From a bacterium (GTDB taxonomy: Bacteria > Electryoneota > Electryoneia > Electryoneales > Electryoneaceae): a stretch of DNA of 64,000 nucleotides. Below are positions 1 to 64,000 of this stretch, one piece after another (positions within the stretch are counted from its first letter, which is position 1; the number at the start of each line of letters is the position of its first letter). The stretch covers positions 928,001-992,000 of the forward strand of contig OY769902.1 in assembly GCA_963669175.1 (NCBI GenBank). The letters run 5' to 3'. The notes under the pieces were generated by a model. That model made no database searches, had not been told where the DNA came from, and was given only the letters and a program-made list of their open reading frames with translations. The position numbers and the translations under genes were made by a program.

Positions 1-379
1 CCGGGTCTGACAACGGCTTCAACGAATCCAGTTCTGCCAGTTCAGGCGGAAGATCCGCAGGAGGCTCCGGTGTATTTCCCAGCAGACGTTTGATCCGTTC
101 GAATCCTGACGAGGTAGGATAGGTGACGATATAGAATGTTCTTTTGGGAACGCCAAGTGAATCCACCCCTTCGTTCAGAACATACAATTTCCGAACCGGG
201 TCTGGTTCCGGGGAAAGACTCCAGATCGAGATGCCCGCTACAGCCACAAGGAAGAACAGGGCGACAAGGCCTGCCACGACCACCTGTTTTTTTCGGTCGG
301 CTCGCTTGTAGCGACGTACAGCGTCTCCACGTCTCGGGCGAGTGGAGGGAGAAGAAGCGTGTTTTTTATGTGATCGCAT
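1..379 (-). CDS. Partial hypothetical protein with an N-terminal membrane anchor (runs off the window)
   Basis: Hand translation from ATG at 379 is open to the window edge: MRSHKKHASSPSTRPRRGDAVRRYKRADRKKQVVVAGLVALFFLVAVAGISIWSLSPEPDP... (basic N-terminus plus one TM helix). Not in the ORF track because the stop codon is outside the window. Confidence 0.65.
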   Translation of the reverse strand, partial: MRSHKKHASSPSTRPRRGDAVRRYKRADRKKQVVVAGLVALFFLVAVAGISIWSLSPEPDPVRKLYVLNEGVDSLGVPKRTFYIVTYPTSSGFERIKRLLGNTPEPPADLPPELAELDSLKPLSDP

Positions 380-426
380 ATGCGTTGTGTTCTAGCAAAA
401 TGACCGGACAAAATCGAACGTCCAGT

Positions 427-2895
427 TTACTTCACCAACAACAGCTTCTGCAAGTGTGTTGTTCCATCCCCGGTGGTCAACCGGGCAAAATAAACCCCGG
501 TAGACAGGTGATCCGCCTGCCAGGTAACGGTATGCACACCCGCCTCCATGACGCCATCCATCAGCAAAGCCACCTTCCTGCCGAGTACATCGAAAACTTC
601 CACACGCGCCGCCGTCCGGGCAGGAAGAGCTACTTTCAGCGTGGTCGTGGAGTTAAACGGATTCGGCCAGGGGGATGCCAGTGAAATGGTTTCAGGATTA
701 ACGGAGCTTGTGCCGTCCTCAACAGATACTGTGGTATGGCCACGCCCGCGAATGAAATAATCATAGTTGGCAGCAACAGCTTCCTCACCATCGTAATTAT
801 AATACCTGTCGTCATTATCACCGGGATCGCATACGATGTATGGCACCAGTATATCGCTTCCATCGTACAGGGGTGTAAGCAATTCAAGCCAAACGTAGAA
901 ACTGCTGTATTGCAACGGCAGTGACTCTCCGTCATTTATCAGCCAGGAACACCAGAAGAGAGAACCCATTCCCTCAATCCAATTGATAGTAGTTGTGTCA
1001 GCAAACATCTCCGAGAACTGCCCCAAATTGCCCGTGAAACCATGTGCGACAAGCTGAATTTCTTCGGGCCACTCCTCAAGGGGAGGCTTATAACACATGA
1101 CTTTTACGGAGTCCAGGTTGGGATCAAAACCGTCTGACCAATATGTTTCGTAATCATCCTCATTGAGAAGATGAACCATGGGGCCGTTGTTTGTATCTTC
1201 GTCCCGGGAAAAATAGGCGATATTCAGGGGACGGCGTTCATCATGCCCCAGCTCAATATCTCCGCCATCAAGCACATCCACTGTGATGGTCAGGCTATCG
1301 TTGGAGGCAACCTGGTCATCGTCACACGTGATCCATGTTGAAACAGTAAGCTCGCCCGATTCTGGCGGATACATTTGATGGGAAAGGGATAGAGTTTCAT
1401 CAACGACCAGCGAATAGGGCGGTTCTTCCAGAAACTGATAAATGCTTGAGCCAAACTGTAGAAATGCGTTGATGTTATCCATGTCTGTGCTGCCGATATT
1501 GGCTATATCAGCTCTTGTGTTAATTACCAATCCCCGGGTTGTGGGAAAAGGAACCTGAAGCCCGGTAACAGCTACGTCATTTTCCGCGTTCAACAATTCG
1601 ACCGTGAAATCATCGACATCGAAATAGCCGAAGGATATGGGGGCAACATTCGGCAAACGTGTAACCAGTCTTACTTTCACCTGGCGCCCCGCGTACGGTG
1701 TGCCATCCCAGGCAACATCCCACCCATCGCTGTGTTTTATCCACTCTTCGCCCGGTTCACCGGTGCAAATGGCGACAGTGTCTTCACCATACGGGCTGGT
1801 TGCGGGATACCAGAGTTCAAGATCACTTGGCATTACCCAGAGATCAAAGCTGAACTGGTCACGCGCCTCTTCCGCCCACTCAAATTCTCCCCTGAACCAG
1901 GCATCAAACCGAATGGATTGATCCGGCCAGATGTGGGGCAGGGTTATCCAGGGGGATTCCCAGACATGCATGACTCGCTGGGCAAAGGTGTCCATGTGAA
2001 GCGCATAATCACCGGAATGTGCGCCTTCCACCAGCGCTCTGGCAAACGAGTGTTCTGTGCTGGGATAGCCGTGCTCGTAAAATACAGGGCCACTGTTGTC
2101 ACTGTCAGGATCACCTATGTACAAGGTGTCTGACGAAGCAACAACCAGGATGCTGTCCAGTTGAAAACCAGTCCAACTGAATTCATCTCGTGTGTCGTCC
2201 CAATAATCGGAACAGAAAACAAACAGAAATTCGGCGTCTGGAACGGATAATTCTGTCCAGTTAGCGATGCAGTGATTCCAGCTACTTAATTCCGGCGAGC
2301 CAGTCCATCCGGGAATATTACCCATGCTGTCGCGATATAAATCAAAAGCATAATTTGCACCACCCAGTGAATCCGTGTTGTACGGGGTTCCATCAATATT
2401 GGTAATCACTTCCAGACGGTCACGCAATTCCGAGCGAAGCATGATAAAAGCGCCATCTCCCGTGTTGGAAGTACATGCTCGCAACAGGAAATCAAACGAT
2501 AACTGAATATCCGATCTTTCACGTAAATCTATCGGTGGCGTACGCAATATCTGGTACCATTGTCCCTCATACCCACCATTATCCGGAAATGCCGGACTTG
2601 TGGTTGAACATCTCCAACTGTTGCTGTGGCCTTGATCTCCCGCAAAGCTTGAAATCCTCCACCGGTTAGTTACCATATCATAACCGTCAAGAAGAGTCCA
2701 GCCATGATCCGCCGATTCAAAGTCCTCGCTGTAAATCAATTCATCCAATTCCATGGAGCCGGTATTATCATTTTCCGAAGGAAGTGGACGAACAATGACA
2801 TCAGCAAACACAAGTGTTCCCGCAACCAGGATCAGGAGGAGAGAAAACGTACAAGCGGCGAAAATCCGGAATGAAGTAGTTCCCATCTTGTTCAT
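427..2895 (-). CDS. Secreted protein with T9SS type A / FlgD-Ig C-terminal sorting domain (beta-sandwich and CARDB-like modules)
   Basis: 822 aa, signal peptide, acidic and aromatic-rich, CARDB-like 'NDVAV...NIGS...D.VASND' segment, C-terminal WPNPFN..VFDVLGRKV..STGVYFARL..KLLLVK. Confidence 0.8.
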   Translation of the reverse strand: MNKMGTTSFRIFAACTFSLLLILVAGTLVFADVIVRPLPSENDNTGSMELDELIYSEDFESADHGWTLLDGYDMVTNRWRISSFAGDQGHSNSWRCSTTSPAFPDNGGYEGQWYQILRTPPIDLRERSDIQLSFDFLLRACTSNTGDGAFIMLRSELRDRLEVITNIDGTPYNTDSLGGANYAFDLYRDSMGNIPGWTGSPELSSWNHCIANWTELSVPDAEFLFVFCSDYWDDTRDEFSWTGFQLDSILVVASSDTLYIGDPDSDNSGPVFYEHGYPSTEHSFARALVEGAHSGDYALHMDTFAQRVMHVWESPWITLPHIWPDQSIRFDAWFRGEFEWAEEARDQFSFDLWVMPSDLELWYPATSPYGEDTVAICTGEPGEEWIKHSDGWDVAWDGTPYAGRQVKVRLVTRLPNVAPISFGYFDVDDFTVELLNAENDVAVTGLQVPFPTTRGLVINTRADIANIGSTDMDNINAFLQFGSSIYQFLEEPPYSLVVDETLSLSHQMYPPESGELTVSTWITCDDDQVASNDSLTITVDVLDGGDIELGHDERRPLNIAYFSRDEDTNNGPMVHLLNEDDYETYWSDGFDPNLDSVKVMCYKPPLEEWPEEIQLVAHGFTGNLGQFSEMFADTTTINWIEGMGSLFWCSWLINDGESLPLQYSSFYVWLELLTPLYDGSDILVPYIVCDPGDNDDRYYNYDGEEAVAANYDYFIRGRGHTTVSVEDGTSSVNPETISLASPWPNPFNSTTTLKVALPARTAARVEVFDVLGRKVALLMDGVMEAGVHTVTWQADHLSTGVYFARLTTGDGTTHLQKLLLVK

Positions 2896-3039
2896 CGATA
2901 GCCTCGCACACGTCAGTATAGAGATGGTATTGCCCTGAACATCTCTAAATATAGGTGTCTCTCACAGCTTCGCAAACTGGTTTCCCGTATTCCGAACAAT
3001 CTGTCTTGCCTCCTCCTTGCAGGGGCACTACTTTCTGGC

Positions 3040-3807
3040 GTGCGACACAATACCGACATTTTCACGTCTCCAGAACAGAAACTGGTAATCGTTGCGGACG
3101 CCCATCTACCCCTTGATGGACGCCCTGGCGCCGAACTGCGTCTGAAACGGTTTAACGCACTGCTGGATAAACACCAGCAGGATACAGCCGTTTGGGTGCT
3201 ACTCGGTGATATCTTCGATTTCTGGTATGAATGGATTCATGTCGTTCCCAAGCGAGCCTTTCCCCTGTTGCATCGGTTACGGTCTCTCGTTGACCAGGGA
3301 GCACAAGTCCACCTTTTTGCCGGGAACCACGATTTTCGCATCACAGGCTTCCTGGAGAAAGAGGTTGGCCTTACTGTGCATCTGGACGAATGGGCTGCTA
3401 CGGTTGATGGCCGACGTATTTTCTTCCATCACGGTGACGGAATGGCCTCCAAAGATGTTGGCTACCGCAGGATGAAATGGGTTTTTCGGAAAAGCTGGAT
3501 GCAGCAGATTTTCGGAACGATTATCCACCCTGACCTCGCAATGAAAATTGCCAACCTGGCCAGCAGGAAAGGGTACAAGAAAAAAGAACGCTCTATCGAA
3601 GAACGCCGTCCTATTCTTGCTCAATATGAAAAACGAGCGCGCCGTATTCTATCCAATGGTTTTGACCTGGTGGTGTTCGGTCATACGCATAACGCAGCCA
3701 ATATTCACTATCCTGAGGGCTGGTATCATAACCCCGGATCTTTTGACGACGATTACGCCTACAGTGTGATCGAAGGTGGATTGCCGCAGGGGAGACGATT
3801 GAAATGA
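3040..3807 (+). CDS. lpxH: UDP-2,3-diacylglucosamine diphosphatase (LpxH-like metallophosphoesterase)
   Basis: Motifs DAH, LGDIFDFW, GNHD, HGD, GHTH. Confidence 0.8.
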   Translation: MRHNTDIFTSPEQKLVIVADAHLPLDGRPGAELRLKRFNALLDKHQQDTAVWVLLGDIFDFWYEWIHVVPKRAFPLLHRLRSLVDQGAQVHLFAGNHDFRITGFLEKEVGLTVHLDEWAATVDGRRIFFHHGDGMASKDVGYRRMKWVFRKSWMQQIFGTIIHPDLAMKIANLASRKGYKKKERSIEERRPILAQYEKRARRILSNGFDLVVFGHTHNAANIHYPEGWYHNPGSFDDDYAYSVIEGGLPQGRRLK

Positions 3808-6068
3808 ACCGGAAAAAGAATCCCAACCGGCTCTCTATCGGCTTTCTGAACAGAAACAGGCAGGATGCCACCAAGACGAAGAAAAATCTACGACGTCTGT
3901 CCTTCAAGCTTGTTGCCATCTTAGGCCTGGTAACCGGATTGCTTGGCATCGGGCTGGTGTTCACCATCATTGCTCTTCTTTCGGAAGACCTTCCCGGGCT
4001 TGAACAGCTTGAAACCTACAACCCGCGCCTGATTACGCGAGTGCTGGACCGCAATGGCGCTACATTGAAAGAGTTCTTCACCGAACGCAGACAACCGGTT
4101 CCCCTGGATTCAATATCCCAGGCAATGGTCGATGCCATTATCAGTACCGAAGATCGTAAGTTTTATGATCACTGGGGTGTGGACGTATTCGGGATCGCAC
4201 GCGCTGCTGTTGTCAACACGGTTTCCATGTCCAAGAGGCAGGGGGCTTCAACCCTGACCCAGCAATTGGCGCGAAACCTGTATCTGCATCGCCGCAGGAC
4301 GATCCGAAGAAAAATCCGCGAGATCATTACCGCTGTCAATATCGAACGCACCTACGCCAAGGACGAAATTCTGCAAATGTACTTGACCGAAATGTATTTC
4401 GGTCATGGCGCTTACGGTGTTCAGGCGGCGTCACAACGATTTTTCGGTGTCGATGCCAATGACCTTACAGCGCCTCAAGCTGCGATGCTGGCGGGCATGC
4501 TGAAGGCTCCGACACACTATTCACCCGTATATCACCCGGCCGACGCACTGCGTCGAAGGAATACTGTTCTGCAGGCCATGCTGGAGAATGGAGCGCTTTC
4601 CAAGGCCGAGTATGAGGAAGCACGGCGAACTCCTCTGCGTCTGTCCGAAGATATTTTTATCAGTGATGCCGGTGTTGCCCCCTACTTCACAGAATGGATA
4701 CGTCGGCATCTCGAGGAACTGAAAGCCGATGAAGGACTCGATTATTATCGCGATGGGCTCACGGTATATACTCCTCTCGACTCTACCCTTCAGGCAATTG
4801 CTGAAGCGGTAATTGATACCCAGTTAACAACCCTCCAGGCGGATTTTGCCGAACGCTATCGTTGGGAAGAAGACTACAAGGAATGGGCTACCAAGACCTA
4901 TACGGACAGCTTAAACGACAGCGCCCCGGAATTAACGGAAAAAGCGTTGAGCGATTCAGTCCGTAAACTGGTTAATCTGGCCATTGCAGACTCGGCCTGG
5001 GCCTGGGAGATCATCAACCGTCGCTTCCCGGTACAGGTGGCGTTTGTTGCCATGGATCCTCAAACGGGTGACATCCTGGCAATGGTGGGTGGACGCGATT
5101 TTGAAGAATCGAAGTTCAACCGGGTGATTCAATCCCAGCGTCAACCCGGGAGTACGTTCAAGCCCTTTGTATATACTACAGCGATTGATAACGGCTATCC
5201 TCCGAACTACAAAGTGCTGAACATGGTAAAACCGATTACCATGGATGACGGCACCGTATGGCGTCCGGAAAATTATTCGGTGAATGACCGTGGCGGCTAT
5301 ATGAGCCTGCGTGAGGCGCTGCGTTTATCGAAGAATAATGTCACTGTCCGTATGGTCGCCGGAGAAGATCGCCTGGTGCCCATACGTGAGGTGGTCCGAT
5401 ACGCTCACAATATGGGAATCCGTACAGAACTGCCGCCTTATCCTGCTGTGGCGCTTGGCGCGACAGGCGTGATTCCCATTGATATCGTCACCGCCTATTG
5501 TGTGTTTGCTTCCTACGGCATGCGTCCTTCACCTCGTCCGATCTGGCGCATTGAAGACCGGACCGGGGGGACTGTGGCGTCCTATGCGACTTCACGGCAT
5601 ACGGTATTAAGTGAAGAAACCGCTTATATCATGGTTGATATGCTGCAAGATGCGATTAACCGTGGCACGGGAGCCGGGGCACGTTACCGCTACAAGTTTT
5701 ACGCTCCCGCGGCCGGGAAAACCGGAACAACCAACGATTTTACCGACGCCTGGTTCATGGGGTTTACACCGCAACTGGTGGCCGGGGTGTGGATCGGGTT
5801 GGACAATCCGGCCATCAGCCTTGGTCCTGGACAAACCGGTTCACGCGCCGCCATGCCTATCTGGGCCATGTTTATGCGCAATGCCTATGAAGTGAAAGAA
5901 TGGGAACACACCAAGTTCACCAAACCGGTTGGTGTTGTGAACGTGGAAATCTGTGAAGAATCCGACGAACTGGCCGGTCCCTACTGCCCCAAGACCTACA
6001 CCGAAGTCTTCCGTCGTGGCGAAGAACCCACCACGCCTTGCTCGATTCACCGGATCGATAAACGGTAG
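3804..6068 (+). CDS. mrcA: Penicillin-binding protein 1A (transglycosylase/transpeptidase)
   Basis: EDRKFYDHWG, GASTLTQQLARN and RKIRE transglycosylase motifs; STFK, SKN and KTG transpeptidase motifs. Confidence 0.92.
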   Translation: MNRKKNPNRLSIGFLNRNRQDATKTKKNLRRLSFKLVAILGLVTGLLGIGLVFTIIALLSEDLPGLEQLETYNPRLITRVLDRNGATLKEFFTERRQPVPLDSISQAMVDAIISTEDRKFYDHWGVDVFGIARAAVVNTVSMSKRQGASTLTQQLARNLYLHRRRTIRRKIREIITAVNIERTYAKDEILQMYLTEMYFGHGAYGVQAASQRFFGVDANDLTAPQAAMLAGMLKAPTHYSPVYHPADALRRRNTVLQAMLENGALSKAEYEEARRTPLRLSEDIFISDAGVAPYFTEWIRRHLEELKADEGLDYYRDGLTVYTPLDSTLQAIAEAVIDTQLTTLQADFAERYRWEEDYKEWATKTYTDSLNDSAPELTEKALSDSVRKLVNLAIADSAWAWEIINRRFPVQVAFVAMDPQTGDILAMVGGRDFEESKFNRVIQSQRQPGSTFKPFVYTTAIDNGYPPNYKVLNMVKPITMDDGTVWRPENYSVNDRGGYMSLREALRLSKNNVTVRMVAGEDRLVPIREVVRYAHNMGIRTELPPYPAVALGATGVIPIDIVTAYCVFASYGMRPSPRPIWRIEDRTGGTVASYATSRHTVLSEETAYIMVDMLQDAINRGTGAGARYRYKFYAPAAGKTGTTNDFTDAWFMGFTPQLVAGVWIGLDNPAISLGPGQTGSRAAMPIWAMFMRNAYEVKEWEHTKFTKPVGVVNVEICEESDELAGPYCPKTYTEVFRRGEEPTTPCSIHRIDKR

Positions 6069-6244
6069 CGATTTATTACTGTAGACTGGAAGATGGACAT
6101 ATTCCCGACTCGCTCGAAACTACATCATGGTTCGAAACAGCCCCACAGTATCCATCTGTGACTATAGCAGTAACTCCATCACTTGTGAGTCGGGCCATCC
6201 GGGATACTCGATTCATAGGATCGAAAACGGTAACGCTCTGCCAG

Positions 6245-7144
6245 TTATTGTGAACCCACAGGAATGGCTTCCCGGTCTGTGCTTGTCCCCTGTGACAAGC
6301 GCTGGTTATTGTAAATTTTGTTTATTCTTCCTGTTAGCTTCCAAAGAAGCAGAACCAGCATACATCTGGCCAGAGGTTGCAGATTATCGATAACGTGGAA
6401 GGTTATCGTGTTGGTATAATAAAAACCCTTGAAATACCCCTGGAAAAATGTGTCCGGAATAAAACTCAAGAATACACCTGTTATTGAAAAGACTACTGGT
6501 ATGCATACTAACAACAAGTATACGGTGGTTGGGGTAACAACCAGTCGCGTCTTGCCCTTATACTCGGGAAAAAGCCGGGACCAGATATCTTGCATGATGA
6601 GGATGGGAATGATGAGGTTGACTAATGGAATGAAGTATCCCAGTGAAGCCCAGGGCCTCCCAAAACTCAAACGTGTTTGCAGCAATATCGATGTGTTATA
6701 ATGGCTGCGGTGTGTCCATAACGCAATAAGAATTAGGAGGATAATGTCAATACTTATTGAACCGAAACTTATTTGGCTTTTGATTTCTTTAAGGTGATGG
6801 ATTCTATCTGTCAATGCCTTGTGTTGTTGAGATAGTTCGTCAATTTTTCGTTCCTGTGCTTCGCTTTTAGAGGAATTGTTTCTTAACTCGGCCTGCAGTC
6901 TTATTCTCTCGGTGGACAATTCGACTGCGATATCATTGATAGAATTGACACGATATGAAAAGAAATCGTATAGAGCGTCGATTGCAATATTCAGGAACAG
7001 GCATACCGTAAAGAAAATCAGGAGAGGCTTTATAGGTTTGAATTGAGCCAAGACCACAATGATTTCCTTGTTTGGTTCGCTGTATCCAGTATTTGTTGTG
7101 ACAGAAAATGATCGTATATCTGTTGCCATGATACGAGTGTACAA
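6245..7144 (-). CDS. DUF4328-like membrane protein (AT-rich)
   Basis: Several TM helices, a coiled-coil insert, and a 'W..R...N....W....YFIP.VNL..P...M.DIW' signature. Confidence 0.6.
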   Translation of the reverse strand: MYTRIMATDIRSFSVTTNTGYSEPNKEIIVVLAQFKPIKPLLIFFTVCLFLNIAIDALYDFFSYRVNSINDIAVELSTERIRLQAELRNNSSKSEAQERKIDELSQQHKALTDRIHHLKEIKSQISFGSISIDIILLILIALWTHRSHYNTSILLQTRLSFGRPWASLGYFIPLVNLIIPILIMQDIWSRLFPEYKGKTRLVVTPTTVYLLLVCIPVVFSITGVFLSFIPDTFFQGYFKGFYYTNTITFHVIDNLQPLARCMLVLLLWKLTGRINKIYNNQRLSQGTSTDREAIPVGSQ

Positions 7145-7360
7145 GTTGGTATGTTTGACGTTAAAAAATCAAGAATTTTCGTTATCAAAACCATCACAAT
7201 CCTCGGGCTGAGTCACCGTTATCAATTGTGATTTTCATTCTTTCCCGGGGCCGGCCGTTTGCCATTGCCAGAAAATTTGAATTTCATGTTTTTGAGGATC
7301 TTTTCTCTGGAATGAAGGGTATATATTGAAGCTCATGGTTCCCCTCAAACGGAGGTCTGC

Positions 7361-7558
7361 ATGCCAGAGAATGTGAAGCGTTTGTTCCGCAGCCGTGAAC
7401 ACCGGATGATAGCAGGGGTTTGCGGTGGGGTTGGAGAGTACTTCGATATTGACCCTGTTGTGATTCGTCTCATATTTGCGGTGGCGACCATCCTGGGGTG
7501 GGGCTCCACTGTCGTGATCTATATTATCGCCTGGATTCTGATGCCGGAGAACTGGTAA
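7361..7558 (+). CDS. PspC domain protein
   Basis: KRLFRSREHRMIAGVCGGVGEYFDIDPVVIRL...YIIAWILMPE; GGAGG SD. Confidence 0.9.
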   Translation: MPENVKRLFRSREHRMIAGVCGGVGEYFDIDPVVIRLIFAVATILGWGSTVVIYIIAWILMPENW

Positions 7559-7573
7559 GAGGGAGGGGGGGGG

Positions 7574-8029
7574 ATGACAACTTCCGAAACGGATGGTCCC
7601 AGACGGTTATATCGCAGCCACATTGACAAATGGATTGCCGGTGTCTGCGGGGGAGTGGCAGCCTATACCAATTTGGATCCGTTGCTGATCAGGATGGGGT
7701 TGTTGGTTGTTCTCATTGCATCCAAATTCACCGCAATTGTTCTCTATCTTGTCATGTGGATCATTGTCCCTCCGGCCCCTCCCGGTTTTCACCAGGAAAC
7801 GCCGGCGTTGTCCTTGAGTAAGCTGAAACAGCGCAGGTGGGCCGGGACATTTCTCCTGCTGGTTGGCTTGACTTTCCTTGGGATCAAGCTCGACTTTTTC
7901 AACACGGATATCTGGGCCTGGATATGGCCTGTCGGAGTGATCCTGATAGGTATATTCCTGCTGGTAAAACCGGCAAAGAACAAGCAAGACGATTCTGACT
8001 CCTCTACCGAGGCTTTTGATGGCGACTAA
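7574..8029 (+). CDS. PspC domain fused to a LiaF/DUF5668-like TM hairpin
   Basis: RRLYRS..DKWIAGVCGG PspC motif followed by G.FLLLVG...IWPVGVILIGIFLL. Confidence 0.85.
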   Translation: MTTSETDGPRRLYRSHIDKWIAGVCGGVAAYTNLDPLLIRMGLLVVLIASKFTAIVLYLVMWIIVPPAPPGFHQETPALSLSKLKQRRWAGTFLLLVGLTFLGIKLDFFNTDIWAWIWPVGVILIGIFLLVKPAKNKQDDSDSSTEAFDGD

Positions 8030-8525
8030 AGCGAAAACGAAAGATTCCGGCCGTCCCGTAACGGCGGCCCTCATGTTGATCCTGATCGGTGGGTTTTTCC
8101 TTGTTGACCGGATGAACCTGATTGAATTTCACTGGCCCCTTCTTCTGATTGCAGTCGGTGTGCTGCTGCTTATTTTCGCCATTCGTGATCACAAAGTCGC
8201 CGCAGAAATATTTCCTTCCGCATTGTTCATCCTGGTCGGACTGGTGTTATATGCCGAACGTGCAACTCCCTGGTTCCACGGGGGGCTGTCCGACGCATGG
8301 CCTTTACTGATTGTGGCGATCGGGGTTGCCAATCTGCTGGGGTTCATGTTCTCGCCGAAAAAGGGGAAAGGTCAGTTGATCAGCGGAATCGTCATGATCC
8401 TGCTTGGCTTCTTCTTCTTCCTGGTGGTATTCGAGTATATCATGTGGTCGGATATCAGCAGTGTGCTGACCTGGTGGCCGGTGCTGCTTGTCGGCGTGGG
8501 GATTTACCTGTTGATTGATAAATAA
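8019..8525 (+). CDS. LiaF/LiaI-like (DUF5668) multi-TM membrane protein
   Basis: Three repeats of a 'WPLLLIA.G' TM hairpin; overlaps the upstream stop. Confidence 0.75.
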   Translation: MATKAKTKDSGRPVTAALMLILIGGFFLVDRMNLIEFHWPLLLIAVGVLLLIFAIRDHKVAAEIFPSALFILVGLVLYAERATPWFHGGLSDAWPLLIVAIGVANLLGFMFSPKKGKGQLISGIVMILLGFFFFLVVFEYIMWSDISSVLTWWPVLLVGVGIYLLIDK

Positions 8526-8613
8526 AGCCGGTACTCTGCCCAATTGGGTTGACTTCCTTGGAGTGACCGCTGTTTTCTCGTACTTTATGTGGATAGTCAT
8601 ACGAGGAATGGCC

Positions 8614-11073
8614 ATGATGCGTTACCTGCCGCTGGTACTACTGTGTCTGTTGTGTGCGACCGTTGCACTCGGGGAAGAGTTTTACGTTTCCACTTCCGGC
8701 GAGGATGATCCCGCCAACGGTAGCGAGCAAAACCCGTTTCGTTCACTATCCTATGCGTTGTCCGTTGCCGATACCACCCCTGCGGTGTCCAATACAATCC
8801 ATGTTGGCGCTGGCACCTACACCATTGAGACGGAAATCCTGCCCTTGCCCATGATTGACGACGTCATCATTTCCGGGGCAGGGCCACAGGCGACAGTGTT
8901 TACCGCTGACGATGGTCCAACCAACGTGTTTACCTGCGTAGGCGCGGATAACTGGACCCTCGAAAATCTGACCATCACCGGCGGAAACGCGATACAGGGC
9001 GGGGGCATTTCCATGCTCCAGTGTAGCCATGTCAACCTGCGAAACCTGATCATACGGAATAACCGCGCCGATCATCCGCAGATCCCGAATTTCGAAGGCC
9101 ACGGCGGCGGCTTGTATGTCTATGAATCAGACCTAGTGCTGATCGACCACGTTTTGCTGTACGATAATTCAGCTCGTGATGATGGCGGCGCTCTTTCCAT
9201 TGTTCACTGCAATCCCGCTCTGTCCTTTGTCACCATCACCCGGAACTCGGCTGATCTTGATGATGGCAGCGCGGCAATATTCTACCAGACTCTCGATGGC
9301 GGTCCCTGGACACTGGAGAATTCCATTGTCTGGGCCAACGGGGATTCCAGCAACGGGTTGGCGACAACGGTCACAACCGCGGGCGTCACCGTATCCTACA
9401 GCCTGGTTGAACGTGCCGATGGCGCTGCATGGGGTGGTACCGGGAATGTATGGAACGATCCCCTGTTTACAGACCCGGAAAACGACTTCACCCTTTTACA
9501 CGGATCCCCGGCCATAGACCTCGCAAATCCGGCTGAAGATTACACTGACGAACCGGCGCCGAATGGCGATCGTGCGAATTCCGGTTTCTACGGCAATACC
9601 GATGATGCCCAATTGGGGATGGTTCCGATAGTACTTTCACGTGGTCAGTACGCCTTCATCGGGCTTCCGGTTGAAACGACAACCGGTGATCCTCAAACCC
9701 TGTTCGGGGAGTATTTTGACAATACGACCCCGGGCGAGGATACCTGGCGACTGGAGCGTTGGGATAACACTACCGGTCTGTACCTGCGCTACGATGAAGT
9801 TGAGAGTGACGGCAGCGATCATGGTGATCCGCCGGTTATGGCGCCGGGGCTGGGATACCTGGTTCAGCAGAATATGGATATCCAGACTACACTCTGGGTA
9901 GATGGAAACGCGCTTGATCAGTCTGTGGATTACACGCTTGAACTTGCCACATCGGACATGGTGCAGATGCACATGATCGCCAATCCCTACCCTTACCCGG
10001 TAAACTGGAGTGACATGTGTTTCCAATCTCAAGCCGGACTGCTCTGCTTTGATGATGCCGCGCAGCTTAATTACGCTGACCGTTACCTGTATATCCTGGA
10101 CAGCCAGGGCCGGTTTGTTCCAACCCTGGATCGGCTTGACCCCTGGCAGGGCGCGTTTATCCTGACTCATCGTGAAGGCAACCTGACCTGGATAGTTCCG
10201 AGTGAACGTAATGAGGCCAACCCGGGCGATCTGCGTGATAACCTGGATTGGGGATTGTCGGCGGGCTTTTCCGCTCTTGATGCTTCCGGCGAAACCATGG
10301 CGGCAGACGAAGGCCACCTGTTTGGGACCGGAGAGTTGATGGAAGATGGCAGGGATGGCTATGACGCCTGCGTGCTCAACCCGCTGGAGATGCGTATCCT
10401 GACCTGGTCTGCTATCGGTGATGACGAATCCACGATGTTGTACCATGACCTGCGTGAACCGATCCCGGAACACGACATAAAGGGCTGGCATTTTCATACC
10501 ATGTATGTTCCCACCGGGGAAGCAGGAGATACTCTCTTACCGGAATCGTTCCTGTTTCGTGTCAATGGGTTTGCCTTTGATGACCTCGGAGAACCCCAGT
10601 ATCCAGATACGTCCTACCGTTTCCGGTTGATGGACAGTGAATTCACTATCCTGATGAGTGACATGCGTGACTATCCCGATACAACAGGGTGTGTCTACGA
10701 GGTCACGGCGCAACATTCCGGGGACACCCTTGCGACCGCAGATGTGTGGGTGTTTGCCGGAAATCAGGTCTGGGCGGACGCGGACGAGACCCCTGCGGAA
10801 CTTCCTTCACGGTTCGAGGTGACCGGTACATGGCCCAACCCGTTTAACCGTACTCTTTCCCTTAGCTTTACCCTGCCGCAACGTGGTGATGTCGCCATAA
10901 CTGTTTTTGATGTGCTGGGACGTGAAGTGGACCGTTTGCAGTACGCCGGATTAGCTGCAGGCGCACACCGTGTCGCCTGGCAACCGGAAGCAACTCTGGC
11001 CAGCGGTATCTATTTCATCCGTCTTAAACATGCCGGACATATGGCGCTACGCAAGGCAGTACTGGTCAAGTAA
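8614..11073 (+). CDS. Secreted right-handed beta-helix (DUF1565/pectin-lyase-like) protein with T9SS-type C-terminal domain
   Basis: Signal peptide after a GAGGA SD (start reassigned from 8515); YVSTSG.D..NGS..NPF, GGG/N repeats, C-terminal WPNPFN...ASGIYF. Confidence 0.8.
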   Translation: MMRYLPLVLLCLLCATVALGEEFYVSTSGEDDPANGSEQNPFRSLSYALSVADTTPAVSNTIHVGAGTYTIETEILPLPMIDDVIISGAGPQATVFTADDGPTNVFTCVGADNWTLENLTITGGNAIQGGGISMLQCSHVNLRNLIIRNNRADHPQIPNFEGHGGGLYVYESDLVLIDHVLLYDNSARDDGGALSIVHCNPALSFVTITRNSADLDDGSAAIFYQTLDGGPWTLENSIVWANGDSSNGLATTVTTAGVTVSYSLVERADGAAWGGTGNVWNDPLFTDPENDFTLLHGSPAIDLANPAEDYTDEPAPNGDRANSGFYGNTDDAQLGMVPIVLSRGQYAFIGLPVETTTGDPQTLFGEYFDNTTPGEDTWRLERWDNTTGLYLRYDEVESDGSDHGDPPVMAPGLGYLVQQNMDIQTTLWVDGNALDQSVDYTLELATSDMVQMHMIANPYPYPVNWSDMCFQSQAGLLCFDDAAQLNYADRYLYILDSQGRFVPTLDRLDPWQGAFILTHREGNLTWIVPSERNEANPGDLRDNLDWGLSAGFSALDASGETMAADEGHLFGTGELMEDGRDGYDACVLNPLEMRILTWSAIGDDESTMLYHDLREPIPEHDIKGWHFHTMYVPTGEAGDTLLPESFLFRVNGFAFDDLGEPQYPDTSYRFRLMDSEFTILMSDMRDYPDTTGCVYEVTAQHSGDTLATADVWVFAGNQVWADADETPAELPSRFEVTGTWPNPFNRTLSLSFTLPQRGDVAITVFDVLGREVDRLQYAGLAAGAHRVAWQPEATLASGIYFIRLKHAGHMALRKAVLVK

Positions 11074-11096
11074 CCTGTGGTCCACTGGGGGGAACT

Positions 11097-11837
11097 ATGC
11101 TGAAGCTTCGTTTTCTGCCATTGTGTGTGCTGATCACTCTTTTCCTGTGCGCCGGGTGCGATAATGACGAGGATGAAGACAGCAACCCGGATCTCGAGCC
11201 TCTTGAAGTGTTTGATCTGAATGTCCCGGCGCCAAACGGGCTGTGTATGTCAGCCGATGGGAATCATCTCTGGACTGTAAGTGACAGCACCGACTACCTG
11301 TACAAACTGGACATGCAGGGGCAGACACAGGAAATCATCATGCTGTACGGGATGGGTTTGCGAGGTGTGTGTATTGACAGCAGGGACAGCAGTTTTTATT
11401 CCGTGTCGGTAACAAGGAAGGCTGTGGTTCATCTCGATTCCACCGGAACTCTCCTGGAAGAATTTCAGCTCCCCGATACAAGCGTAGTTGACAACCTGTT
11501 CGGCCTGGCCCTTGACGAGAGCAGCGACGTCCTGTATGTAGTTCAGAGCGCCTACCCCGGCAACCTCTACCTGATGAGTATTCATGGTGGCTGGTTGAGT
11601 GCCTTCGAGCTCGATTCAGGCGCTGATTGCTCCGGTTTATGTATGGATTCAGCGACGGATCGTTTGTGGATCGTGTTTGCGCACAGCGACCGCCTGAAAA
11701 GAATGAACTCAACCGGTGTGGAAGTCGGAAGTTGGACACACGAATTGGCGGACCTGCAGGGAATCGAGGAACACAATGGGTATCTGTATGTCATCAGCTC
11801 AACCCATCAGCAACTGTATGTGCTGGATAAGCCGTGA
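11097..11837 (+). CDS. Lipoprotein, probable beta-propeller (SdiA-regulated/YncE-like)
   Basis: Lipobox CAGC; repeated 'GL..D....LWxV' blades. Confidence 0.65.
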   Translation: MLKLRFLPLCVLITLFLCAGCDNDEDEDSNPDLEPLEVFDLNVPAPNGLCMSADGNHLWTVSDSTDYLYKLDMQGQTQEIIMLYGMGLRGVCIDSRDSSFYSVSVTRKAVVHLDSTGTLLEEFQLPDTSVVDNLFGLALDESSDVLYVVQSAYPGNLYLMSIHGGWLSAFELDSGADCSGLCMDSATDRLWIVFAHSDRLKRMNSTGVEVGSWTHELADLQGIEEHNGYLYVISSTHQQLYVLDKP

Positions 11838-11944
11838 AGATGTGAGTTGGTTCTTCGCTGTTTCAAATGGATCAGGATATCTATAGTCAACAAGAAAACA
11901 ACGACAGGTTAGATCAGTGATTCTGTACCAGGTTTCGCTAAAGT

Positions 11945-12777
11945 CCACCGAAGGTGGGCTACTTGAATAGCGCGGTGCGTAAGCGCCGGGAATATGGTTG
12001 CCTTCCCCTTTCGATCCCGAAGGGATCGCACAACAATCCGTGATGAAATTCGAAGGAAAATCGGGACTGCTACACAATTTCGCCAGATGGAATTCCAATT
12101 TCTGTTGTTGAGGTTCGAGAGATAATCATGCTCATCCATTTCCGGATAACGTAAAGCGAAATTGGTAGCTGTACCAGGATTTTCCTGGACTAGATAATCA
12201 CTTAGCCCGGATATTTCACGAACGAAACATGGATAATCATCTTAACACATTTCATATCAGCACAATACAACTGATTCATACAGCTTTTTTATGGGTACAG
12301 TTTGCTCCGGTATCCCTTTGCGTGCCTATTCCCTGTTTCGCTGGCAAAATGAGGCTGAGTATCGGCAACCGCCCCGGCAGGGGCAACCTGTATTAGCCCC
12401 GGGCAGCTGCCGTCAGTTTGGCGGCTACCCGGGGAGATAATGCGCACCATATATTTACTCCGGAAGGAGTAACCTATTAATTATCATAAGTATACAGTGA
12501 CAATATTTAGGCAACCCGCTGCCGGGGTTGGCAAGTAGCGTACATCCTATTCCCACCGTGAGCGCCAAACAGACGGCGCTGGACGGTGGGCTAATCCAGG
12601 GAACCACTGCCGTGGTTCTTGCACTGGACATTCCATCAAATACCACATTTGAAATTGCATTGGTGAAATATTCGGGTTAGCCAATATGTGCGTCCCCTTC
12701 AGGGACGATAGATGGTGGAGACACTGATTTTCCGGCGCTTACGCACCGCGCTATTCGGGTGTCACCTCTTCGAGGTG
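11945..12777. repeat. Nested non-autonomous palindromic elements (three-hairpin inverted arms enclosing two further elements)
   Basis: GAATAGCGCGGTGCGTAAGCGCCGG (11965-11989) is the exact reverse complement of 12732-12756. Each copy is flanked by two small hairpins. Inner inverted pairs lie at 12055-12185 and 12371-12618. Confidence 0.8.
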
Positions 12778-12793
12778 GAAGGGACTGTAAATT

Positions 12794-12996
12794 CTATCCT
12801 TTTTATCCTGCCTATCCTGTAAAGTCGTTCAAGACTTTCAACATTATACCAGCTTTTTCCATTACCAAAAAGTCAGCCCGGGTGCAAGCACACCGGGCCA
12901 CACGTTTGTGCGTATTATAATTCACAATCAGTCTGTTTCTTCACATTATAAATTCCTTCATCCTTGTTATCCTTTTCATCCTGTCTATCCTGTAAA
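12794..12996 (-). repeat. Two AGGAT ~9-bp periodic arrays flanking a GTGG-footed REP
   Basis: ATCCT x3 (12794-12823), REP GCCCGGGTGCAAGCACACCGGGCCAC (12876-12902), ATCCT x4 (12958-12996). Confidence 0.75.
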
Positions 12997-13020
12997 TTCT
13001 ACCACGAGTCGCAACTTGTC

Positions 13021-13263
13021 TTACACCGTCTTATCCACTGTCTGCTCATCCCCGCCCTGTTTCTGGACGATATTGCGGAAATGCTGACGGATGGCTTCTT
13101 CCGCGCGTTCGTGGCGGCTGATATCTTCTTTGCCTTTCATGTCCTTGCTGGCCTGGAGCGGGTCACGTCCCTCTGATTTGAGCACAGTATTTTTCGAAGG
13201 ATCTTTGCCCTCGGGAACAAAATTCTGTCCATTCATCAGTTTTCCTGGTTCGACAGCGTCCAT
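13021..13263 (-). CDS. Small hydrophilic hypothetical protein (~80 aa)
   Basis: GAGGTG SD before ATG at 13263; divergent from the HAD gene; no recognisable family. Confidence 0.5.
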   Translation of the reverse strand: MDAVEPGKLMNGQNFVPEGKDPSKNTVLKSEGRDPLQASKDMKGKEDISRHERAEEAIRQHFRNIVQKQGGDEQTVDKTV

Positions 13264-13399
13264 AACCACCTCAAAAAGCTTAACCTCTTCTTTGAAAGAC
13301 AGCTGTTTTTGAGCTGCATCGTTCGCGAATTCCCCTTATCTTATCGGCACATTATGGTTTTAGCTTCAAAAGACAGAACAACAACCCTGGATTGATAGA

Positions 13400-14191
13400 A
13401 TGGCCGGAAAACCAGCCCCGTACAACGAACCATCACCTGCACGTTCGCAGCATCACCGCCTGATCACGCCGGATGATGCGATTGTCGCCATCAGGGAAAA
13501 GGTCCGCGCTGTCCCGTCCGGACGTGCCCCATTGGTGGTTTTTGACCTGGATGGCACACTCTTTGACAACCGTGTCCGCAGCCAAAGGATCATGATTCAC
13601 CTGGCGGAACAGGGCGGCGGACGTTTGCATGATGATGTCCGTAACATGGTTATGGCGTTGCCATTGAACCATATGCAATACGGTGTCGTCGATACGCTGA
13701 AAGGGGAAGGCATCGAGGATCAGAATATCCTTGACTATTTCCTGCAAGGCTGGTTCGACAATTTTTTCACCGATGAATGGGTGAAGCAGGATATTCCCAC
13801 TCCCGGCGCCCAGGACTTTGTGAAGCGTGTGCTGGCGTGCGGCGTCAAGGTGGTGTACCTGACCGGGCGGGATACGCCGAACATGCGGAAGGGCACCCTT
13901 GAATCCCTCAAGCAGCATGGTTTCCCCATGCCGGACGAGGAACGAATCATCCTGATTACCAAGCCGACCTTTGAAACTCCCGATCTCGATTTCAAGCAGG
14001 CCGCGATTGATCAGTTGCAACGGCTTGGAGACGTTGTCGCTACCTTTGACAACGAACCCAAGATGAACAATACACTTGCCAGTGCGTTTTCCGGCGCTAC
14101 CCACATTTTCCTGGATACACTCCACAGTGGAGACTGGGAACCTTTGAACCCGGAAATTGTAGTCATGACAGACTTTCGTTTACAGGCATAG
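13400..14191 (+). CDS. HAD-superfamily hydrolase/phosphatase
   Basis: VFDLDGTLFD motif I, TGR motif II, FDNEP motif IV. Confidence 0.8.
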   Translation: MAGKPAPYNEPSPARSQHHRLITPDDAIVAIREKVRAVPSGRAPLVVFDLDGTLFDNRVRSQRIMIHLAEQGGGRLHDDVRNMVMALPLNHMQYGVVDTLKGEGIEDQNILDYFLQGWFDNFFTDEWVKQDIPTPGAQDFVKRVLACGVKVVYLTGRDTPNMRKGTLESLKQHGFPMPDEERIILITKPTFETPDLDFKQAAIDQLQRLGDVVATFDNEPKMNNTLASAFSGATHIFLDTLHSGDWEPLNPEIVVMTDFRLQA

Positions 14192-14203
14192 AGGACTTTT
14201 ACC

Positions 14204-15595
14204 ATGGCAGACAGCTTGCCGTTTTCCCATTCCCAGGCGTACCGCTGGCGCCGGTTCTTCAACTGGTTTCCCCTTGGGCTTACCTATGCGTTCCTGTATA
14301 TGGGACGGTACAACCTGACGGTATCCAAGAACGCCCTTGGCGATTTGATGACCAAGGAAGATTTCGGGATCATTTTCGCCGCGGGTACGATTACCTACGC
14401 GTTTGCTTTCCTGCTGAACGGACCGTTGACAGATAAAATCGGCGGGAAACGGGCGATCCTGATCGGTTCGATGGGATCGGCCATAATGAACATCGGGATG
14501 GGGCTGGCTGTTTATCACCTGCTGCACCATCCTGCCGAGGTCAATATTCGTCTGCTGTTCAGCATTTTGTATGCAGGCAACATGTATTTCCAGAGTTATG
14601 GCGCAGTTGCGATTGTCAAGGTGAATGCGCACTGGTTCCATGTGAGGGAACGTGGGGTGTTCGGAGGGATATTCGGCATCCTGATTTCACTCGGTATTTA
14701 CTTTGCCTTTGACTGGGGTTACGCCATTGTACGAGCTACCAAAGCCGTAGCTGATCCCCAATTGGGCTTTATCCTGAAAGCGCTACGTGCGGTTCTGGGG
14801 ATTGAGGGCGCGACCATGGACGAGACCTGGTGGGTGTTCTTTGTCCCGGCCGCGTTGCTGGTGGTGATGTTTATTATCGAGATCATCATCCTCCGAGATC
14901 GTCCCGGCCAGGCAGGCTTTGAGGATTTTGACACGGGTGACGCTTCTTCCGGTGAAGAGGATGAACCGTTCAACCTCGGCCAACTCCTGAAGAGGATCCT
15001 GACCAATCCCATTATCCTGACCGTAGCCGCAATCGAGTTCTGCAGCGGTGTCATGCGTAACGGTGTTATGCACTGGTACCCGATTTATATTAAAGAAGTG
15101 CTTCACTATGGTTCCGACCATTTCATGCGTGAGCACTGGGGGTTGGTGTTGATGATCGCCGGTGTTCTGGGTGGGATTTTCGCCGGGTTTATTTCCGATC
15201 ATGTTTTCGGTTCACGTCGTGGTCCGGTTGCCGCCGTACTCTATGGCTTCCTGCTGATCGGAACCATTGGCCTGGTTTTCACCCTTGATTCACCGTGGTA
15301 TGTGCTCGGCGCGATTGCTTTCTTCATGAGCTTGAGCGTGATCGGGGTACACGGCATGCTGTCCGGTACCGCTACGATGGACTTCGGCGGACGAAAAGGC
15401 GCGGCAACGGCGGTGGGTCTGATTGATGGATTCGTCTACTTGGGAACCGGTTTGCAGTCGCTTTCACTTGGCTACCTGACCACGGCGAACTGGCACTACT
15501 GGCCGATCTTCCTGCTCCCGTTCAGCGTGATCGGGCTGCTCCTGGCGATCCGTATCTGGAAAGCCTTCCCGCACGCCAAACGCAAAGGAAAATAG
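14204..15595 (+). CDS. MFS transporter, GlpT/UhpC organophosphate:Pi antiporter-like
   Basis: YAFLYMGRYN N-terminal motif, GPLTDKIGGKR and GFISDHVFGSRR MFS loops, about 12 TM helices. Confidence 0.85.
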   Translation: MADSLPFSHSQAYRWRRFFNWFPLGLTYAFLYMGRYNLTVSKNALGDLMTKEDFGIIFAAGTITYAFAFLLNGPLTDKIGGKRAILIGSMGSAIMNIGMGLAVYHLLHHPAEVNIRLLFSILYAGNMYFQSYGAVAIVKVNAHWFHVRERGVFGGIFGILISLGIYFAFDWGYAIVRATKAVADPQLGFILKALRAVLGIEGATMDETWWVFFVPAALLVVMFIIEIIILRDRPGQAGFEDFDTGDASSGEEDEPFNLGQLLKRILTNPIILTVAAIEFCSGVMRNGVMHWYPIYIKEVLHYGSDHFMREHWGLVLMIAGVLGGIFAGFISDHVFGSRRGPVAAVLYGFLLIGTIGLVFTLDSPWYVLGAIAFFMSLSVIGVHGMLSGTATMDFGGRKGAATAVGLIDGFVYLGTGLQSLSLGYLTTANWHYWPIFLLPFSVIGLLLAIRIWKAFPHAKRKGK

Positions 15596-15608
15596 CTCCA
15601 AGGACACA

Positions 15609-16254
15609 TATGACTCACAGGATAATAGGATAGAAGGATATCAAGGATAACTGCTGGTTGAATTTACAGGATGAAAAGGATGAAAAACTGAAGATTTATG
15701 TAAAACTGGGACTGACCCATGGTGGTCTGTCCCGTTGTTTTTACTTGAATCTCTATCCTTCAGTCATCCTATCATCCTTCTATCCTGTTAGAATCTTTTC
15801 TTTGCGCCTTTGTGTCCTTGCGTGAAACATTTTTAAGAAACATAAATCCCCGCCAGACCTGATCTCCAGCGGGGTTCTTTTTTGTATGACTCACAGGATA
15901 ATAGGATAGAAGGATATCAAGGATAACTGCTGGTTGAATTTACAGGATGAAAAGGATAGTAAGGATGTCAAGGATAGAAACATAAATACAAATTATTTTT
16001 GTTTTTACCTTGTAGTTTTTCTTTTCTTTGCGCCTTTGCGTCTTTGCGTGAAACATAAAACCCCGCCGGATCTGATCTCCCGCGGGGTTCTTTTTCACAT
16101 GACTCACAGGATGATAGGATGTAAAGATAGCAAGGATAAAAAGGAAAAGATCTGAAAATTTTTTGTTAAAACAGGATTTACCTGCGAAATTCATCCTGTT
16201 CTTTACACTATTCTTTCATCCTTCAGTTATCCTATCATCCTACTATCCTGTTAG
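15609..16254. repeat. Tandemly amplified composite repeat (~2.5 units)
   Basis: 73-bp identity between 15609-15681 and 15885-15957; duplicated blocks 15795-15830/16021-16056 and 15841-15883/16054-16096; units begin ATGACTCACAGGAT. Confidence 0.85.
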
Positions 16255-16266
16255 GGGTTGGAAAGA

Positions 16267-17427
16267 TTACCCTTGCAAGAACTCGATGATCGCGTCCGCG
16301 ACTTCCTTGATCTGATCATCGGTCAGTTCCGGGTAGACCGGCAAGGCCAGTGTCTCAGCCGCTGCAATCTCACTCAAGGGGAAATCGCCTTCCTTGTAGC
16401 CCAGATCCGCGAAACATTCCTGCATATGGAACGGCACCGGGTAATAGATAGCATTCCCGATCTTACGTTCATCGAGGAACGCCTTCAGTTCATCCCTGCG
16501 ATCCACACGGATGATGAACTGGTTGTAAATATGACGCACGTCGCCCGCCTCGATCGGCAGGATCAGGGCATTGGTATCCTTCAGAGAAGTAATATCTTCC
16601 GCTTTGGTCGCCTCTTTGACCACACCGGCAGCACGGAACAGCTCGCCATACGTGTGCGCGTTCTTCTGACGGCCTTCGGTCCACTGGTCGAGATACTTCA
16701 GCTTGACCTGCAATACCGCTGCCTGGAGGGCGTCAAGGCGGAAGTTGCCGCCGATGACACTGTGGTAATATTGACGTTCCCCGCCATGCACACGCATGAT
16801 ACGGACACGTTCGGCGATGGTGTCGTCATTAGCAACGACCATGCCGCCATCACCCGCGCCGCCAAGGTTTTTCGACGGGAAGAAGCTGAAGCAGCCGTAA
16901 TGACCGATTTCACCGGCACGCTTGCCTTTGTACTCCGAGCCTATCGCCTGGGCGCCATCCTCGATTACGACCAGGTTGTGCTTTTCGGCAATCGCCATGA
17001 TCGCATCCATGTCCGCCATCTGACCATACAGGTGGACCGGCATGATTGCGCGTGTTTTTGGGGTAATCGCGGCCTCAATCAGGTTCGGATCGATGTTGAA
17101 GGTGACCGGGTCGATATCAACCAGCACCGGTTTCGCGCCGGAACGTGCAATACTGCCTGCGGTAGCAAAGAAGGAATAGGTCGTGGTGATAACCTCGTCA
17201 CCGGCGCCGATTCCGGCAGCCATAAGGGAGAGCAACAGGGCGTCCGTTCCCGACGATACCCCGATTGCATGGTTCGTGTGGCAATAATTCGCGATGGATT
17301 TTTCGAATTCGACAACCGTAGGGCCAAGAATAAAATATTGTGACTCAAATACCTGCTGGACGGCTTCATCGGTTTCCGTCTTGATCGTCTTGTACTGAGC
17401 TTTCAGGTCCAGAAGCGGGACACCCAT
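16267..17427 (-). CDS. DegT/DnrJ/EryC1/StrS family PLP-dependent sugar aminotransferase
   Basis: SSGTDAL, PVHLYGQ, IEDGAQA, FSFFPSKNLGGAGDGG. Confidence 0.92.
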   Translation of the reverse strand: MGVPLLDLKAQYKTIKTETDEAVQQVFESQYFILGPTVVEFEKSIANYCHTNHAIGVSSGTDALLLSLMAAGIGAGDEVITTTYSFFATAGSIARSGAKPVLVDIDPVTFNIDPNLIEAAITPKTRAIMPVHLYGQMADMDAIMAIAEKHNLVVIEDGAQAIGSEYKGKRAGEIGHYGCFSFFPSKNLGGAGDGGMVVANDDTIAERVRIMRVHGGERQYYHSVIGGNFRLDALQAAVLQVKLKYLDQWTEGRQKNAHTYGELFRAAGVVKEATKAEDITSLKDTNALILPIEAGDVRHIYNQFIIRVDRRDELKAFLDERKIGNAIYYPVPFHMQECFADLGYKEGDFPLSEIAAAETLALPVYPELTDDQIKEVADAIIEFLQG

Positions 17428-17763
17428 GGTTCTATCCTTTCAACCAACTGTTGGTAACAATGTCCAAGAGGGAACTCGGAGCCGGGTATTCAAGTTCCTT
17501 TTCCGAATGTTCTCTCTGCCCGGGTGAAGATAGGCACACCACTGGTGGAACGCAACTGGAGACCGGCGAGAATCCGGAGAAATGCAGCGCTAACCAAAAG
17601 AATTCAATGAGGTTACAATATGTGATTTTTTTAACAAAATCGGGAATTGTGGAAGAAAATCATGTGGAGTTACCCTGGAGAAAACTTTGTTCTAGAGATA
17701 TTTGCATCGGGCAAAGTTCTCGTTTACCTTACGCGCTGACATAACGACGAACGGAATCGCCAC

Positions 17764-17850
17764 GGAGAGGTGACAGAGTGGTCGATTGTGCACGCTTGGA
17801 AAGCGTGTGAGCGGGTAACCGTTCCGTGGGTTCGAATCCCACCCTCTCCG
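17764..17850 (+). tRNA. tRNA-Ser(GGA)
   Basis: GGAGAGG/CCTCTCC acceptor stem, anticodon arm CACGC-TTGGAAA-GCGTG, long variable arm, GGTTCGAATCC T-arm; CCA not encoded. Confidence 0.95.
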
Positions 17851-17854
17851 CTAC

Positions 17855-17890
17855 GCGCCCGGCTGAAGAAGCCGGGCGCTTCTGTTTTTT
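17855..17890 (+). terminator. Intrinsic terminator after tRNA-Ser
   Basis: GCGCCCGGCT-GAAGA-AGCCGGGCGC followed by a T-rich tract. Confidence 0.75.
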
Positions 17891-17992
17891 CTGTGCGTGT
17901 GACCTTTCCAATTATCTCTCCCTCTTTGCTACAGAAAAAACTGAAGGGTGGCCCGATTTTCCCCGTGAGGATGTTGATGCCTTTATTACACA

Positions 17993-18314
17993 TATTGCTG
18001 TTCTCGATTTTATTCCGACATAATAAAGATTGCCGGGAAAAGGGGACGGGATCCTTTTCCTCGCGCGCATATGAAACACTCTCGCCGAACTTGTGGAAAA
18101 GGAAACTGTACCCTTTTCCGTGTACGTCCTGCCTGCTCTCAAGAAAAAGGGTACAGCCACCTTTCCCGGTCCTTGCTCACAGCGGGAAGGCTTTGCCCCA
18201 GGGAAAGGAAACTGTCCCCTTTTTCCATATCCTTATCCTTTATTCCAACCATATGGTTGACCTTTCACTGATCTGGCACATGACCACATGACGGAATAAT
18301 AATGGGAATCGCTA
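17993..18314 (+). repeat. ~320-bp four-box element, family B (copy 1)
   Basis: Four ~25-bp palindromic boxes at 18036, 18095, 18143 and 18201; similar over its whole length to the reverse complement of 45984-46296. Confidence 0.85.
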
Positions 18315-18798
18315 TACTTTACATGGAATAGAGCTTCCACGAGCATCAAAATCTGATTGGCAAAGTCGGGAAAATGACAAAATCTGTTTACCACCTATTG
18401 GTCTCACTAGTGAAAGTCTCAAGTATCCCGACTTGCTCATCATCCGCATCACAGGACGACGGCCCACAAGTGTTGTCAGCATTTTGAGAGGATCATGCTT
18501 CATATCCGGCAAATCGGGCCATGCACTCCTATGCTGTATCGTTAGAAACGTACAGGGCCACCCGTCCTACTGGGAAACGTACAGGGCTACCCGACCTTTA
18601 CTCCACAGGGATAAATGACAGAAAGATATTTCGTGTATGACGCTTTCTGTCCCTTCACACATCTTCAGTGAAAGCAAGGCATTTGATTGATGACAATCAC
18701 AACGGAACCCGTCCCGATGGGAGCCTGTATAATGCCAGAGAGTCGTAAAAGAGTATTGAAATGGGTTTATATACTTGAAGGAAAGCAGTATTTTCTAG

Positions 18799-19842
<1,044 letters not shown>

Positions 19843-19858
19843 ACTTGTATGTCCTTAG

Positions 19859-19899
19859 GGAACCCGTGACCGGACCACCACGTTACGGGTTCCTTTTTT
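19859..19899 (+). terminator. Stem-loop/terminator between gap and pgk
   Basis: GGAACCCGTGAC...GTTACGGGTTCC followed by TTTTTT. Confidence 0.7.
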
Positions 19900-19961
19900 C
19901 AACAGAAACAAGGTGATATGCCTGACGCAGAGTTGCGAACAGGGCCAAAGGAGGGCCTGTT

Positions 19962-21161
19962 ATGTTCGACAAGATGACCATAGACGACGTTGATGTACGG
20001 GGTAAAAAAGTTCTGATGCGAGTCGATTTTAACGTCCCCCTGACAGAAGACCAGGAGGTCGCGGATGACGCTCGCATTGTCGCATCCCTGCCAACGATTC
20101 GTAAGATTTTAAACGACGGTGGACGGCTGGTATTGATGAGTCATCTGGGCCGCCCGAAGGGCAAGCCGATGCCGAATTTCAGCCTGCGTCCCGCGGCCGG
20201 AAGGCTGTCGGAATTGTTGAACAAGCCGGTCAAACTGGCGCCGGATTGCATCGGACCGGAAGTAGTGGTGATGGTGGAGAGCCTTCACGACGGCGATGTG
20301 GTCCTGTTGGAGAATGTTCGTTTCTATCAGGAAGAGACGGATAACGATGCTGAATTCTCCCAGGCGTTGGCGCGTCTTGCTGATGTCTACGTCAATGATG
20401 CGTTCGGCAGTGCCCATCGGGCTCATGCGAGTGTAGAAGGGGTTGCCCACCACGTTACTCCGGCTGTCGCCGGGTACCTGATGAAAAAAGAGCTGGAGTA
20501 TCTTGGCAAAGCTCTGAATACCCCGAAGCGTCCCTTTGTTGCGATGCTGGGCGGGGCGAAGATCAGCGGCAAAATTGACGTCATCGAAAACATGCTGCCG
20601 AAGGTGGATGCATTTCTGTTGGGAGGCGCGATGACATTCACCTTTGATGCCTGCGAAGGGCTAAAGGTCGGTACGTCTCTGGTCGAACAGGAACGTATGG
20701 ACATGGCGAAAGATCTGCTGGCCAAGTTCGGCAATGTGGACGCAAAAGTCATGCTGCCGTTGGACTATGTGGTCGCGGACAGCTTTTCCGCAGATGCAAA
20801 GACTGCGGTTGTCAATCGTGGCGAGATTCCTGACGGCTGGATGGGACTGGACATCGGTCCCAGGACAATCGAAGCCTATTCGAAGATGCTTGAAGAGGCT
20901 GGAACAGTAGCCTGGAACGGTCCGATGGGTGTATTTGAAATGAAACCTTTCGCATTGGGCACGCGTGCAGTAGCAGAAGCCTTGGCCAAGGCGACCTCGA
21001 AGGGTGCGGTTACGGTTGTCGGCGGTGGTGATTCTGCCGCGGCGCTGGCGGACTTCGGGCTCACGGGTGCGGTATCTCATGTGTCCACCGGAGGCGGAGC
21101 CTCACTCGAATTCATGGCTGGCAAGGTTCTGCCCGGAGTTGCAGCGCTTTCAGATCGATAA
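19962..21161 (+). CDS. pgk: Phosphoglycerate kinase
   Basis: [42 protein letters not shown]. Confidence 0.98.
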
Positions 21162-21229
21162 AGTTGGCTGTATTTTAACAGAATGTCTGAACGCCCGATG
21201 GTGGGTTGGGGGTTAACGAGGTAGGTGCT

Positions 21230-21982
21230 ATGCGCAAAAAACTGATCGCAGGTAACTGGAAAATGCATCTGTCTGCGGATGAAGCAGTAGAGCTTGCAAA
21301 ATCTATTGTTTCAGCGGCAGGCGATAATGGACCGGATGTGCTGTTATGTCCCTCTTTTACATTGTTGAGTTATGTAAAGCATGTTGTGACAGGCTCGCGT
21401 GTGGCCGTGGGCGCCCAGAATGTATATTGGGAACCCAAAGGTGCGTTCACCGGTGAGATCTCCGCTTCCATGCTGGTGGATGCCGGTTGTAGCCATGTCA
21501 TTATCGGACATAGCGAACGTCGTCAGTATTTCGGAGAGACTGACGCCAGTGTGAACCGCAGGACACGTGCGGCGCTCGACGCGGGATTGGTTCCCATCGT
21601 ATGTGTCGGGGAGACCCTCGAGGAACGCGAAGAAGGTCATACTGAAGAGGTAATCGAGCAGCAGATCAGTGGTGCATTTGAACGGTTCACGGCCGAAGAT
21701 ATGCAGAAAATCGTCGTTGCTTATGAGCCTGTCTGGGCGATCGGAACCGGAAAAACCGCAACACCGGACACAGCACAGCAGGTTCACGCTCTGATTCGGA
21801 GCTGGATCACGGAGCGTTATAGCGACAAGGTTGCCCAGGAAATTCGCATCCTTTACGGTGGTTCCATGAAACCGTCCAACGCCGTAGAACTGTTGTCGCA
21901 GGAAGATATTGATGGTGGGCTGGTTGGTGGCGCGAGCCTGAAAGCCGACCAGTTCAGTGAGATAATCAAGGCGGCTCGCTAG
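21230..21982 (+). CDS. tpiA: Triosephosphate isomerase
   Basis: AGNWKM, GHSERR, AYEPVWAIGTG, YGGS, LVGGASL. Confidence 0.98.
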   Translation: MRKKLIAGNWKMHLSADEAVELAKSIVSAAGDNGPDVLLCPSFTLLSYVKHVVTGSRVAVGAQNVYWEPKGAFTGEISASMLVDAGCSHVIIGHSERRQYFGETDASVNRRTRAALDAGLVPIVCVGETLEEREEGHTEEVIEQQISGAFERFTAEDMQKIVVAYEPVWAIGTGKTATPDTAQQVHALIRSWITERYSDKVAQEIRILYGGSMKPSNAVELLSQEDIDGGLVGGASLKADQFSEIIKAAR

Positions 21983-22061
21983 AGCCCGAAAAGGCTTGCG
22001 AGACCGTAACCTTCGATCTAAATTACGTGGCTTCAAGCACAACCGAACGTAGAGACTTAAC

Positions 22062-22454
22062 ATGCAGGAAGTACTGTACATCATTTTGCTGGTTCTGCAC
22101 ATCCTGGTATCGATCTTTCTGGTCGTCGCTGTGTTGATGCAGCGCGCCAAGGGTGGCGGACTGGCAGGTATCGCAGGTGGCGCAGCCTCGCAGGCCATGT
22201 TTGGCGGGCGTGGAGCGGCAACCCTGCTGCACAAGGTTACCATTGGACTCGCCATTTCGTTTGGCGTGATCTGCCTTTTGCTGGGTGTGCTGTCCAAGGG
22301 AATGAGTTCCAAGCATTCCGTGGTACAGCAGGAACTGGAAGCCAACCCGTTGCAGGAAATGCTGGGCACTGCCCCGTCCGCAACCACGGCTCCCGTTGAA
22401 GCGCCTATAGCAGCTCCGGCGGCTGATCCGATGGATGCAGCGACCCAGGAGTAA
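22062..22454 (+). CDS. secG: Preprotein translocase subunit SecG
   Basis: VLMQRAKGGGL motif between two TM helices; canonical tpiA-secG-tRNA-Leu order. Confidence 0.92.
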   Translation: MQEVLYIILLVLHILVSIFLVVAVLMQRAKGGGLAGIAGGAASQAMFGGRGAATLLHKVTIGLAISFGVICLLLGVLSKGMSSKHSVVQQELEANPLQEMLGTAPSATTAPVEAPIAAPAADPMDAATQE

Positions 22455-22517
22455 GTAATACCGTTTGAGTGTTGCACCGGGTTGTTTCATCCGAGAGAAC
22501 CCGGGTTGACATAGGTT

Positions 22518-22604
22518 GCCGGAGTGGTGGAATTGGCAGACACGCTGTGTTGAGGGCGCAGTGTCCTACTGGACGTGCCGGTTCGAGTCCGGCCTCCGGC
22601 ACCA
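22518..22604 (+). tRNA. tRNA-Leu(GAG)
   Basis: GCCGGAG/CTCCGGC-ACCA, anticodon loop TTGAGGG, variable arm, GGTTCGAGTCC. Confidence 0.95.
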
Positions 22605-22612
22605 TTTTTTTT

Positions 22613-22801
22613 CAAAAACAGGGACTGACCCAAGGGGTCTGTCCCTGTTTTTGTCTCATCAAGTGAAAAAAGCAGGCAGTGAAAAAAGTGAAAAAGGTAG
22701 CCCGGCCATGCCTGGCCGGGAGTTTGAAAGTTGACAAGTTAGAAAGTTCTAAAGTTGTTGAGCGAAAACCGGGACTAACCCATCGCACTCTGTCCAGTTT
22801 T
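22613..22801. repeat. Repeat cluster: GGGACTGACCC palindromes, GTGAAAAAA array, GTAG-REP, AAAGTT array
   Basis: Palindrome 22613-22653 (relatives at 15702-15740 and 22765-22801); GTAG-CCCGGCCATGCCTGGCCGGG at 22697-22720; AAAGTT array 22721-22756, also at 25069-25104. Confidence 0.75.
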
Positions 22802-22830
22802 CAGAAATGTTCTAACACCATAATATCAGT

Positions 22831-22990
22831 ACGTTTGGCCCGACTCCTCGCGAAGGCGGGGATCTCCTGTCGGGATGCTGAAGGGATTGGTGTTATAGTA
22901 GTATTGAAATACCCTTGTTGGCGTGGTTTTTTCGTTTGCTGTATCTCAGCGGGCGCAGAAACCCGACAACAAGCAGTCGGGCCACGCGCC
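22831..22990. repeat. REP doublet (REPIN-like), copy 1
   Basis: Inverted REPs TTGGCCCGAC...GTCGGG and CCCGAC...GTCGGGCCAC; 122 bp (22869-22990) matches 25145-25266 with 2 mismatches. Confidence 0.88.
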
Positions 22991-23033
22991 CTGGATATAA
23001 GGGTTTAATTCGATGGAAAAGGGGAATTGCTGG

Positions 23034-23281
23034 CGGAAAATGGGGACTGCCACACTTTTCGTCTGCGAATATGCCAGATATTGTTGACCATGTTTCATTT
23101 ATACGCAAAATCATTAATCGCTGGGAAGATATGTTGCGAAAAGGTGGCTGTCCCAGCATTTTCCGGTCCGGAACCATCTTACAGAACAGGCAAAAAATTT
23201 GGTACAGTTACCTTTTCAGCAATACTGATGTGATTGTTCTGCATTCGAGAGCATGAAAAGGTAACAGTCCCATTTTTTGCC
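23034..23281. repeat. Four-box twin-hairpin element, family A (copy 1)
   Basis: Boxes at 23034, 23137, 23189 and 23255; box1:box2 and box3:box4 are inverted repeats; the same boxes and spacing occur at 40049-40293. Confidence 0.85.
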
Positions 23282-23412
23282 TGCTTGCCCATTCAAAATA
23301 GCGAGGAACCGTATTCTTTCATCCTTACCATCCTGTCAATCCTGTAAATTCTTCCAGAAAGCCTCTATCCTGTTTATCCGCCCGGGTGCAAGCACGCCGG
23401 GCCACGCGGCTT

Positions 23413-25032
23413 TTACCGTACGAGCATCAGGCGTTTCACATATGCCGTTTGCTCCGTTGTAATCCTCAGGAAATAGACACCGCTTGCCAGGAATGAGCTC
23501 TCAGGTGATGATCCATTCCACTCAAACTGCACCCTTGTTGGATGTTCCGGAAAGGAACGGTCGTACACAGTTCTGCCAAGAATGTCGGAAATGGTAATCG
23601 ATTGGACCGGCTCACCCTTTAGCGAGATCCGAACCTCAGCATTGAACGGGTTGGGATACAGATCGATAGCAAGCTGTTCCGGCAGAGCAGTCGTTGTTTC
23701 ACCCGGTGTAACCTGGTGCGGACTGACGCCGAGATAACCGTCGGCCGTGATCCGTCCCAGGATGGAAGCGCCATAGCCCACACCGGTCGCGAAGATCGCA
23801 CCGCCCCGTCCATCACTGCAGGCATGTGTGTCGAACAGGTGATATCCCGGATCATGTTCGAACATATCCAGGTCTTCCCTGATCAGGTTGCCGCAGGAAT
23901 CATAGACAGACGCAGTAAACCGTAAGCCCAGTTCACCGTATTCGCGGATATTGAAGCGTACCAGTGAACCGTTGTCCGTAGCAAATGGCAGATCACAGCT
24001 ACCGTCCAGAATATCGAGGATTTCTACCACGTTTTGGCTGGCCGTAATCCGGTAGTAGTAGTCGTAGAAATACCTGTATTGCAGCCAGTAAGCGTTGCCG
24101 TTGGGTTCCGGTGCCGTTTCCACCCAGGTGTATCGGTTCAGGTTGTTGAAATGGTATGTCGGCGGTTCCCAGACATACTCCAAGTCCGGATCGAGGAGCA
24201 TGGCATCCCATTCGCTGAAAAGAAACAGGTCGCCATCGCATGTGGTAGAGGCTGCTTCAAGATAGGATAAGCCGGTGATTTCGGGTAACGCTGAATCAGG
24301 ATAGACGGCTCCGTCTTCAAGGATATGTTGTACTGAAACGGCTGTTGATTCATCATCAAACTCAAGGTTCTGCAACTGATATAAACCACCGTTATGATCA
24401 GTAAAAACTGTATGTACACCATGTAAGTAATCGCTAATATTATAATAATAAGGATAAGGCATTAAGATATCACCTTGATTAGAGAATTTTATTATTCCTC
24501 TCATAATATCATTGTTATAATTCCAAAAAGTGAACCAGAATCCATCCGTTGTATCGGCGAAGAAATGGCCGATACCAAAGTAATCCGGGATAGCTATTCC
24601 GTCATCACCCCAAAGTTGTTGGCCGTTCACATCAATTTTCTTCAGACGATCTGAATACCAGACATCATCTTCCCATATTCCTATTCTATACACAAGACTG
24701 TGATCGGATAATGTTATCGAACTACCATACATTGATGGGATGGAATCGCCAACCCACATGTTGGCGCGTACGGGGCCATCGGGAAAGGTCATGTTGCCAT
24801 TGGCATCAAAATGCAATATCCAATGGCTGTTAACCTGGAATGCAGAAGAGGTGATCAGGTAAGCGCCACCCAGACCATCAGCGTGCAAATCCGTAACAGA
24901 TGAAAGCTGAAAGTTAATGAAATAAGGATCTTCAGGATCTGTATACCATTCGGCAGAGAGAGAACAGGGCAGGCTAAGGGCCAGTATCAATAGCAGCCTT
25001 TTCGACCAATCGGATATGCCAAAGTGTATCAC
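23413..25032 (-). CDS. Secreted protein with T9SS-type C-terminal domain (beta-propeller-like 'DG.GG' repeats)
   Basis: GTG start after GGAGG; signal peptide; ADGLGGAY, TDHNGGLY and SDGRGGAI repeats; YPNPFN...ASGVYFLRI C-terminus. Confidence 0.8.
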   Translation of the reverse strand: MIHFGISDWSKRLLLILALSLPCSLSAEWYTDPEDPYFINFQLSSVTDLHADGLGGAYLITSSAFQVNSHWILHFDANGNMTFPDGPVRANMWVGDSIPSMYGSSITLSDHSLVYRIGIWEDDVWYSDRLKKIDVNGQQLWGDDGIAIPDYFGIGHFFADTTDGFWFTFWNYNNDIMRGIIKFSNQGDILMPYPYYYNISDYLHGVHTVFTDHNGGLYQLQNLEFDDESTAVSVQHILEDGAVYPDSALPEITGLSYLEAASTTCDGDLFLFSEWDAMLLDPDLEYVWEPPTYHFNNLNRYTWVETAPEPNGNAYWLQYRYFYDYYYRITASQNVVEILDILDGSCDLPFATDNGSLVRFNIREYGELGLRFTASVYDSCGNLIREDLDMFEHDPGYHLFDTHACSDGRGGAIFATGVGYGASILGRITADGYLGVSPHQVTPGETTTALPEQLAIDLYPNPFNAEVRISLKGEPVQSITISDILGRTVYDRSFPEHPTRVQFEWNGSSPESSFLASGVYFLRITTEQTAYVKRLMLVR

Positions 25033-25068
25033 ATTTCCTCCTGTATGGGGCAATCATTCACTTTTGTA

Positions 25069-25443
25069 AGTTTGAAAGTTGACAAGGTAGAAAGTTTAAA
25101 AGTTATCTTATCAAATTATCACACGTTTGGCCCGACTGCTTGCAGTCGGGATGCTGAAGAGATTGGTGTTATAGTAGTATTGAAATACCCTTGTTGGCGT
25201 GGTTTTTTCGTTTGCTGTATCTCAGCGGGCGCAGAAACCCGACAGCAAGCAGTCGGGCCACGCGCCGAAAGCCTTTATCCTGTAAGTCTGCCCGGGTGCA
25301 AGCACACCGGGCCACGCGGTCTGCTTACCCATTCAAAATAGAGAGGAACCGTATACCTTAATTCTTATCATCCTTACCATCCTGTCTATCCTGTACATTA
25401 TTCCCTCAAGCCTTCATCCTTGCTATCCTATCATCCTGTGAGT
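25069..25443. repeat. Repeat cluster: AAAGTT array, REP doublet copy 2, REP and AGGAT arrays
   Basis: Direct-repeat matches to 22721-22756, 22831-22990, 23357-23409 and 23281-23346. Confidence 0.88.
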
Positions 25444-28400
25444 CTAGTGAGTCTTGTGAGCCAAAAAGAGCTGGTGGAATTCTGAGGCGGCTTTCCGGTA
25501 AAAAGTCCAGTCAGCTTCAGTGACAGCGATACTCTTCCGTACCCCCGGCGACAGAAAGACCAGTTCTGCCTGTGCCTGTGTGGTTTGCCAGGCGGACATC
25601 AGAGCCAGCGCGTACAGTCGTGCCTGGTGATCGTAGCCATGTTCATGTATCCGCTGGTCCAGCGAATTGGCATCCCAACGATTTGTTTTATAATCGAGTA
25701 GATAGGCTGTGCCATCCTGCAACCAGGCCAGGTCAGCACGTCCGGTCAGGGTCAACGGCCCCAGCTCAAACCGTATCCCAACCTCACGTTTCGCCTGCAA
25801 GGGGATCGTGTGCAGACCGAGCGAGCGTCCGTGTTCAAATAGAGCCTTCACCCACGATTCAATTGACGAAACCTGATTCTTTCCGACCAATAAATCCAGC
25901 GTGGAATGGACCTCGCTACGCGCCTGTTCCCAGGAACAGCCCGGTCCGAAACGTTGGTACAGGCGGTGAACCAGCGAGCCGATCTCCGAAGCCGTCTCAC
26001 GTGGGAATTGTTGGGACACCAATCCATCATCCGGGAAGACTTCGTGATCGTCGGAAGCGTCTTCATTGTCGCCGTCTTCAAACAGTTTATGGATGCTCGC
26101 TTTCCCCGGAGCTGCAAGGTATGCCCCGAATGCGGTCACACTCAGAACCAGCTTGTCCGGCGGTTCCGGGGAGGCAAGCCGAACCTGCGGATCTTCTATC
26201 GGTTCGGTTGGAAGTTGCCAGTTTTTCTCGAGATCGACAGCCTGCAAAGTGTTGCCTGACAAAGACGACGTATCCATAGCTTCTGCGCTGATCAGGGTCA
26301 GTTTGATACGGTCATCCGGTGGATCAAGGAAGGTTTCGTTTTCTGATTCCACCTGTAACGCGTCCAGCCATTTGGGCAGGGACCCGCAACGTCCGGCGGA
26401 CAGGGAACCGTCTTTCTTAAAGGTGGCCCGGCTGACCAGGAGCAGACGATCTCGCGCACGGGTAGCCGCCACATACATCAGTCGTTTCTCTTCCGCTTCA
26501 GCTTCAGCAGGGGAGAAGACTTCACGCATCCACCAGTGCAGAGGACGCTCCGGCCTGGACTCATCGGCCACATCCAGCATGCCCAGGTCATACAACGCCG
26601 GGTTGCCCAGTTCACGATACGGCCCGGAAGGTATCATCAGGTTGCCGCCACGCTTGTTGCTGCCTGATTTCATGCCGCCGGTCAGGTCTGCCAGCACGAC
26701 ATAGGGAAATTCCAGTCCCTTGGATTTGTGATAGGTCAGGATACGGATACCGTGTCCTTCGCTCAGGTCCGCCTGGCCGCTGACCTCATCGCCACCGCTT
26801 TCGAACAGCTCGACTAGCGCATGTCCTACTTGCCGCACTGATAATGCGCCCTGTCCGGCCAGCCCACGTATGATATCCAACAACTTGAAAACATTTGCTA
26901 CACGTTGCTCTCCCTCAATCCCGGACGCATACGCCGCCAGAGCGCCACTCCGGGTCAGAGCGTACAACAGCAGGTCCGCCGGGGCAATACTATCTTTCCG
27001 GTCCTCAAGCTCCCGCCATAAGGCCAATCCCTGTCTCAGTTTGGAGACAGCCTCTTCACTCAGAACTTCAGGCGGCCAGTCTGGGGGAATCTTGCCCTCG
27101 GCGAGGGTTTGCCAGGCTTGGAGAGGTTCTTCATTCAGAAGGTGAAAAAGGCTGACGATGGTGTCCGGGAAATTAAAAAACGGTTCTCGCCATACCCCGG
27201 TCCAGGCGACACGGTCACGTTGATCACCCAACGCCAGCAACAGGTTCAGTTGATCGAGCACTTCCTGACGTTGCGCAAAACCACCTTCCCCTTCGGGGCG
27301 AGGATGCAAACCAGCAGCTCGCAATGCATCCGCGATGGTGGTCAAACGCCCCCGTGTACGCAACAGGATGATGATGTCATCCTCTTCCAGGGGACGCAGG
27401 CCATTTTCACCAACCACCTGAACCGTTCCGATTTCAGCCTTCAAACGGGTTGCCAGTTGCTGATACAGGACTTCGTCCGATAAACACGGCGCCAGCATTA
27501 ACTCACAAAGTGGCCCTCCCGGCGCATCTGTCGTGGAGCGCATCGGAGACAGCGGCTGTGGGATCGCTTCAAAAGGTAATGGCTTGCTATGCGGGGGCTG
27601 AAGCAGACGATCGAACACCGGATTCAGGGTGTCAACCAACGGCGGCAGGGTACGGAAATTGTCGTTCAGGTTGACAAAACGTCCGGTTCGCTGGGCCGCT
27701 TCACGGTCTACCGTGCCGCACATCTTCTGCATGGCGAGCTGAACCACGGTAACATTGGCTTCACGGAACCCGTAAATTGATTGTTTTTCATCTCCGACCA
27801 GGAATAGGCGGTCCGGATCGAAGTTGCCATTCTGGTCAAGGGTAAGAAGCTGGAAGATTTCCCACTGAATGGTGGACGTATCCTGAAATTCATCGATCAG
27901 AAGAGTTCGCATGGACCGTCTGATTCGCTTCGCCACCTCGGGTTGTGTGGATAGCAGACGCAGTGTCAGTTGCTCGAGATCATCGCTGGACAGTTCCGTA
28001 TCCGGTGCAGCGCCCCCGGAAACCAGCGGCAGCGCAACATGGGCGAGGGCTTGGAGATGATGGATATACTCACCGTGTGTACCCGGGGTGGCTTCCGGCG
28101 CTTTTTTTGTCGTTCCGGTTTTCATCGTTTCCGGCCAGTCGGCAACCAGCATTCCCAGGTTTGAATCCAACTCCTGCTTTGCCGCATCCGGATTATCCAG
28201 CATTCGCTTCAAGGCTTCCTGCAAGCCACGGTTGGAAATGACGTATAGCACCAGGTTTTCGATGGCGTCACGGCTGCCCAGCGCGTTAAGCAGGATTTCA
28301 AGATCAGCATTCCGTTGATAGCCAAGCCGACGTATATGTTCGTGAACCTGGGTGAAGCGTGCAGGGTTGCCCTGATCTTTCACTGAAAAACCCGGATCAA

Positions 28401-28758
28401 CCCCAGCTTCGAATGGATACGCCCGAAGCAGACTGCCGCAGAAGCTGTGTATAGTGCTGATACGCGCCCAGGGCATCCGTTCACGCCGTTCCCGCCAGAA
28501 GTCACGTCCCGGCGCCTGATCCATCGCTTCACGTTTCAGCAGTGTTTTATAGACTTTTGATTTGAGCTGAGCGGCAGCTTTACGTGTGAACGTGACAGCA
28601 ACAACCTGATCCGGGAAGTATTCCAACTGATCCAGCAGTCGCATGTAGCGTTCGACCAGAACGGTTGTTTTTCCCGATCCGGCTCCGGCCAGCACCAGCT
28701 TCCCACGTGTCAGATCCAACGCATCCGTCTGTCTTGGCGTGTAGCGTATCTCGCTCAT
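25444..28758 (-). CDS. addA: ATP-dependent helicase/nuclease AddA (UvrD/RecB-like)
   Basis: AGAGSGKT, TFTRKAA, STIHSF, IDEFQDT, VGDEKQSIYGFR, TYHKSKGLEF, YVAATRA; C-terminal nuclease GRADL..LDYKT..Q..Y. Confidence 0.9.
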   Translation of the reverse strand: MSEIRYTPRQTDALDLTRGKLVLAGAGSGKTTVLVERYMRLLDQLEYFPDQVVAVTFTRKAAAQLKSKVYKTLLKREAMDQAPGRDFWRERRERMPWARISTIHSFCGSLLRAYPFEAGVDPGFSVKDQGNPARFTQVHEHIRRLGYQRNADLEILLNALGSRDAIENLVLYVISNRGLQEALKRMLDNPDAAKQELDSNLGMLVADWPETMKTGTTKKAPEATPGTHGEYIHHLQALAHVALPLVSGGAAPDTELSSDDLEQLTLRLLSTQPEVAKRIRRSMRTLLIDEFQDTSTIQWEIFQLLTLDQNGNFDPDRLFLVGDEKQSIYGFREANVTVVQLAMQKMCGTVDREAAQRTGRFVNLNDNFRTLPPLVDTLNPVFDRLLQPPHSKPLPFEAIPQPLSPMRSTTDAPGGPLCELMLAPCLSDEVLYQQLATRLKAEIGTVQVVGENGLRPLEEDDIIILLRTRGRLTTIADALRAAGLHPRPEGEGGFAQRQEVLDQLNLLLALGDQRDRVAWTGVWREPFFNFPDTIVSLFHLLNEEPLQAWQTLAEGKIPPDWPPEVLSEEAVSKLRQGLALWRELEDRKDSIAPADLLLYALTRSGALAAYASGIEGEQRVANVFKLLDIIRGLAGQGALSVRQVGHALVELFESGGDEVSGQADLSEGHGIRILTYHKSKGLEFPYVVLADLTGGMKSGSNKRGGNLMIPSGPYRELGNPALYDLGMLDVADESRPERPLHWWMREVFSPAEAEAEEKRLMYVAATRARDRLLLVSRATFKKDGSLSAGRCGSLPKWLDALQVESENETFLDPPDDRIKLTLISAEAMDTSSLSGNTLQAVDLEKNWQLPTEPIEDPQVRLASPEPPDKLVLSVTAFGAYLAAPGKASIHKLFEDGDNEDASDDHEVFPDDGLVSQQFPRETASEIGSLVHRLYQRFGPGCSWEQARSEVHSTLDLLVGKNQVSSIESWVKALFEHGRSLGLHTIPLQAKREVGIRFELGPLTLTGRADLAWLQDGTAYLLDYKTNRWDANSLDQRIHEHGYDHQARLYALALMSAWQTTQAQAELVFLSPGVRKSIAVTEADWTFYRKAASEFHQLFLAHKTH

Positions 28759-31700
28759 GGCTGTTCCTCCAGTGAAGCGAAGCGCTGGCCTTCAAGGATA
28801 TAGACTCCGTTTAAGTAGTCTTTCTTCAGGTGTTCCTGACGCATGGCAAACAGGTTGTGGTCCTTTCGGCAGACATGTTTGTAAGGGCAGAAGTTGAATT
28901 CTCCCGCGCTGCACAGGTCATTGTTCTGATCGAGCGGATGATGAAACCGTCCCGCCTGGATTGCGCCCTGAATCGCGAGCACATTGGCGATCAGGCTGTC
29001 CCTGAAGGCCATATGCTCATCCTTGGTCCATTTCCCGGTTTCACCGACAGAACCATCTCTTGGCCGGATTTGATAAAATGCGCCCCGTTCCGTTTCCCTG
29101 CCGTAACTTTCATGGTCCTGCAGGTAGCGAAGCAGCACTTCAAGGTATATGGGCAACTGGAAGCTTATGCCTCGTCTTACCGCGCCGCCGGTTTTCTGCG
29201 GGGCATTGGAAACCTTGTAGTCCCAGATACGCCAGCCGGATTTCGGGTGCAGGGAGACACGGTCGATCCGCCCCTGCACAGTGGCGTGCCTTTCGCCGTC
29301 CGAGCATTCCAAAGGCTGATCCAGCAGGATTTCGCCGTCAAAATCCGGTTGCGGTTCACCGAACAGTGCTTCCGTGAAAACGATACGTTCCCCGCTGATC
29401 CCCTTGGACATTTCCTTGTTCACCACCAGGCGCAGGATGCCCGGGGGATCATCTTTATTGCTCAAACCGCTCAGGATGGCGCGCAGCTTGTTATCCCAGA
29501 ACAGGTTGTCGTAGGGAAGGTCCGCAGTCATTTCGTTCGTGATCTCATGCATGATACGCGCGGTTTCTGCGTGGAATTCACCGAAGGAACGCGACAGACC
29601 ATCCTCCGCTTTCATCCGTTTGGCGGTTTCGGCGAGGATATCATGCACAAGCGTTCCCAGCCCGGTTTCATCGGCTTCATCTTCCACTTCTTCCAGCGGG
29701 TCGATATGCAGGATATTGCCGAACAGGAAGCGCATCGGGCAGGCTGCGTAAGCGTCCAATCGCGTGACAGAGAAAGGATTCGAAAGGATACGTCGCGCCA
29801 GCAGGTCGCCTGCCGGACTGTTTTCCAGCAAACCGTTGAACTCGGACAGGATGCGTGGATCATCACGGAGGCGGTCTACATACACGCGGTCAACTGTTCC
29901 ATGCGCCCATTCAAGGGATGTATCCGATTCAGGAAGCCAGGTACGAGCTGCAGAAAGACGTCTCAGGCCACGTTCCCGCAAGTCATCCTTTCCCAGGTCT
30001 TCACCTATAGCGGTCAGCGTATTGGTGATGGAATAGAATACGTCCGGCGCAGGTGTGGAGACGAATTGAATACCGGTAGCTTGAAGATCACGGATAAGCG
30101 GTGAAGGAGTGGTGTCGCCTTCATCCGTATCCGGACAGGGAGCGCTGAAAACAAGGTGCTCAGCGGCATACAGCGCTTCCCAGGTCAACGCCCTGCTTTC
30201 CGCCAGCCGATTGACCTTATCTCCCCAAACCGGCGCAAAAGGATCAAGCGGATCGGTTACCGGGTTGCGTGGCCAGAGATCATCCGACATTCCCAGGAAA
30301 AAGAGATACTTTACGCGCAGCCCTCGCACTTCCAGCGGCCCGGTTACCGGGATACCGCCACGAGTCCGGTTGTCGGGACGCAAGCGTTGTTGTCTTGCGG
30401 CAAAGGCGAACTGTTCCGCAAAGCGTGAAACCGGCCAGCTTTTCTGCCCGGACAGGTATAGTGTTTCCTTAACACGCTCCAGTGTGAGCCAGACAAATTT
30501 CAGTGCGGCGTTTTCGTTTCCGGTGTTGCCATTTTCGCGGTGTTCCCAGGCGTTGACCCCAAGCTGGGCCAGCAGATCCTTGATCCAATCTGTCGCAGTG
30601 TCGGCGTCACAGGGATCAGGCAACGCTTCAAGCATACCGCCCAACTCCTCCAGTTCCGGCAGGATACGTTGCAGGCGATCTCGCTTGCGCAGAATGGCCA
30701 TTCGCCGATGTTCCGATTGAGTGTCTTGAGCGGATTTCGCCAGCCACACGATCTGGTCTGTGAGGGGTTCCAGCCAGGTTTCACAGAAAGAGCCGCGAGA
30801 GCCGACAATACGAGCGTCCCGTGCAAAAGAATCCAGCTCCAGCACTGCCGCATTGTCACGAAGCGTTTTACCGAACCGGACACAGGGATTCAGCAGAACA
30901 GCCGTAACCGCTTCACGTGGCCAGCCTTCACTGCGCCCTTCGAAAAGTTGCACCGCCAGTTGGGCGATGGGACTGTCGCTCAACGGCGGCCCGAGACGTA
31001 AATCCGGAGTCAGGCCATAGAGGGGAAAGACAGTTTCGATCAGCGATGCGTATGTGGTCAGGTCGGTTGCAACAACAGCGATATCCTCATCGGGGATTCC
31101 CTCGTCACGCACCAGGTAAGCCAGACGTTTTGCGGTATCCTCCACCTCTTCACGAGCATTACGGTGTGTCTGCCAGCCGATGGGATGTAACCCGGTGCCC
31201 TCGGTTTCGTCATTCTGATCATCGCGCGCAGTTCTTGATCCGACCGCGTTGAACAGGGTATTGACCAACACCGCCTGCGTCTGGTTGATTGAAAAGGCAC
31301 GTACTGTGTGCGATGGATGCTTTTTCCATGTATTCAGTTCATGCGTCATCAGATCCAACGCAGGTCCGGGCGATTCCGTCCAATCCAGCATCACGATAGT
31401 TTTGCCGGAACAGTTGGCCAGCGTATGGATCAGCGAGACAACCTTTTCACGTAATGGCCCGAGACGGTCAATTATCAGCAGGTCGGGAGGTCGAAAGGTA
31501 CTGGTCTGGACTTCTGCTATAGCGGTCAGCGGAAGGATGGTTTCATCCAGAAGCCCGTGTCTATCTAGTGTCTTGTGATATTGTTCCAGCGTTTTGCCGA
31601 TCCAGGGATGCAGACGTTCCAGGCGGTCCAGGATCTGTTCGCCGTCCATGATTCGCTGATGCAGTTCCAGCACACGTTGAATCCAGCCTGATCCTGCTGC

Positions 31701-32024
31701 TTCGCCGCCCAGTTCGGGGATGTCCAGTGTGGCGGTGATCTCTCGTAACAGCAGAACACGCGTGTCCGAATCCAGTGCCTGAGGTTCCAGTCCGGAAGCG
31801 CGCAACATGTAACGTGCGAGTCCACCGGCGGTGATGACATCCACACCCACTACAGGTGATTGGGTATGCTGTAACAGGCCGGATTCTACACGTTCGCCAC
31901 GGCGCATGCTGTCCACGACCCACCATGTAACCCCGCCGTTACGCATCGTTTTCACTGCTTCCTCTGCCGTCGCCGTAAAACGTCCGGAGCCAGGAAGCCC
32001 TGTCCAAAGTGCGATCTCATTCAT
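28755..32024 (-). CDS. addB: AddB-like PD-(D/E)XK nuclease with Fe-S cysteines
   Basis: SVTRLDAYAACPMRF, GTLVHDIL, GRIDRV..WDYK, QLPIY, C-terminal C..C...C; overlaps the addA start. Confidence 0.88.
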   Translation of the reverse strand: MNEIALWTGLPGSGRFTATAEEAVKTMRNGGVTWWVVDSMRRGERVESGLLQHTQSPVVGVDVITAGGLARYMLRASGLEPQALDSDTRVLLLREITATLDIPELGGEAAGSGWIQRVLELHQRIMDGEQILDRLERLHPWIGKTLEQYHKTLDRHGLLDETILPLTAIAEVQTSTFRPPDLLIIDRLGPLREKVVSLIHTLANCSGKTIVMLDWTESPGPALDLMTHELNTWKKHPSHTVRAFSINQTQAVLVNTLFNAVGSRTARDDQNDETEGTGLHPIGWQTHRNAREEVEDTAKRLAYLVRDEGIPDEDIAVVATDLTTYASLIETVFPLYGLTPDLRLGPPLSDSPIAQLAVQLFEGRSEGWPREAVTAVLLNPCVRFGKTLRDNAAVLELDSFARDARIVGSRGSFCETWLEPLTDQIVWLAKSAQDTQSEHRRMAILRKRDRLQRILPELEELGGMLEALPDPCDADTATDWIKDLLAQLGVNAWEHRENGNTGNENAALKFVWLTLERVKETLYLSGQKSWPVSRFAEQFAFAARQQRLRPDNRTRGGIPVTGPLEVRGLRVKYLFFLGMSDDLWPRNPVTDPLDPFAPVWGDKVNRLAESRALTWEALYAAEHLVFSAPCPDTDEGDTTPSPLIRDLQATGIQFVSTPAPDVFYSITNTLTAIGEDLGKDDLRERGLRRLSAARTWLPESDTSLEWAHGTVDRVYVDRLRDDPRILSEFNGLLENSPAGDLLARRILSNPFSVTRLDAYAACPMRFLFGNILHIDPLEEVEDEADETGLGTLVHDILAETAKRMKAEDGLSRSFGEFHAETARIMHEITNEMTADLPYDNLFWDNKLRAILSGLSNKDDPPGILRLVVNKEMSKGISGERIVFTEALFGEPQPDFDGEILLDQPLECSDGERHATVQGRIDRVSLHPKSGWRIWDYKVSNAPQKTGGAVRRGISFQLPIYLEVLLRYLQDHESYGRETERGAFYQIRPRDGSVGETGKWTKDEHMAFRDSLIANVLAIQGAIQAGRFHHPLDQNNDLCSAGEFNFCPYKHVCRKDHNLFAMRQEHLKKDYLNGVYILEGQRFASLEEQP

Positions 32025-32112
32025 GCTCGAAGATACGACAAATCTTACTGGCGTTGAAAACAAAAACCTTTATCTTTCAAGAAACTGGAAGAAGCAACAA
32101 GGAGCGACAGAG

Positions 32113-33123
32113 ATGACACACGGTGATTTTCTGGAACGTCGCAAACGATTAAGCGACCTGGCGAATGGCTACCGTGCTTCGGCGGTGCTGTTTACGGCAA
32201 ATGAACTGGGGTTGTTCAAGGTTTTATCCAATGGCGCCAAGGGGTTGAAAGAACTGGCCATAGAACTGGATGTATCCGAACATGGCCTGCTTTTGTTGTT
32301 GCATGCTCTTGTCGGGTTGGACCTTCTGGCAATGGATAAGGACACTTTTGCCCTGTATGGCGATGCGGAGGAATTCCTGCGTTCTGATTCGCCCTATTTC
32401 TTCGGCGACATGATGCAGCATGGGTACCGCTTGTATCAACGTTGGGAAAGCCTTGGTGAAGCGGTCAAGCTTGGCGCCACTCCATTCAGCAAAGAGGTTC
32501 GAGCCGGTCGTACCAAAGAGGACTGGCGTGCCTTTATCATGGCGATGGATAACAATTCACGCACCTCGGCGGTTCAGACGGCTGATGCACTGGATTTGAC
32601 CGGAGTGAAACGCATTCTGGACCTTGGCGGTGGACCGGGAACCTTCCTGTACACCTTCCTGGAACGTCTGCCGGACGCGACCGGGGCGATACTGGACTTC
32701 GATCATGTACTCGAAATCGCCCAGGAAGTCGTGCAACGGTTCACTGTAGGCGAACGTGTATCCTACATCCCCGGCGATATGTTTAATGCTGATTACCAGG
32801 GACCATACGACCTGATTTTCCTGGGCAATATCATTCACAGCAGCGGCCCAGAACGGTGTCGTGGGCTGGTCCGGCGCTGTACCGATGCGCTCGAAGAGGG
32901 GGGACGTCTGGTTATCAAGGACTTCTTCATGGATGAGACCGCCACACGTCCGGCGGATGGCGCCATGTTCGCGTTGAATATGTTGGTCGGTACGGACAAC
33001 GGCCAATCCTATCGGTGGAAAGATGCTGTGGATTGGATGGAAGAACAGGGGTTGACAATTGTCCAGAAAATCCCGGTGGCATTCCATTCCGGGATACTCG
33101 TGGGTAAAAAATTGTCTTTGTGA
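32113..33123 (+). CDS. Class I SAM-dependent O-methyltransferase (dimerisation domain + Methyltransf_2)
   Basis: ATG after GGAG SD; 'LFTANELGLF' dimerisation domain, LDLGGGPG, GDMF, NIIH. Confidence 0.88.
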   Translation: MTHGDFLERRKRLSDLANGYRASAVLFTANELGLFKVLSNGAKGLKELAIELDVSEHGLLLLLHALVGLDLLAMDKDTFALYGDAEEFLRSDSPYFFGDMMQHGYRLYQRWESLGEAVKLGATPFSKEVRAGRTKEDWRAFIMAMDNNSRTSAVQTADALDLTGVKRILDLGGGPGTFLYTFLERLPDATGAILDFDHVLEIAQEVVQRFTVGERVSYIPGDMFNADYQGPYDLIFLGNIIHSSGPERCRGLVRRCTDALEEGGRLVIKDFFMDETATRPADGAMFALNMLVGTDNGQSYRWKDAVDWMEEQGLTIVQKIPVAFHSGILVGKKLSL

Positions 33124-33159
33124 GTACAAACCATGCAAAGTTTGTAAAGGTGTAGACGT

Positions 33160-33200
33160 AAAAAAAACGATCCGGCATGCCAAGTGTGCCGGATCGTTGT
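33160..33200. terminator. Terminator between convergent genes
   Basis: A-tract followed by AACGATCCGGCAT...GTGCCGGATCGTT hairpin. Confidence 0.7.
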
Positions 33201-33202
33201 GC

Positions 33203-34756
33203 TTACTGGCTTTCCTGTTCCGGAAGAGGCGGCGCCAACTCCAGCGAGATCGGCTCAGTGTCCAGATACTTCTTCTTCCAGACGCGCACATTCCAGTCTG
33301 ATCCGGAGTTTGTAATCGGGATTTTCTTTCCGAATACATTCAGCGTACATGAAAGAATATCCTTCGGGACACCATCCGTGATCTCTTCGTATTCGGTATC
33401 GATTTTTGCGCGCCAGTCAGCGCGTTCTTTGATGTAGGTAATCCCGGAGCTGCTCATATGATGACCGGAAATCAGGTAATCCGGCCAGTATTCAGGTTGA
33501 GTCCAACGGATGCAGTGAAAAATACGGCCATCAGTAATATGGAAGCTGAAGGCAGGATCGCCGCCGATGGATGCATCATCAGGTATCAGCTCATGAACAA
33601 TGGCAACCGATTCTTCGTAGGTAAAATGCTTGTCTGTCCAGGTCAGGGGGACCAAAGCAAAACGGATAACGTAGAATTGAAGAATCATATAGCAGAACAC
33701 AACCCCCGAGAGGATCAGATAGCCGCCGATTCTTGCATATATATGCTTGTATAAATCAAGAAATTGGTAGAAAACAAATGGGGTTGAGATGAGCATGATA
33801 TAATTTAACATACGGTAATCATATAATGGTCTTCCTGTAAAAGGAAGATTATTTACAAAAAATATTAATACAATAGATAATAGTAATGTTGCGTTAATCC
33901 TGGTAGTCATAATATTAAAATCTCTGTTTTTATAAAGTAAATATGCTAATGCTGCTACATTCAAAAGTATTATCAGGGCTATAGGTGCTACAAAAACAGG
34001 GTTTTTAGATAATTCAAGGAAAAAACTGGTTTTATACGTTTGACTGGCAGTATTGCTGAAATTGCCAAATACAGAGGCGTAATTGGGATATAAAATATAG
34101 GCAGTGGAGATAACATTAACGAAAACTGCAATCGCGTAGATTTTGATTATGTCAATAACTGATTTTCTAATTTCACGATTGTTAAGAAAATAATAAAACG
34201 AGAAAATGAAAATGCCAAGAAATCCAGGAATCAGACCAGATGCAAACGATATTCCCAGCAAAATGCTTGGAAGTATAAGCTTATTGTACTTGAGATAAAC
34301 AATGAAGCTCAGGATGAAAAACAAGAATGAGGTTTCTTCCGGGCGCCCGACCGAGAATATAATAAAGGTTGGCGCAAAAAATCCAAAAACCAGCGCCCAA
34401 AAACTTTTTGTGTAATGATAAATGATAACAAACAGAATGATATTGATGATAATGTGAATAGCAAAAGTATATAAAAGAATTGAACTCCAGGAATATCCAA
34501 AAATAGAAAATACAAACGCGTTAAATAGCCGGAAGAAAGAATAATGAATACCGGTTGATGTATCATCAGACCCCATAAACCCCTTTATTGACGGCAATGT
34601 GTAACCATAGCCATTCTGGTGTGCATAGTAAGGTTCAGAGAAAGCAATAAAATCAGCCGTGGGAGTAGGCAACTCGTGAATATACAACCAACTGAAAAGG
34701 GCAATTTTCAGCGCTACCCCAATAGCCAGCAGTGTGTAGAATTTTTTCATCTCCAA
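33203..34756 (-). CDS. Polytopic membrane protein, possibly GT-C fold (ArnT/PMT-like) glycosyltransferase
   Basis: About 11 TM helices, acidic residues in the first loop (ADF..FSEP), 'RPEE' motif, soluble C-terminal domain; AT-rich. Confidence 0.5.
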   Translation of the reverse strand: MEMKKFYTLLAIGVALKIALFSWLYIHELPTPTADFIAFSEPYYAHQNGYGYTLPSIKGFMGSDDTSTGIHYSFFRLFNAFVFSIFGYSWSSILLYTFAIHIIINIILFVIIYHYTKSFWALVFGFFAPTFIIFSVGRPEETSFLFFILSFIVYLKYNKLILPSILLGISFASGLIPGFLGIFIFSFYYFLNNREIRKSVIDIIKIYAIAVFVNVISTAYILYPNYASVFGNFSNTASQTYKTSFFLELSKNPVFVAPIALIILLNVAALAYLLYKNRDFNIMTTRINATLLLSIVLIFFVNNLPFTGRPLYDYRMLNYIMLISTPFVFYQFLDLYKHIYARIGGYLILSGVVFCYMILQFYVIRFALVPLTWTDKHFTYEESVAIVHELIPDDASIGGDPAFSFHITDGRIFHCIRWTQPEYWPDYLISGHHMSSSGITYIKERADWRAKIDTEYEEITDGVPKDILSCTLNVFGKKIPITNSGSDWNVRVWKKKYLDTEPISLELAPPLPEQESQ

Positions 34757-35041
34757 CTCCCTGACTCAGGTTTTCAGAATACACAAACAACGAAATAACT
34801 AGTGGTTAAAATGCGCTGTCCAGCTTCTCTATTAGCAGAACCAACGCCATTTAGAAGATCAATGTGCGGCAAAGTAAGACTGTACCTCGTTGATAGTCAA
34901 CAACATTTGCCTTGAATCGGGTGAATGGTCGGGATCTGAATGTTAAGTAAGTAACACGCCGGGGAGTGATGATAAATTACGGGTCGTTGAAAGGCCCGCG
35001 CCCTTACGTAATACTAATGTGAAGAATTACATTGTATCCCG

Positions 35042-36004
35042 ATGACTTCTGAGACCGGACATAAGGTGAAGAAAATCCTGCTTCGTATCCTGCTGCCGTT
35101 GTTTATGGTGGGGGTAGGCTGGTTGGCGTATGACGCATTGAAGGCGGAACTCGCCCATGAAAGCATTGCCAATATTAAAGAATCGCTCCTTTCCATTGGC
35201 CCTTTGCGGCTCCTGATCGCCACGGGTTTTATGGCGTTATCCTATTGCGTGTTCGGTCTGTATGACGCTTCCGCTCTGAAATTATTCCACGCCGGTCTGT
35301 CAGTGCGAAAGGGATTGCTGGCCGGTTTTCTCGGCGGCACCATCTCCCAGAACACAGGGATGATGGGGCTGGGGGGATACGCGGTACGGGTAAAACTGTA
35401 TACGAACTGGCAACTTCCGGCGAAGATCATGGCGCAGCTCTTTGCCTTCCTGACACTGGCGCAATGGTTGGGGTTACTGGCGTTGTCCGGGGTGATGTTT
35501 CTCCTGTTCCCGGAGAAAATTCCTGCGATGCTGCATTTGCCGTTTAAGGATACCACTCCGCTTGCCTTGATCCTGTTGATTCCTATCCTGCTGTACTTCC
35601 TCATGGCGTTTCTGCTGAAGAAGCCGGTCACGATAGGAAAGAAAACCCTTCAACCTCCACGTAAGACCACACTTTTCACCCAGCTTGTGCTGTCCTGTGC
35701 ATCCCTTGCTGCGGCTGGCATGGTGCAGTGGGCGCTACTTCCGGAAGGGCACGGCATTCATGCGGCGGTGTTCCTGTCCATTTACCTGCTGGCTCAGATC
35801 GGGGGCAAACTTAGCCAGGTGCCTTTCGGGTTGGGAGTGTATGAAGCGGTGATCCTGGTGCTGCTGCCCAACACCTATGATAATGCGGCGATTGTTGGCG
35901 GGATGGTGGCCTATCGTGTGCTGTATAACATGATTCCCCTGCTGATCGCGGTGGTGGTGTGGTTGTTCACGTTGGCGCATGGTGCGGGGATACGAAAGGA
36001 CTGA
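35042..36004 (+). CDS. Lysylphosphatidylglycerol synthase TM / MprF flippase-domain-only protein
   Basis: YD..AL, GG..VR..LY..W, SQVPFGLGVYEAV, AYRVLY..IPL; no GNAT synthase domain. Confidence 0.8.
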   Translation: MTSETGHKVKKILLRILLPLFMVGVGWLAYDALKAELAHESIANIKESLLSIGPLRLLIATGFMALSYCVFGLYDASALKLFHAGLSVRKGLLAGFLGGTISQNTGMMGLGGYAVRVKLYTNWQLPAKIMAQLFAFLTLAQWLGLLALSGVMFLLFPEKIPAMLHLPFKDTTPLALILLIPILLYFLMAFLLKKPVTIGKKTLQPPRKTTLFTQLVLSCASLAAAGMVQWALLPEGHGIHAAVFLSIYLLAQIGGKLSQVPFGLGVYEAVILVLLPNTYDNAAIVGGMVAYRVLYNMIPLLIAVVVWLFTLAHGAGIRKD

Positions 36005-36304
36005 CTCTCAAGTTAAGCCGTTTGGCCCGACTGCTTGCTGTCGGGTTTCTTACCTCCCGTACCGAGGGCGGTCCAGGCTACGTGATGCTGATTCTCTTCT
36101 CGATGCTGAATACATCGTAAAGAACACTACTGAAGGACTGACTCTCCAGTTAGAATAGACCCCGCCGGGCAGTCGCTTCCGCTTCGCTACAGCGTACTTC
36201 AAGCCGGCGGGGCCAAAACCTGCTGAGACGTACTTCAAGCCGGCGGGGCCAAAGTCTGCTACACCTTTTTTACCTTTTTTACTTTCTTTACGTTTTTTAC
36301 CTTC
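35996..36304. repeat. REPs with short local duplications and a reversed GTAAAAAA array
   Basis: REP at 36022-36045; 20-bp duplication 35996-36015/36133-36152; 25-bp duplication 36193-36217/36229-36253; TTTTTTAC repeats at 36262-36304. Confidence 0.75.
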
Positions 36305-36348
36305 AATCCTCCTTTGCCTTCGTTACATGAATTGATTAAACTTGCGCC

Positions 36349-37830
36349 ATGTCGCAGGAGCAGTCGAAAAAGAGAGTCCAGCTTCCCGATTCCCCGGAAG
36401 CGTTGATCGAGCTGATCGGTGAAATCGCCCGTGAACAGCAGCTTGAGGTCTATGCGGTAGGCGGCTATATCCGTGATCGTTTGCTGGGTTTGCCGTTCTC
36501 CGGGGAGATCGATTTGTCGGTTGTGGGGGACGGGCCCGCGTTTGCCCGCAGCCTGGCGAAACGCTGGGGGATCCGGAGCGGAGTTCAGATCTACCGTCGT
36601 TTTGGCACCGCACGTTTGCAGGCGGGCTCCATCATCCTCGAGTTCGCCACCAGCCGACGTGAGTCCTATTCTCCCGATTCACGTAACCCCGATGTAGAAC
36701 CGGCGCCCTTCAGCGAGGATCTGGCGCGACGTGATTTTACCGTGAACGCGCTGGCAGTTGATGTCAGCGATCCGTCACGCATTATCGACCATTTCGAAGG
36801 CTTGGCGGACCTGGACGCTCGTCTGTTGCGAACCCCGCTCGCCCCGATCAAGACCTTCAGCGATGACCCCCTGCGGATTTTGCGAGCCATCCGTTTCGCG
36901 CACAGGCTGGATTTCCGTATCGCCGAAGAGACCTGGGAAGCGATCAGGAGCGAACGGCACCGGCTGGAAATCGTAGCTCGTAGCCGGATCAACGACGAAT
37001 TCTTTAAGATTCTCGTCCACAAGCCGCCCAGCCGTGGCATGCTACTCTTGAATAACAGCGGCGTGATGGAGGTGTTGTTCCCTGAAATCGCCGCGCTGGC
37101 CGGGGTGGATCAGGTCGGCAAGCATCATCACAAAGATGTTCTACTGCACACCTTCATCGTGATGGACCACCTGTCCGAAGTGACTGATGATCCACGCCTG
37201 CTGTTCGCCGCGCTGCTGCATGATATCGGCAAGCCACGCACCAAACGGTTCGAACCGGAACAGGGCTGGACCTTCCACGGGCACGAGCATGTCGGCGAAC
37301 GCTTGGTCAAAAAGATGGGCAAGAAATACGAATGGCCCGACGACCTGACCGAACGGACCTCAAAGCTGGTACGCCTGCACATGCGTCCCATCAACCTCAC
37401 CGGCGATGAGGTGACTGACAGCGGGGTGCGACGCCTGATCGTGCAGGCCGGAGACGATATCGACGACCTGCTGAAATTGTGCCGTGCCGATATCACCTCC
37501 GCTAACCCGCGCAAGGTGAAACGCTACCTGCATGAGTTCGATACCATGCTGGCCCACATGGAACGTGTCGAGGCGAAAGATGAACTGCGCCGTTTCCAAA
37601 GCCCGATCCGTGGCGATGAAATCATGGAACGTACCGGTCTGCCCGAAGGCCCGCGTGTCGGCCTGATCAAAGCCCTGATCGAAGAGGATATCCTCGATGG
37701 CCGCATCCCCTTCACCCGTGAAGGAGCGGACAGTGTGTTCGATGAAAAAGTCCAGGCTACCGCCGATATGCCCGAAAGAGATATGATCCGGCAGTTGAAG
37801 GCTATTATGATGAAGAGGAATGAGGGGTGA
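36349..37830 (+). CDS. cca: CCA-adding tRNA nucleotidyltransferase with HD domain
   Basis: VGGYIRD, EIDL, DLARRDFTVNALA, DDPLRILRAIRF, LLHDIGKP, HGHE. Confidence 0.88.
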   Translation: MSQEQSKKRVQLPDSPEALIELIGEIAREQQLEVYAVGGYIRDRLLGLPFSGEIDLSVVGDGPAFARSLAKRWGIRSGVQIYRRFGTARLQAGSIILEFATSRRESYSPDSRNPDVEPAPFSEDLARRDFTVNALAVDVSDPSRIIDHFEGLADLDARLLRTPLAPIKTFSDDPLRILRAIRFAHRLDFRIAEETWEAIRSERHRLEIVARSRINDEFFKILVHKPPSRGMLLLNNSGVMEVLFPEIAALAGVDQVGKHHHKDVLLHTFIVMDHLSEVTDDPRLLFAALLHDIGKPRTKRFEPEQGWTFHGHEHVGERLVKKMGKKYEWPDDLTERTSKLVRLHMRPINLTGDEVTDSGVRRLIVQAGDDIDDLLKLCRADITSANPRKVKRYLHEFDTMLAHMERVEAKDELRRFQSPIRGDEIMERTGLPEGPRVGLIKALIEEDILDGRIPFTREGADSVFDEKVQATADMPERDMIRQLKAIMMKRNEG

Positions 37831-37929
37831 AGCGATTAAAGATATTTTTGTGTGTTATTTAGCTTGATTATGAGTTGGAAACATATAAATTTAACTTTAG
37901 AGATGGTTTATTCAACATTGGGGAGGAAC

Positions 37930-38673
37930 ATGAAACTCGAAGATCATCCACATCTAAAAGAATTTGGGTTGGTTCCCTGGGCGATGTTTATCGACATTGA
38001 GGGATTCAGTCATATTTATTTAAATCAATTTGAAAATGATGCCCTTATGCAACTTCGTAAGTTCTCAAGAGGATTAAAAAAGATTTTCGATGCTTACGAT
38101 CAAGAAGATTCACGTCTATTTGTTCATGGAATTGGTGACGGTTTCCTTGTTTTGCCTGATTTTGGCGACCCCACATTGGAGAGACCACTATCAATTGCAA
38201 TGGCATTAATGCAAAACCAGTTACTAAATGGAGGTATATTGAAGGTTGGAATATCATGGGGAACTTTGGCAGATATTCAAGGCGTATATCCTGATCAAAT
38301 TAGGCAAAAAAATCTGCTCCAAAGAGGGATTTTCAGGTTGTGGCCGGTTATGGGAGATGCGTTGATAAGATCTCATCAAATAGCCAATAGTGCATCTGGA
38401 CCATTGCTTATTGTTGATAATGATGTTTCTAAATATCTACCAAACAACACCCCTAAATATTTTACTTATTCAAAATGGTTGGAGATGGACTGGTTGGCAG
38501 ATAATATCCCCTTGACAAATTCATTATTGCCTCTATTGCTAGGTGTACGCCATAACAATTTACCACAAAAGAACGATTTTAAAGATCAATTGAGAAGATA
38601 TATTTCTTTAAATAAATCTCTTAGTAAAAACAATAATTGGATTAAGTCCGCAAATACAATGCTGAGTATGTAG
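37930..38673 (+). CDS. Hypothetical class III nucleotidyl-cyclase-like protein (AT-rich)
   Basis: GGAGG SD; MFIDIEGFS, IGDGF, LKVGISWG and VMGDALI match the cyclase-core motif layout. Confidence 0.55.
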   Translation: MKLEDHPHLKEFGLVPWAMFIDIEGFSHIYLNQFENDALMQLRKFSRGLKKIFDAYDQEDSRLFVHGIGDGFLVLPDFGDPTLERPLSIAMALMQNQLLNGGILKVGISWGTLADIQGVYPDQIRQKNLLQRGIFRLWPVMGDALIRSHQIANSASGPLLIVDNDVSKYLPNNTPKYFTYSKWLEMDWLADNIPLTNSLLPLLLGVRHNNLPQKNDFKDQLRRYISLNKSLSKNNNWIKSANTMLSM

Positions 38674-38682
38674 TGTTATTGG

Positions 38683-39114
38683 CTAAATACTTAATTGTAA
38701 CAATTTTAATCTTTGAAACTTAATCCCTCTTGTCTCAATCTTATAGAACCGTTGCATAGCAGGTTGTTCAAATTGCGTATAGATCCCTTTCCACCCACCC
38801 GCAACCAAACCGCAAATCTGATCCCAGTTCAAGAGAGGGCGCTTTTTACTTTTTCCATGATCGGTGTTGATGATCAGGAGGGAAATCTCCGTTTGGAGGA
38901 GAACCTCACGGTGTGCGACAAGCATACGCTCATCACGGCTAACAAGGACAACTTCCTGTTTGAGTTTGGCCAGATGGGTCAAAAGGGTAGGATCGTCCAT
39001 GCCACTGAAACCATGCTCGTCCAGATCAGTGACCTGGTGCTTGTATTGTGGAGTCAGACAGCGCAGGACGCAGGTTAATCGTCCGAATGAATTCTCGTCA
39101 ATGACAAACAGCAT
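38683..39114 (-). CDS. PIN-like toxin (VapC45-type)
   Basis: FVIDEN, GMDD and LVSRD acidic motifs; translationally coupled to the DUF433 gene. Confidence 0.75.
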   Translation of the reverse strand: MLFVIDENSFGRLTCVLRCLTPQYKHQVTDLDEHGFSGMDDPTLLTHLAKLKQEVVLVSRDERMLVAHREVLLQTEISLLIINTDHGKSKKRPLLNWDQICGLVAGGWKGIYTQFEQPAMQRFYKIETRGIKFQRLKLLQLSI

Positions 39115-39845
39115 TACGCAACCTTACGTAAATGCTCCTCATATAATTTTGCCTGGCGGACCTTTTCTTCCGGAACTTTGTGCCACCAGGACGTATACTG
39201 CAAATCCTGATGACGTTGCCAGGTATCAAATAAAACCCATGTCGGGACATGTGTGTTTTCTATGGTCGGCATACCGTGGTTCAGCTTGGGATCAATCACC
39301 ACGGCGGGCGCTTCTTCACGCATGGGATACCAGCGAACGACACGATCATTTTCATATTCCAGCCCAAGAGACAGATAAGGGCGAACCACAGGCCACATCT
39401 CGTATTGCATATTGAACAGATTCAGTAGTTCTTCCGCTTCGTGTGCATCTCCGGCATAGGATTTTATCTTTTCAATCAATCGGACATAAATCTGACCACC
39501 ATCATCCGTATAAAAGGATTTGCTGGTATACGGATAATCCAACTGAAGAAATGATTGGATGGTCTCATACAGTTTACGCAGTTTCTGGAGAGACTGGTCT
39601 TTTTTGCGGAAAGAAAACAGAAATCGTAATTCGATCAGGTTGTAAAATCCAAGAGGATAGTCTGTGCTGTCCGGATGTTGTGGGGTCAGAACCGGGGGGT
39701 ATTCTTCGCGCGTACCACGGCCTCGCCATCCGGCGGAATAGCCGAATGTCCAGTTTCTGACCAGCCGCCGGTTTTCCTTCAGGAGGTTTGCGGCGTCAGT
39801 CAGGGAATAGAATCCCTGTTGCTCTATGACCTGGTGTTCCTGCAC
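39114..39845 (-). CDS. HTH + DUF433 antitoxin (VapB45-type)
   Basis: N-terminal YSLTDAANLL..VRNW HTH, FYNLIELRF, C-terminal VVIDPKLNHGMPTI DUF433. Confidence 0.82.
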   Translation of the reverse strand: MQEHQVIEQQGFYSLTDAANLLKENRRLVRNWTFGYSAGWRGRGTREEYPPVLTPQHPDSTDYPLGFYNLIELRFLFSFRKKDQSLQKLRKLYETIQSFLQLDYPYTSKSFYTDDGGQIYVRLIEKIKSYAGDAHEAEELLNLFNMQYEMWPVVRPYLSLGLEYENDRVVRWYPMREEAPAVVIDPKLNHGMPTIENTHVPTWVLFDTWQRHQDLQYTSWWHKVPEEKVRQAKLYEEHLRKVA

Positions 39846-40048
39846 GAAAAATGCCCCCTATCCATAGTAGAAAAGTACGGTTCTATTCTTTGGTTACGCA
39901 AGCTCAGGAACAAACCTGCTTCCATTATTAACCCTGTTGTGACTGCTTGGGTTTCTTCGAAATGCAGCGCTGATTCCTGGGGAATTGTCCCTGAAGATAT
40001 CTTTATGGTTCCTCGCTATTTCGTTTGGGTACACAAACTGAATCCGCA

Positions 40049-40293
40049 AGAAAATCGGGACTGCTACACTTTTCTGCAAAGACATAGCCTGAACATAAGG
40101 TTAATGACATGGTGTACAGATGAGTACTGGCCTTCAGACTTTAAACAAATAGCAGAAAAGGTAGCTGTCCCAGGATTTTCTGCTGATCACGAACAACAAG
40201 CATGCGAAAAATCCGGTACAGTTACCTTTTCTTCAAGATTGCCATGAGTGTCCTGCATTAGAAAACAAAAAAGGTAAAAGTCCCATTTTTCGC
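40049..40293. repeat. Four-box twin-hairpin element, family A (copy 2)
   Basis: Boxes at 40049, 40152, 40204 and 40267 homologous to 23034-23281; loops unrelated. Confidence 0.85.
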
Positions 40294-40439
40294 CGCCTCC
40301 ATACACGAAACAGCGAGGAGCCACCTCTACAAACCAAGCCGCCTATCGAACGGACCTCATCCAAATTGCATAACATAAAAACCGGGACCACCACAAAGGC
40401 AATCCCGGTTGAAAAGCAGACAATCCGTATGTTCGCCCC

Positions 40440-42542
40440 TTATTTCAGCAGAACCATCCGTTTCATGCTGGTCATGTTTCCGGACTCGAGTTTGTAGAAG
40501 TAGACGCCACTGGCGAGATCGGCCCCGTTGAAGGTGATCTCGTGACGCCCGCTGTTCATGATCCCGTTGGTCAGGACAGCCACCTGGCGTCCGAGCAGGT
40601 CATAGACAGAGAGTTTGACTTGTCCGGCACGGTGCAGCGTGAATGCAATCCGTGTTTCCGGGTTGAACGGGTTGGGGAAGTTCTGTTCCAGCTCGAAGCG
40701 TTCAGGCAGGTCGCCTTCCTGTTCGTCCACATCCCAGCGCCAGAAACCATTGGCTTCTTCCCAGTCGTAGTTGTGATCATCGTACCAGAACTGGGTGGAG
40801 TCGATGTGGATCGGGTAGTTTACTACCCACTCGTCGAACGATGCGAGGATATCCTCTTTCGCGGACCGCAGCCAGACCGCGTTGCACTGGGTAAACGCGC
40901 CTTCCTGCTGGTTGGCGTTCCCGCCTTCGTAATCCATGATGAAGAAGGTGTTCAGGTACGGGCCGTCGTTGTACAGGGAGATCGTGGGAGAGGACTCACA
41001 CCGTGCTTCTCCAGTCGCCGCGCCCTGGGTGGATGCGTTATAGCGTGTGTTGGTCAGGTTGATGCCCTTTGCCCACAGCAGGCCGTTATAATCTCCCGGG
41101 GGGCTGGCTGTGACGAAGACTTCTGCATTGCCGAACCCGGACTGCGAATAGTCCAGCGTATTCGTAGCGTAGAGCGGGTTCAGGGAATCGCCGCTTAACA
41201 CATTCAGCCCGATTTGCTGGTATACCATGTACAGGACACCCGTAGCCGGATCCTGGTACATGGAGGGGCGGTCGGCGGCACGGTGCCAGCTACCGGGATC
41301 ATAGCAATACTGGTAGCCATCAACCGCTAGGGTAAAGACATCGTTTACCTCGTCCCAGTGATAAATCCAGGATGCTTTGACGTTAATCGTGCCGTGAAGC
41401 TGGTAGAACCCGGACGTGGTAAAGGCTACGTGCATCTTCTCGTCACGGTCGAAATAGACATTCGCATCGCAATAGGCGCGCAGGGTGTCACGGTTAGCGG
41501 CGACACTATCCGGGAGCAGATCCATGTTCGGCGGAATGAATTCGGTCAGGTCAAGCGGGTCATTCCAGTTCAAGCCGCCGTCTTCCGACACATACACCCA
41601 GAGATCCTGGTTGTACTGGGTCCACTCGGTTATGTCGCCGGGGTGCTCGAAATAGTCTCGTGAAATCGTCGCTGCCACAGCCACACGGCTGCCGTCTTCC
41701 GAAACAGCAATGTCTGCGCTGATATTGCGCTGCCATTCACAGAGCAGAGTCTGCTGACCGACGGTGAAGGTTTGGGTCGCCGGATCATAAGCGTGACGGG
41801 AATAATAAATAGGCAACGGCTGTACGCGGTCGTCGTTGGGATCTGGCGGATTGACTGTTGTGACCATGTGCAGGATAGAATTCTGCGAGTCGAATACAGC
41901 GACCGGCCAGAACTGAGGATCATCCCCCACCTGCGCGACATCGGTTTCGATGAAGGTGCCCGGGTAGACATTCCATTCATACGCCAGGATGTTGTTCATG
42001 TCGTCTTCGGTGTTGCCGCCGTGATAGATCGGGAAACCAATCAGGTTGGTGTTGTCAAAGGCCAGGGTGGTATAAGCCCCGATGGTTCCCGAGTCGACAC
42101 GATACCCTTCCTGTGCATGTTCAACCTGGAGCGAACCGTCACCATCCACAAACGCGCGATTGAAAGCGATGTGAACATCCGTGTTTGCCGTAGGTTTATC
42201 CATCCAGGAGAAGAACGCCACATTCGTTTCGGGAGCGTTGTTAATCATCACCGTGCCCGTGGTGAACGCAATATTGCGTCCGTTTGAGCAGTTATGCTGT
42301 TCACTGTAGTAGGTGTTCCCGACACTGAGCGTGTCTCCGATAAACTCATCGAGTTCGCTGGACAGGGGATGATCCCCCGGACACCACACATTCTGCGGGA
42401 TTAGCTGCGGGTTTGGCAATACGTTACTTGGGTAAGCGCGGGTGGCAGGAACTTTTTGGTCAAGCAAGCTGGCTGTCTCTGTCGCAAAGCCCACGCTGCA
42501 TAACAACAGCAGGACAACCACAAACGATACACTCCGTGTCAT
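40440..42542 (-). CDS. Secreted BNR/Asp-box protein with T9SS-type C-terminal domain
   Basis: Signal peptide, SEDGGLNW, C-terminal QNFPNPFNP...ASGVYFYKL..KRMVLLK. Confidence 0.82.
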   Translation of the reverse strand: MTRSVSFVVVLLLLCSVGFATETASLLDQKVPATRAYPSNVLPNPQLIPQNVWCPGDHPLSSELDEFIGDTLSVGNTYYSEQHNCSNGRNIAFTTGTVMINNAPETNVAFFSWMDKPTANTDVHIAFNRAFVDGDGSLQVEHAQEGYRVDSGTIGAYTTLAFDNTNLIGFPIYHGGNTEDDMNNILAYEWNVYPGTFIETDVAQVGDDPQFWPVAVFDSQNSILHMVTTVNPPDPNDDRVQPLPIYYSRHAYDPATQTFTVGQQTLLCEWQRNISADIAVSEDGSRVAVAATISRDYFEHPGDITEWTQYNQDLWVYVSEDGGLNWNDPLDLTEFIPPNMDLLPDSVAANRDTLRAYCDANVYFDRDEKMHVAFTTSGFYQLHGTINVKASWIYHWDEVNDVFTLAVDGYQYCYDPGSWHRAADRPSMYQDPATGVLYMVYQQIGLNVLSGDSLNPLYATNTLDYSQSGFGNAEVFVTASPPGDYNGLLWAKGINLTNTRYNASTQGAATGEARCESSPTISLYNDGPYLNTFFIMDYEGGNANQQEGAFTQCNAVWLRSAKEDILASFDEWVVNYPIHIDSTQFWYDDHNYDWEEANGFWRWDVDEQEGDLPERFELEQNFPNPFNPETRIAFTLHRAGQVKLSVYDLLGRQVAVLTNGIMNSGRHEITFNGADLASGVYFYKLESGNMTSMKRMVLLK

Positions 42543-42904
42543 GGCACCTCCATCTCCGAAAACCGCGCGATGACGAGTCCAACACCCCTTCTCAGGTAGT
42601 ACAGGTCACCCGTTCTGCGCTCACGACATCGTCACGGTTCATCGTCAAAATGGTCGGCTCCGTGGACACTTCTTCTTCTAAAATACGGCGAAAATGGCGC
42701 TCTGCAATAGTCAAGAGCGCCAGAAATGAAATATTTCGCCATCTTTTTTATCGTTTGACTGGAGACACCGTGGGCTTGGGGGGCTGGTATGTCTGTCAGC
42801 AGGATGCAGGGAGAATTGCCGGTCGTTTTCAGGCAATCCGCGATAGAAACAGCCTCTACTCCGTAGTAGTACGATAGCCAGAGTCCACCGAGGAAAAAAT
42901 ACTT

Positions 42905-42928
42905 TTGGCCCGACTGCTTGCTGTCGGG
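42905..42928 (+). repeat. Single REP
   Basis: TTGGCCCGACTGCTTGCTGTCGGG, identical to 36022-36045 and to the reverse complement of 54873-54896. Confidence 0.85.
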
Positions 42929-42935
42929 GATCAAT

Positions 42936-42962
42936 AAAAACGGGCAACCGTGGTTGCCCGTT
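42936..42962 (-). terminator. Intrinsic terminator of the upstream minus-strand gene
   Basis: AAAAA-CGGGCAACCGTGGTTGCCCG. Confidence 0.7.
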
Positions 42963-42997
42963 ATCATCAACAAAATCGTACAATATCAAATAAAACA

Positions 42998-45853
42998 CTA
43001 TTTCAACAGCGTTATCTGCCGTGTGGCGGTACGTCCGGCGCTTTGCAAACGCATGAAATACGTTCCGCTGGCCAGGTTATCACCGTTGAAGGTAAAGGTA
43101 TGTTCGCCAGCCTTATATGCCCCCTGTGCCAGGGTAGTGACACAGCGTCCCAACTCGTTGAACACATCCAACCGCAGGTCCGCGTTGTTGGGAAGCGTGA
43201 CAGTAACCGTCGCCGTGGCGTTAAATGGATTCGGGTATACAGCGCTGATCTCGAATTGTTCCGGCAGGCCGTCTTCCTGTTCCAGGGTTCCATGGTCTTC
43301 CCAGGTGGCAAAGGTGGAATATACCCCGCCGCCGTGGGTGCCGACAGACACAAAACCGTCGCTGTTGCGCACATCCATGTGGGTAACCCACATCTTGCCC
43401 AGGACATCTTCCCCCTCCTGGATCCAGACGGTGTTTTCGCCATCCAGCTCGAAGGTAGAAAACAGGCCGATCGTGGTGCCTACCAGGTAAATCGGGTGCT
43501 CTTCATCGTAGACAACTTCCATCCAGAAGCATGAAGGACCATTGCCGGAACCGTCAGGATTCTCTTCCAGGTTGCCGCCAATGTTGGTCCAGGACAGGCC
43601 GCCGTCTTCGGAATAGAACAGGGATGGAATATTGTAGTTGGTGAATACGGCATACACCTTGTCCGGGTCTGTCGGATCGACGGTGATGCAATGGATCCAG
43701 GCGCCAACCGGGAACTGGAAGAAATCGGTAACTTCCAACATGGACATGTTGCCAAAAGCGTCCGTAATGCGGTAAATGCGCGATTGGGTTGACAGGGTGG
43801 GATCGTAGTCGCCGTAATAGACAACAGCCTCTTCACTGGCTGAAATCCCGACCGCAGTCACCCAACGGTTTTCATGGTTGGAACCAGGCACAGTGATCCA
43901 GTTGCCTTCCGGATCAAAGAAGTTTTCATTGATGTAAATTTCATAGGTGCCGGCCACTGCCAGGCGGATGTTATCGTAGGCGCTGACTTCGTATGGTGTA
44001 ATCCAACGGTCAAAATTGCCACCCGGTGGCTCGAACCAGTAATAGTCCTGAAAGTCAAAATTGTCATCGAGGACCATACAGATGAAGCTGCCGCCATACT
44101 GGGTTGTTGCATAGTAAGCACGCCAGTCATCCCCCGGTCCGGCGCCAACATCACAAGCCATGCCATCACCACCCAGGAATTCTACCCAGGGATCAAGCCT
44201 GTTTTCCGAATCCGTGCCCCAGGTGCCATTGTCCTGCATACCACCCATGACAAACATGGAACCGTCTGTGATCGGGTCAACGGCTGTCCAGTAGAACTGA
44301 GTGGTCAGATATCCCTCGACATAGGTCCAGGGGAATACATCCTGCAGGCTGTTCTGGTACAGGCTGTTTTCACACTTGCTGATGCCGCCGTCATGGGAGC
44401 AATACGCGATATCCGGGTTCGTGGGATCAAAAACCAGGTTGTGAATATCCGCATGTCCACCCGGGAAATTAATGCCTTCTTCTTCGTGCCCCGGGTAACC
44501 GTAATAATAGTTATAGCCGTTTATCCAGTAGGTATTGTTGTCTGTCTGGAAGGCGTCATCACTACGGAACAGGCTGACACCGCCAAGATATACAATGTTG
44601 CTGGAATCCGGGTGAACCTTCACGACCATGTTATAGCCACCCTGGGGATTCGCATCCCAACCGTAAGCGTAGGCGACTTCAGCAAAGTCGGGCATGTTGT
44701 TGGACAGGTCTTCCCAGATCGGTACACCGGCAACCTGCTGCAAGTGCCACAGGCTGATACCGCCGCCGCTACTGCTGAAGCCTGAACCCGGTGTCACGGC
44801 AAAGAAGTACAACTCCTCTTCATCGGAAGGATTGTAGCCCATGACAATGCGCCCGTAACTCTGCGGGAAGGCTTCCGGTGTCAGGGGGGTCCAGGTGTCA
44901 CCGCTGTCATCGCTACGGTAAATCCCGGCGCCGGGAGACGCACTTGCGATGGTCGCGTAGACAACACCGTTGGGCGTCACCAGCACATCTGCCCAGGCTT
45001 CCGCCTCTACATCCACCGTTCCCAGGATCAAGTCCCATGACTCTCCGCCATCACGTGAACGGTGAATTGTGCCGAAAGTCGCCGCGAAAACCTCATCCTG
45101 GTCAAAATTGGTCGGATTGGTTGCGATACGGAATACGACATCAAACGGGTTGTCGAACTGATGGGGAGGGCCAACTGTGGATTCGAGCTGCGTCCAGGTG
45201 ACGCCGCCGTCGGTCGACTTGAAGATGCCTTCACCGGTATAGGTCGGGATACGGCTATTCACACCACGAGAGCCGCTGCCGGTATACTCGCCTGTTCCGT
45301 AATACCATGTATCCGTGTGGCCCTCACGGGTGTCCTGCGCAGCACAGGTCACACTCGGGGTGACATCAAACCCGGTTGTACGGTTCCAGGTATCCCCGCC
45401 ATCCTCCGACAACCACATGCCGCCAGTCACACCGCCGGCAAGGATACGCTGATTGTTGGAAACATCAATCGCCAGGGCACGGCTGCGTCCGCCGATGTTG
45501 TTCGGCCCACGGAAGCTCCAGTCCTGGGTTAATGTAGTATGACGTCCCCGTTTGGAAAGTGAAGCGTGTGCATTTAATGCATTGACAAAGGCCACTTCTT
45601 TCGAACGCATGTGTTGTGGCACCCGTCCGGTTGCCGGGTCACGAAGACGCAGCCATTCGTACTCCTTGCGTCCGTAAAGCTTATCACTCTTGTCAATTTC
45701 CTGTTTGCTGGGAAACATGTTCTTCGCGACAAAAGCAAAAGCAGGGTGCTGTCCGCGTGGCTCACCTTTCGTTTTCGGCAGCCAGGCTGTGCTGCCAATA
45801 ACAAGGATTGCAGCCACTACCAACGCCAGCACATCACGTGTTAACCGTGCCAT
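42998..45853 (-). CDS. Secreted VPS10/sortilin-like BNR beta-propeller (putative glycoside hydrolase) with T9SS-type C-terminal domain
   Basis: At least five S.DGG..W-type Asp boxes, GPNNIGGR, HADIH, GGMQDNGTW, GGDGM; YPNPFN...ASGTYF. Confidence 0.85.
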   Translation of the reverse strand: MARLTRDVLALVVAAILVIGSTAWLPKTKGEPRGQHPAFAFVAKNMFPSKQEIDKSDKLYGRKEYEWLRLRDPATGRVPQHMRSKEVAFVNALNAHASLSKRGRHTTLTQDWSFRGPNNIGGRSRALAIDVSNNQRILAGGVTGGMWLSEDGGDTWNRTTGFDVTPSVTCAAQDTREGHTDTWYYGTGEYTGSGSRGVNSRIPTYTGEGIFKSTDGGVTWTQLESTVGPPHQFDNPFDVVFRIATNPTNFDQDEVFAATFGTIHRSRDGGESWDLILGTVDVEAEAWADVLVTPNGVVYATIASASPGAGIYRSDDSGDTWTPLTPEAFPQSYGRIVMGYNPSDEEELYFFAVTPGSGFSSSGGGISLWHLQQVAGVPIWEDLSNNMPDFAEVAYAYGWDANPQGGYNMVVKVHPDSSNIVYLGGVSLFRSDDAFQTDNNTYWINGYNYYYGYPGHEEEGINFPGGHADIHNLVFDPTNPDIAYCSHDGGISKCENSLYQNSLQDVFPWTYVEGYLTTQFYWTAVDPITDGSMFVMGGMQDNGTWGTDSENRLDPWVEFLGGDGMACDVGAGPGDDWRAYYATTQYGGSFICMVLDDNFDFQDYYWFEPPGGNFDRWITPYEVSAYDNIRLAVAGTYEIYINENFFDPEGNWITVPGSNHENRWVTAVGISASEEAVVYYGDYDPTLSTQSRIYRITDAFGNMSMLEVTDFFQFPVGAWIHCITVDPTDPDKVYAVFTNYNIPSLFYSEDGGLSWTNIGGNLEENPDGSGNGPSCFWMEVVYDEEHPIYLVGTTIGLFSTFELDGENTVWIQEGEDVLGKMWVTHMDVRNSDGFVSVGTHGGGVYSTFATWEDHGTLEQEDGLPEQFEISAVYPNPFNATATVTVTLPNNADLRLDVFNELGRCVTTLAQGAYKAGEHTFTFNGDNLASGTYFMRLQSAGRTATRQITLLK

Positions 45854-45983
45854 CTTCCCTCCATCCTATCCTATACCAGGCTCCTGTTTTTAAAATACAC
45901 ACGGAATAGTGATTTAGTCCAGTATTATTCGGGCGTTATTGTCAAGCGGTCCACAAAGAGATTCTCCCAATATTGAGTTTATT

Positions 45984-46296
45984 TAGCGATTCCCATCATT
46001 AATCCGTCATATGGTCAGGTTCTATGTCGGTGAAAGATCAACTATATAGTTGGAAAAAAGAGATGGAAATAAGGGACTGCCTCCTTTCCCTGGGGTAAAG
46101 CCTTCCCGCTGTGAACATGGACAGGGAAAGGTAGCTTACCCTTTTTCCTGAGAGCAGGCATGAAATACACGAAAAGGGGACAGTTTCCTTTTCCAGGGAT
46201 ACTTCAGGAGTATTCCGTAAAAGTGAGAGGAAAAGGATCCCGTCCCCTTTTCCCGGCAATCTCTATTATGTCGGAATAAAATCGAGAACAGCAATA
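45984..46296 (-). repeat. ~315-bp four-box element, family B (copy 2, inverted)
   Basis: Reverse-complement homolog of 17993-18314. Confidence 0.85.
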
Positions 46297-46324
46297 AAAA
46301 AAATGCCCGCAATTTTGCGGGCAT
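46296..46324 (-). terminator. Intrinsic terminator of the MCP gene
   Basis: A-tract followed by ATGCCCGCAATTTTGCGGGCAT. Confidence 0.75.
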
Positions 46325-46343
46325 CTAACGGTTGAATTTGTGT

Positions 46344-48710
46344 TTAATAGTCGAAGCGTTCGATTACAGGCAGTTCATCCACTTGTTTTTCGGCGTGCAT
46401 TTTCGCTTCCAATTGCCGTTTTCCGATCAATTCCTGTTGCTCCTGGATTTTGAAGCGTGCTACGATTTCCTGCATATACGCGGCCTGGCTGGAAAGCTCC
46501 TGGGCAGCAGCGGCGCCTTCCTCCGCATTGGAAGTCGCGCTCTGGGTGACATTATCAATCTGGGTAAGCGCATCGGCCACCTGGTCGATTCCCTGGGCCT
46601 GGCCGGATGAAGACCCGGCGATTTCATCCACCAAAACGGCAACCTTGGTGATGCTTTCAACAATTTTGCCTAAGGCCGTTGAGGTTTCTTCAACGATCTC
46701 GTTCCCATTATTAATCCTGGCAACCGATCCCTCGATTAGGGCCGTAGTCTCCTTCGCAGCGCTGGCGCTACGTTGAGCGAGGTTTCGGACCTCATCGGCC
46801 ACAACAGCAAACCCCTTTCCATGCACTCCGGCCCGCGCAGCCTCAACCGCAGCATTTAACGCCAGCAGGTTTGTCTGGAACGCGATCTCATCAATCACCT
46901 TGATAATCTTCTGGATCTCGGTGGAGGAGGCATTGATCTCGTTCATGGATTGTACCATGGACGCCATCTGCTTGTTGCCAACCGTAGCCACATCACGCGC
47001 TTCCGTAGCCAGGGTATTGGTTTCACGTGCGCTCTCGGCGCTTTTCCTGGTACGTGAACTCATCTCAGTCATGGCCGATGTAATCTCTTCCAGTGAACTG
47101 GCCTGCTCTGTAGCGCCCTGTGATATGGCGGTGCTGGTGTCGGCCACCTGCTGAGAGCCATTGGCCACCTGGTCGGAAACGGAACGAATCTCACCCATCA
47201 GGTTGTTCAACGTGGCAAGGGTCCGGTTCATGGATTCCTGCAGATGCTGGAAGACCTTGCCGACTTCACGGGTAGTATCATTCGATTCATCCGCTTCGAA
47301 ATGTATCGTAAGGTCGCCGTCATTGAGTGCATCGAATACGGTTACCAGCTTGTTGATTTGAACTTTCTGGTACTCGGCGATCTCGATCATCTGACCACGC
47401 ATGCGTTCGGATTCAGTCTGATCGGAAACCACTTCCAGAACCCCTATGATCTTACCATTGTCATCGTATATGGGTGTCCCGGTATAATCGACATGGTAGT
47501 CTTCATGGCCGATGTGGGCAATTGTATGGCTGTTGGTAACCTGGTTGTTTTTCATTGCTCTATGACAGGCGCAATTTTCTGTCCCACAGTGATCCGTGTT
47601 GAAATAGGCAGCGCATTGTTGCCCTCTTAGGTGGTCCATGGAAACAGATTTTAAATTCAGGCCGGCACGGTTCATGTATTGAATGTTCATATTCGTATCA
47701 ATGATCATCACCGGAGTCGGTACAGAATCCAGATGGCTTACAAAGGTGTCAGCCATGGCGTTAATACCATGGAGTAATTCCTTGAAAGCGCCTTTGAATT
47801 CGTTCTCGTCGGCGCGCAGGGTCAGGTTCCCACGCAGGGAACCGTCACGAATTTCCCGTACTTCAGATTGCAAACGTAAAAGTGTTTCCCGAAGAGAATG
47901 CATTGCGATACCCAGGGTGTCATCCTCCGACGTCAGGACAACATGCGCTTCAAGGTCACCCGCAGCATATTTCTCGACAGTCTCCGTTTTGTCGAGGAAA
48001 TTCTCACGTAATTCACCAAAAGACTGGGAAAGGTCGCCGATTTCATCCCGGGTGGTCACCGCTACGTCTCGAGAAAAATCACCAAGCGCCATTTGCCTTG
48101 CTGAAAAAACAAGTTCTTTTATCACGCTGACAATTTTCTTTTCCACGACCAGATAGGTTATCAGCGTGGTCAGGAGTACGGTTGCCAGTCCCAGGAGGAC
48201 TGCCCAGACACGATTGGCGCGTCCGTCCGCCAATTGTTCATCCAGGGAAGAACGAATGCTGAGGACGACCATGGTTTCGCCTTCGGGAACATCATGGCAC
48301 TCAACACAGGATTCATCAGCTACCATGGGGGAAACGATTCGAAGCAAACGCTGACCTTCACGGCGTTCACGAAGCAACTGAGGCGTTTTGGAGGAGCTGA
48401 CAAGTTTTTCGGATTCATCCAGCTCGGCAGGCTCATCACTTACAACAGCAGTGGCTTTCACGGAGACTTCTTCGATGCCTTCAACCGAGGCCACATCTTC
48501 TACAAACGGTTTGAAATCGCTGACGCCTTCCCTCATGGCAAAGGCCAATGATTTGGTAAGCATGTCTGAAGTTGCCCATAATTCATTTTCTACAGATGTA
48601 ACGCTGGCTTTTCTGTCATTCATGAGAAACATGGTCAACATGCAGGTCATTGTGACAAAAAGTACAATAAGGGTAGTCAGGGCAATTTTCTTAGAAAGTG
48701 AAAGAGTCAT
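46344..48710 (-). CDS. Methyl-accepting chemotaxis protein (periplasmic CxxCH motif, HAMP, PAS)
   Basis: Two TM helices, periplasmic SCVECH, HAMPs, PAS, IAFQTNLLALNAAVEAARAG signalling hairpin. Confidence 0.93.
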   Translation of the reverse strand: MTLSLSKKIALTTLIVLFVTMTCMLTMFLMNDRKASVTSVENELWATSDMLTKSLAFAMREGVSDFKPFVEDVASVEGIEEVSVKATAVVSDEPAELDESEKLVSSSKTPQLLRERREGQRLLRIVSPMVADESCVECHDVPEGETMVVLSIRSSLDEQLADGRANRVWAVLLGLATVLLTTLITYLVVEKKIVSVIKELVFSARQMALGDFSRDVAVTTRDEIGDLSQSFGELRENFLDKTETVEKYAAGDLEAHVVLTSEDDTLGIAMHSLRETLLRLQSEVREIRDGSLRGNLTLRADENEFKGAFKELLHGINAMADTFVSHLDSVPTPVMIIDTNMNIQYMNRAGLNLKSVSMDHLRGQQCAAYFNTDHCGTENCACHRAMKNNQVTNSHTIAHIGHEDYHVDYTGTPIYDDNGKIIGVLEVVSDQTESERMRGQMIEIAEYQKVQINKLVTVFDALNDGDLTIHFEADESNDTTREVGKVFQHLQESMNRTLATLNNLMGEIRSVSDQVANGSQQVADTSTAISQGATEQASSLEEITSAMTEMSSRTRKSAESARETNTLATEARDVATVGNKQMASMVQSMNEINASSTEIQKIIKVIDEIAFQTNLLALNAAVEAARAGVHGKGFAVVADEVRNLAQRSASAAKETTALIEGSVARINNGNEIVEETSTALGKIVESITKVAVLVDEIAGSSSGQAQGIDQVADALTQIDNVTQSATSNAEEGAAAAQELSSQAAYMQEIVARFKIQEQQELIGKRQLEAKMHAEKQVDELPVIERFDY

Positions 48711-49275
48711 TTGACACCTCCCAACAGGAGTTAACTACAGCGTGCACCGCCCCCCAAGGCTGTACATATCACTAATCAATTTCCCCCCGATTGCAAAAAA
48801 TAGCAAGCAGTGTTTTGTGTAACATGCCCAATCAAGAGTATATATCACGAGTTACGAGTGTTGGGTGTCGAGGAGTTTGTATGGACCTCAAACCGTTGTC
48901 ACAATTGATTTTTATAGACATGGGGTTTTGACAGTTCAGAAAAGAAGAGAGGCTCCTTGTCCGGGGTTTCCGAAATTTCGCCCCAGACTAACTTTTACAA
49001 GTTTAAAAATTTCTAGTATAATTTTAGTAGCGATGTTTGATTTGAGTCACTTTAGTGAAGGGTTTTGATAGTAAAATTTGCATATTGTGCCATATTCACA
49101 GGTGGGTCTCTCTGTACAAAATACTGTGAATGCAGGTTTCAGGCAATTTTACAGAGGCGAGCCCCTGTTTACCGAAGACTCTACAAATAACCTGTTCACT
49201 TTACTTGCTATTAGCATAAATCTGGCTGAAATTATAAAACTGTGCGGCAATCGTCATTTTTTTACATGCGAGGCA

Positions 49276-50172
49276 ATGATGGAAAAGCTTCCCCTTGGTA
49301 TGGTTCAACCAGGCATGGCGCTGGGTGAAGGCATTTTTGTGAATGGACGTCTTCAATTCAGAAAAGGGCGTATTTTAACCTCCTCGGACATCCGTGAGAT
49401 TCGTTCCCTGGGCATGTCTTCTGTTGGGGTTGACAGCGACTCCATGGAGCAATTCAAGCGTAAGGGCACCATCACAGATCAGACTCGCGCCCTCGCCGTA
49501 TCCAAGGTTCAGAATGTGTATCAGGATTTCGAGAACCTCTCTCCCGCTGCGTACAAAGAGATCCATTCGGTCGGGGAGCAGATTGTAGAAGAGATCCTTG
49601 ATGTCGGTGAATTGCATATCACCGCGCATGACTTGCGGTCCTATGACGATTATACTTACAGGCATTCGGTGAATGTGACCGCGATATCGGTAGCCATTGC
49701 CCACACCTTGCAATACTCTCGTGACGACCTGAAGCAGATCGCGGCGGGCGCCCTCTTGCACGACATCGGCAAGATGAAAATCCCTGAAGATATCCTTCGT
49801 AAAAATGGGAAACTGGATACGGATGAGGTAAGAGTTGTACGTCAGCACCCGGAATGGGGATTGGAATTGATGGCGGAAAAGACTGCCAGCCGTCCGGTTA
49901 TCTGGGGTATCGCCCATCAGCATCATGAATCCTGTGATGGCAAGGGGTACCCGGAAGGCAGGAAAGGTGAAAAAATTCATCCCTGGGCGCGTGTAGTCAT
50001 GGTTGCCGATATCTGGGATGCCCTGCGAAGCGAACGCCCTTACAAGCAAGCCTGGTCCCCGGAAAAGACCATGACTTTCCTGAACAGCGCAGAGATGAAA
50101 CCCAAGTTGGACCCTGAACCGCTCAAGGCCTTGAACTGTATGGTAAAGCTGCATGATGAAGTGTTAGATTAG
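49276..50172 (+). CDS. HD-GYP c-di-GMP phosphodiesterase
   Basis: HSVNV, LLHDIGK, HHE..DGKGYP, DALRSERPYK; start reassigned to the MMEK ATG. Confidence 0.9.
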   Translation: MMEKLPLGMVQPGMALGEGIFVNGRLQFRKGRILTSSDIREIRSLGMSSVGVDSDSMEQFKRKGTITDQTRALAVSKVQNVYQDFENLSPAAYKEIHSVGEQIVEEILDVGELHITAHDLRSYDDYTYRHSVNVTAISVAIAHTLQYSRDDLKQIAAGALLHDIGKMKIPEDILRKNGKLDTDEVRVVRQHPEWGLELMAEKTASRPVIWGIAHQHHESCDGKGYPEGRKGEKIHPWARVVMVADIWDALRSERPYKQAWSPEKTMTFLNSAEMKPKLDPEPLKALNCMVKLHDEVLD

Positions 50173-51164
50173 TGCCAGTTGAGCCGGAAGAACTTCCAAC
50201 CAGAGCAGTCGTTATGTTTTCTCTCACGCGAGTAACACTTGCACTGGGCGGTGTGTTACTGTTGCTGGCAACAGTCGTTGTGGTCTGCGCACAACCGCCG
50301 GAACGTCTGATCGCAGTGACCTTTGATGATTTACCGGTAGTGCGTGGCAACACGGTCGAAATGGAACGTGTTACCCGAACCCTTTTAGCCAAGCTTGATT
50401 CGTTGTCCATTCCTGCTGTCGGTTTCGTGAATGAAAAGAAACTGCCCGGCAAGGATGAAAGTGATTCGCTTCGGCATGTTGTCTGTCTTGAAGCATGGCT
50501 ACAGGCTGGCCAGGAGCTGGGCAACCACACCTTTTCCCATGCAGACGCCAACAAAACTCCCTTTGAAGACTACACTGCCGATGTCCTGAAAGGTGAAACG
50601 GCGCTACGACCATTAACTGAAAGTTATCACAGTCCCTTGCGGTATTTCCGTCACCCGGTGCTCCATGCCGGCCCGACCGCAGGATATTCTGACTCGCTGA
50701 ACTGTTTCCTTGAAGAGCATGGGTATGAGGTGGCGCCGGTTACCATTGACAACCAGGACTGGATGTTCGCCTACGTTTATGAATATGCAGTTCATAACGG
50801 CGATACCGAACTTGAAGAAAAGGTCTGTGAGGCCTACATACCCTACATGCTGGGAATGGTTGACTTCTTTTCCACACAGGGCGATGCTGTTTTTGAGCGT
50901 CCCATTCCGCAAGTTCTCCTGCTGCATTCGAACAGTCTGAATGCAAAAATGTTCGATTCCCTGGCGGTGCGTCTTATGGAACGTGGGTATCGCTTTATTT
51001 CCCTTGAAGAAGCGATGCAGGATGAGGCCTATTCAACGAAGGCCGGGTTTACACCGCGCGGGATGTCCTGGATATACAGGTGGGCGACGACCCTGGAGGT
51101 AGAATTGGCCGCGGAACCCCGGGAGCCCGACTGGTTGAGAGAAGCTTATCATCATTTGCGTTAA
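50172..51164 (+). CDS. Exported polysaccharide deacetylase (NodB/CE4)
   Basis: TFDDLP, GNHTFSH, YFRHP, LLLH; hydrophobic signal (the true start may be 50214). Confidence 0.87.
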   Translation: MPVEPEELPTRAVVMFSLTRVTLALGGVLLLLATVVVVCAQPPERLIAVTFDDLPVVRGNTVEMERVTRTLLAKLDSLSIPAVGFVNEKKLPGKDESDSLRHVVCLEAWLQAGQELGNHTFSHADANKTPFEDYTADVLKGETALRPLTESYHSPLRYFRHPVLHAGPTAGYSDSLNCFLEEHGYEVAPVTIDNQDWMFAYVYEYAVHNGDTELEEKVCEAYIPYMLGMVDFFSTQGDAVFERPIPQVLLLHSNSLNAKMFDSLAVRLMERGYRFISLEEAMQDEAYSTKAGFTPRGMSWIYRWATTLEVELAAEPREPDWLREAYHHLR

Positions 51165-51242
51165 AGCACTTCGTTTATTCGATTCGTTGCCCTATATTCA
51201 AGCTGATTCGGAGAATTGACGTTCAAAAGGGGAGAAAAGGGC

Positions 51243-52133
51243 ATGAACCTGATTACGAAGCTTGATTTCGATGGCCTGTTATGCGCGGCGATGATTGGAC
51301 AACGCGAAGATCTTGGAGAAATCTATTTTTCAACCCCACGAGAAATTGAAAGCTTTTCTGTTCCTTTTGAAATTAAAACGGGTGACATTCTCGCTCACCT
51401 GCCTTTTCACAAAGATGTTTCCATGTGGTTTAACAATAACGACTGGGAACACATCAGCGCTGATGTGCTGAACAATGTGAATGGCCGATGGGGCGAGGCC
51501 TGCTGCACCGCTGAATTGGTCAAGCTCCATTATGAAGATCCTGAAATGGATCGTTATGACGAGCTGATTGAAGTCGCTTCACGCATTGAGTGTGCGAATC
51601 TGACCGAAGAAGATGTGCTGCATCCGTCAGGATGGATGCTGGTCAACTACACCCTCGACCCACGTTTCCCCGCAGACCGTGACTATGGCGTCAAGCTTGC
51701 CGCCCTGATACGTGAAGGCAAGACCGCCGAGGAAATCCTCCAGACGCCCGAAGTAGCGGCTCGTGTGGAGAAGTACAAGAGTGAGGAGCAACGGTTTGTT
51801 GAGGAGTTGAAGGCGAATTCCAGGGTTGATGCCAACATTATCATCACTGATTTTCGTGAGATGGAAGTTGCCCCTCGCCCCAACCGGTATCGTATTTTCC
51901 TCGAGTATCCCGAAGCGAATGTTCAGGTCAGGATAGAAAAGCATCCTTCCAATCCGGCAGAAATCCTGGTATCAGTCAGCAAGAGTATTTTCAACCGTAC
52001 TCTGAAGAAAACCCACCTGGGCCAGTTGATGGAACAGTATGGCGGTGGCGGTGTGGATGGCGCCGGAACCTGTACGTTCAAGGATAAAATCGACCTGCGC
52101 TTGAAGCTGTTACTTGACGCCCTGAAGCGTTAA
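51243..52133 (+). CDS. DHH/DHHA1 exopolyphosphatase/nanoRNase-like protein with degenerate catalytic motifs
   Basis: LITKLDFDGLLCA, LPF, LDPR, SIFNR and GGGG..AGTC family hallmarks; the DHH position reads NNN. Confidence 0.72.
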   Translation: MNLITKLDFDGLLCAAMIGQREDLGEIYFSTPREIESFSVPFEIKTGDILAHLPFHKDVSMWFNNNDWEHISADVLNNVNGRWGEACCTAELVKLHYEDPEMDRYDELIEVASRIECANLTEEDVLHPSGWMLVNYTLDPRFPADRDYGVKLAALIREGKTAEEILQTPEVAARVEKYKSEEQRFVEELKANSRVDANIIITDFREMEVAPRPNRYRIFLEYPEANVQVRIEKHPSNPAEILVSVSKSIFNRTLKKTHLGQLMEQYGGGGVDGAGTCTFKDKIDLRLKLLLDALKR

Positions 52134-52157
52134 TCATTCTCACGTATAGCAGTACGC

Positions 52158-53399
52158 ATGACCACCAGAACAAAACATCCCAACCCCACCCGTCAGGAGA
52201 TTCTGCTTGACACGGTGGGGTTGTTGCATGTGGGAAAGCAACAAAAGCGCCTGGCTTTTGCGAATGATCCCCTGTTGAAGGAGGTTGTGTGGTCGCAGCA
52301 ACTTGGCCCCACACTTTTTCACCAGGCCGGACCGGCACTGAAAGACACCCTGCCGGAAAAAGCATACACACGTTTGCAGCGTGAATACTACGAAGCCCTG
52401 CGTGCCCACATGGTCTGGAACAAGACTGTCAATGATGTGCTTATCACATTTTACGCGGAAGATATTCCTGTTCTCTGCCTGAAGGGAATTGTGCTGGCGA
52501 ATACGGTCTATGCGCCGGGTGAACGGACCATGGATGATGTGGATCTGTTGATTCATCCGGGTGATCTGAAAAGGGCGGCCCGCGCGCTGGAAGAGACGGG
52601 ATTCCTGCCGACACGTATTCCCATTTCAGCCATGACAAAAGGATTCCAGCGCACCTATACGACCGCGACCTTCAAGAAAAAAGGCTTTCCCTGGGCCGTT
52701 GAACTGCATTGGAAATTGTTTCACCCCAGCGCGCCGTTTACGGTTCGTGATGAAGATTTGTGGTGCAGTTCGCAACGGATATACGGCGAAGGAATCGCGC
52801 TGAATGCCCCACCTTGGGAAGCCTTTCTGCTGCACCTGGCCCTGCATGCTTCGTATGGACATCGTTTCAGCCCGGTCAGGCAGGTGTATGATATTGCTCG
52901 ATTGATACAGGTAAAAGGCGAGGAACTGGACTGGGACGAGATACGCCTGCTGGCAAAAGCCTGGAAATGCACGAATGCCCTGGCGCTGACCCTTCGAATC
53001 TGCCATGCTCTTTTTGGAGTTCCGCACACGGATGATGCGAAGGTGCAGGCATGCATGACACCCGCATCCAATTCCCTGGTTCGTTATACACTTCGTACGT
53101 ATTTAGGAAGTCCGCCCAGAGTAGCCGAATCAGACAGCATGCACCTGCATACACTTTTTCAACATGGCGTGTCCTGGCGTGCTGTGGGATTTCTCCTGAA
53201 CCTGCTTTTTCCTTCGCCGACAATTCTTGTCCATCAGTACGAATACGGAAAGAACAGGAGCCAGTTGCCGGTGGCCTATTTGTCGCATTGGATGACTTTG
53301 TTCAGGAGGAGTCTGAAAATGCTGCCGGGACAGGAAAGCAAATCGAAAACGCAGGGCGGCCGAAGCGAAAAATGGCAACACTGGCTGGGCGCTGAATGA
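52158..53399 (+). CDS. Uncharacterised nucleotidyltransferase family protein (NTP_transf_5-like)
   Basis: LKGIVLA..Y....R.MDDVDLLI, VELHWKL, HLALHA, YDI. Confidence 0.8.
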   Translation: MTTRTKHPNPTRQEILLDTVGLLHVGKQQKRLAFANDPLLKEVVWSQQLGPTLFHQAGPALKDTLPEKAYTRLQREYYEALRAHMVWNKTVNDVLITFYAEDIPVLCLKGIVLANTVYAPGERTMDDVDLLIHPGDLKRAARALEETGFLPTRIPISAMTKGFQRTYTTATFKKKGFPWAVELHWKLFHPSAPFTVRDEDLWCSSQRIYGEGIALNAPPWEAFLLHLALHASYGHRFSPVRQVYDIARLIQVKGEELDWDEIRLLAKAWKCTNALALTLRICHALFGVPHTDDAKVQACMTPASNSLVRYTLRTYLGSPPRVAESDSMHLHTLFQHGVSWRAVGFLLNLLFPSPTILVHQYEYGKNRSQLPVAYLSHWMTLFRRSLKMLPGQESKSKTQGGRSEKWQHWLGAE

Positions 53400-53514
53400 G
53401 ACTTTGCGGAAGATGTAATTCAGAAAATCTCTTGACAAGTTATCTCGAAACGATCATTTTGCGGAAACAAAACCCACCCGTTCGGGTGACAGAGCCAACC
53501 ATCGGAAAACATAC

Positions 53515-54165
53515 ATGTCCAACTTGCTGACAGCGGATGATCCGGCGCGAACAGGCGTATTGATTGCCTTTGAAGGCATTGACGGATGCGGGAAAAGCAC
53601 CCAGGCCCGGATGCTGGGAGAATGGCTGCGGGAACGTGGTGTGGATATCCTGTTCACATTCGAACCGACCGATGGCAAGTTCGGGCAGGAACTGCGACGT
53701 TCGTTTTCCGGCGAGGAGCGTCTTATCCCACGGCGTGAGCTGGAATTGTTCGTCAAGGACCGTCAGGAACATGTGAATACGCTTCTTCTGCCCGGACTGG
53801 CGAAAAAACGGGTGATCCTGCTGGATCGGTATTATTATTCTTCCATGGCCTACCAGGGATCAATGGGCTACAAATCACCCGATGAAATCTACGCCATGAT
53901 GACTGCATTCAGCCCGGTGCCTGATGTAACCCTGCTGTTCGAGATTTCCACGAATACCTCCCACAATCGCATTACCCGTTTCAGAAACGATGATCCGAAC
54001 CTGATGGAAAGGGTAGACAACCTGGAGCGTGTGAAGAAGGTCTTTGAGGCCATGGACCTGCCGGAAATTGTTCGTGTCTCGGCCAACGGCAGCAAGGAAG
54101 AGGTATTCGAACAGGTGCTGGCTATTGTGAAGCCGGTGATCAGCAAAGTGGTTGAATTGGACTGA
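53515..54165 (+). CDS. tmk: Thymidylate (dTMP) kinase
   Basis: FEGIDGCGKSTQ, EP, DR..H, LLDRY..SS.AYQG. Confidence 0.93.
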   Translation: MSNLLTADDPARTGVLIAFEGIDGCGKSTQARMLGEWLRERGVDILFTFEPTDGKFGQELRRSFSGEERLIPRRELELFVKDRQEHVNTLLLPGLAKKRVILLDRYYYSSMAYQGSMGYKSPDEIYAMMTAFSPVPDVTLLFEISTNTSHNRITRFRNDDPNLMERVDNLERVKKVFEAMDLPEIVRVSANGSKEEVFEQVLAIVKPVISKVVELD

Positions 54166-54209
54166 TTACGTTTTAAAGTTATTGTTTTTCATAGTGAAAA
54201 AAGTGGTTC

Positions 54210-54532
54210 CTCACAAGAATTTGTGCATCCGGGCAATGTTGTGGCAGGTCTTGACGCGACATTTCGTCTTCGACTTTTGCTGTGTTTTCCAGAATGCACA
54301 ATGATACTGAAACCACCTCGCGCCCTGTTATTGTCGCGTTGTGACCTGCCACCTGATTCAACATTCTCGCTGTCGTCAGGTCACAACGTGATGCCTGATG
54401 ACGATCCATCAAGCGAAATAGCATGTGTGAAGTCGGACAGGTGTCTGAAATTGCGGAGAAGAACGCGAAAACGGCATCACGTCAAGACCTGACGAAACGT
54501 ACTCGTAGATAATACGCACAAATTCCTGTGAG
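54210..54532. repeat. Four-box element, family C (CAGGTC boxes) with 17-bp outer inverted repeats
   Basis: Outer IR CTCACAAGAATTTGTGC / GCACAAATTCCTGTGAG; boxes at 54243, 54337, 54375 and 54480. Confidence 0.8.
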
Positions 54533-54612
54533 CAGCCAAAAAAGTAGGCAGTGAAAGAAGTGAAAAAAGAAAAGCGAGTTATAAAGTTCTATAGTTGATC
54601 AGAAAATGCAGG

Positions 54613-54840
54613 CAGCAAAAGGGGACTGTTTCCTTTTCGTCGCGCGAAGGTGAAATACTTCGTGACAAAGAGAATCGAAAAGGTGACTGTACCCTTTTGC
54701 CAGTAATCAGGTACAACGCTCTATTCTACTATCCAGTAATCAGGTCTCCTCACATCGAAAAGGGTACAGCTTCCTTTTCCGCAAGGCCATCGAGAGTGTC
54801 CTGAATATGACGCGGGGAAAAGGATTCCGTCCCCTTTTCG
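54613..54840 (-). repeat. Four-box element, family B (copy 3, inverted)
   Basis: Four AAAAGG...CCTTTT boxes homologous in order to those of 18036-18226. Confidence 0.8.
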
Positions 54841-54872
54841 TGCCTGTCTTTGTCTCGCAAGACAGTATGAAA

Positions 54873-55030
54873 CCCGACAGCAAGCAGTCGGGCCAAACAG
54901 TTTTCAAAAAGAACATGGCTTTTTCTTAAAGAATCAGTCTTTTTATCCTTCCAATCCTTATCATCCATTCCATCCTGAAAATGCAATCAAACCTCATCCT
55001 TGCTATCCTTCCATCCTGTTATCCTGTGAG
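54873..55030 (-). repeat. REP followed by two AGGAT arrays
   Basis: CCCGACAGCAAGCAGTCGGGCCAA; ATCC(T) repeats at 54944-54977 and 54994-55030. Confidence 0.8.
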
Positions 55031-55050
55031 ACATGTGAGGTCTGTGAGGC

Positions 55051-56406
55051 CTACTTGATTACAGGAAGGATCACTGTAAACACACTCCCTTTTCCCGGTT
55101 CGCTCGCGACCTTGATTTCGCCTTTGTGACGGTGTACCACCTGCCTGCAAGTCGCCAATCCCCACCCAAGCTTGACCCGCTGGGAACGTCGCTGGAAATC
55201 AAAATCGAACAGTTTTTCAAGCTGTGCCGGCTTGATGCCACGTCCTGTATCCCGGATCGCAATCAGGACACGTCCATTTTCGTGCTGTGTTTGAATCGTG
55301 ATCGTTCCTGCGCCATCAATGGCTGCAATCGCATTGGATACAAGGTTCAGGAACACTTGGTTCAGTTCGCCGGGATAGCAGTTGATCTCCGGAATATCCT
55401 CATACTCCCGGATGACTGTGATCCGATCCCCAAGATCGTGCTGCAAGACAGTGAGGGTGCTGTCCAGCCCATCACGGAGATCAACCTTTTTCCGCTCCGC
55501 TTCATCCACACGGCTGAATGTCTTCAGGCTGCGAATGATGGAATCGATACGTTTTCCTGCAGTCAGGATGGTGGCGTTGCTGTCACGCATCAATCCTAAC
55601 GCCTGCTGGAATTTCTTATCGTCACGCAATACGTCCAGTGATTGCGCCTGTTCCACTTTTTCTTCGACCCTGTCAACAGCACGCTTGATGACATCGGAAG
55701 ATGAAACAACAGCGCCGATTGGAGTATTGACTTCATGGGCCACTCCGGCGACCAGCTTGCCGAGCGCAGCGATTTTCTCCGTATTGACCAGACGAGTTTG
55801 GGCTTCACGCAATTCGTTCAGGGCATTGGCCAGTTCATGGTTGGCCGCTTCCAATTCCTCGGTACGATTCTGTACCATCCCCTCCAGTTCGCTCATCTTC
55901 AGCTTGGCCTGGAGCGACAGGTTCCATTTTTCAGTCAGGGTGCTGGCGAGCTGATGGACCTCGGTGGAATCAAAAGGCTTCCGAAGGAATACAATGTCAT
56001 CGTTAGGGCCAAACTCCTCGAAAATATCTTCCCACACATAATCGGCATAGGCGGTTGATATGACGAATTGGAGACGGGTATCGATTTCACGAATGCGTTT
56101 GATTGTTTCAATCCCATCGATCCCCGGCGGCATGCGGACATCCATAAAGGCGAGTGCAAATGGCTTGCCATCGGCATTGGCCTGGCGCACCATTTCGACC
56201 GCTTCTTCACCCTGGAAAGCCGATTCTATTTCATAGGTCGGCAATTCCGCTTTTGTTTCCGATTCGCCAAAAAAGTCGGCTTCCAGGGAGTCAAACTCGG
56301 CGCCTCCTATATCCTCAAGGGCGAGAATTTTTTTGTAATCGTCATGAAGCTGTGCCTGGTCATCGACCAGGAGAATACGCAGGTTTTTTGAGACTTCTGG
56401 TTCCAT
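55051..56406 (-). CDS. Hybrid receiver-histidine kinase (REC + HisKA + HATPase)
   Basis: ILLVDD, AFMDVRMPPG, KPF; AGVAHEVNTP, NLVSNA, DTGRG, GWGL, GKGS.F. Confidence 0.9.
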   Translation of the reverse strand: MEPEVSKNLRILLVDDQAQLHDDYKKILALEDIGGAEFDSLEADFFGESETKAELPTYEIESAFQGEEAVEMVRQANADGKPFALAFMDVRMPPGIDGIETIKRIREIDTRLQFVISTAYADYVWEDIFEEFGPNDDIVFLRKPFDSTEVHQLASTLTEKWNLSLQAKLKMSELEGMVQNRTEELEAANHELANALNELREAQTRLVNTEKIAALGKLVAGVAHEVNTPIGAVVSSSDVIKRAVDRVEEKVEQAQSLDVLRDDKKFQQALGLMRDSNATILTAGKRIDSIIRSLKTFSRVDEAERKKVDLRDGLDSTLTVLQHDLGDRITVIREYEDIPEINCYPGELNQVFLNLVSNAIAAIDGAGTITIQTQHENGRVLIAIRDTGRGIKPAQLEKLFDFDFQRRSQRVKLGWGLATCRQVVHRHKGEIKVASEPGKGSVFTVILPVIK

Positions 56407-56417
56407 CCTGTCCTCAA

Positions 56418-58454
56418 CTACTCTATCGGAAGTGTAAAGCTGAAAGTCGCGCCTTTGTCCGGGCCTTCACTGGAGAAGGTCAGGCTGCCGCCCATCTCGC
56501 GGATGGCAATAGCGCAACCATGCAATCCGTAGCCATGCCCGTCTTTTTTGGTTGTGAATCCATACCGGAAGATTTTATCCTGGTCTTCCTCGCTGATCCC
56601 CCGGCCATTGTCCGTAACCTCGACCTTGACCTCGCGGACACCATCCCCCAGCAAACGGGCGCGGATGATGCGTTCCTGCCTGCCGCTGTCACGGACAGAA
56701 TCACGTGCATTTTTCAGCAGGTTGATCATAATCTGGAGGACACGATGTTTCTCAATTTCGACCGGAGGCAGTCGTTTGGGTTCTTCCACTTTGAAATCGA
56801 TATGATGACGTTCGAAAGACGCATCGAGCAACTTCACTGCATCCTGAACAAGTTCACGCATGACCACAGTTTCTTGTACTCCCGCGACCCCTGCATAATT
56901 CTGTTGTACGGCGATAATCTGACGGATATGCTCATGGCTTTGGCCAAGGGTGTTGATCTCGGAAAGTAAACGTGTACGTTCGCCATCCAGCACACGAGTC
57001 AGTTCTGTCATGAACCCGGCGAACTTCTGGCCTTGAGGATCATTTTTGATGTAAGACGCGAAATTTTCTTCGTTTTGCTTCACGACCTGGGCCAACTTGG
57101 TCAGTGTGTTCAACTTGGATTTTTTCAGGGTTTCACGAATGACTGTGGACGATGTGGTGGCAGCGTTCAGGACATTGCCCACATTATGCAGCACACTGGT
57201 GGCAATTTCCGCCATGCCTGCCGAGTGCGCCTGTTCGACAAGCTTCTGCTGCGCGATCTTCAGCTCTTCTTCTGCCTGTTTGCGTTTGGTGATGTCGGAA
57301 TGGGTGCCGACAATCCGGTGCGGCCGCCCGCGTTCGTCCCGTTCAACAACCTTGCCACGAACCCGGAACCAGATGTACTCGCCATTTTTATGACGCAAGC
57401 GTTTTTCAAGTTCGAATTCCGGTTGACGTTCCACGAACTCAACCAACTCCTTGTTTGAGAATCGCTGGTCGTCAGGATGGGTCAGATCTGCCATGCCACT
57501 GGAAGAAGTGGGCAATTCTTCAGGATCATATCCCAGAAGTGAGGTGTAACGTGGGCTCAGGTAATAATCATCCGTTTCGACATGATAGTCCCAGATTCCG
57601 TCATTGGCGGCATCGAACGCCAGCGCCAGCCGTTCTTCGCTGATTTGCAGCCGTTCCTGGGCTTCCTCTCGCGCTTCGATATCCGCTATCAGGTTCTGCT
57701 GCATTTTCCGGAAAGACTCGGCGAGTATCCCGAATTCATCATCGGATTTGAAAGAGATTTTCTTGGAAAGATCACCGGCAGCCACAGCTTCAGTGGCCGC
57801 TGTCAGATCCTGGATTGGTCTCATGATGACAATAGTAAGCCCGACAGAGAGTATAGCGATCAAACCCAGGATGACAATGACAGAAATGGTGACGGCAAGG
57901 TTCAGCTTCTGGCGAATGTGTTTCACATGTTCGAACCGTGCTGTCATCATGTCAAAGCTTTGAATGGTCTGCGCCTGCAAGTCGTTGCGGAGAATCTCAT
58001 ACATTTCATTCATATAGGCGGCGTTGGCGAATAGCTCGTCGTCAAACTCTCCCTCAATCATCCGCAACGTGGTTGATCTTGCCAAGTCGTAGTACTCTGT
58101 TATTCTCTCGACGTAGGTTGTTGAAACCTTCTGCCCCAACCCGTTGTACGCAGGTTCGCTGGTCAGCAGGTTGTTGATTTCCTTAAATACCGAATCTGCT
58201 CCCGCAACAAGGTCTGCATCGCCCACTGTTGCCGCATCCTTGAAATAATTGTGCATGGCGACGATGTTGTCTTCCAGACGGTTGGCGACATCAAGCGCCG
58301 GGAAAAAGCGGGAGCTGAGGAGGTCGATCATTCGCCCGGTCTGAAAAGATGCCAACATGAGGATACCGACCAGGACAATAAAACCGGTCGCAGCAACCAG
58401 TGGTGTTGCAATGATTTTATGGCGTACGGTCGCTTTGTGTCTTCTGTGCCGCAT
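56418..58454 (-). CDS. Membrane sensor histidine kinase (periplasmic domain, HAMP, PAS)
   Basis: Two TM helices, HAMP, PAS (DGIWD..HPDD), VLHNVGN H-box, NLLKNA, DNGRG, GHGYGL. Confidence 0.9.
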   Translation of the reverse strand: MRHRRHKATVRHKIIATPLVAATGFIVLVGILMLASFQTGRMIDLLSSRFFPALDVANRLEDNIVAMHNYFKDAATVGDADLVAGADSVFKEINNLLTSEPAYNGLGQKVSTTYVERITEYYDLARSTTLRMIEGEFDDELFANAAYMNEMYEILRNDLQAQTIQSFDMMTARFEHVKHIRQKLNLAVTISVIVILGLIAILSVGLTIVIMRPIQDLTAATEAVAAGDLSKKISFKSDDEFGILAESFRKMQQNLIADIEAREEAQERLQISEERLALAFDAANDGIWDYHVETDDYYLSPRYTSLLGYDPEELPTSSSGMADLTHPDDQRFSNKELVEFVERQPEFELEKRLRHKNGEYIWFRVRGKVVERDERGRPHRIVGTHSDITKRKQAEEELKIAQQKLVEQAHSAGMAEIATSVLHNVGNVLNAATTSSTVIRETLKKSKLNTLTKLAQVVKQNEENFASYIKNDPQGQKFAGFMTELTRVLDGERTRLLSEINTLGQSHEHIRQIIAVQQNYAGVAGVQETVVMRELVQDAVKLLDASFERHHIDFKVEEPKRLPPVEIEKHRVLQIMINLLKNARDSVRDSGRQERIIRARLLGDGVREVKVEVTDNGRGISEEDQDKIFRYGFTTKKDGHGYGLHGCAIAIREMGGSLTFSSEGPDKGATFSFTLPIE

Positions 58455-58462
58455 TGATGACC

Positions 58463-58885
58463 CTATTTTAAGTGAAGAGTTTTCACGCCATTGAGCGGAG
58501 TGGAAATGTCTATATAACCAATCGCACCGGGTGTTTTTGATACGTAAATCATCAATTCTTTTTCACTATCGAACGATTTCGGTGGAATACCACGCCCGGT
58601 AAAAACAGCTTGGCGCCAGAATGTCATAAAACGCACTGTATTGGAGTGGAGCAGATCGGACACAAAAGTCTCGTGTGTATCACCCTGTTTCAGCATTACC
58701 GGGATAATTTTGCTGTTGTCCGGCCAACGAGAAAGCTTGCCCAGGTAAATTCTTTCCAACGCATCATTCTCTATTGCATCAGTGGTGACGTCCATGTGAA
58801 CAATCACTTTCACTTGAGCAAATGCGTCCGAGGCGCCTAGCGTCATCAGGCAGAAGAGGATGACGGCTGTCAGAAAATGTTTCAT
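58463..58885 (-). CDS. Small periplasmic protein (single-lobe PBP2-like, 'phosphate ABC substrate-binding' look-alike)
   Basis: Signal peptide; VIVH, IYLGK..W, W...VFTGRG.PP, V..TPGAIGYI. Confidence 0.75.
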   Translation of the reverse strand: MKHFLTAVILFCLMTLGASDAFAQVKVIVHMDVTTDAIENDALERIYLGKLSRWPDNSKIIPVMLKQGDTHETFVSDLLHSNTVRFMTFWRQAVFTGRGIPPKSFDSEKELMIYVSKTPGAIGYIDISTPLNGVKTLHLK

Positions 58886-58897
58886 CTTGCCATCCTC

Positions 58898-60226
58898 CTA
58901 AAAGTGAAAGGTTGTTTTTGCCAGGAACATACCCCAGTATTCCTGCTGACCCTCAGGACTGAAATATAGCTGTGGGTTATAGACATAGGTTAATCCCCCA
59001 ATGCCGTCATGTCCCTGCACTTCCAGCTTGATCAGCCAGTGATCCGTAATGTCAAAACGTGTAGATAAACTGACATATTGATCATAGGCAAACCATCTCG
59101 GAAGACCAAGTTTCGCATATTCGTCGCCATCCGGGTCATCTGCGTTCTGGTAGTATTCAGAAAAATAAATATTCCAGGCAAATTTTGGCGTCACCTGGTG
59201 ATTGATCATAAAATATCCGCCATTGCTCTTCTGGATATCACCATTTTCTTCTGTCGGGTAGAAGGTGATGGACTCAAAGGTGAACGTAAAATTCCTGATC
59301 GAATATTCCAGTGTCGAACTGCCCATATTGACAATACCATTCCAATACATTCTTTCGTTGAACGAATAGATATCAAATCCCAATGGGGAAGAAGTGTTCG
59401 GAACATAGACCGATCCCAGGACACGAAAATCGCCCTTGGTCTTAAAACGGCTAAAACTATAATTGAGGCGAAGCCCGTCCAACGGAGTGTTCCAGGTTCC
59501 CGAAAGCCCCCAGGACCATGGAAAATAAGAATTGGCATGTGAATAACCATTTGATTCTGCGATTACCTGATCAACCGGGATACCATATCTCGCGGCGACG
59601 GCTTCAGCATATAGATCGGTGGCGTTCCAGGCCGTCATATAGTAAATATCCGCCCAGAAGTTGGATTCTGCATCAGAGACATTCATGGTTCCACCAGCGG
59701 CCTCATAGTCAAGCGTACCAAGTTTCCCCATGCAGACATTGCCATAGAGACCGACACCTTCATAGGCCAGCGTGAAATCGCGTTGGGTTTCAAGGTATAC
59801 GGATTGTGGTAGCAGAACCGGGGTACGCAGCATGTCTAAATCACGTCCAACATTATACATCCCCATGAACATCCGTAATTTCCCGGCACGCACCCCTATC
59901 CAATCTCGAATGCGATAGTCGGCAAAGGCCCAGTCGACATGGACTTCTCCATTTTCGCTGTCACCAAAGTCACGCCCCATTAACTGAATTCCGATATGAA
60001 TCTTTTCGGATGGTTGTATCATCAGGGAAATGGCCGCTTCAGTGAATTCAGGCGTTCCCTCTTTGGAATTATGTACCAGGTAATTATAATCGCTGGATTT
60101 CAGGTACCCCTGGCTGATGAAGCCATTGAGGTAAAGGTTGTCAAGAATATCCTGTCCCCACGCTCCACCTGCGATGACCATTACCAGGAAAAAACCTGTG
60201 AGCCGTTGATGCATGGCGTTGTCCAA
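58898..60226 (-). CDS. Outer-membrane beta-barrel (porin-like) protein
   Basis: Signal peptide, GFISQG, VDWAFADY, RAGK, alternating beta strands, C-terminal Phe (TTFHF). Confidence 0.78.
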   Translation of the reverse strand: MDNAMHQRLTGFFLVMVIAGGAWGQDILDNLYLNGFISQGYLKSSDYNYLVHNSKEGTPEFTEAAISLMIQPSEKIHIGIQLMGRDFGDSENGEVHVDWAFADYRIRDWIGVRAGKLRMFMGMYNVGRDLDMLRTPVLLPQSVYLETQRDFTLAYEGVGLYGNVCMGKLGTLDYEAAGGTMNVSDAESNFWADIYYMTAWNATDLYAEAVAARYGIPVDQVIAESNGYSHANSYFPWSWGLSGTWNTPLDGLRLNYSFSRFKTKGDFRVLGSVYVPNTSSPLGFDIYSFNERMYWNGIVNMGSSTLEYSIRNFTFTFESITFYPTEENGDIQKSNGGYFMINHQVTPKFAWNIYFSEYYQNADDPDGDEYAKLGLPRWFAYDQYVSLSTRFDITDHWLIKLEVQGHDGIGGLTYVYNPQLYFSPEGQQEYWGMFLAKTTFHF

Positions 60227-60567
60227 GTTGGTAACACGTGTACACTTTTACGATATTTCCGGCACTGCTTCTCTCAACCCAACAATTTAAGAGCCTATTC
60301 ACAGTATCGCTAATGTGAAACGGCCTCAATTGCATCTCTTTCTATTTAATCAATACGATAACAAGAACACATCTGGTTGTCCTGTGAGGTAGCCCGCTAT
60401 TGTCAAAACCTGAAACCGGTCACAGTCCCGATTCACTCGAAGTTGCGCCATGAACTGAAACAGCACAACAGTATCCATCTTGAGACTATAAAATCAGATG
60501 CATCACTTGTGAATCAGGCCACCCGACTAAAACTAAAAGTGTAACTCTTTGATATAATTACAATAAA

Positions 60568-60594
60568 CCCCGCCAGCAAGCTGGCGGGGCCAAA
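60568..60594 (-). repeat. REP variant (may also act as a terminator)
   Basis: CCCCGCCAGCAAGCTGGCGGGGCCAAA has the same GCAAGC loop and GGCCAA foot as the other REPs. Confidence 0.65.
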
Positions 60595-60673
60595 TGAATT
60601 CGGGAACAAAATCGAATGTTGTAGCATCATCCGATGGCGCATAAACATCACTAGTGGACCGGATCACTAGTTG

Positions 60674-61834
60674 TTATCCCAGCAATGTCCTCGCAATAAC
60701 CATACGCTGGATTTCACTGGTGCCTTCACCGATGGTGCAGATCTTGGCATCACGGAACATGCGCTCTACCGGATATTCACGGCTGTAACCATAGCCACCG
60801 TGAATCTGGATAGCATCGTTGGTCACGCTCATGGCGACTTCACTGGCGTAGGTCTTGGCCATGGATGCCTGACGGATGTAGTTCTTTCCTGCATCCTTCA
60901 GCTTCGCCGAGTGGTATACCAGGTGACGCGCTGCTTCAATGCCCATCGCCATGTCGGCAAGTTTGAACTGTATTGCCTGGAAAGCGCTGATCGGCTTGTT
61001 GAACTGGTAGCGTTCCTGGCTGTACCGAAGAGCTTCTTCGAATGCGCCCTGGGCAATACCCAGCGCCATCGCTGCAATGCTGATACGGCCACCATCCAGA
61101 ATGGTCAGGAACTGCTTGAAGCCTTCACCTGCTTTGCCGAGAATGTTCTCTTTCGGAATACGTGCGTTATCAAAGGAGAGGGCGACAGTATCACTGCCAC
61201 GAATTCCCATCTTGATTTCTTTCTTGGCAATTTCGTAACCGGGCGTTTCTTTCGGGACAATGAAAGAAGAGATACCCTTGGAGCCTTTTTCCTTATCGGT
61301 CACGGCTGTGGCAACCAGGGTTCCCGCGTAGGAAGCGTTGGTGATGTAGCACTTGGAGCCGTTGATGACCCACTCGTCTCCATCCAGCACGGCTGTAGTC
61401 TGTGTGCCGCCTGCATCGCTTCCGGCATTGGGCTCGGTCAGGCCAAAAGCGCCCAGGAAAGTGCCGTCACAAAGTTTCGGGATGTATTTCTGTTTCTGTT
61501 CTTCTGTGCCGAACATGACAAAGGGCTGAGTGCCCAGGGAAATGTGTGCGGCGAGGGTGATACCGGTTGAGGCGCAGACCCGGCTCAATTCCTCAACGGC
61601 GATGGCATAAGAAACAGTATCCATGCCACTACCGCCATATTCTTCAGGAATCGTGATGCCCAGCAGTCCCAACTCCGCCAGCTTGGGGATGATTTCTTCC
61701 GGGAAGCGTTCGTTTTCGTCAATTTCTGCGGCACGAGGTTTGACTTCACCTTCGGCGAAATCACGCACCATGTCTTTCACCATTTTCTGTTCTTCAGTCA
61801 GGAACATGTCGGTCTGGTCCATCGGGGTCTCCAT
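60674..61834 (-). CDS. Acyl-CoA dehydrogenase (short/branched-chain type)
   Basis: [46 protein letters not shown]. Confidence 0.95.
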
Positions 61835-62182
61835 CTGCTTGAGGATAAGGAAACGTGCAAACCTTCACATGATGCAACACCGTATAAAAAACGCTACTGG
61901 TAAGGAGATTGCAAGCGCAGCCGGGCTCCGGCTCCGGAGAAGCAATTTTTTCAATCCGGGCTTATAGTCTCTTGTTGCCAGTAAAGGGGACAGGATGATT
62001 GTCTCCGGAGGTACATTGCTTTTTAACTGGAAAAAGCTTTATTATTGACGCTCCCTTTTTGGAGGGTGGCCGGAAGCGCGAATACTGGCTCTCAGGAACT
62101 GGAAGTAATACGGGAGCGTTCAAGTTTGGTGCTGATATCTTGATGCCGGACACGTAAACCTTTAGGAAAGAAGGTGTGTAAT

Positions 62183-62365
62183 ATGGAGCGAATTTTTATC
62201 CCGCGCCAGAAACATCAGGGTGGAAAACAAACACGGGTGATCAAGAACACCGGTGAAGAGAAAAAGCGTTTGAACGACCTGCTGGAGTGGGTGCGTGAAA
62301 ACCGTAAAGGCGATCATTACCGGGAAATTGCCCGCCAGGCGAACAAACTGGACCAGGGCATGTAG
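62183..62365 (+). CDS. Small basic hypothetical protein (60 aa)
   Basis: AAGGTG SD, host-like codon usage, followed by a perfect hairpin. Confidence 0.5.
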   Translation: MERIFIPRQKHQGGKQTRVIKNTGEEKKRLNDLLEWVRENRKGDHYREIARQANKLDQGM

Positions 62366-62393
62366 CATTCACCTTGTTGCATCTATTGGGTTT

Positions 62394-62426
62394 CGAAAGG
62401 CCACATGTGTGGCCTTTCGCTGTTTT
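62394..62426 (+). terminator. Perfect 26-bp palindrome, probable terminator
   Basis: CGAAAGGCCACATGTGTGGCCTTTCG followed by CTGTTTT. Confidence 0.6.
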
Positions 62427-62671
62427 ACGAGGTTTTGCTCTGGAGACGGTTGAATCATCTTGTACCAGGCGTTGTTTTTTATTTCCTTTGCTCGTTCTTA
62501 CGGCCCGGTCACGCCGGGCCGTGTCTCGTTCCCTGTTAGACGGGTACGGACCGCGATTTTCGGATCAGATCGAAGCTTCTGAGGGACTTGGAGAGGCGAG
62601 AGCCGAGTTGACTCCCGCTTGGAAGTCCTCTATATTTGCAGGTCTGTAACATTTAACGATTGGGCAGTACC

Positions 62672-63100
62672 GTGAAAACGCCACATTTGAACAGAGATAC
62701 AGTGGAGCGTAACTGGTACGTGGTAGATGCCACTGACCAGGTGCTGGGTCGTCTGAGCACCCGAATCGCCACTGTTCTACGTGGAAAGCACAAAGCAACC
62801 TTCTCCAACCACGTTGATGGTGGGGATTTTGTGATTGTGCTGAACGCTGACAAGGTCAAATTGACCGGTAAGAAAGCGACTGACAAGTACTACTTCAAGC
62901 ACACGGGCTATCCGGGCGGTGGCAAGAAGGTGAAGATTACCGATGTCATGGCCAAGCAACCGGAACGCGTCGTGCGTCGGGCGGTTTGGGGCATGCTTCC
63001 CAAGGGACCATTGGGACGCAAGCAGATCCGCAAGCTGAAGATATATGTTGGCGGGGATCATCCCCACCAGGCGCAACAACCCGAACCCCTGCCGATGTGA
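62672..63100 (+). CDS. rplM: 50S ribosomal protein L13
   Basis: GTG start; WYVVDA..VLGRL, LRGKHK, HTGYPGG, GMLPK, HPHQAQQP. Confidence 0.98.
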   Translation: MKTPHLNRDTVERNWYVVDATDQVLGRLSTRIATVLRGKHKATFSNHVDGGDFVIVLNADKVKLTGKKATDKYYFKHTGYPGGGKKVKITDVMAKQPERVVRRAVWGMLPKGPLGRKQIRKLKIYVGGDHPHQAQQPEPLPM

Positions 63101-63108
63101 GGTGATTC

Positions 63109-63510
63109 ATGGCGAAGATTCCAGTAAATAGCGTATATGCGACCGGTCGGCGGAAAACATCCGTGGCGAAAGTGTGGTTGGCTCCGGGTAACGGCGATGT
63201 GAAAGTGAACGGGCACAGCCTGCTCGAGCATTTCAAGCGCCCGATTCTCCAGACCGTTATTGAACAGCCTCTTGCCGCTATTGAAGGCATTGGCAAGTAT
63301 GACATCTATGCAGTCTGCCGTGGTGGTGGTCTGACAGGTCAGGCCGGCGCCATGCGTCTCGGCATCAGCCGTGCGCTGGTTCAGATCGACGAAGAATTTC
63401 GTTCTGCCCTGCGCAAGCACGGTTTCCTGACACGCGACCCGAGAGAGGTCGAACGTAAGAAGTACGGTCAGCCGGGCGCCCGCAAGAAGTACCAGTTCTC
63501 GAAGCGTTAA
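63109..63510 (+). CDS. rpsI: 30S ribosomal protein S9
   Basis: TGRRKTSVA, GGG.TGQAGA, RDPREVERKKYG..ARKKYQFSKR. Confidence 0.98.
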   Translation: MAKIPVNSVYATGRRKTSVAKVWLAPGNGDVKVNGHSLLEHFKRPILQTVIEQPLAAIEGIGKYDIYAVCRGGGLTGQAGAMRLGISRALVQIDEEFRSALRKHGFLTRDPREVERKKYGQPGARKKYQFSKR

Positions 63511-63514
63511 AACA

Positions 63515-63557
63515 TGGATGCCGGTTCTCTGTATCCGGCGTCTATTTCTTGTTTTTA
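63515..63557 (+). terminator. Stem-loop after rpsI
   Basis: GGATGCCGG...CCGGCGTCT followed by a T-rich tract. Confidence 0.6.
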
Positions 63558-63559
63558 CG

Positions 63560-63776
63560 AGTGTAAATCGGGGGCAGATGCTCCCGATTTCTGCGATAGG
63601 TGGAGCGAAAATCGCTCCCGTAACCTGAACCGGCGGCCTGACCAGTCGCCGTACACGAGTCGCATGGGCCAAGGTGGAACCGATGGCAACGGGGGGCGCT
63701 ATAGCGTCCTGAGGTCAACAGACTTCCCGCTGCTTTCTACCTGCCACGGGGCCGAGTGCGACACAAAGGAGGCACT
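63560..63776 (+). promoter_or_regulatory. Structured rpsB 5' leader (putative S2 autoregulatory element)
   Basis: Several GC hairpins; GTCGCA...TGCGAC pairing closes just before the AAGGAGG SD; function inferred from position only. Confidence 0.4.
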
Positions 63777-64000
63777 ATGCCACGGATAACTGTGCAGCAG
63801 CTTATCCTCGCCGGAAGCCATTTCGGCCATCTTACCCGCCGTTGGAACCCGAAGATGAAATCGTTCATCTTCATGGAAAAGAACGGCATCTACATCATCG
63901 ACCTGAACAAAACCCAGAAACTTCTTGAGTACGCTTGCGACGAGATGTCCAAGATCGTCGAGAAGGGTGATTCCGTCCTCTTCGTCGGCACCAAGAAGCA
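63777..64000 (+). CDS. rpsB: 30S ribosomal protein S2 (partial)
   Basis: Hand translation: [46 protein letters not shown]...VLFVGTKK. Confidence 0.97.

Follow-up and report, generated by a model that had tools for sequence, protein, structure and literature searches.

Family A, a probable REPIN/BIME-type repeat of paired imperfect hairpins with a cognate RAYT in an Electryoneaceae genome

The window analysed here, a stretch of 64,000 nucleotides at positions 928001-992000 of a single 5.45-Mb contig (50% G+C), contains members of a repeat family, denoted family A, which is probably a non-coding selfish repeat of the REPIN/BIME type with a cognate REP-associated tyrosine transposase (RAYT). The family is marked by its anatomy, copy number and intergenic location, by covariation of its stems, by a RAYT gene adjoining its copies and, among the genomes searched, by restriction to one genus. 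The enzyme that binds, cuts and moves the hairpins would be the RAYT encoded at genome positions 3618158-3618820.

The first window copy (copy 1) comprises four boxes that can be read directly in the sequence of the + strand, at 23034-23062 (box 1), 23136-23165 (box 2), 23187-23218 (box 3) and 23254-23283 (box 4). All four are versions of a single oriented motif, GGKACWGYYAC(N)CTTTTC, arranged in the order +, -, +, -, and box 1 pairs with box 2, whereas box 3 pairs with box 4. Hairpin 1 (23034-23165, + strand) consists of box 1, a loop of ~73 nt and box 2, and hairpin 2 (23187-23283, + strand) of boxes 3 and 4 around a 35-nt loop; both were delineated from the sequence, folding as single-stranded DNA (ssDNA) and counts of pairs and mismatches, and the spacer between them (23166-23186, + strand) from the sequence and alignment. 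A 2-nt bulge on the 3' arm divides hairpin 1 into an outer stem of 9 bp and an inner stem of 19 bp, the latter with a T·T mismatch (23048/23149) and a bulged base (23054). In hairpin 2, the outer and inner stems measure 12 and 16 bp, respectively, the 2-nt bulge between them is on the 5' arm, and the inner stem contains two mismatches, T·C (23203/23269) and A·A (23206/23266). Seen from the bottom strand, hairpin 2 repeats the design of hairpin 1, so that the full family A element consists of two head-to-head units.

The initial annotation described four boxes, their recurrence at 40049-40293 with nearly the same spacing and a half element at 12055-12185, and all of these could be located as described on reading the sequence, the half element being hairpin 1 alone. 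Relative to the first core, the core positions are 0/101/158/218 for copy 1, 0/104/158 for copy 2 and 0/102 for the half copy. The boxes were correctly delimited, but the outer terminal inverted repeats (TIRs) of a MITE shell had been missed. In copy 1, which belongs to the alpha lineage, the hairpins are preceded by the left internal segment of the alpha element (22990-23033, + strand), conserved in seven other aligned alpha copies, and followed by the right TIR, CTTGCCCATTCAAAATAGCGAGGAACC (23284-23310, - strand; genome 951296-951310). The left TIR is missing upstream of 22990-23033 in an alignment of eight alpha copies with 150-nt flanks, the expected left end of the element being occupied by another, more abundant palindromic repeat, CCCGACAACAAGCAGTCGGGCC (22962-22985, no strand assigned). 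Copy 2 (40007-40322, + strand), a complete 316-bp member of the beta lineage delineated from the sequence, a TIR search and flank comparison, is made up of a left TIR starting at 40007, hairpin 1 (40049-40181), hairpin 2 (40204-40293) and a right TIR that ends at 40322; the 8-mers on either side of this copy agree at only five of eight positions. The hairpin-1-only copy (12055-12185, + strand; genome 940045-940198) has the inner stem AATTTCGC/GCGAAATT, and its box 2, a GGTAGCTGTACC variant, introduces an additional G·A mismatch. A TIR-like 15-mer, GGTTCTTCGCTGTTT, is located 190 nt upstream of this copy (11849-11863, + strand; genome 939849), and no partner was found for it. Another TIR-like 15-mer is present at 25336-25350.

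Genome-wide, the 11-nt core GGKACWGYYWC occurs 718 times and forms 173 clusters of 2-6 with a few fixed layouts; the repetition is far beyond chance. The four-box family A is one of these cluster layouts, and two three-box families, with layouts 0/48/106 and 0/61/141, have the same core. Three-box relatives with the GGKACWG core are found in the window at 18102-18220, 46073-46190 and 54622-54775, and number dozens across the genome. A profile built from 54 copies yielded 281 non-overlapping matches in the genome, and the whole-genome search with it recovered 58 full copies of family A, 19 copies with hairpin 1 only and 19 with hairpin 2 only; several of these 'halves' are full elements interrupted by insertions. 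The copies are dispersed one by one and form no cassette arrays. According to a crude ORF map, coding sequence covers on average 14% of the 96 pieces, compared to 87% for the genome, and more than half of the length in only 13 of them. Searches with the family A element of phage and plasmid collections returned no match.

Other repeats are also present in this genome. The 16-mers of highest abundance in the genome (up to 105 copies) derive from another palindromic repeat, CCCGACAGCAAGCAGTCGGGCCA, which includes the one at window positions 22962-22985 and is found on both flanks of its own Y1 gene (genome 2242304-2242858). Short-read contigs from four runs across window positions 22000-41000 break at each repeat, and their 'joints' are cross-matches from other copies or organisms (for instance, a TIR pair with 31 other letters); neither an empty site nor an excision is readable in these contigs. 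At 25190-25430 and 36016-36216, the contigs break and the summed depth rises five- to ten-fold, pointing to further repeats.

The ssDNA folds of both strands consist of exactly two tandem hairpins, with energies of -53.6 and -54.3 kcal/mol (z = -6.5 and -7.4 versus shuffles). In an alignment of all 58 full genomic copies (A1), 90.7% of the cells are paired in this tandem structure. Changes on both sides of a pair were found in 25 of the 56 pairs, amounting to 154 cells versus 60.3±6.5 in shuffles, none of 500 of which reached the observed value, whereas slid controls gave 15-50 such cells. A nested pairing (box 1 with box 4 and box 2 with box 3) is nearly as complete (88.3%) because the boxes are alike, but includes only 16 both-sided cells versus 19.5±3.2 in shuffles, a value attained in 452 of 500. 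It is the tandem model, not the nested one, that covariation supports, and the co-variation of the stems that had been proposed from the window copies holds in the full alignment. The RNAalifold consensus on A1, a short-range pairing of box 2 with box 3 at -8.8 kcal/mol, is without covariation and was rejected. Given that the copies are related and the changes are subfamily markers, the cells are not independent and overstate the number of events; counting distinct states, we estimate about seven separate compensated changes. The distinct states include CC:GG, CT:AG and TT:AA for hairpin 1, and TT:AA, TC:GA and CT:AG for hairpin 2; the outer stem has either G:C or C:G at its foot depending on the copy, and a one-base insertion affects both arms of hairpin 1 together. 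Retention of the central mismatches, likewise part of the initial proposal, is evident across the 58 full copies (T·T in 57, T·C in 52 and A·A in 52), and the 2-nt bulges are constant in position but variable in letters. The idea that a single-stranded fold is under selection, together with its constant mismatches and bulges, is accordingly supported, with templated maintenance as an alternative.

The loops had been described as showing no visible similarity, and this is correct for the two full window copies: their loops 1 are 57% identical, which is the level of shuffled sequences (54±4%), and the copies belong to different subfamilies (copy 1 to alpha and copy 2 to beta). Genome-wide, the description does not hold. 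The copy 1 loop has eight partners with at least 70% identity (98.6% for the best), and the copy 2 loop has nine (78% for the best). At 70% identity, the loop 1 sequences form three clusters, with 17, 16 and 5 members, and 20 remain single. Loop lengths are narrowly distributed, with 66-75 nt for loop 1 and 35 nt for loop 2 in 42 of the 58 copies. The loops are therefore inherited and drift; they are not free inserts, and the assumption of a free, unrelated loop is not supported.

RAYTs are domesticated relatives of the IS200/IS605 TnpA, and the IS200-like logic suggested for the hairpins indeed proved to be the nearest one; the gene bracketed by family A copies is a RAYT. A scan with PF01797 identified 10 Y1 genes in the genome, among which the one at 3618158-3618820 (minus strand, 220-aa ORF) is alone in having family A cores within 1.5 kb. 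There are four such cores on each side, with full copies located 42 and 20 nt from the ORF ends, both in + orientation, that is, direct and not inverted. The 220-aa protein scores 82.3 bits against the NCBIfam model NF047646 'REP-associated tyrosine transposase' (cut-off 80) and 23.1 bits against the IS200 model. It also matches E. coli TnpA-REP (PDB 4ER8, reportedly from Messing 2012) with E=1.8e-6, the HUH motif and the Tyr being in register. The motifs NHIH, WQ and YVENNP are intact; by motif comparison alone, the third differs by V for I from YIxNNP, which, with NH[IFV]H and WQ, characterizes subclass 2.4 of Quentin (2018; PMC6006769). The gene is single-copy, and the next genomic match is a paralogue with 46% identity, flanked by a different, 44-copy repeat; a GGGACAG core is common to the two repeats.

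We further used a flanking 16-mer test that follows Bertels (2017; PMC5581495). The 16-mers flanking the RAYT gene at 3618158-3618820 have 53 and 39 genomic copies. Seven of the 10 Y1 genes have 16-mers of at least 20 copies on both flanks, each from a different family, compared to 31 of 600 random genes; the genome is repeat-dense, with 5% of random genes having high-copy 16-mers on both flanks. Six further Y1 genes (genome 5013752, 5361186, 1503039, 1916479, 5087366 and 4081897) have their own 16-mer on both flanks, in 16-75 copies. This pattern suggests many parallel RAYT-repeat systems in one genome. Several observations fit the assignment less well, among them the direct orientation of the two RAYT-flanking copies, the density of repeats in this genome and the lack of family A cores beside the two RAYT homologues inspected in a same-genus genome. 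The canonical 5' GT[AG]G guide tetranucleotide, expected at the foot of the hairpin, can be recognized on the 3' arm of hairpin 1 in ~50 of the 58 copies, but column pair counts place it inside the stem, and it would reach the foot of a hairpin only in the box 2:box 3 pairing, which lacks covariation support. In addition, the full copies show no replichore strand bias (16:15 and 15:12); a bias might be expected if movement were lagging-strand-dependent, and its absence counts against the RAYT reading.

The shell around some copies brings in a second class of transposition. In an alignment with flanks, the similarity of the eight alpha copies extends ~95 nt to the left and 27 nt to the right of the hairpins, and the ends of this shell are inverted repeats of ~27 bp (GGTKCCTCGCTRTTT...) bordered by 8-bp direct repeats (TSDs), resulting in an alpha-lineage MITE of 366 bp. 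The TIRs begin with GG and measure ~22-27 bp in the alpha lineage and window copy 2. We identified 14 genomic TIR pairs, 148-510 bp apart, six of which enclose family A and eight other cargo, and the TSDs match at no fewer than seven of eight positions in 10 of the 14. The combination of TIRs and 8-bp TSDs implies spread by a cut-and-paste (DDE-type) transposase, although this genome yielded no such enzyme. In one lineage, including window copy 1, the hairpin pair is cargo inside a MITE, and the near-identical alpha copies, the only recent spread that is readable from sequence, bear the marks of a different enzyme class.

Carried further, these observations would make family A merely the internal part of a MITE moved by a DDE transposase only, with the hairpins as passengers and the adjacency to the RAYT gene due to coincidental insertion. 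We consider this unlikely, even though four of the six TIR pairs that hold family A have TSDs matching at seven or more of eight positions and the alpha loops, up to 98.6% identical, mark the clearest recent spread. Only six of the 58 full copies are located between two TIRs and ~6 more have one, whereas the others, both RAYT-flanking copies among them, lack TIRs, as does the consensus of 17 beta copies. Furthermore, the eight other TIR pairs enclose unrelated cargo, and hairpin units also occur singly (19 + 19). With the queries used, no autonomous element with these TIRs was found in this genome; all that came up was a decayed ISL3 fragment and an IS3-type insertion sequence. The former, the single PF01610 match, was rejected as an autonomous partner because it has no TIR; ISL3-type elements have GG-ends and 8-bp duplications. 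The latter candidate, a 1.6-kb TIR-like pair holding IS3-type OrfA/OrfB (L101 189-1835; genome 4471588-4473234), was set aside, as IS3-type elements are not known to produce 8-bp duplications, and the locus may be an IS nested in a MITE.

A host function, either an RNA role (bidirectional terminator, mRNA stabiliser or sRNA) or service as sites for DNA-bending or topology proteins, is rather improbable. Family A pieces are enriched between convergent genes (29 of 96 versus 603 of 3769 intergenic gaps, on the crude ORF map), short T runs follow both hairpins, and E. coli REPs are reported to have such roles (PMC6006769). However, the element belongs to no Rfam family, eukaryotic miRNA precursors being hit only by chance, with 16-23 bits against cut-offs of 50-245; no terminator-like site was found in 22800-23500; and the orientation relative to co-directional neighbour genes is unbiased (16 same, 20 opposite). 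Moreover, a host function would leave the RAYT bracket unexplained. The sole Rfam match in the window is a tRNA gene at 17764-17850.

The initial annotation likened the hairpins to integron attC sites, the core-site consensus of which is RYYYAAC...GTTRRRY. Although the elements resemble sites for an integron-type tyrosine recombinase in being imperfect hairpins whose extrahelical positions are fixed and whose centres vary, the consensus is present in none of the 58 copies, no integron integrase passes the cut-off (79.4 bits for the best versus 265) and the copies are scattered singly instead of forming cassette arrays, so that the analogy fails and this origin is extremely improbable. Equally remote is the notion that the hairpins are targets (NTS/SRM hairpins) of an Ssn-type GIY-YIG single-strand nuclease: the genome contains 126 SRM-like motif matches, and the repeat-gene-repeat build is common to the RAYT and Ssn systems, but the SRM pattern published in PMC11893778 occurs in none of the 58 family A copies, and the bracketed gene encodes a Y1 transposase, not a GIY-YIG protein.

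Among the genomes searched, family A appears to be confined to a single genus. This genome contains 53 matches to the hairpin-1 pattern and a same-genus (sister) genome 24, whereas 29 further genomes from the family and phylum contain none, and the exact hairpin-2 pattern was found in only one other assembly among 185,579 species genomes, in 37 stretches. The same-genus copies have the same four-box build, bulges and length (110-113 nt) but other loops, and add a compensated stem variant, CCGC/GCGG. On one sister-genome contig (C10; L085 254-790), two family A copies are arranged head to tail with a 276-nt period, and such tandem pairs are also found on three other contigs. In this genome, which is 92% complete and in 390 contigs, no family A adjoins a RAYT at the two homologues inspected. 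One RAYT homologue (C44:4249-4808; 49-51% identity) is split into two overlapping pieces in different frames, and is either frameshifted or interrupted. A search of the same-genus genome for the gene next to copy 1 returned nothing. By contrast, an orthologue of one neighbour of copy 2 is present (65% identity), with a hairpin-2-only unit downstream, whereas the other neighbour is on a different contig; the hairpin-2-only unit at the orthologous site would be compatible with either ancient presence or re-insertion. The window also encodes a 700-aa protein (40440-42542, - strand), the last ~95 residues of which match the C-termini of ~140 sister-genome open frames and look like a shared C-terminal sorting or secretion domain.

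Under the REPIN-RAYT reading that we favour, each unit consists of two ~28-nt boxes in inverted orientation, which would form a long imperfect hairpin in single-stranded DNA, with the fixed mismatches and 2-nt bulges most likely serving as recognition marks for the RAYT, an HUH-Y1 enzyme. The single-copy RAYT at 3618158-3618820 is the presumed enzyme that nicks and re-joins the ssDNA, spreading the units. A copy would be propagated or retained only while both arms pair, which would explain why the stems co-vary, and the loops would be left to drift, with mainly their length being kept. In one lineage, the sequence shows a second route, in which the hairpin pair is MITE cargo, implying spread by a DDE-type mechanism. 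That a REPIN-type doublet was captured in a TIR/TSD MITE, and that family A has spread both by HUH-Y1 single-strand transposition and by DDE cut-and-paste, is a conceivable but tentative scenario, somewhat short of an even chance. If true, the genome would be naturally suited to tests of how RAYT paralogues and their hairpins co-diverge, given the two 46%-identical RAYTs with repeats having the GGGACAG core and at least seven separate RAYT-repeat pairs.

Most REPIN-RAYT systems have been described in Proteobacteria, and family A provides a well-resolved case outside this group. A conspicuous structured repeat is thereby explained as a known kind of selfish DNA, and annotating it as a gene for an RNA, as a regulatory site or as attC would be unwarranted. 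The covariation of the stems, the fixed mismatches and the paired RAYT paralogues could guide tests of how such enzymes read hairpins, and the TIR-shelled copies show that the repeat modules of this genome are reshuffled into mosaics. Such mosaic repeats matter for assembly, as short-read contigs break at each copy, and for the reading of intergenic regions. A limited search of the literature under the lineage names returned only ecology and taxonomy, and we make no claim that such repeats are unpublished.

The initial annotation considered that the sequence matches neither attC sites nor IS200 ends. However, the features that it listed, namely, conserved arms, a length-constrained spacer and compensatory changes, are stated for REPINs by Bertels & Rainey (2011; PMC3116915), who describe the arms as conserved, the length of the spacer and its capacity to form a hairpin as what counts, and compensatory changes as frequent. 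Like the GI-GIII REPINs of the REPIN-RAYT system of Pseudomonas fluorescens SBW25, family A consists of inverted doublets of short boxes that form an ssDNA hairpin, with a less conserved spacer of maintained length and common compensatory changes; in both cases, the repeats are extragenic, number tens to hundreds of copies, flank a single-copy RAYT and are inherited in a lineage-restricted manner (PMC3116915). The differences are the longer arms (28 bp), the bulge and the fixed mismatches of family A, the spacing of arm starts (~101-104 nt compared to 71 bp in the SBW25 GI family; PMC3116915), the usual fusion of two units head-to-head into a four-box element, the TIR/TSD shells of some copies and the uncultured host lineage, for which the closest named record to one protein is a 'Ca. 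Electryonea' MAG.

The REP/BIME repeats of E. coli resemble family A in forming mosaic clusters of REP units that alternate in orientation and are joined by specific linkers (PMC6006769). The cognate enzymes belong to the same HUH-Y1 fold family (E=1.8e-6 to 4ER8), and GT[AG]G/C[TC]AC tetranucleotides are part of the conserved core in both. Yet the E. coli REP is a local palindrome of 20-40 nt with a 5' GTAG at its foot, whereas in family A a distance of 60-100 nt separates the pairing partners and GT[AG]G falls within the stem. The motifs of the family A RAYT (NHIH, WQ and YVENNP) resemble those of subclass 2.4, not those of the E. coli subclass 2.2 (DHLH, WE and YIHYNP; PMC6006769).

With MITEs, the alpha lineage and window copy 2 share TIRs, and the TIR pairs share sizes of 148-510 bp, TSDs in most cases and the lack of coding capacity, but no autonomous partner was found, and the cargo is variable, with a REPIN-like hairpin doublet in six of the 14 TIR pairs. 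The ends of IS200/IS605 elements (IS608 LE/RE) are similar in having imperfect subterminal ssDNA hairpins that are recognized by a Y1 HUH enzyme and in which mismatched or extrahelical bases matter; however, IS608-type hairpins are only ~20-25 nt long and belong to a multi-copy element with its own tnpA, whereas the hairpins of family A are scattered on their own and the gene is present only once. Integron attC sites share the folded single strand, the conserved extrahelical positions and the variable centres, but family A has neither core sites nor IntI nor cassette arrays, and its loops are inherited within subfamilies. Overall, family A adds to the known REPIN-RAYT class an ordinary, though neatly built, repeat family, with the capture of the hairpin pair in a TIR/TSD shell as its one less usual feature.
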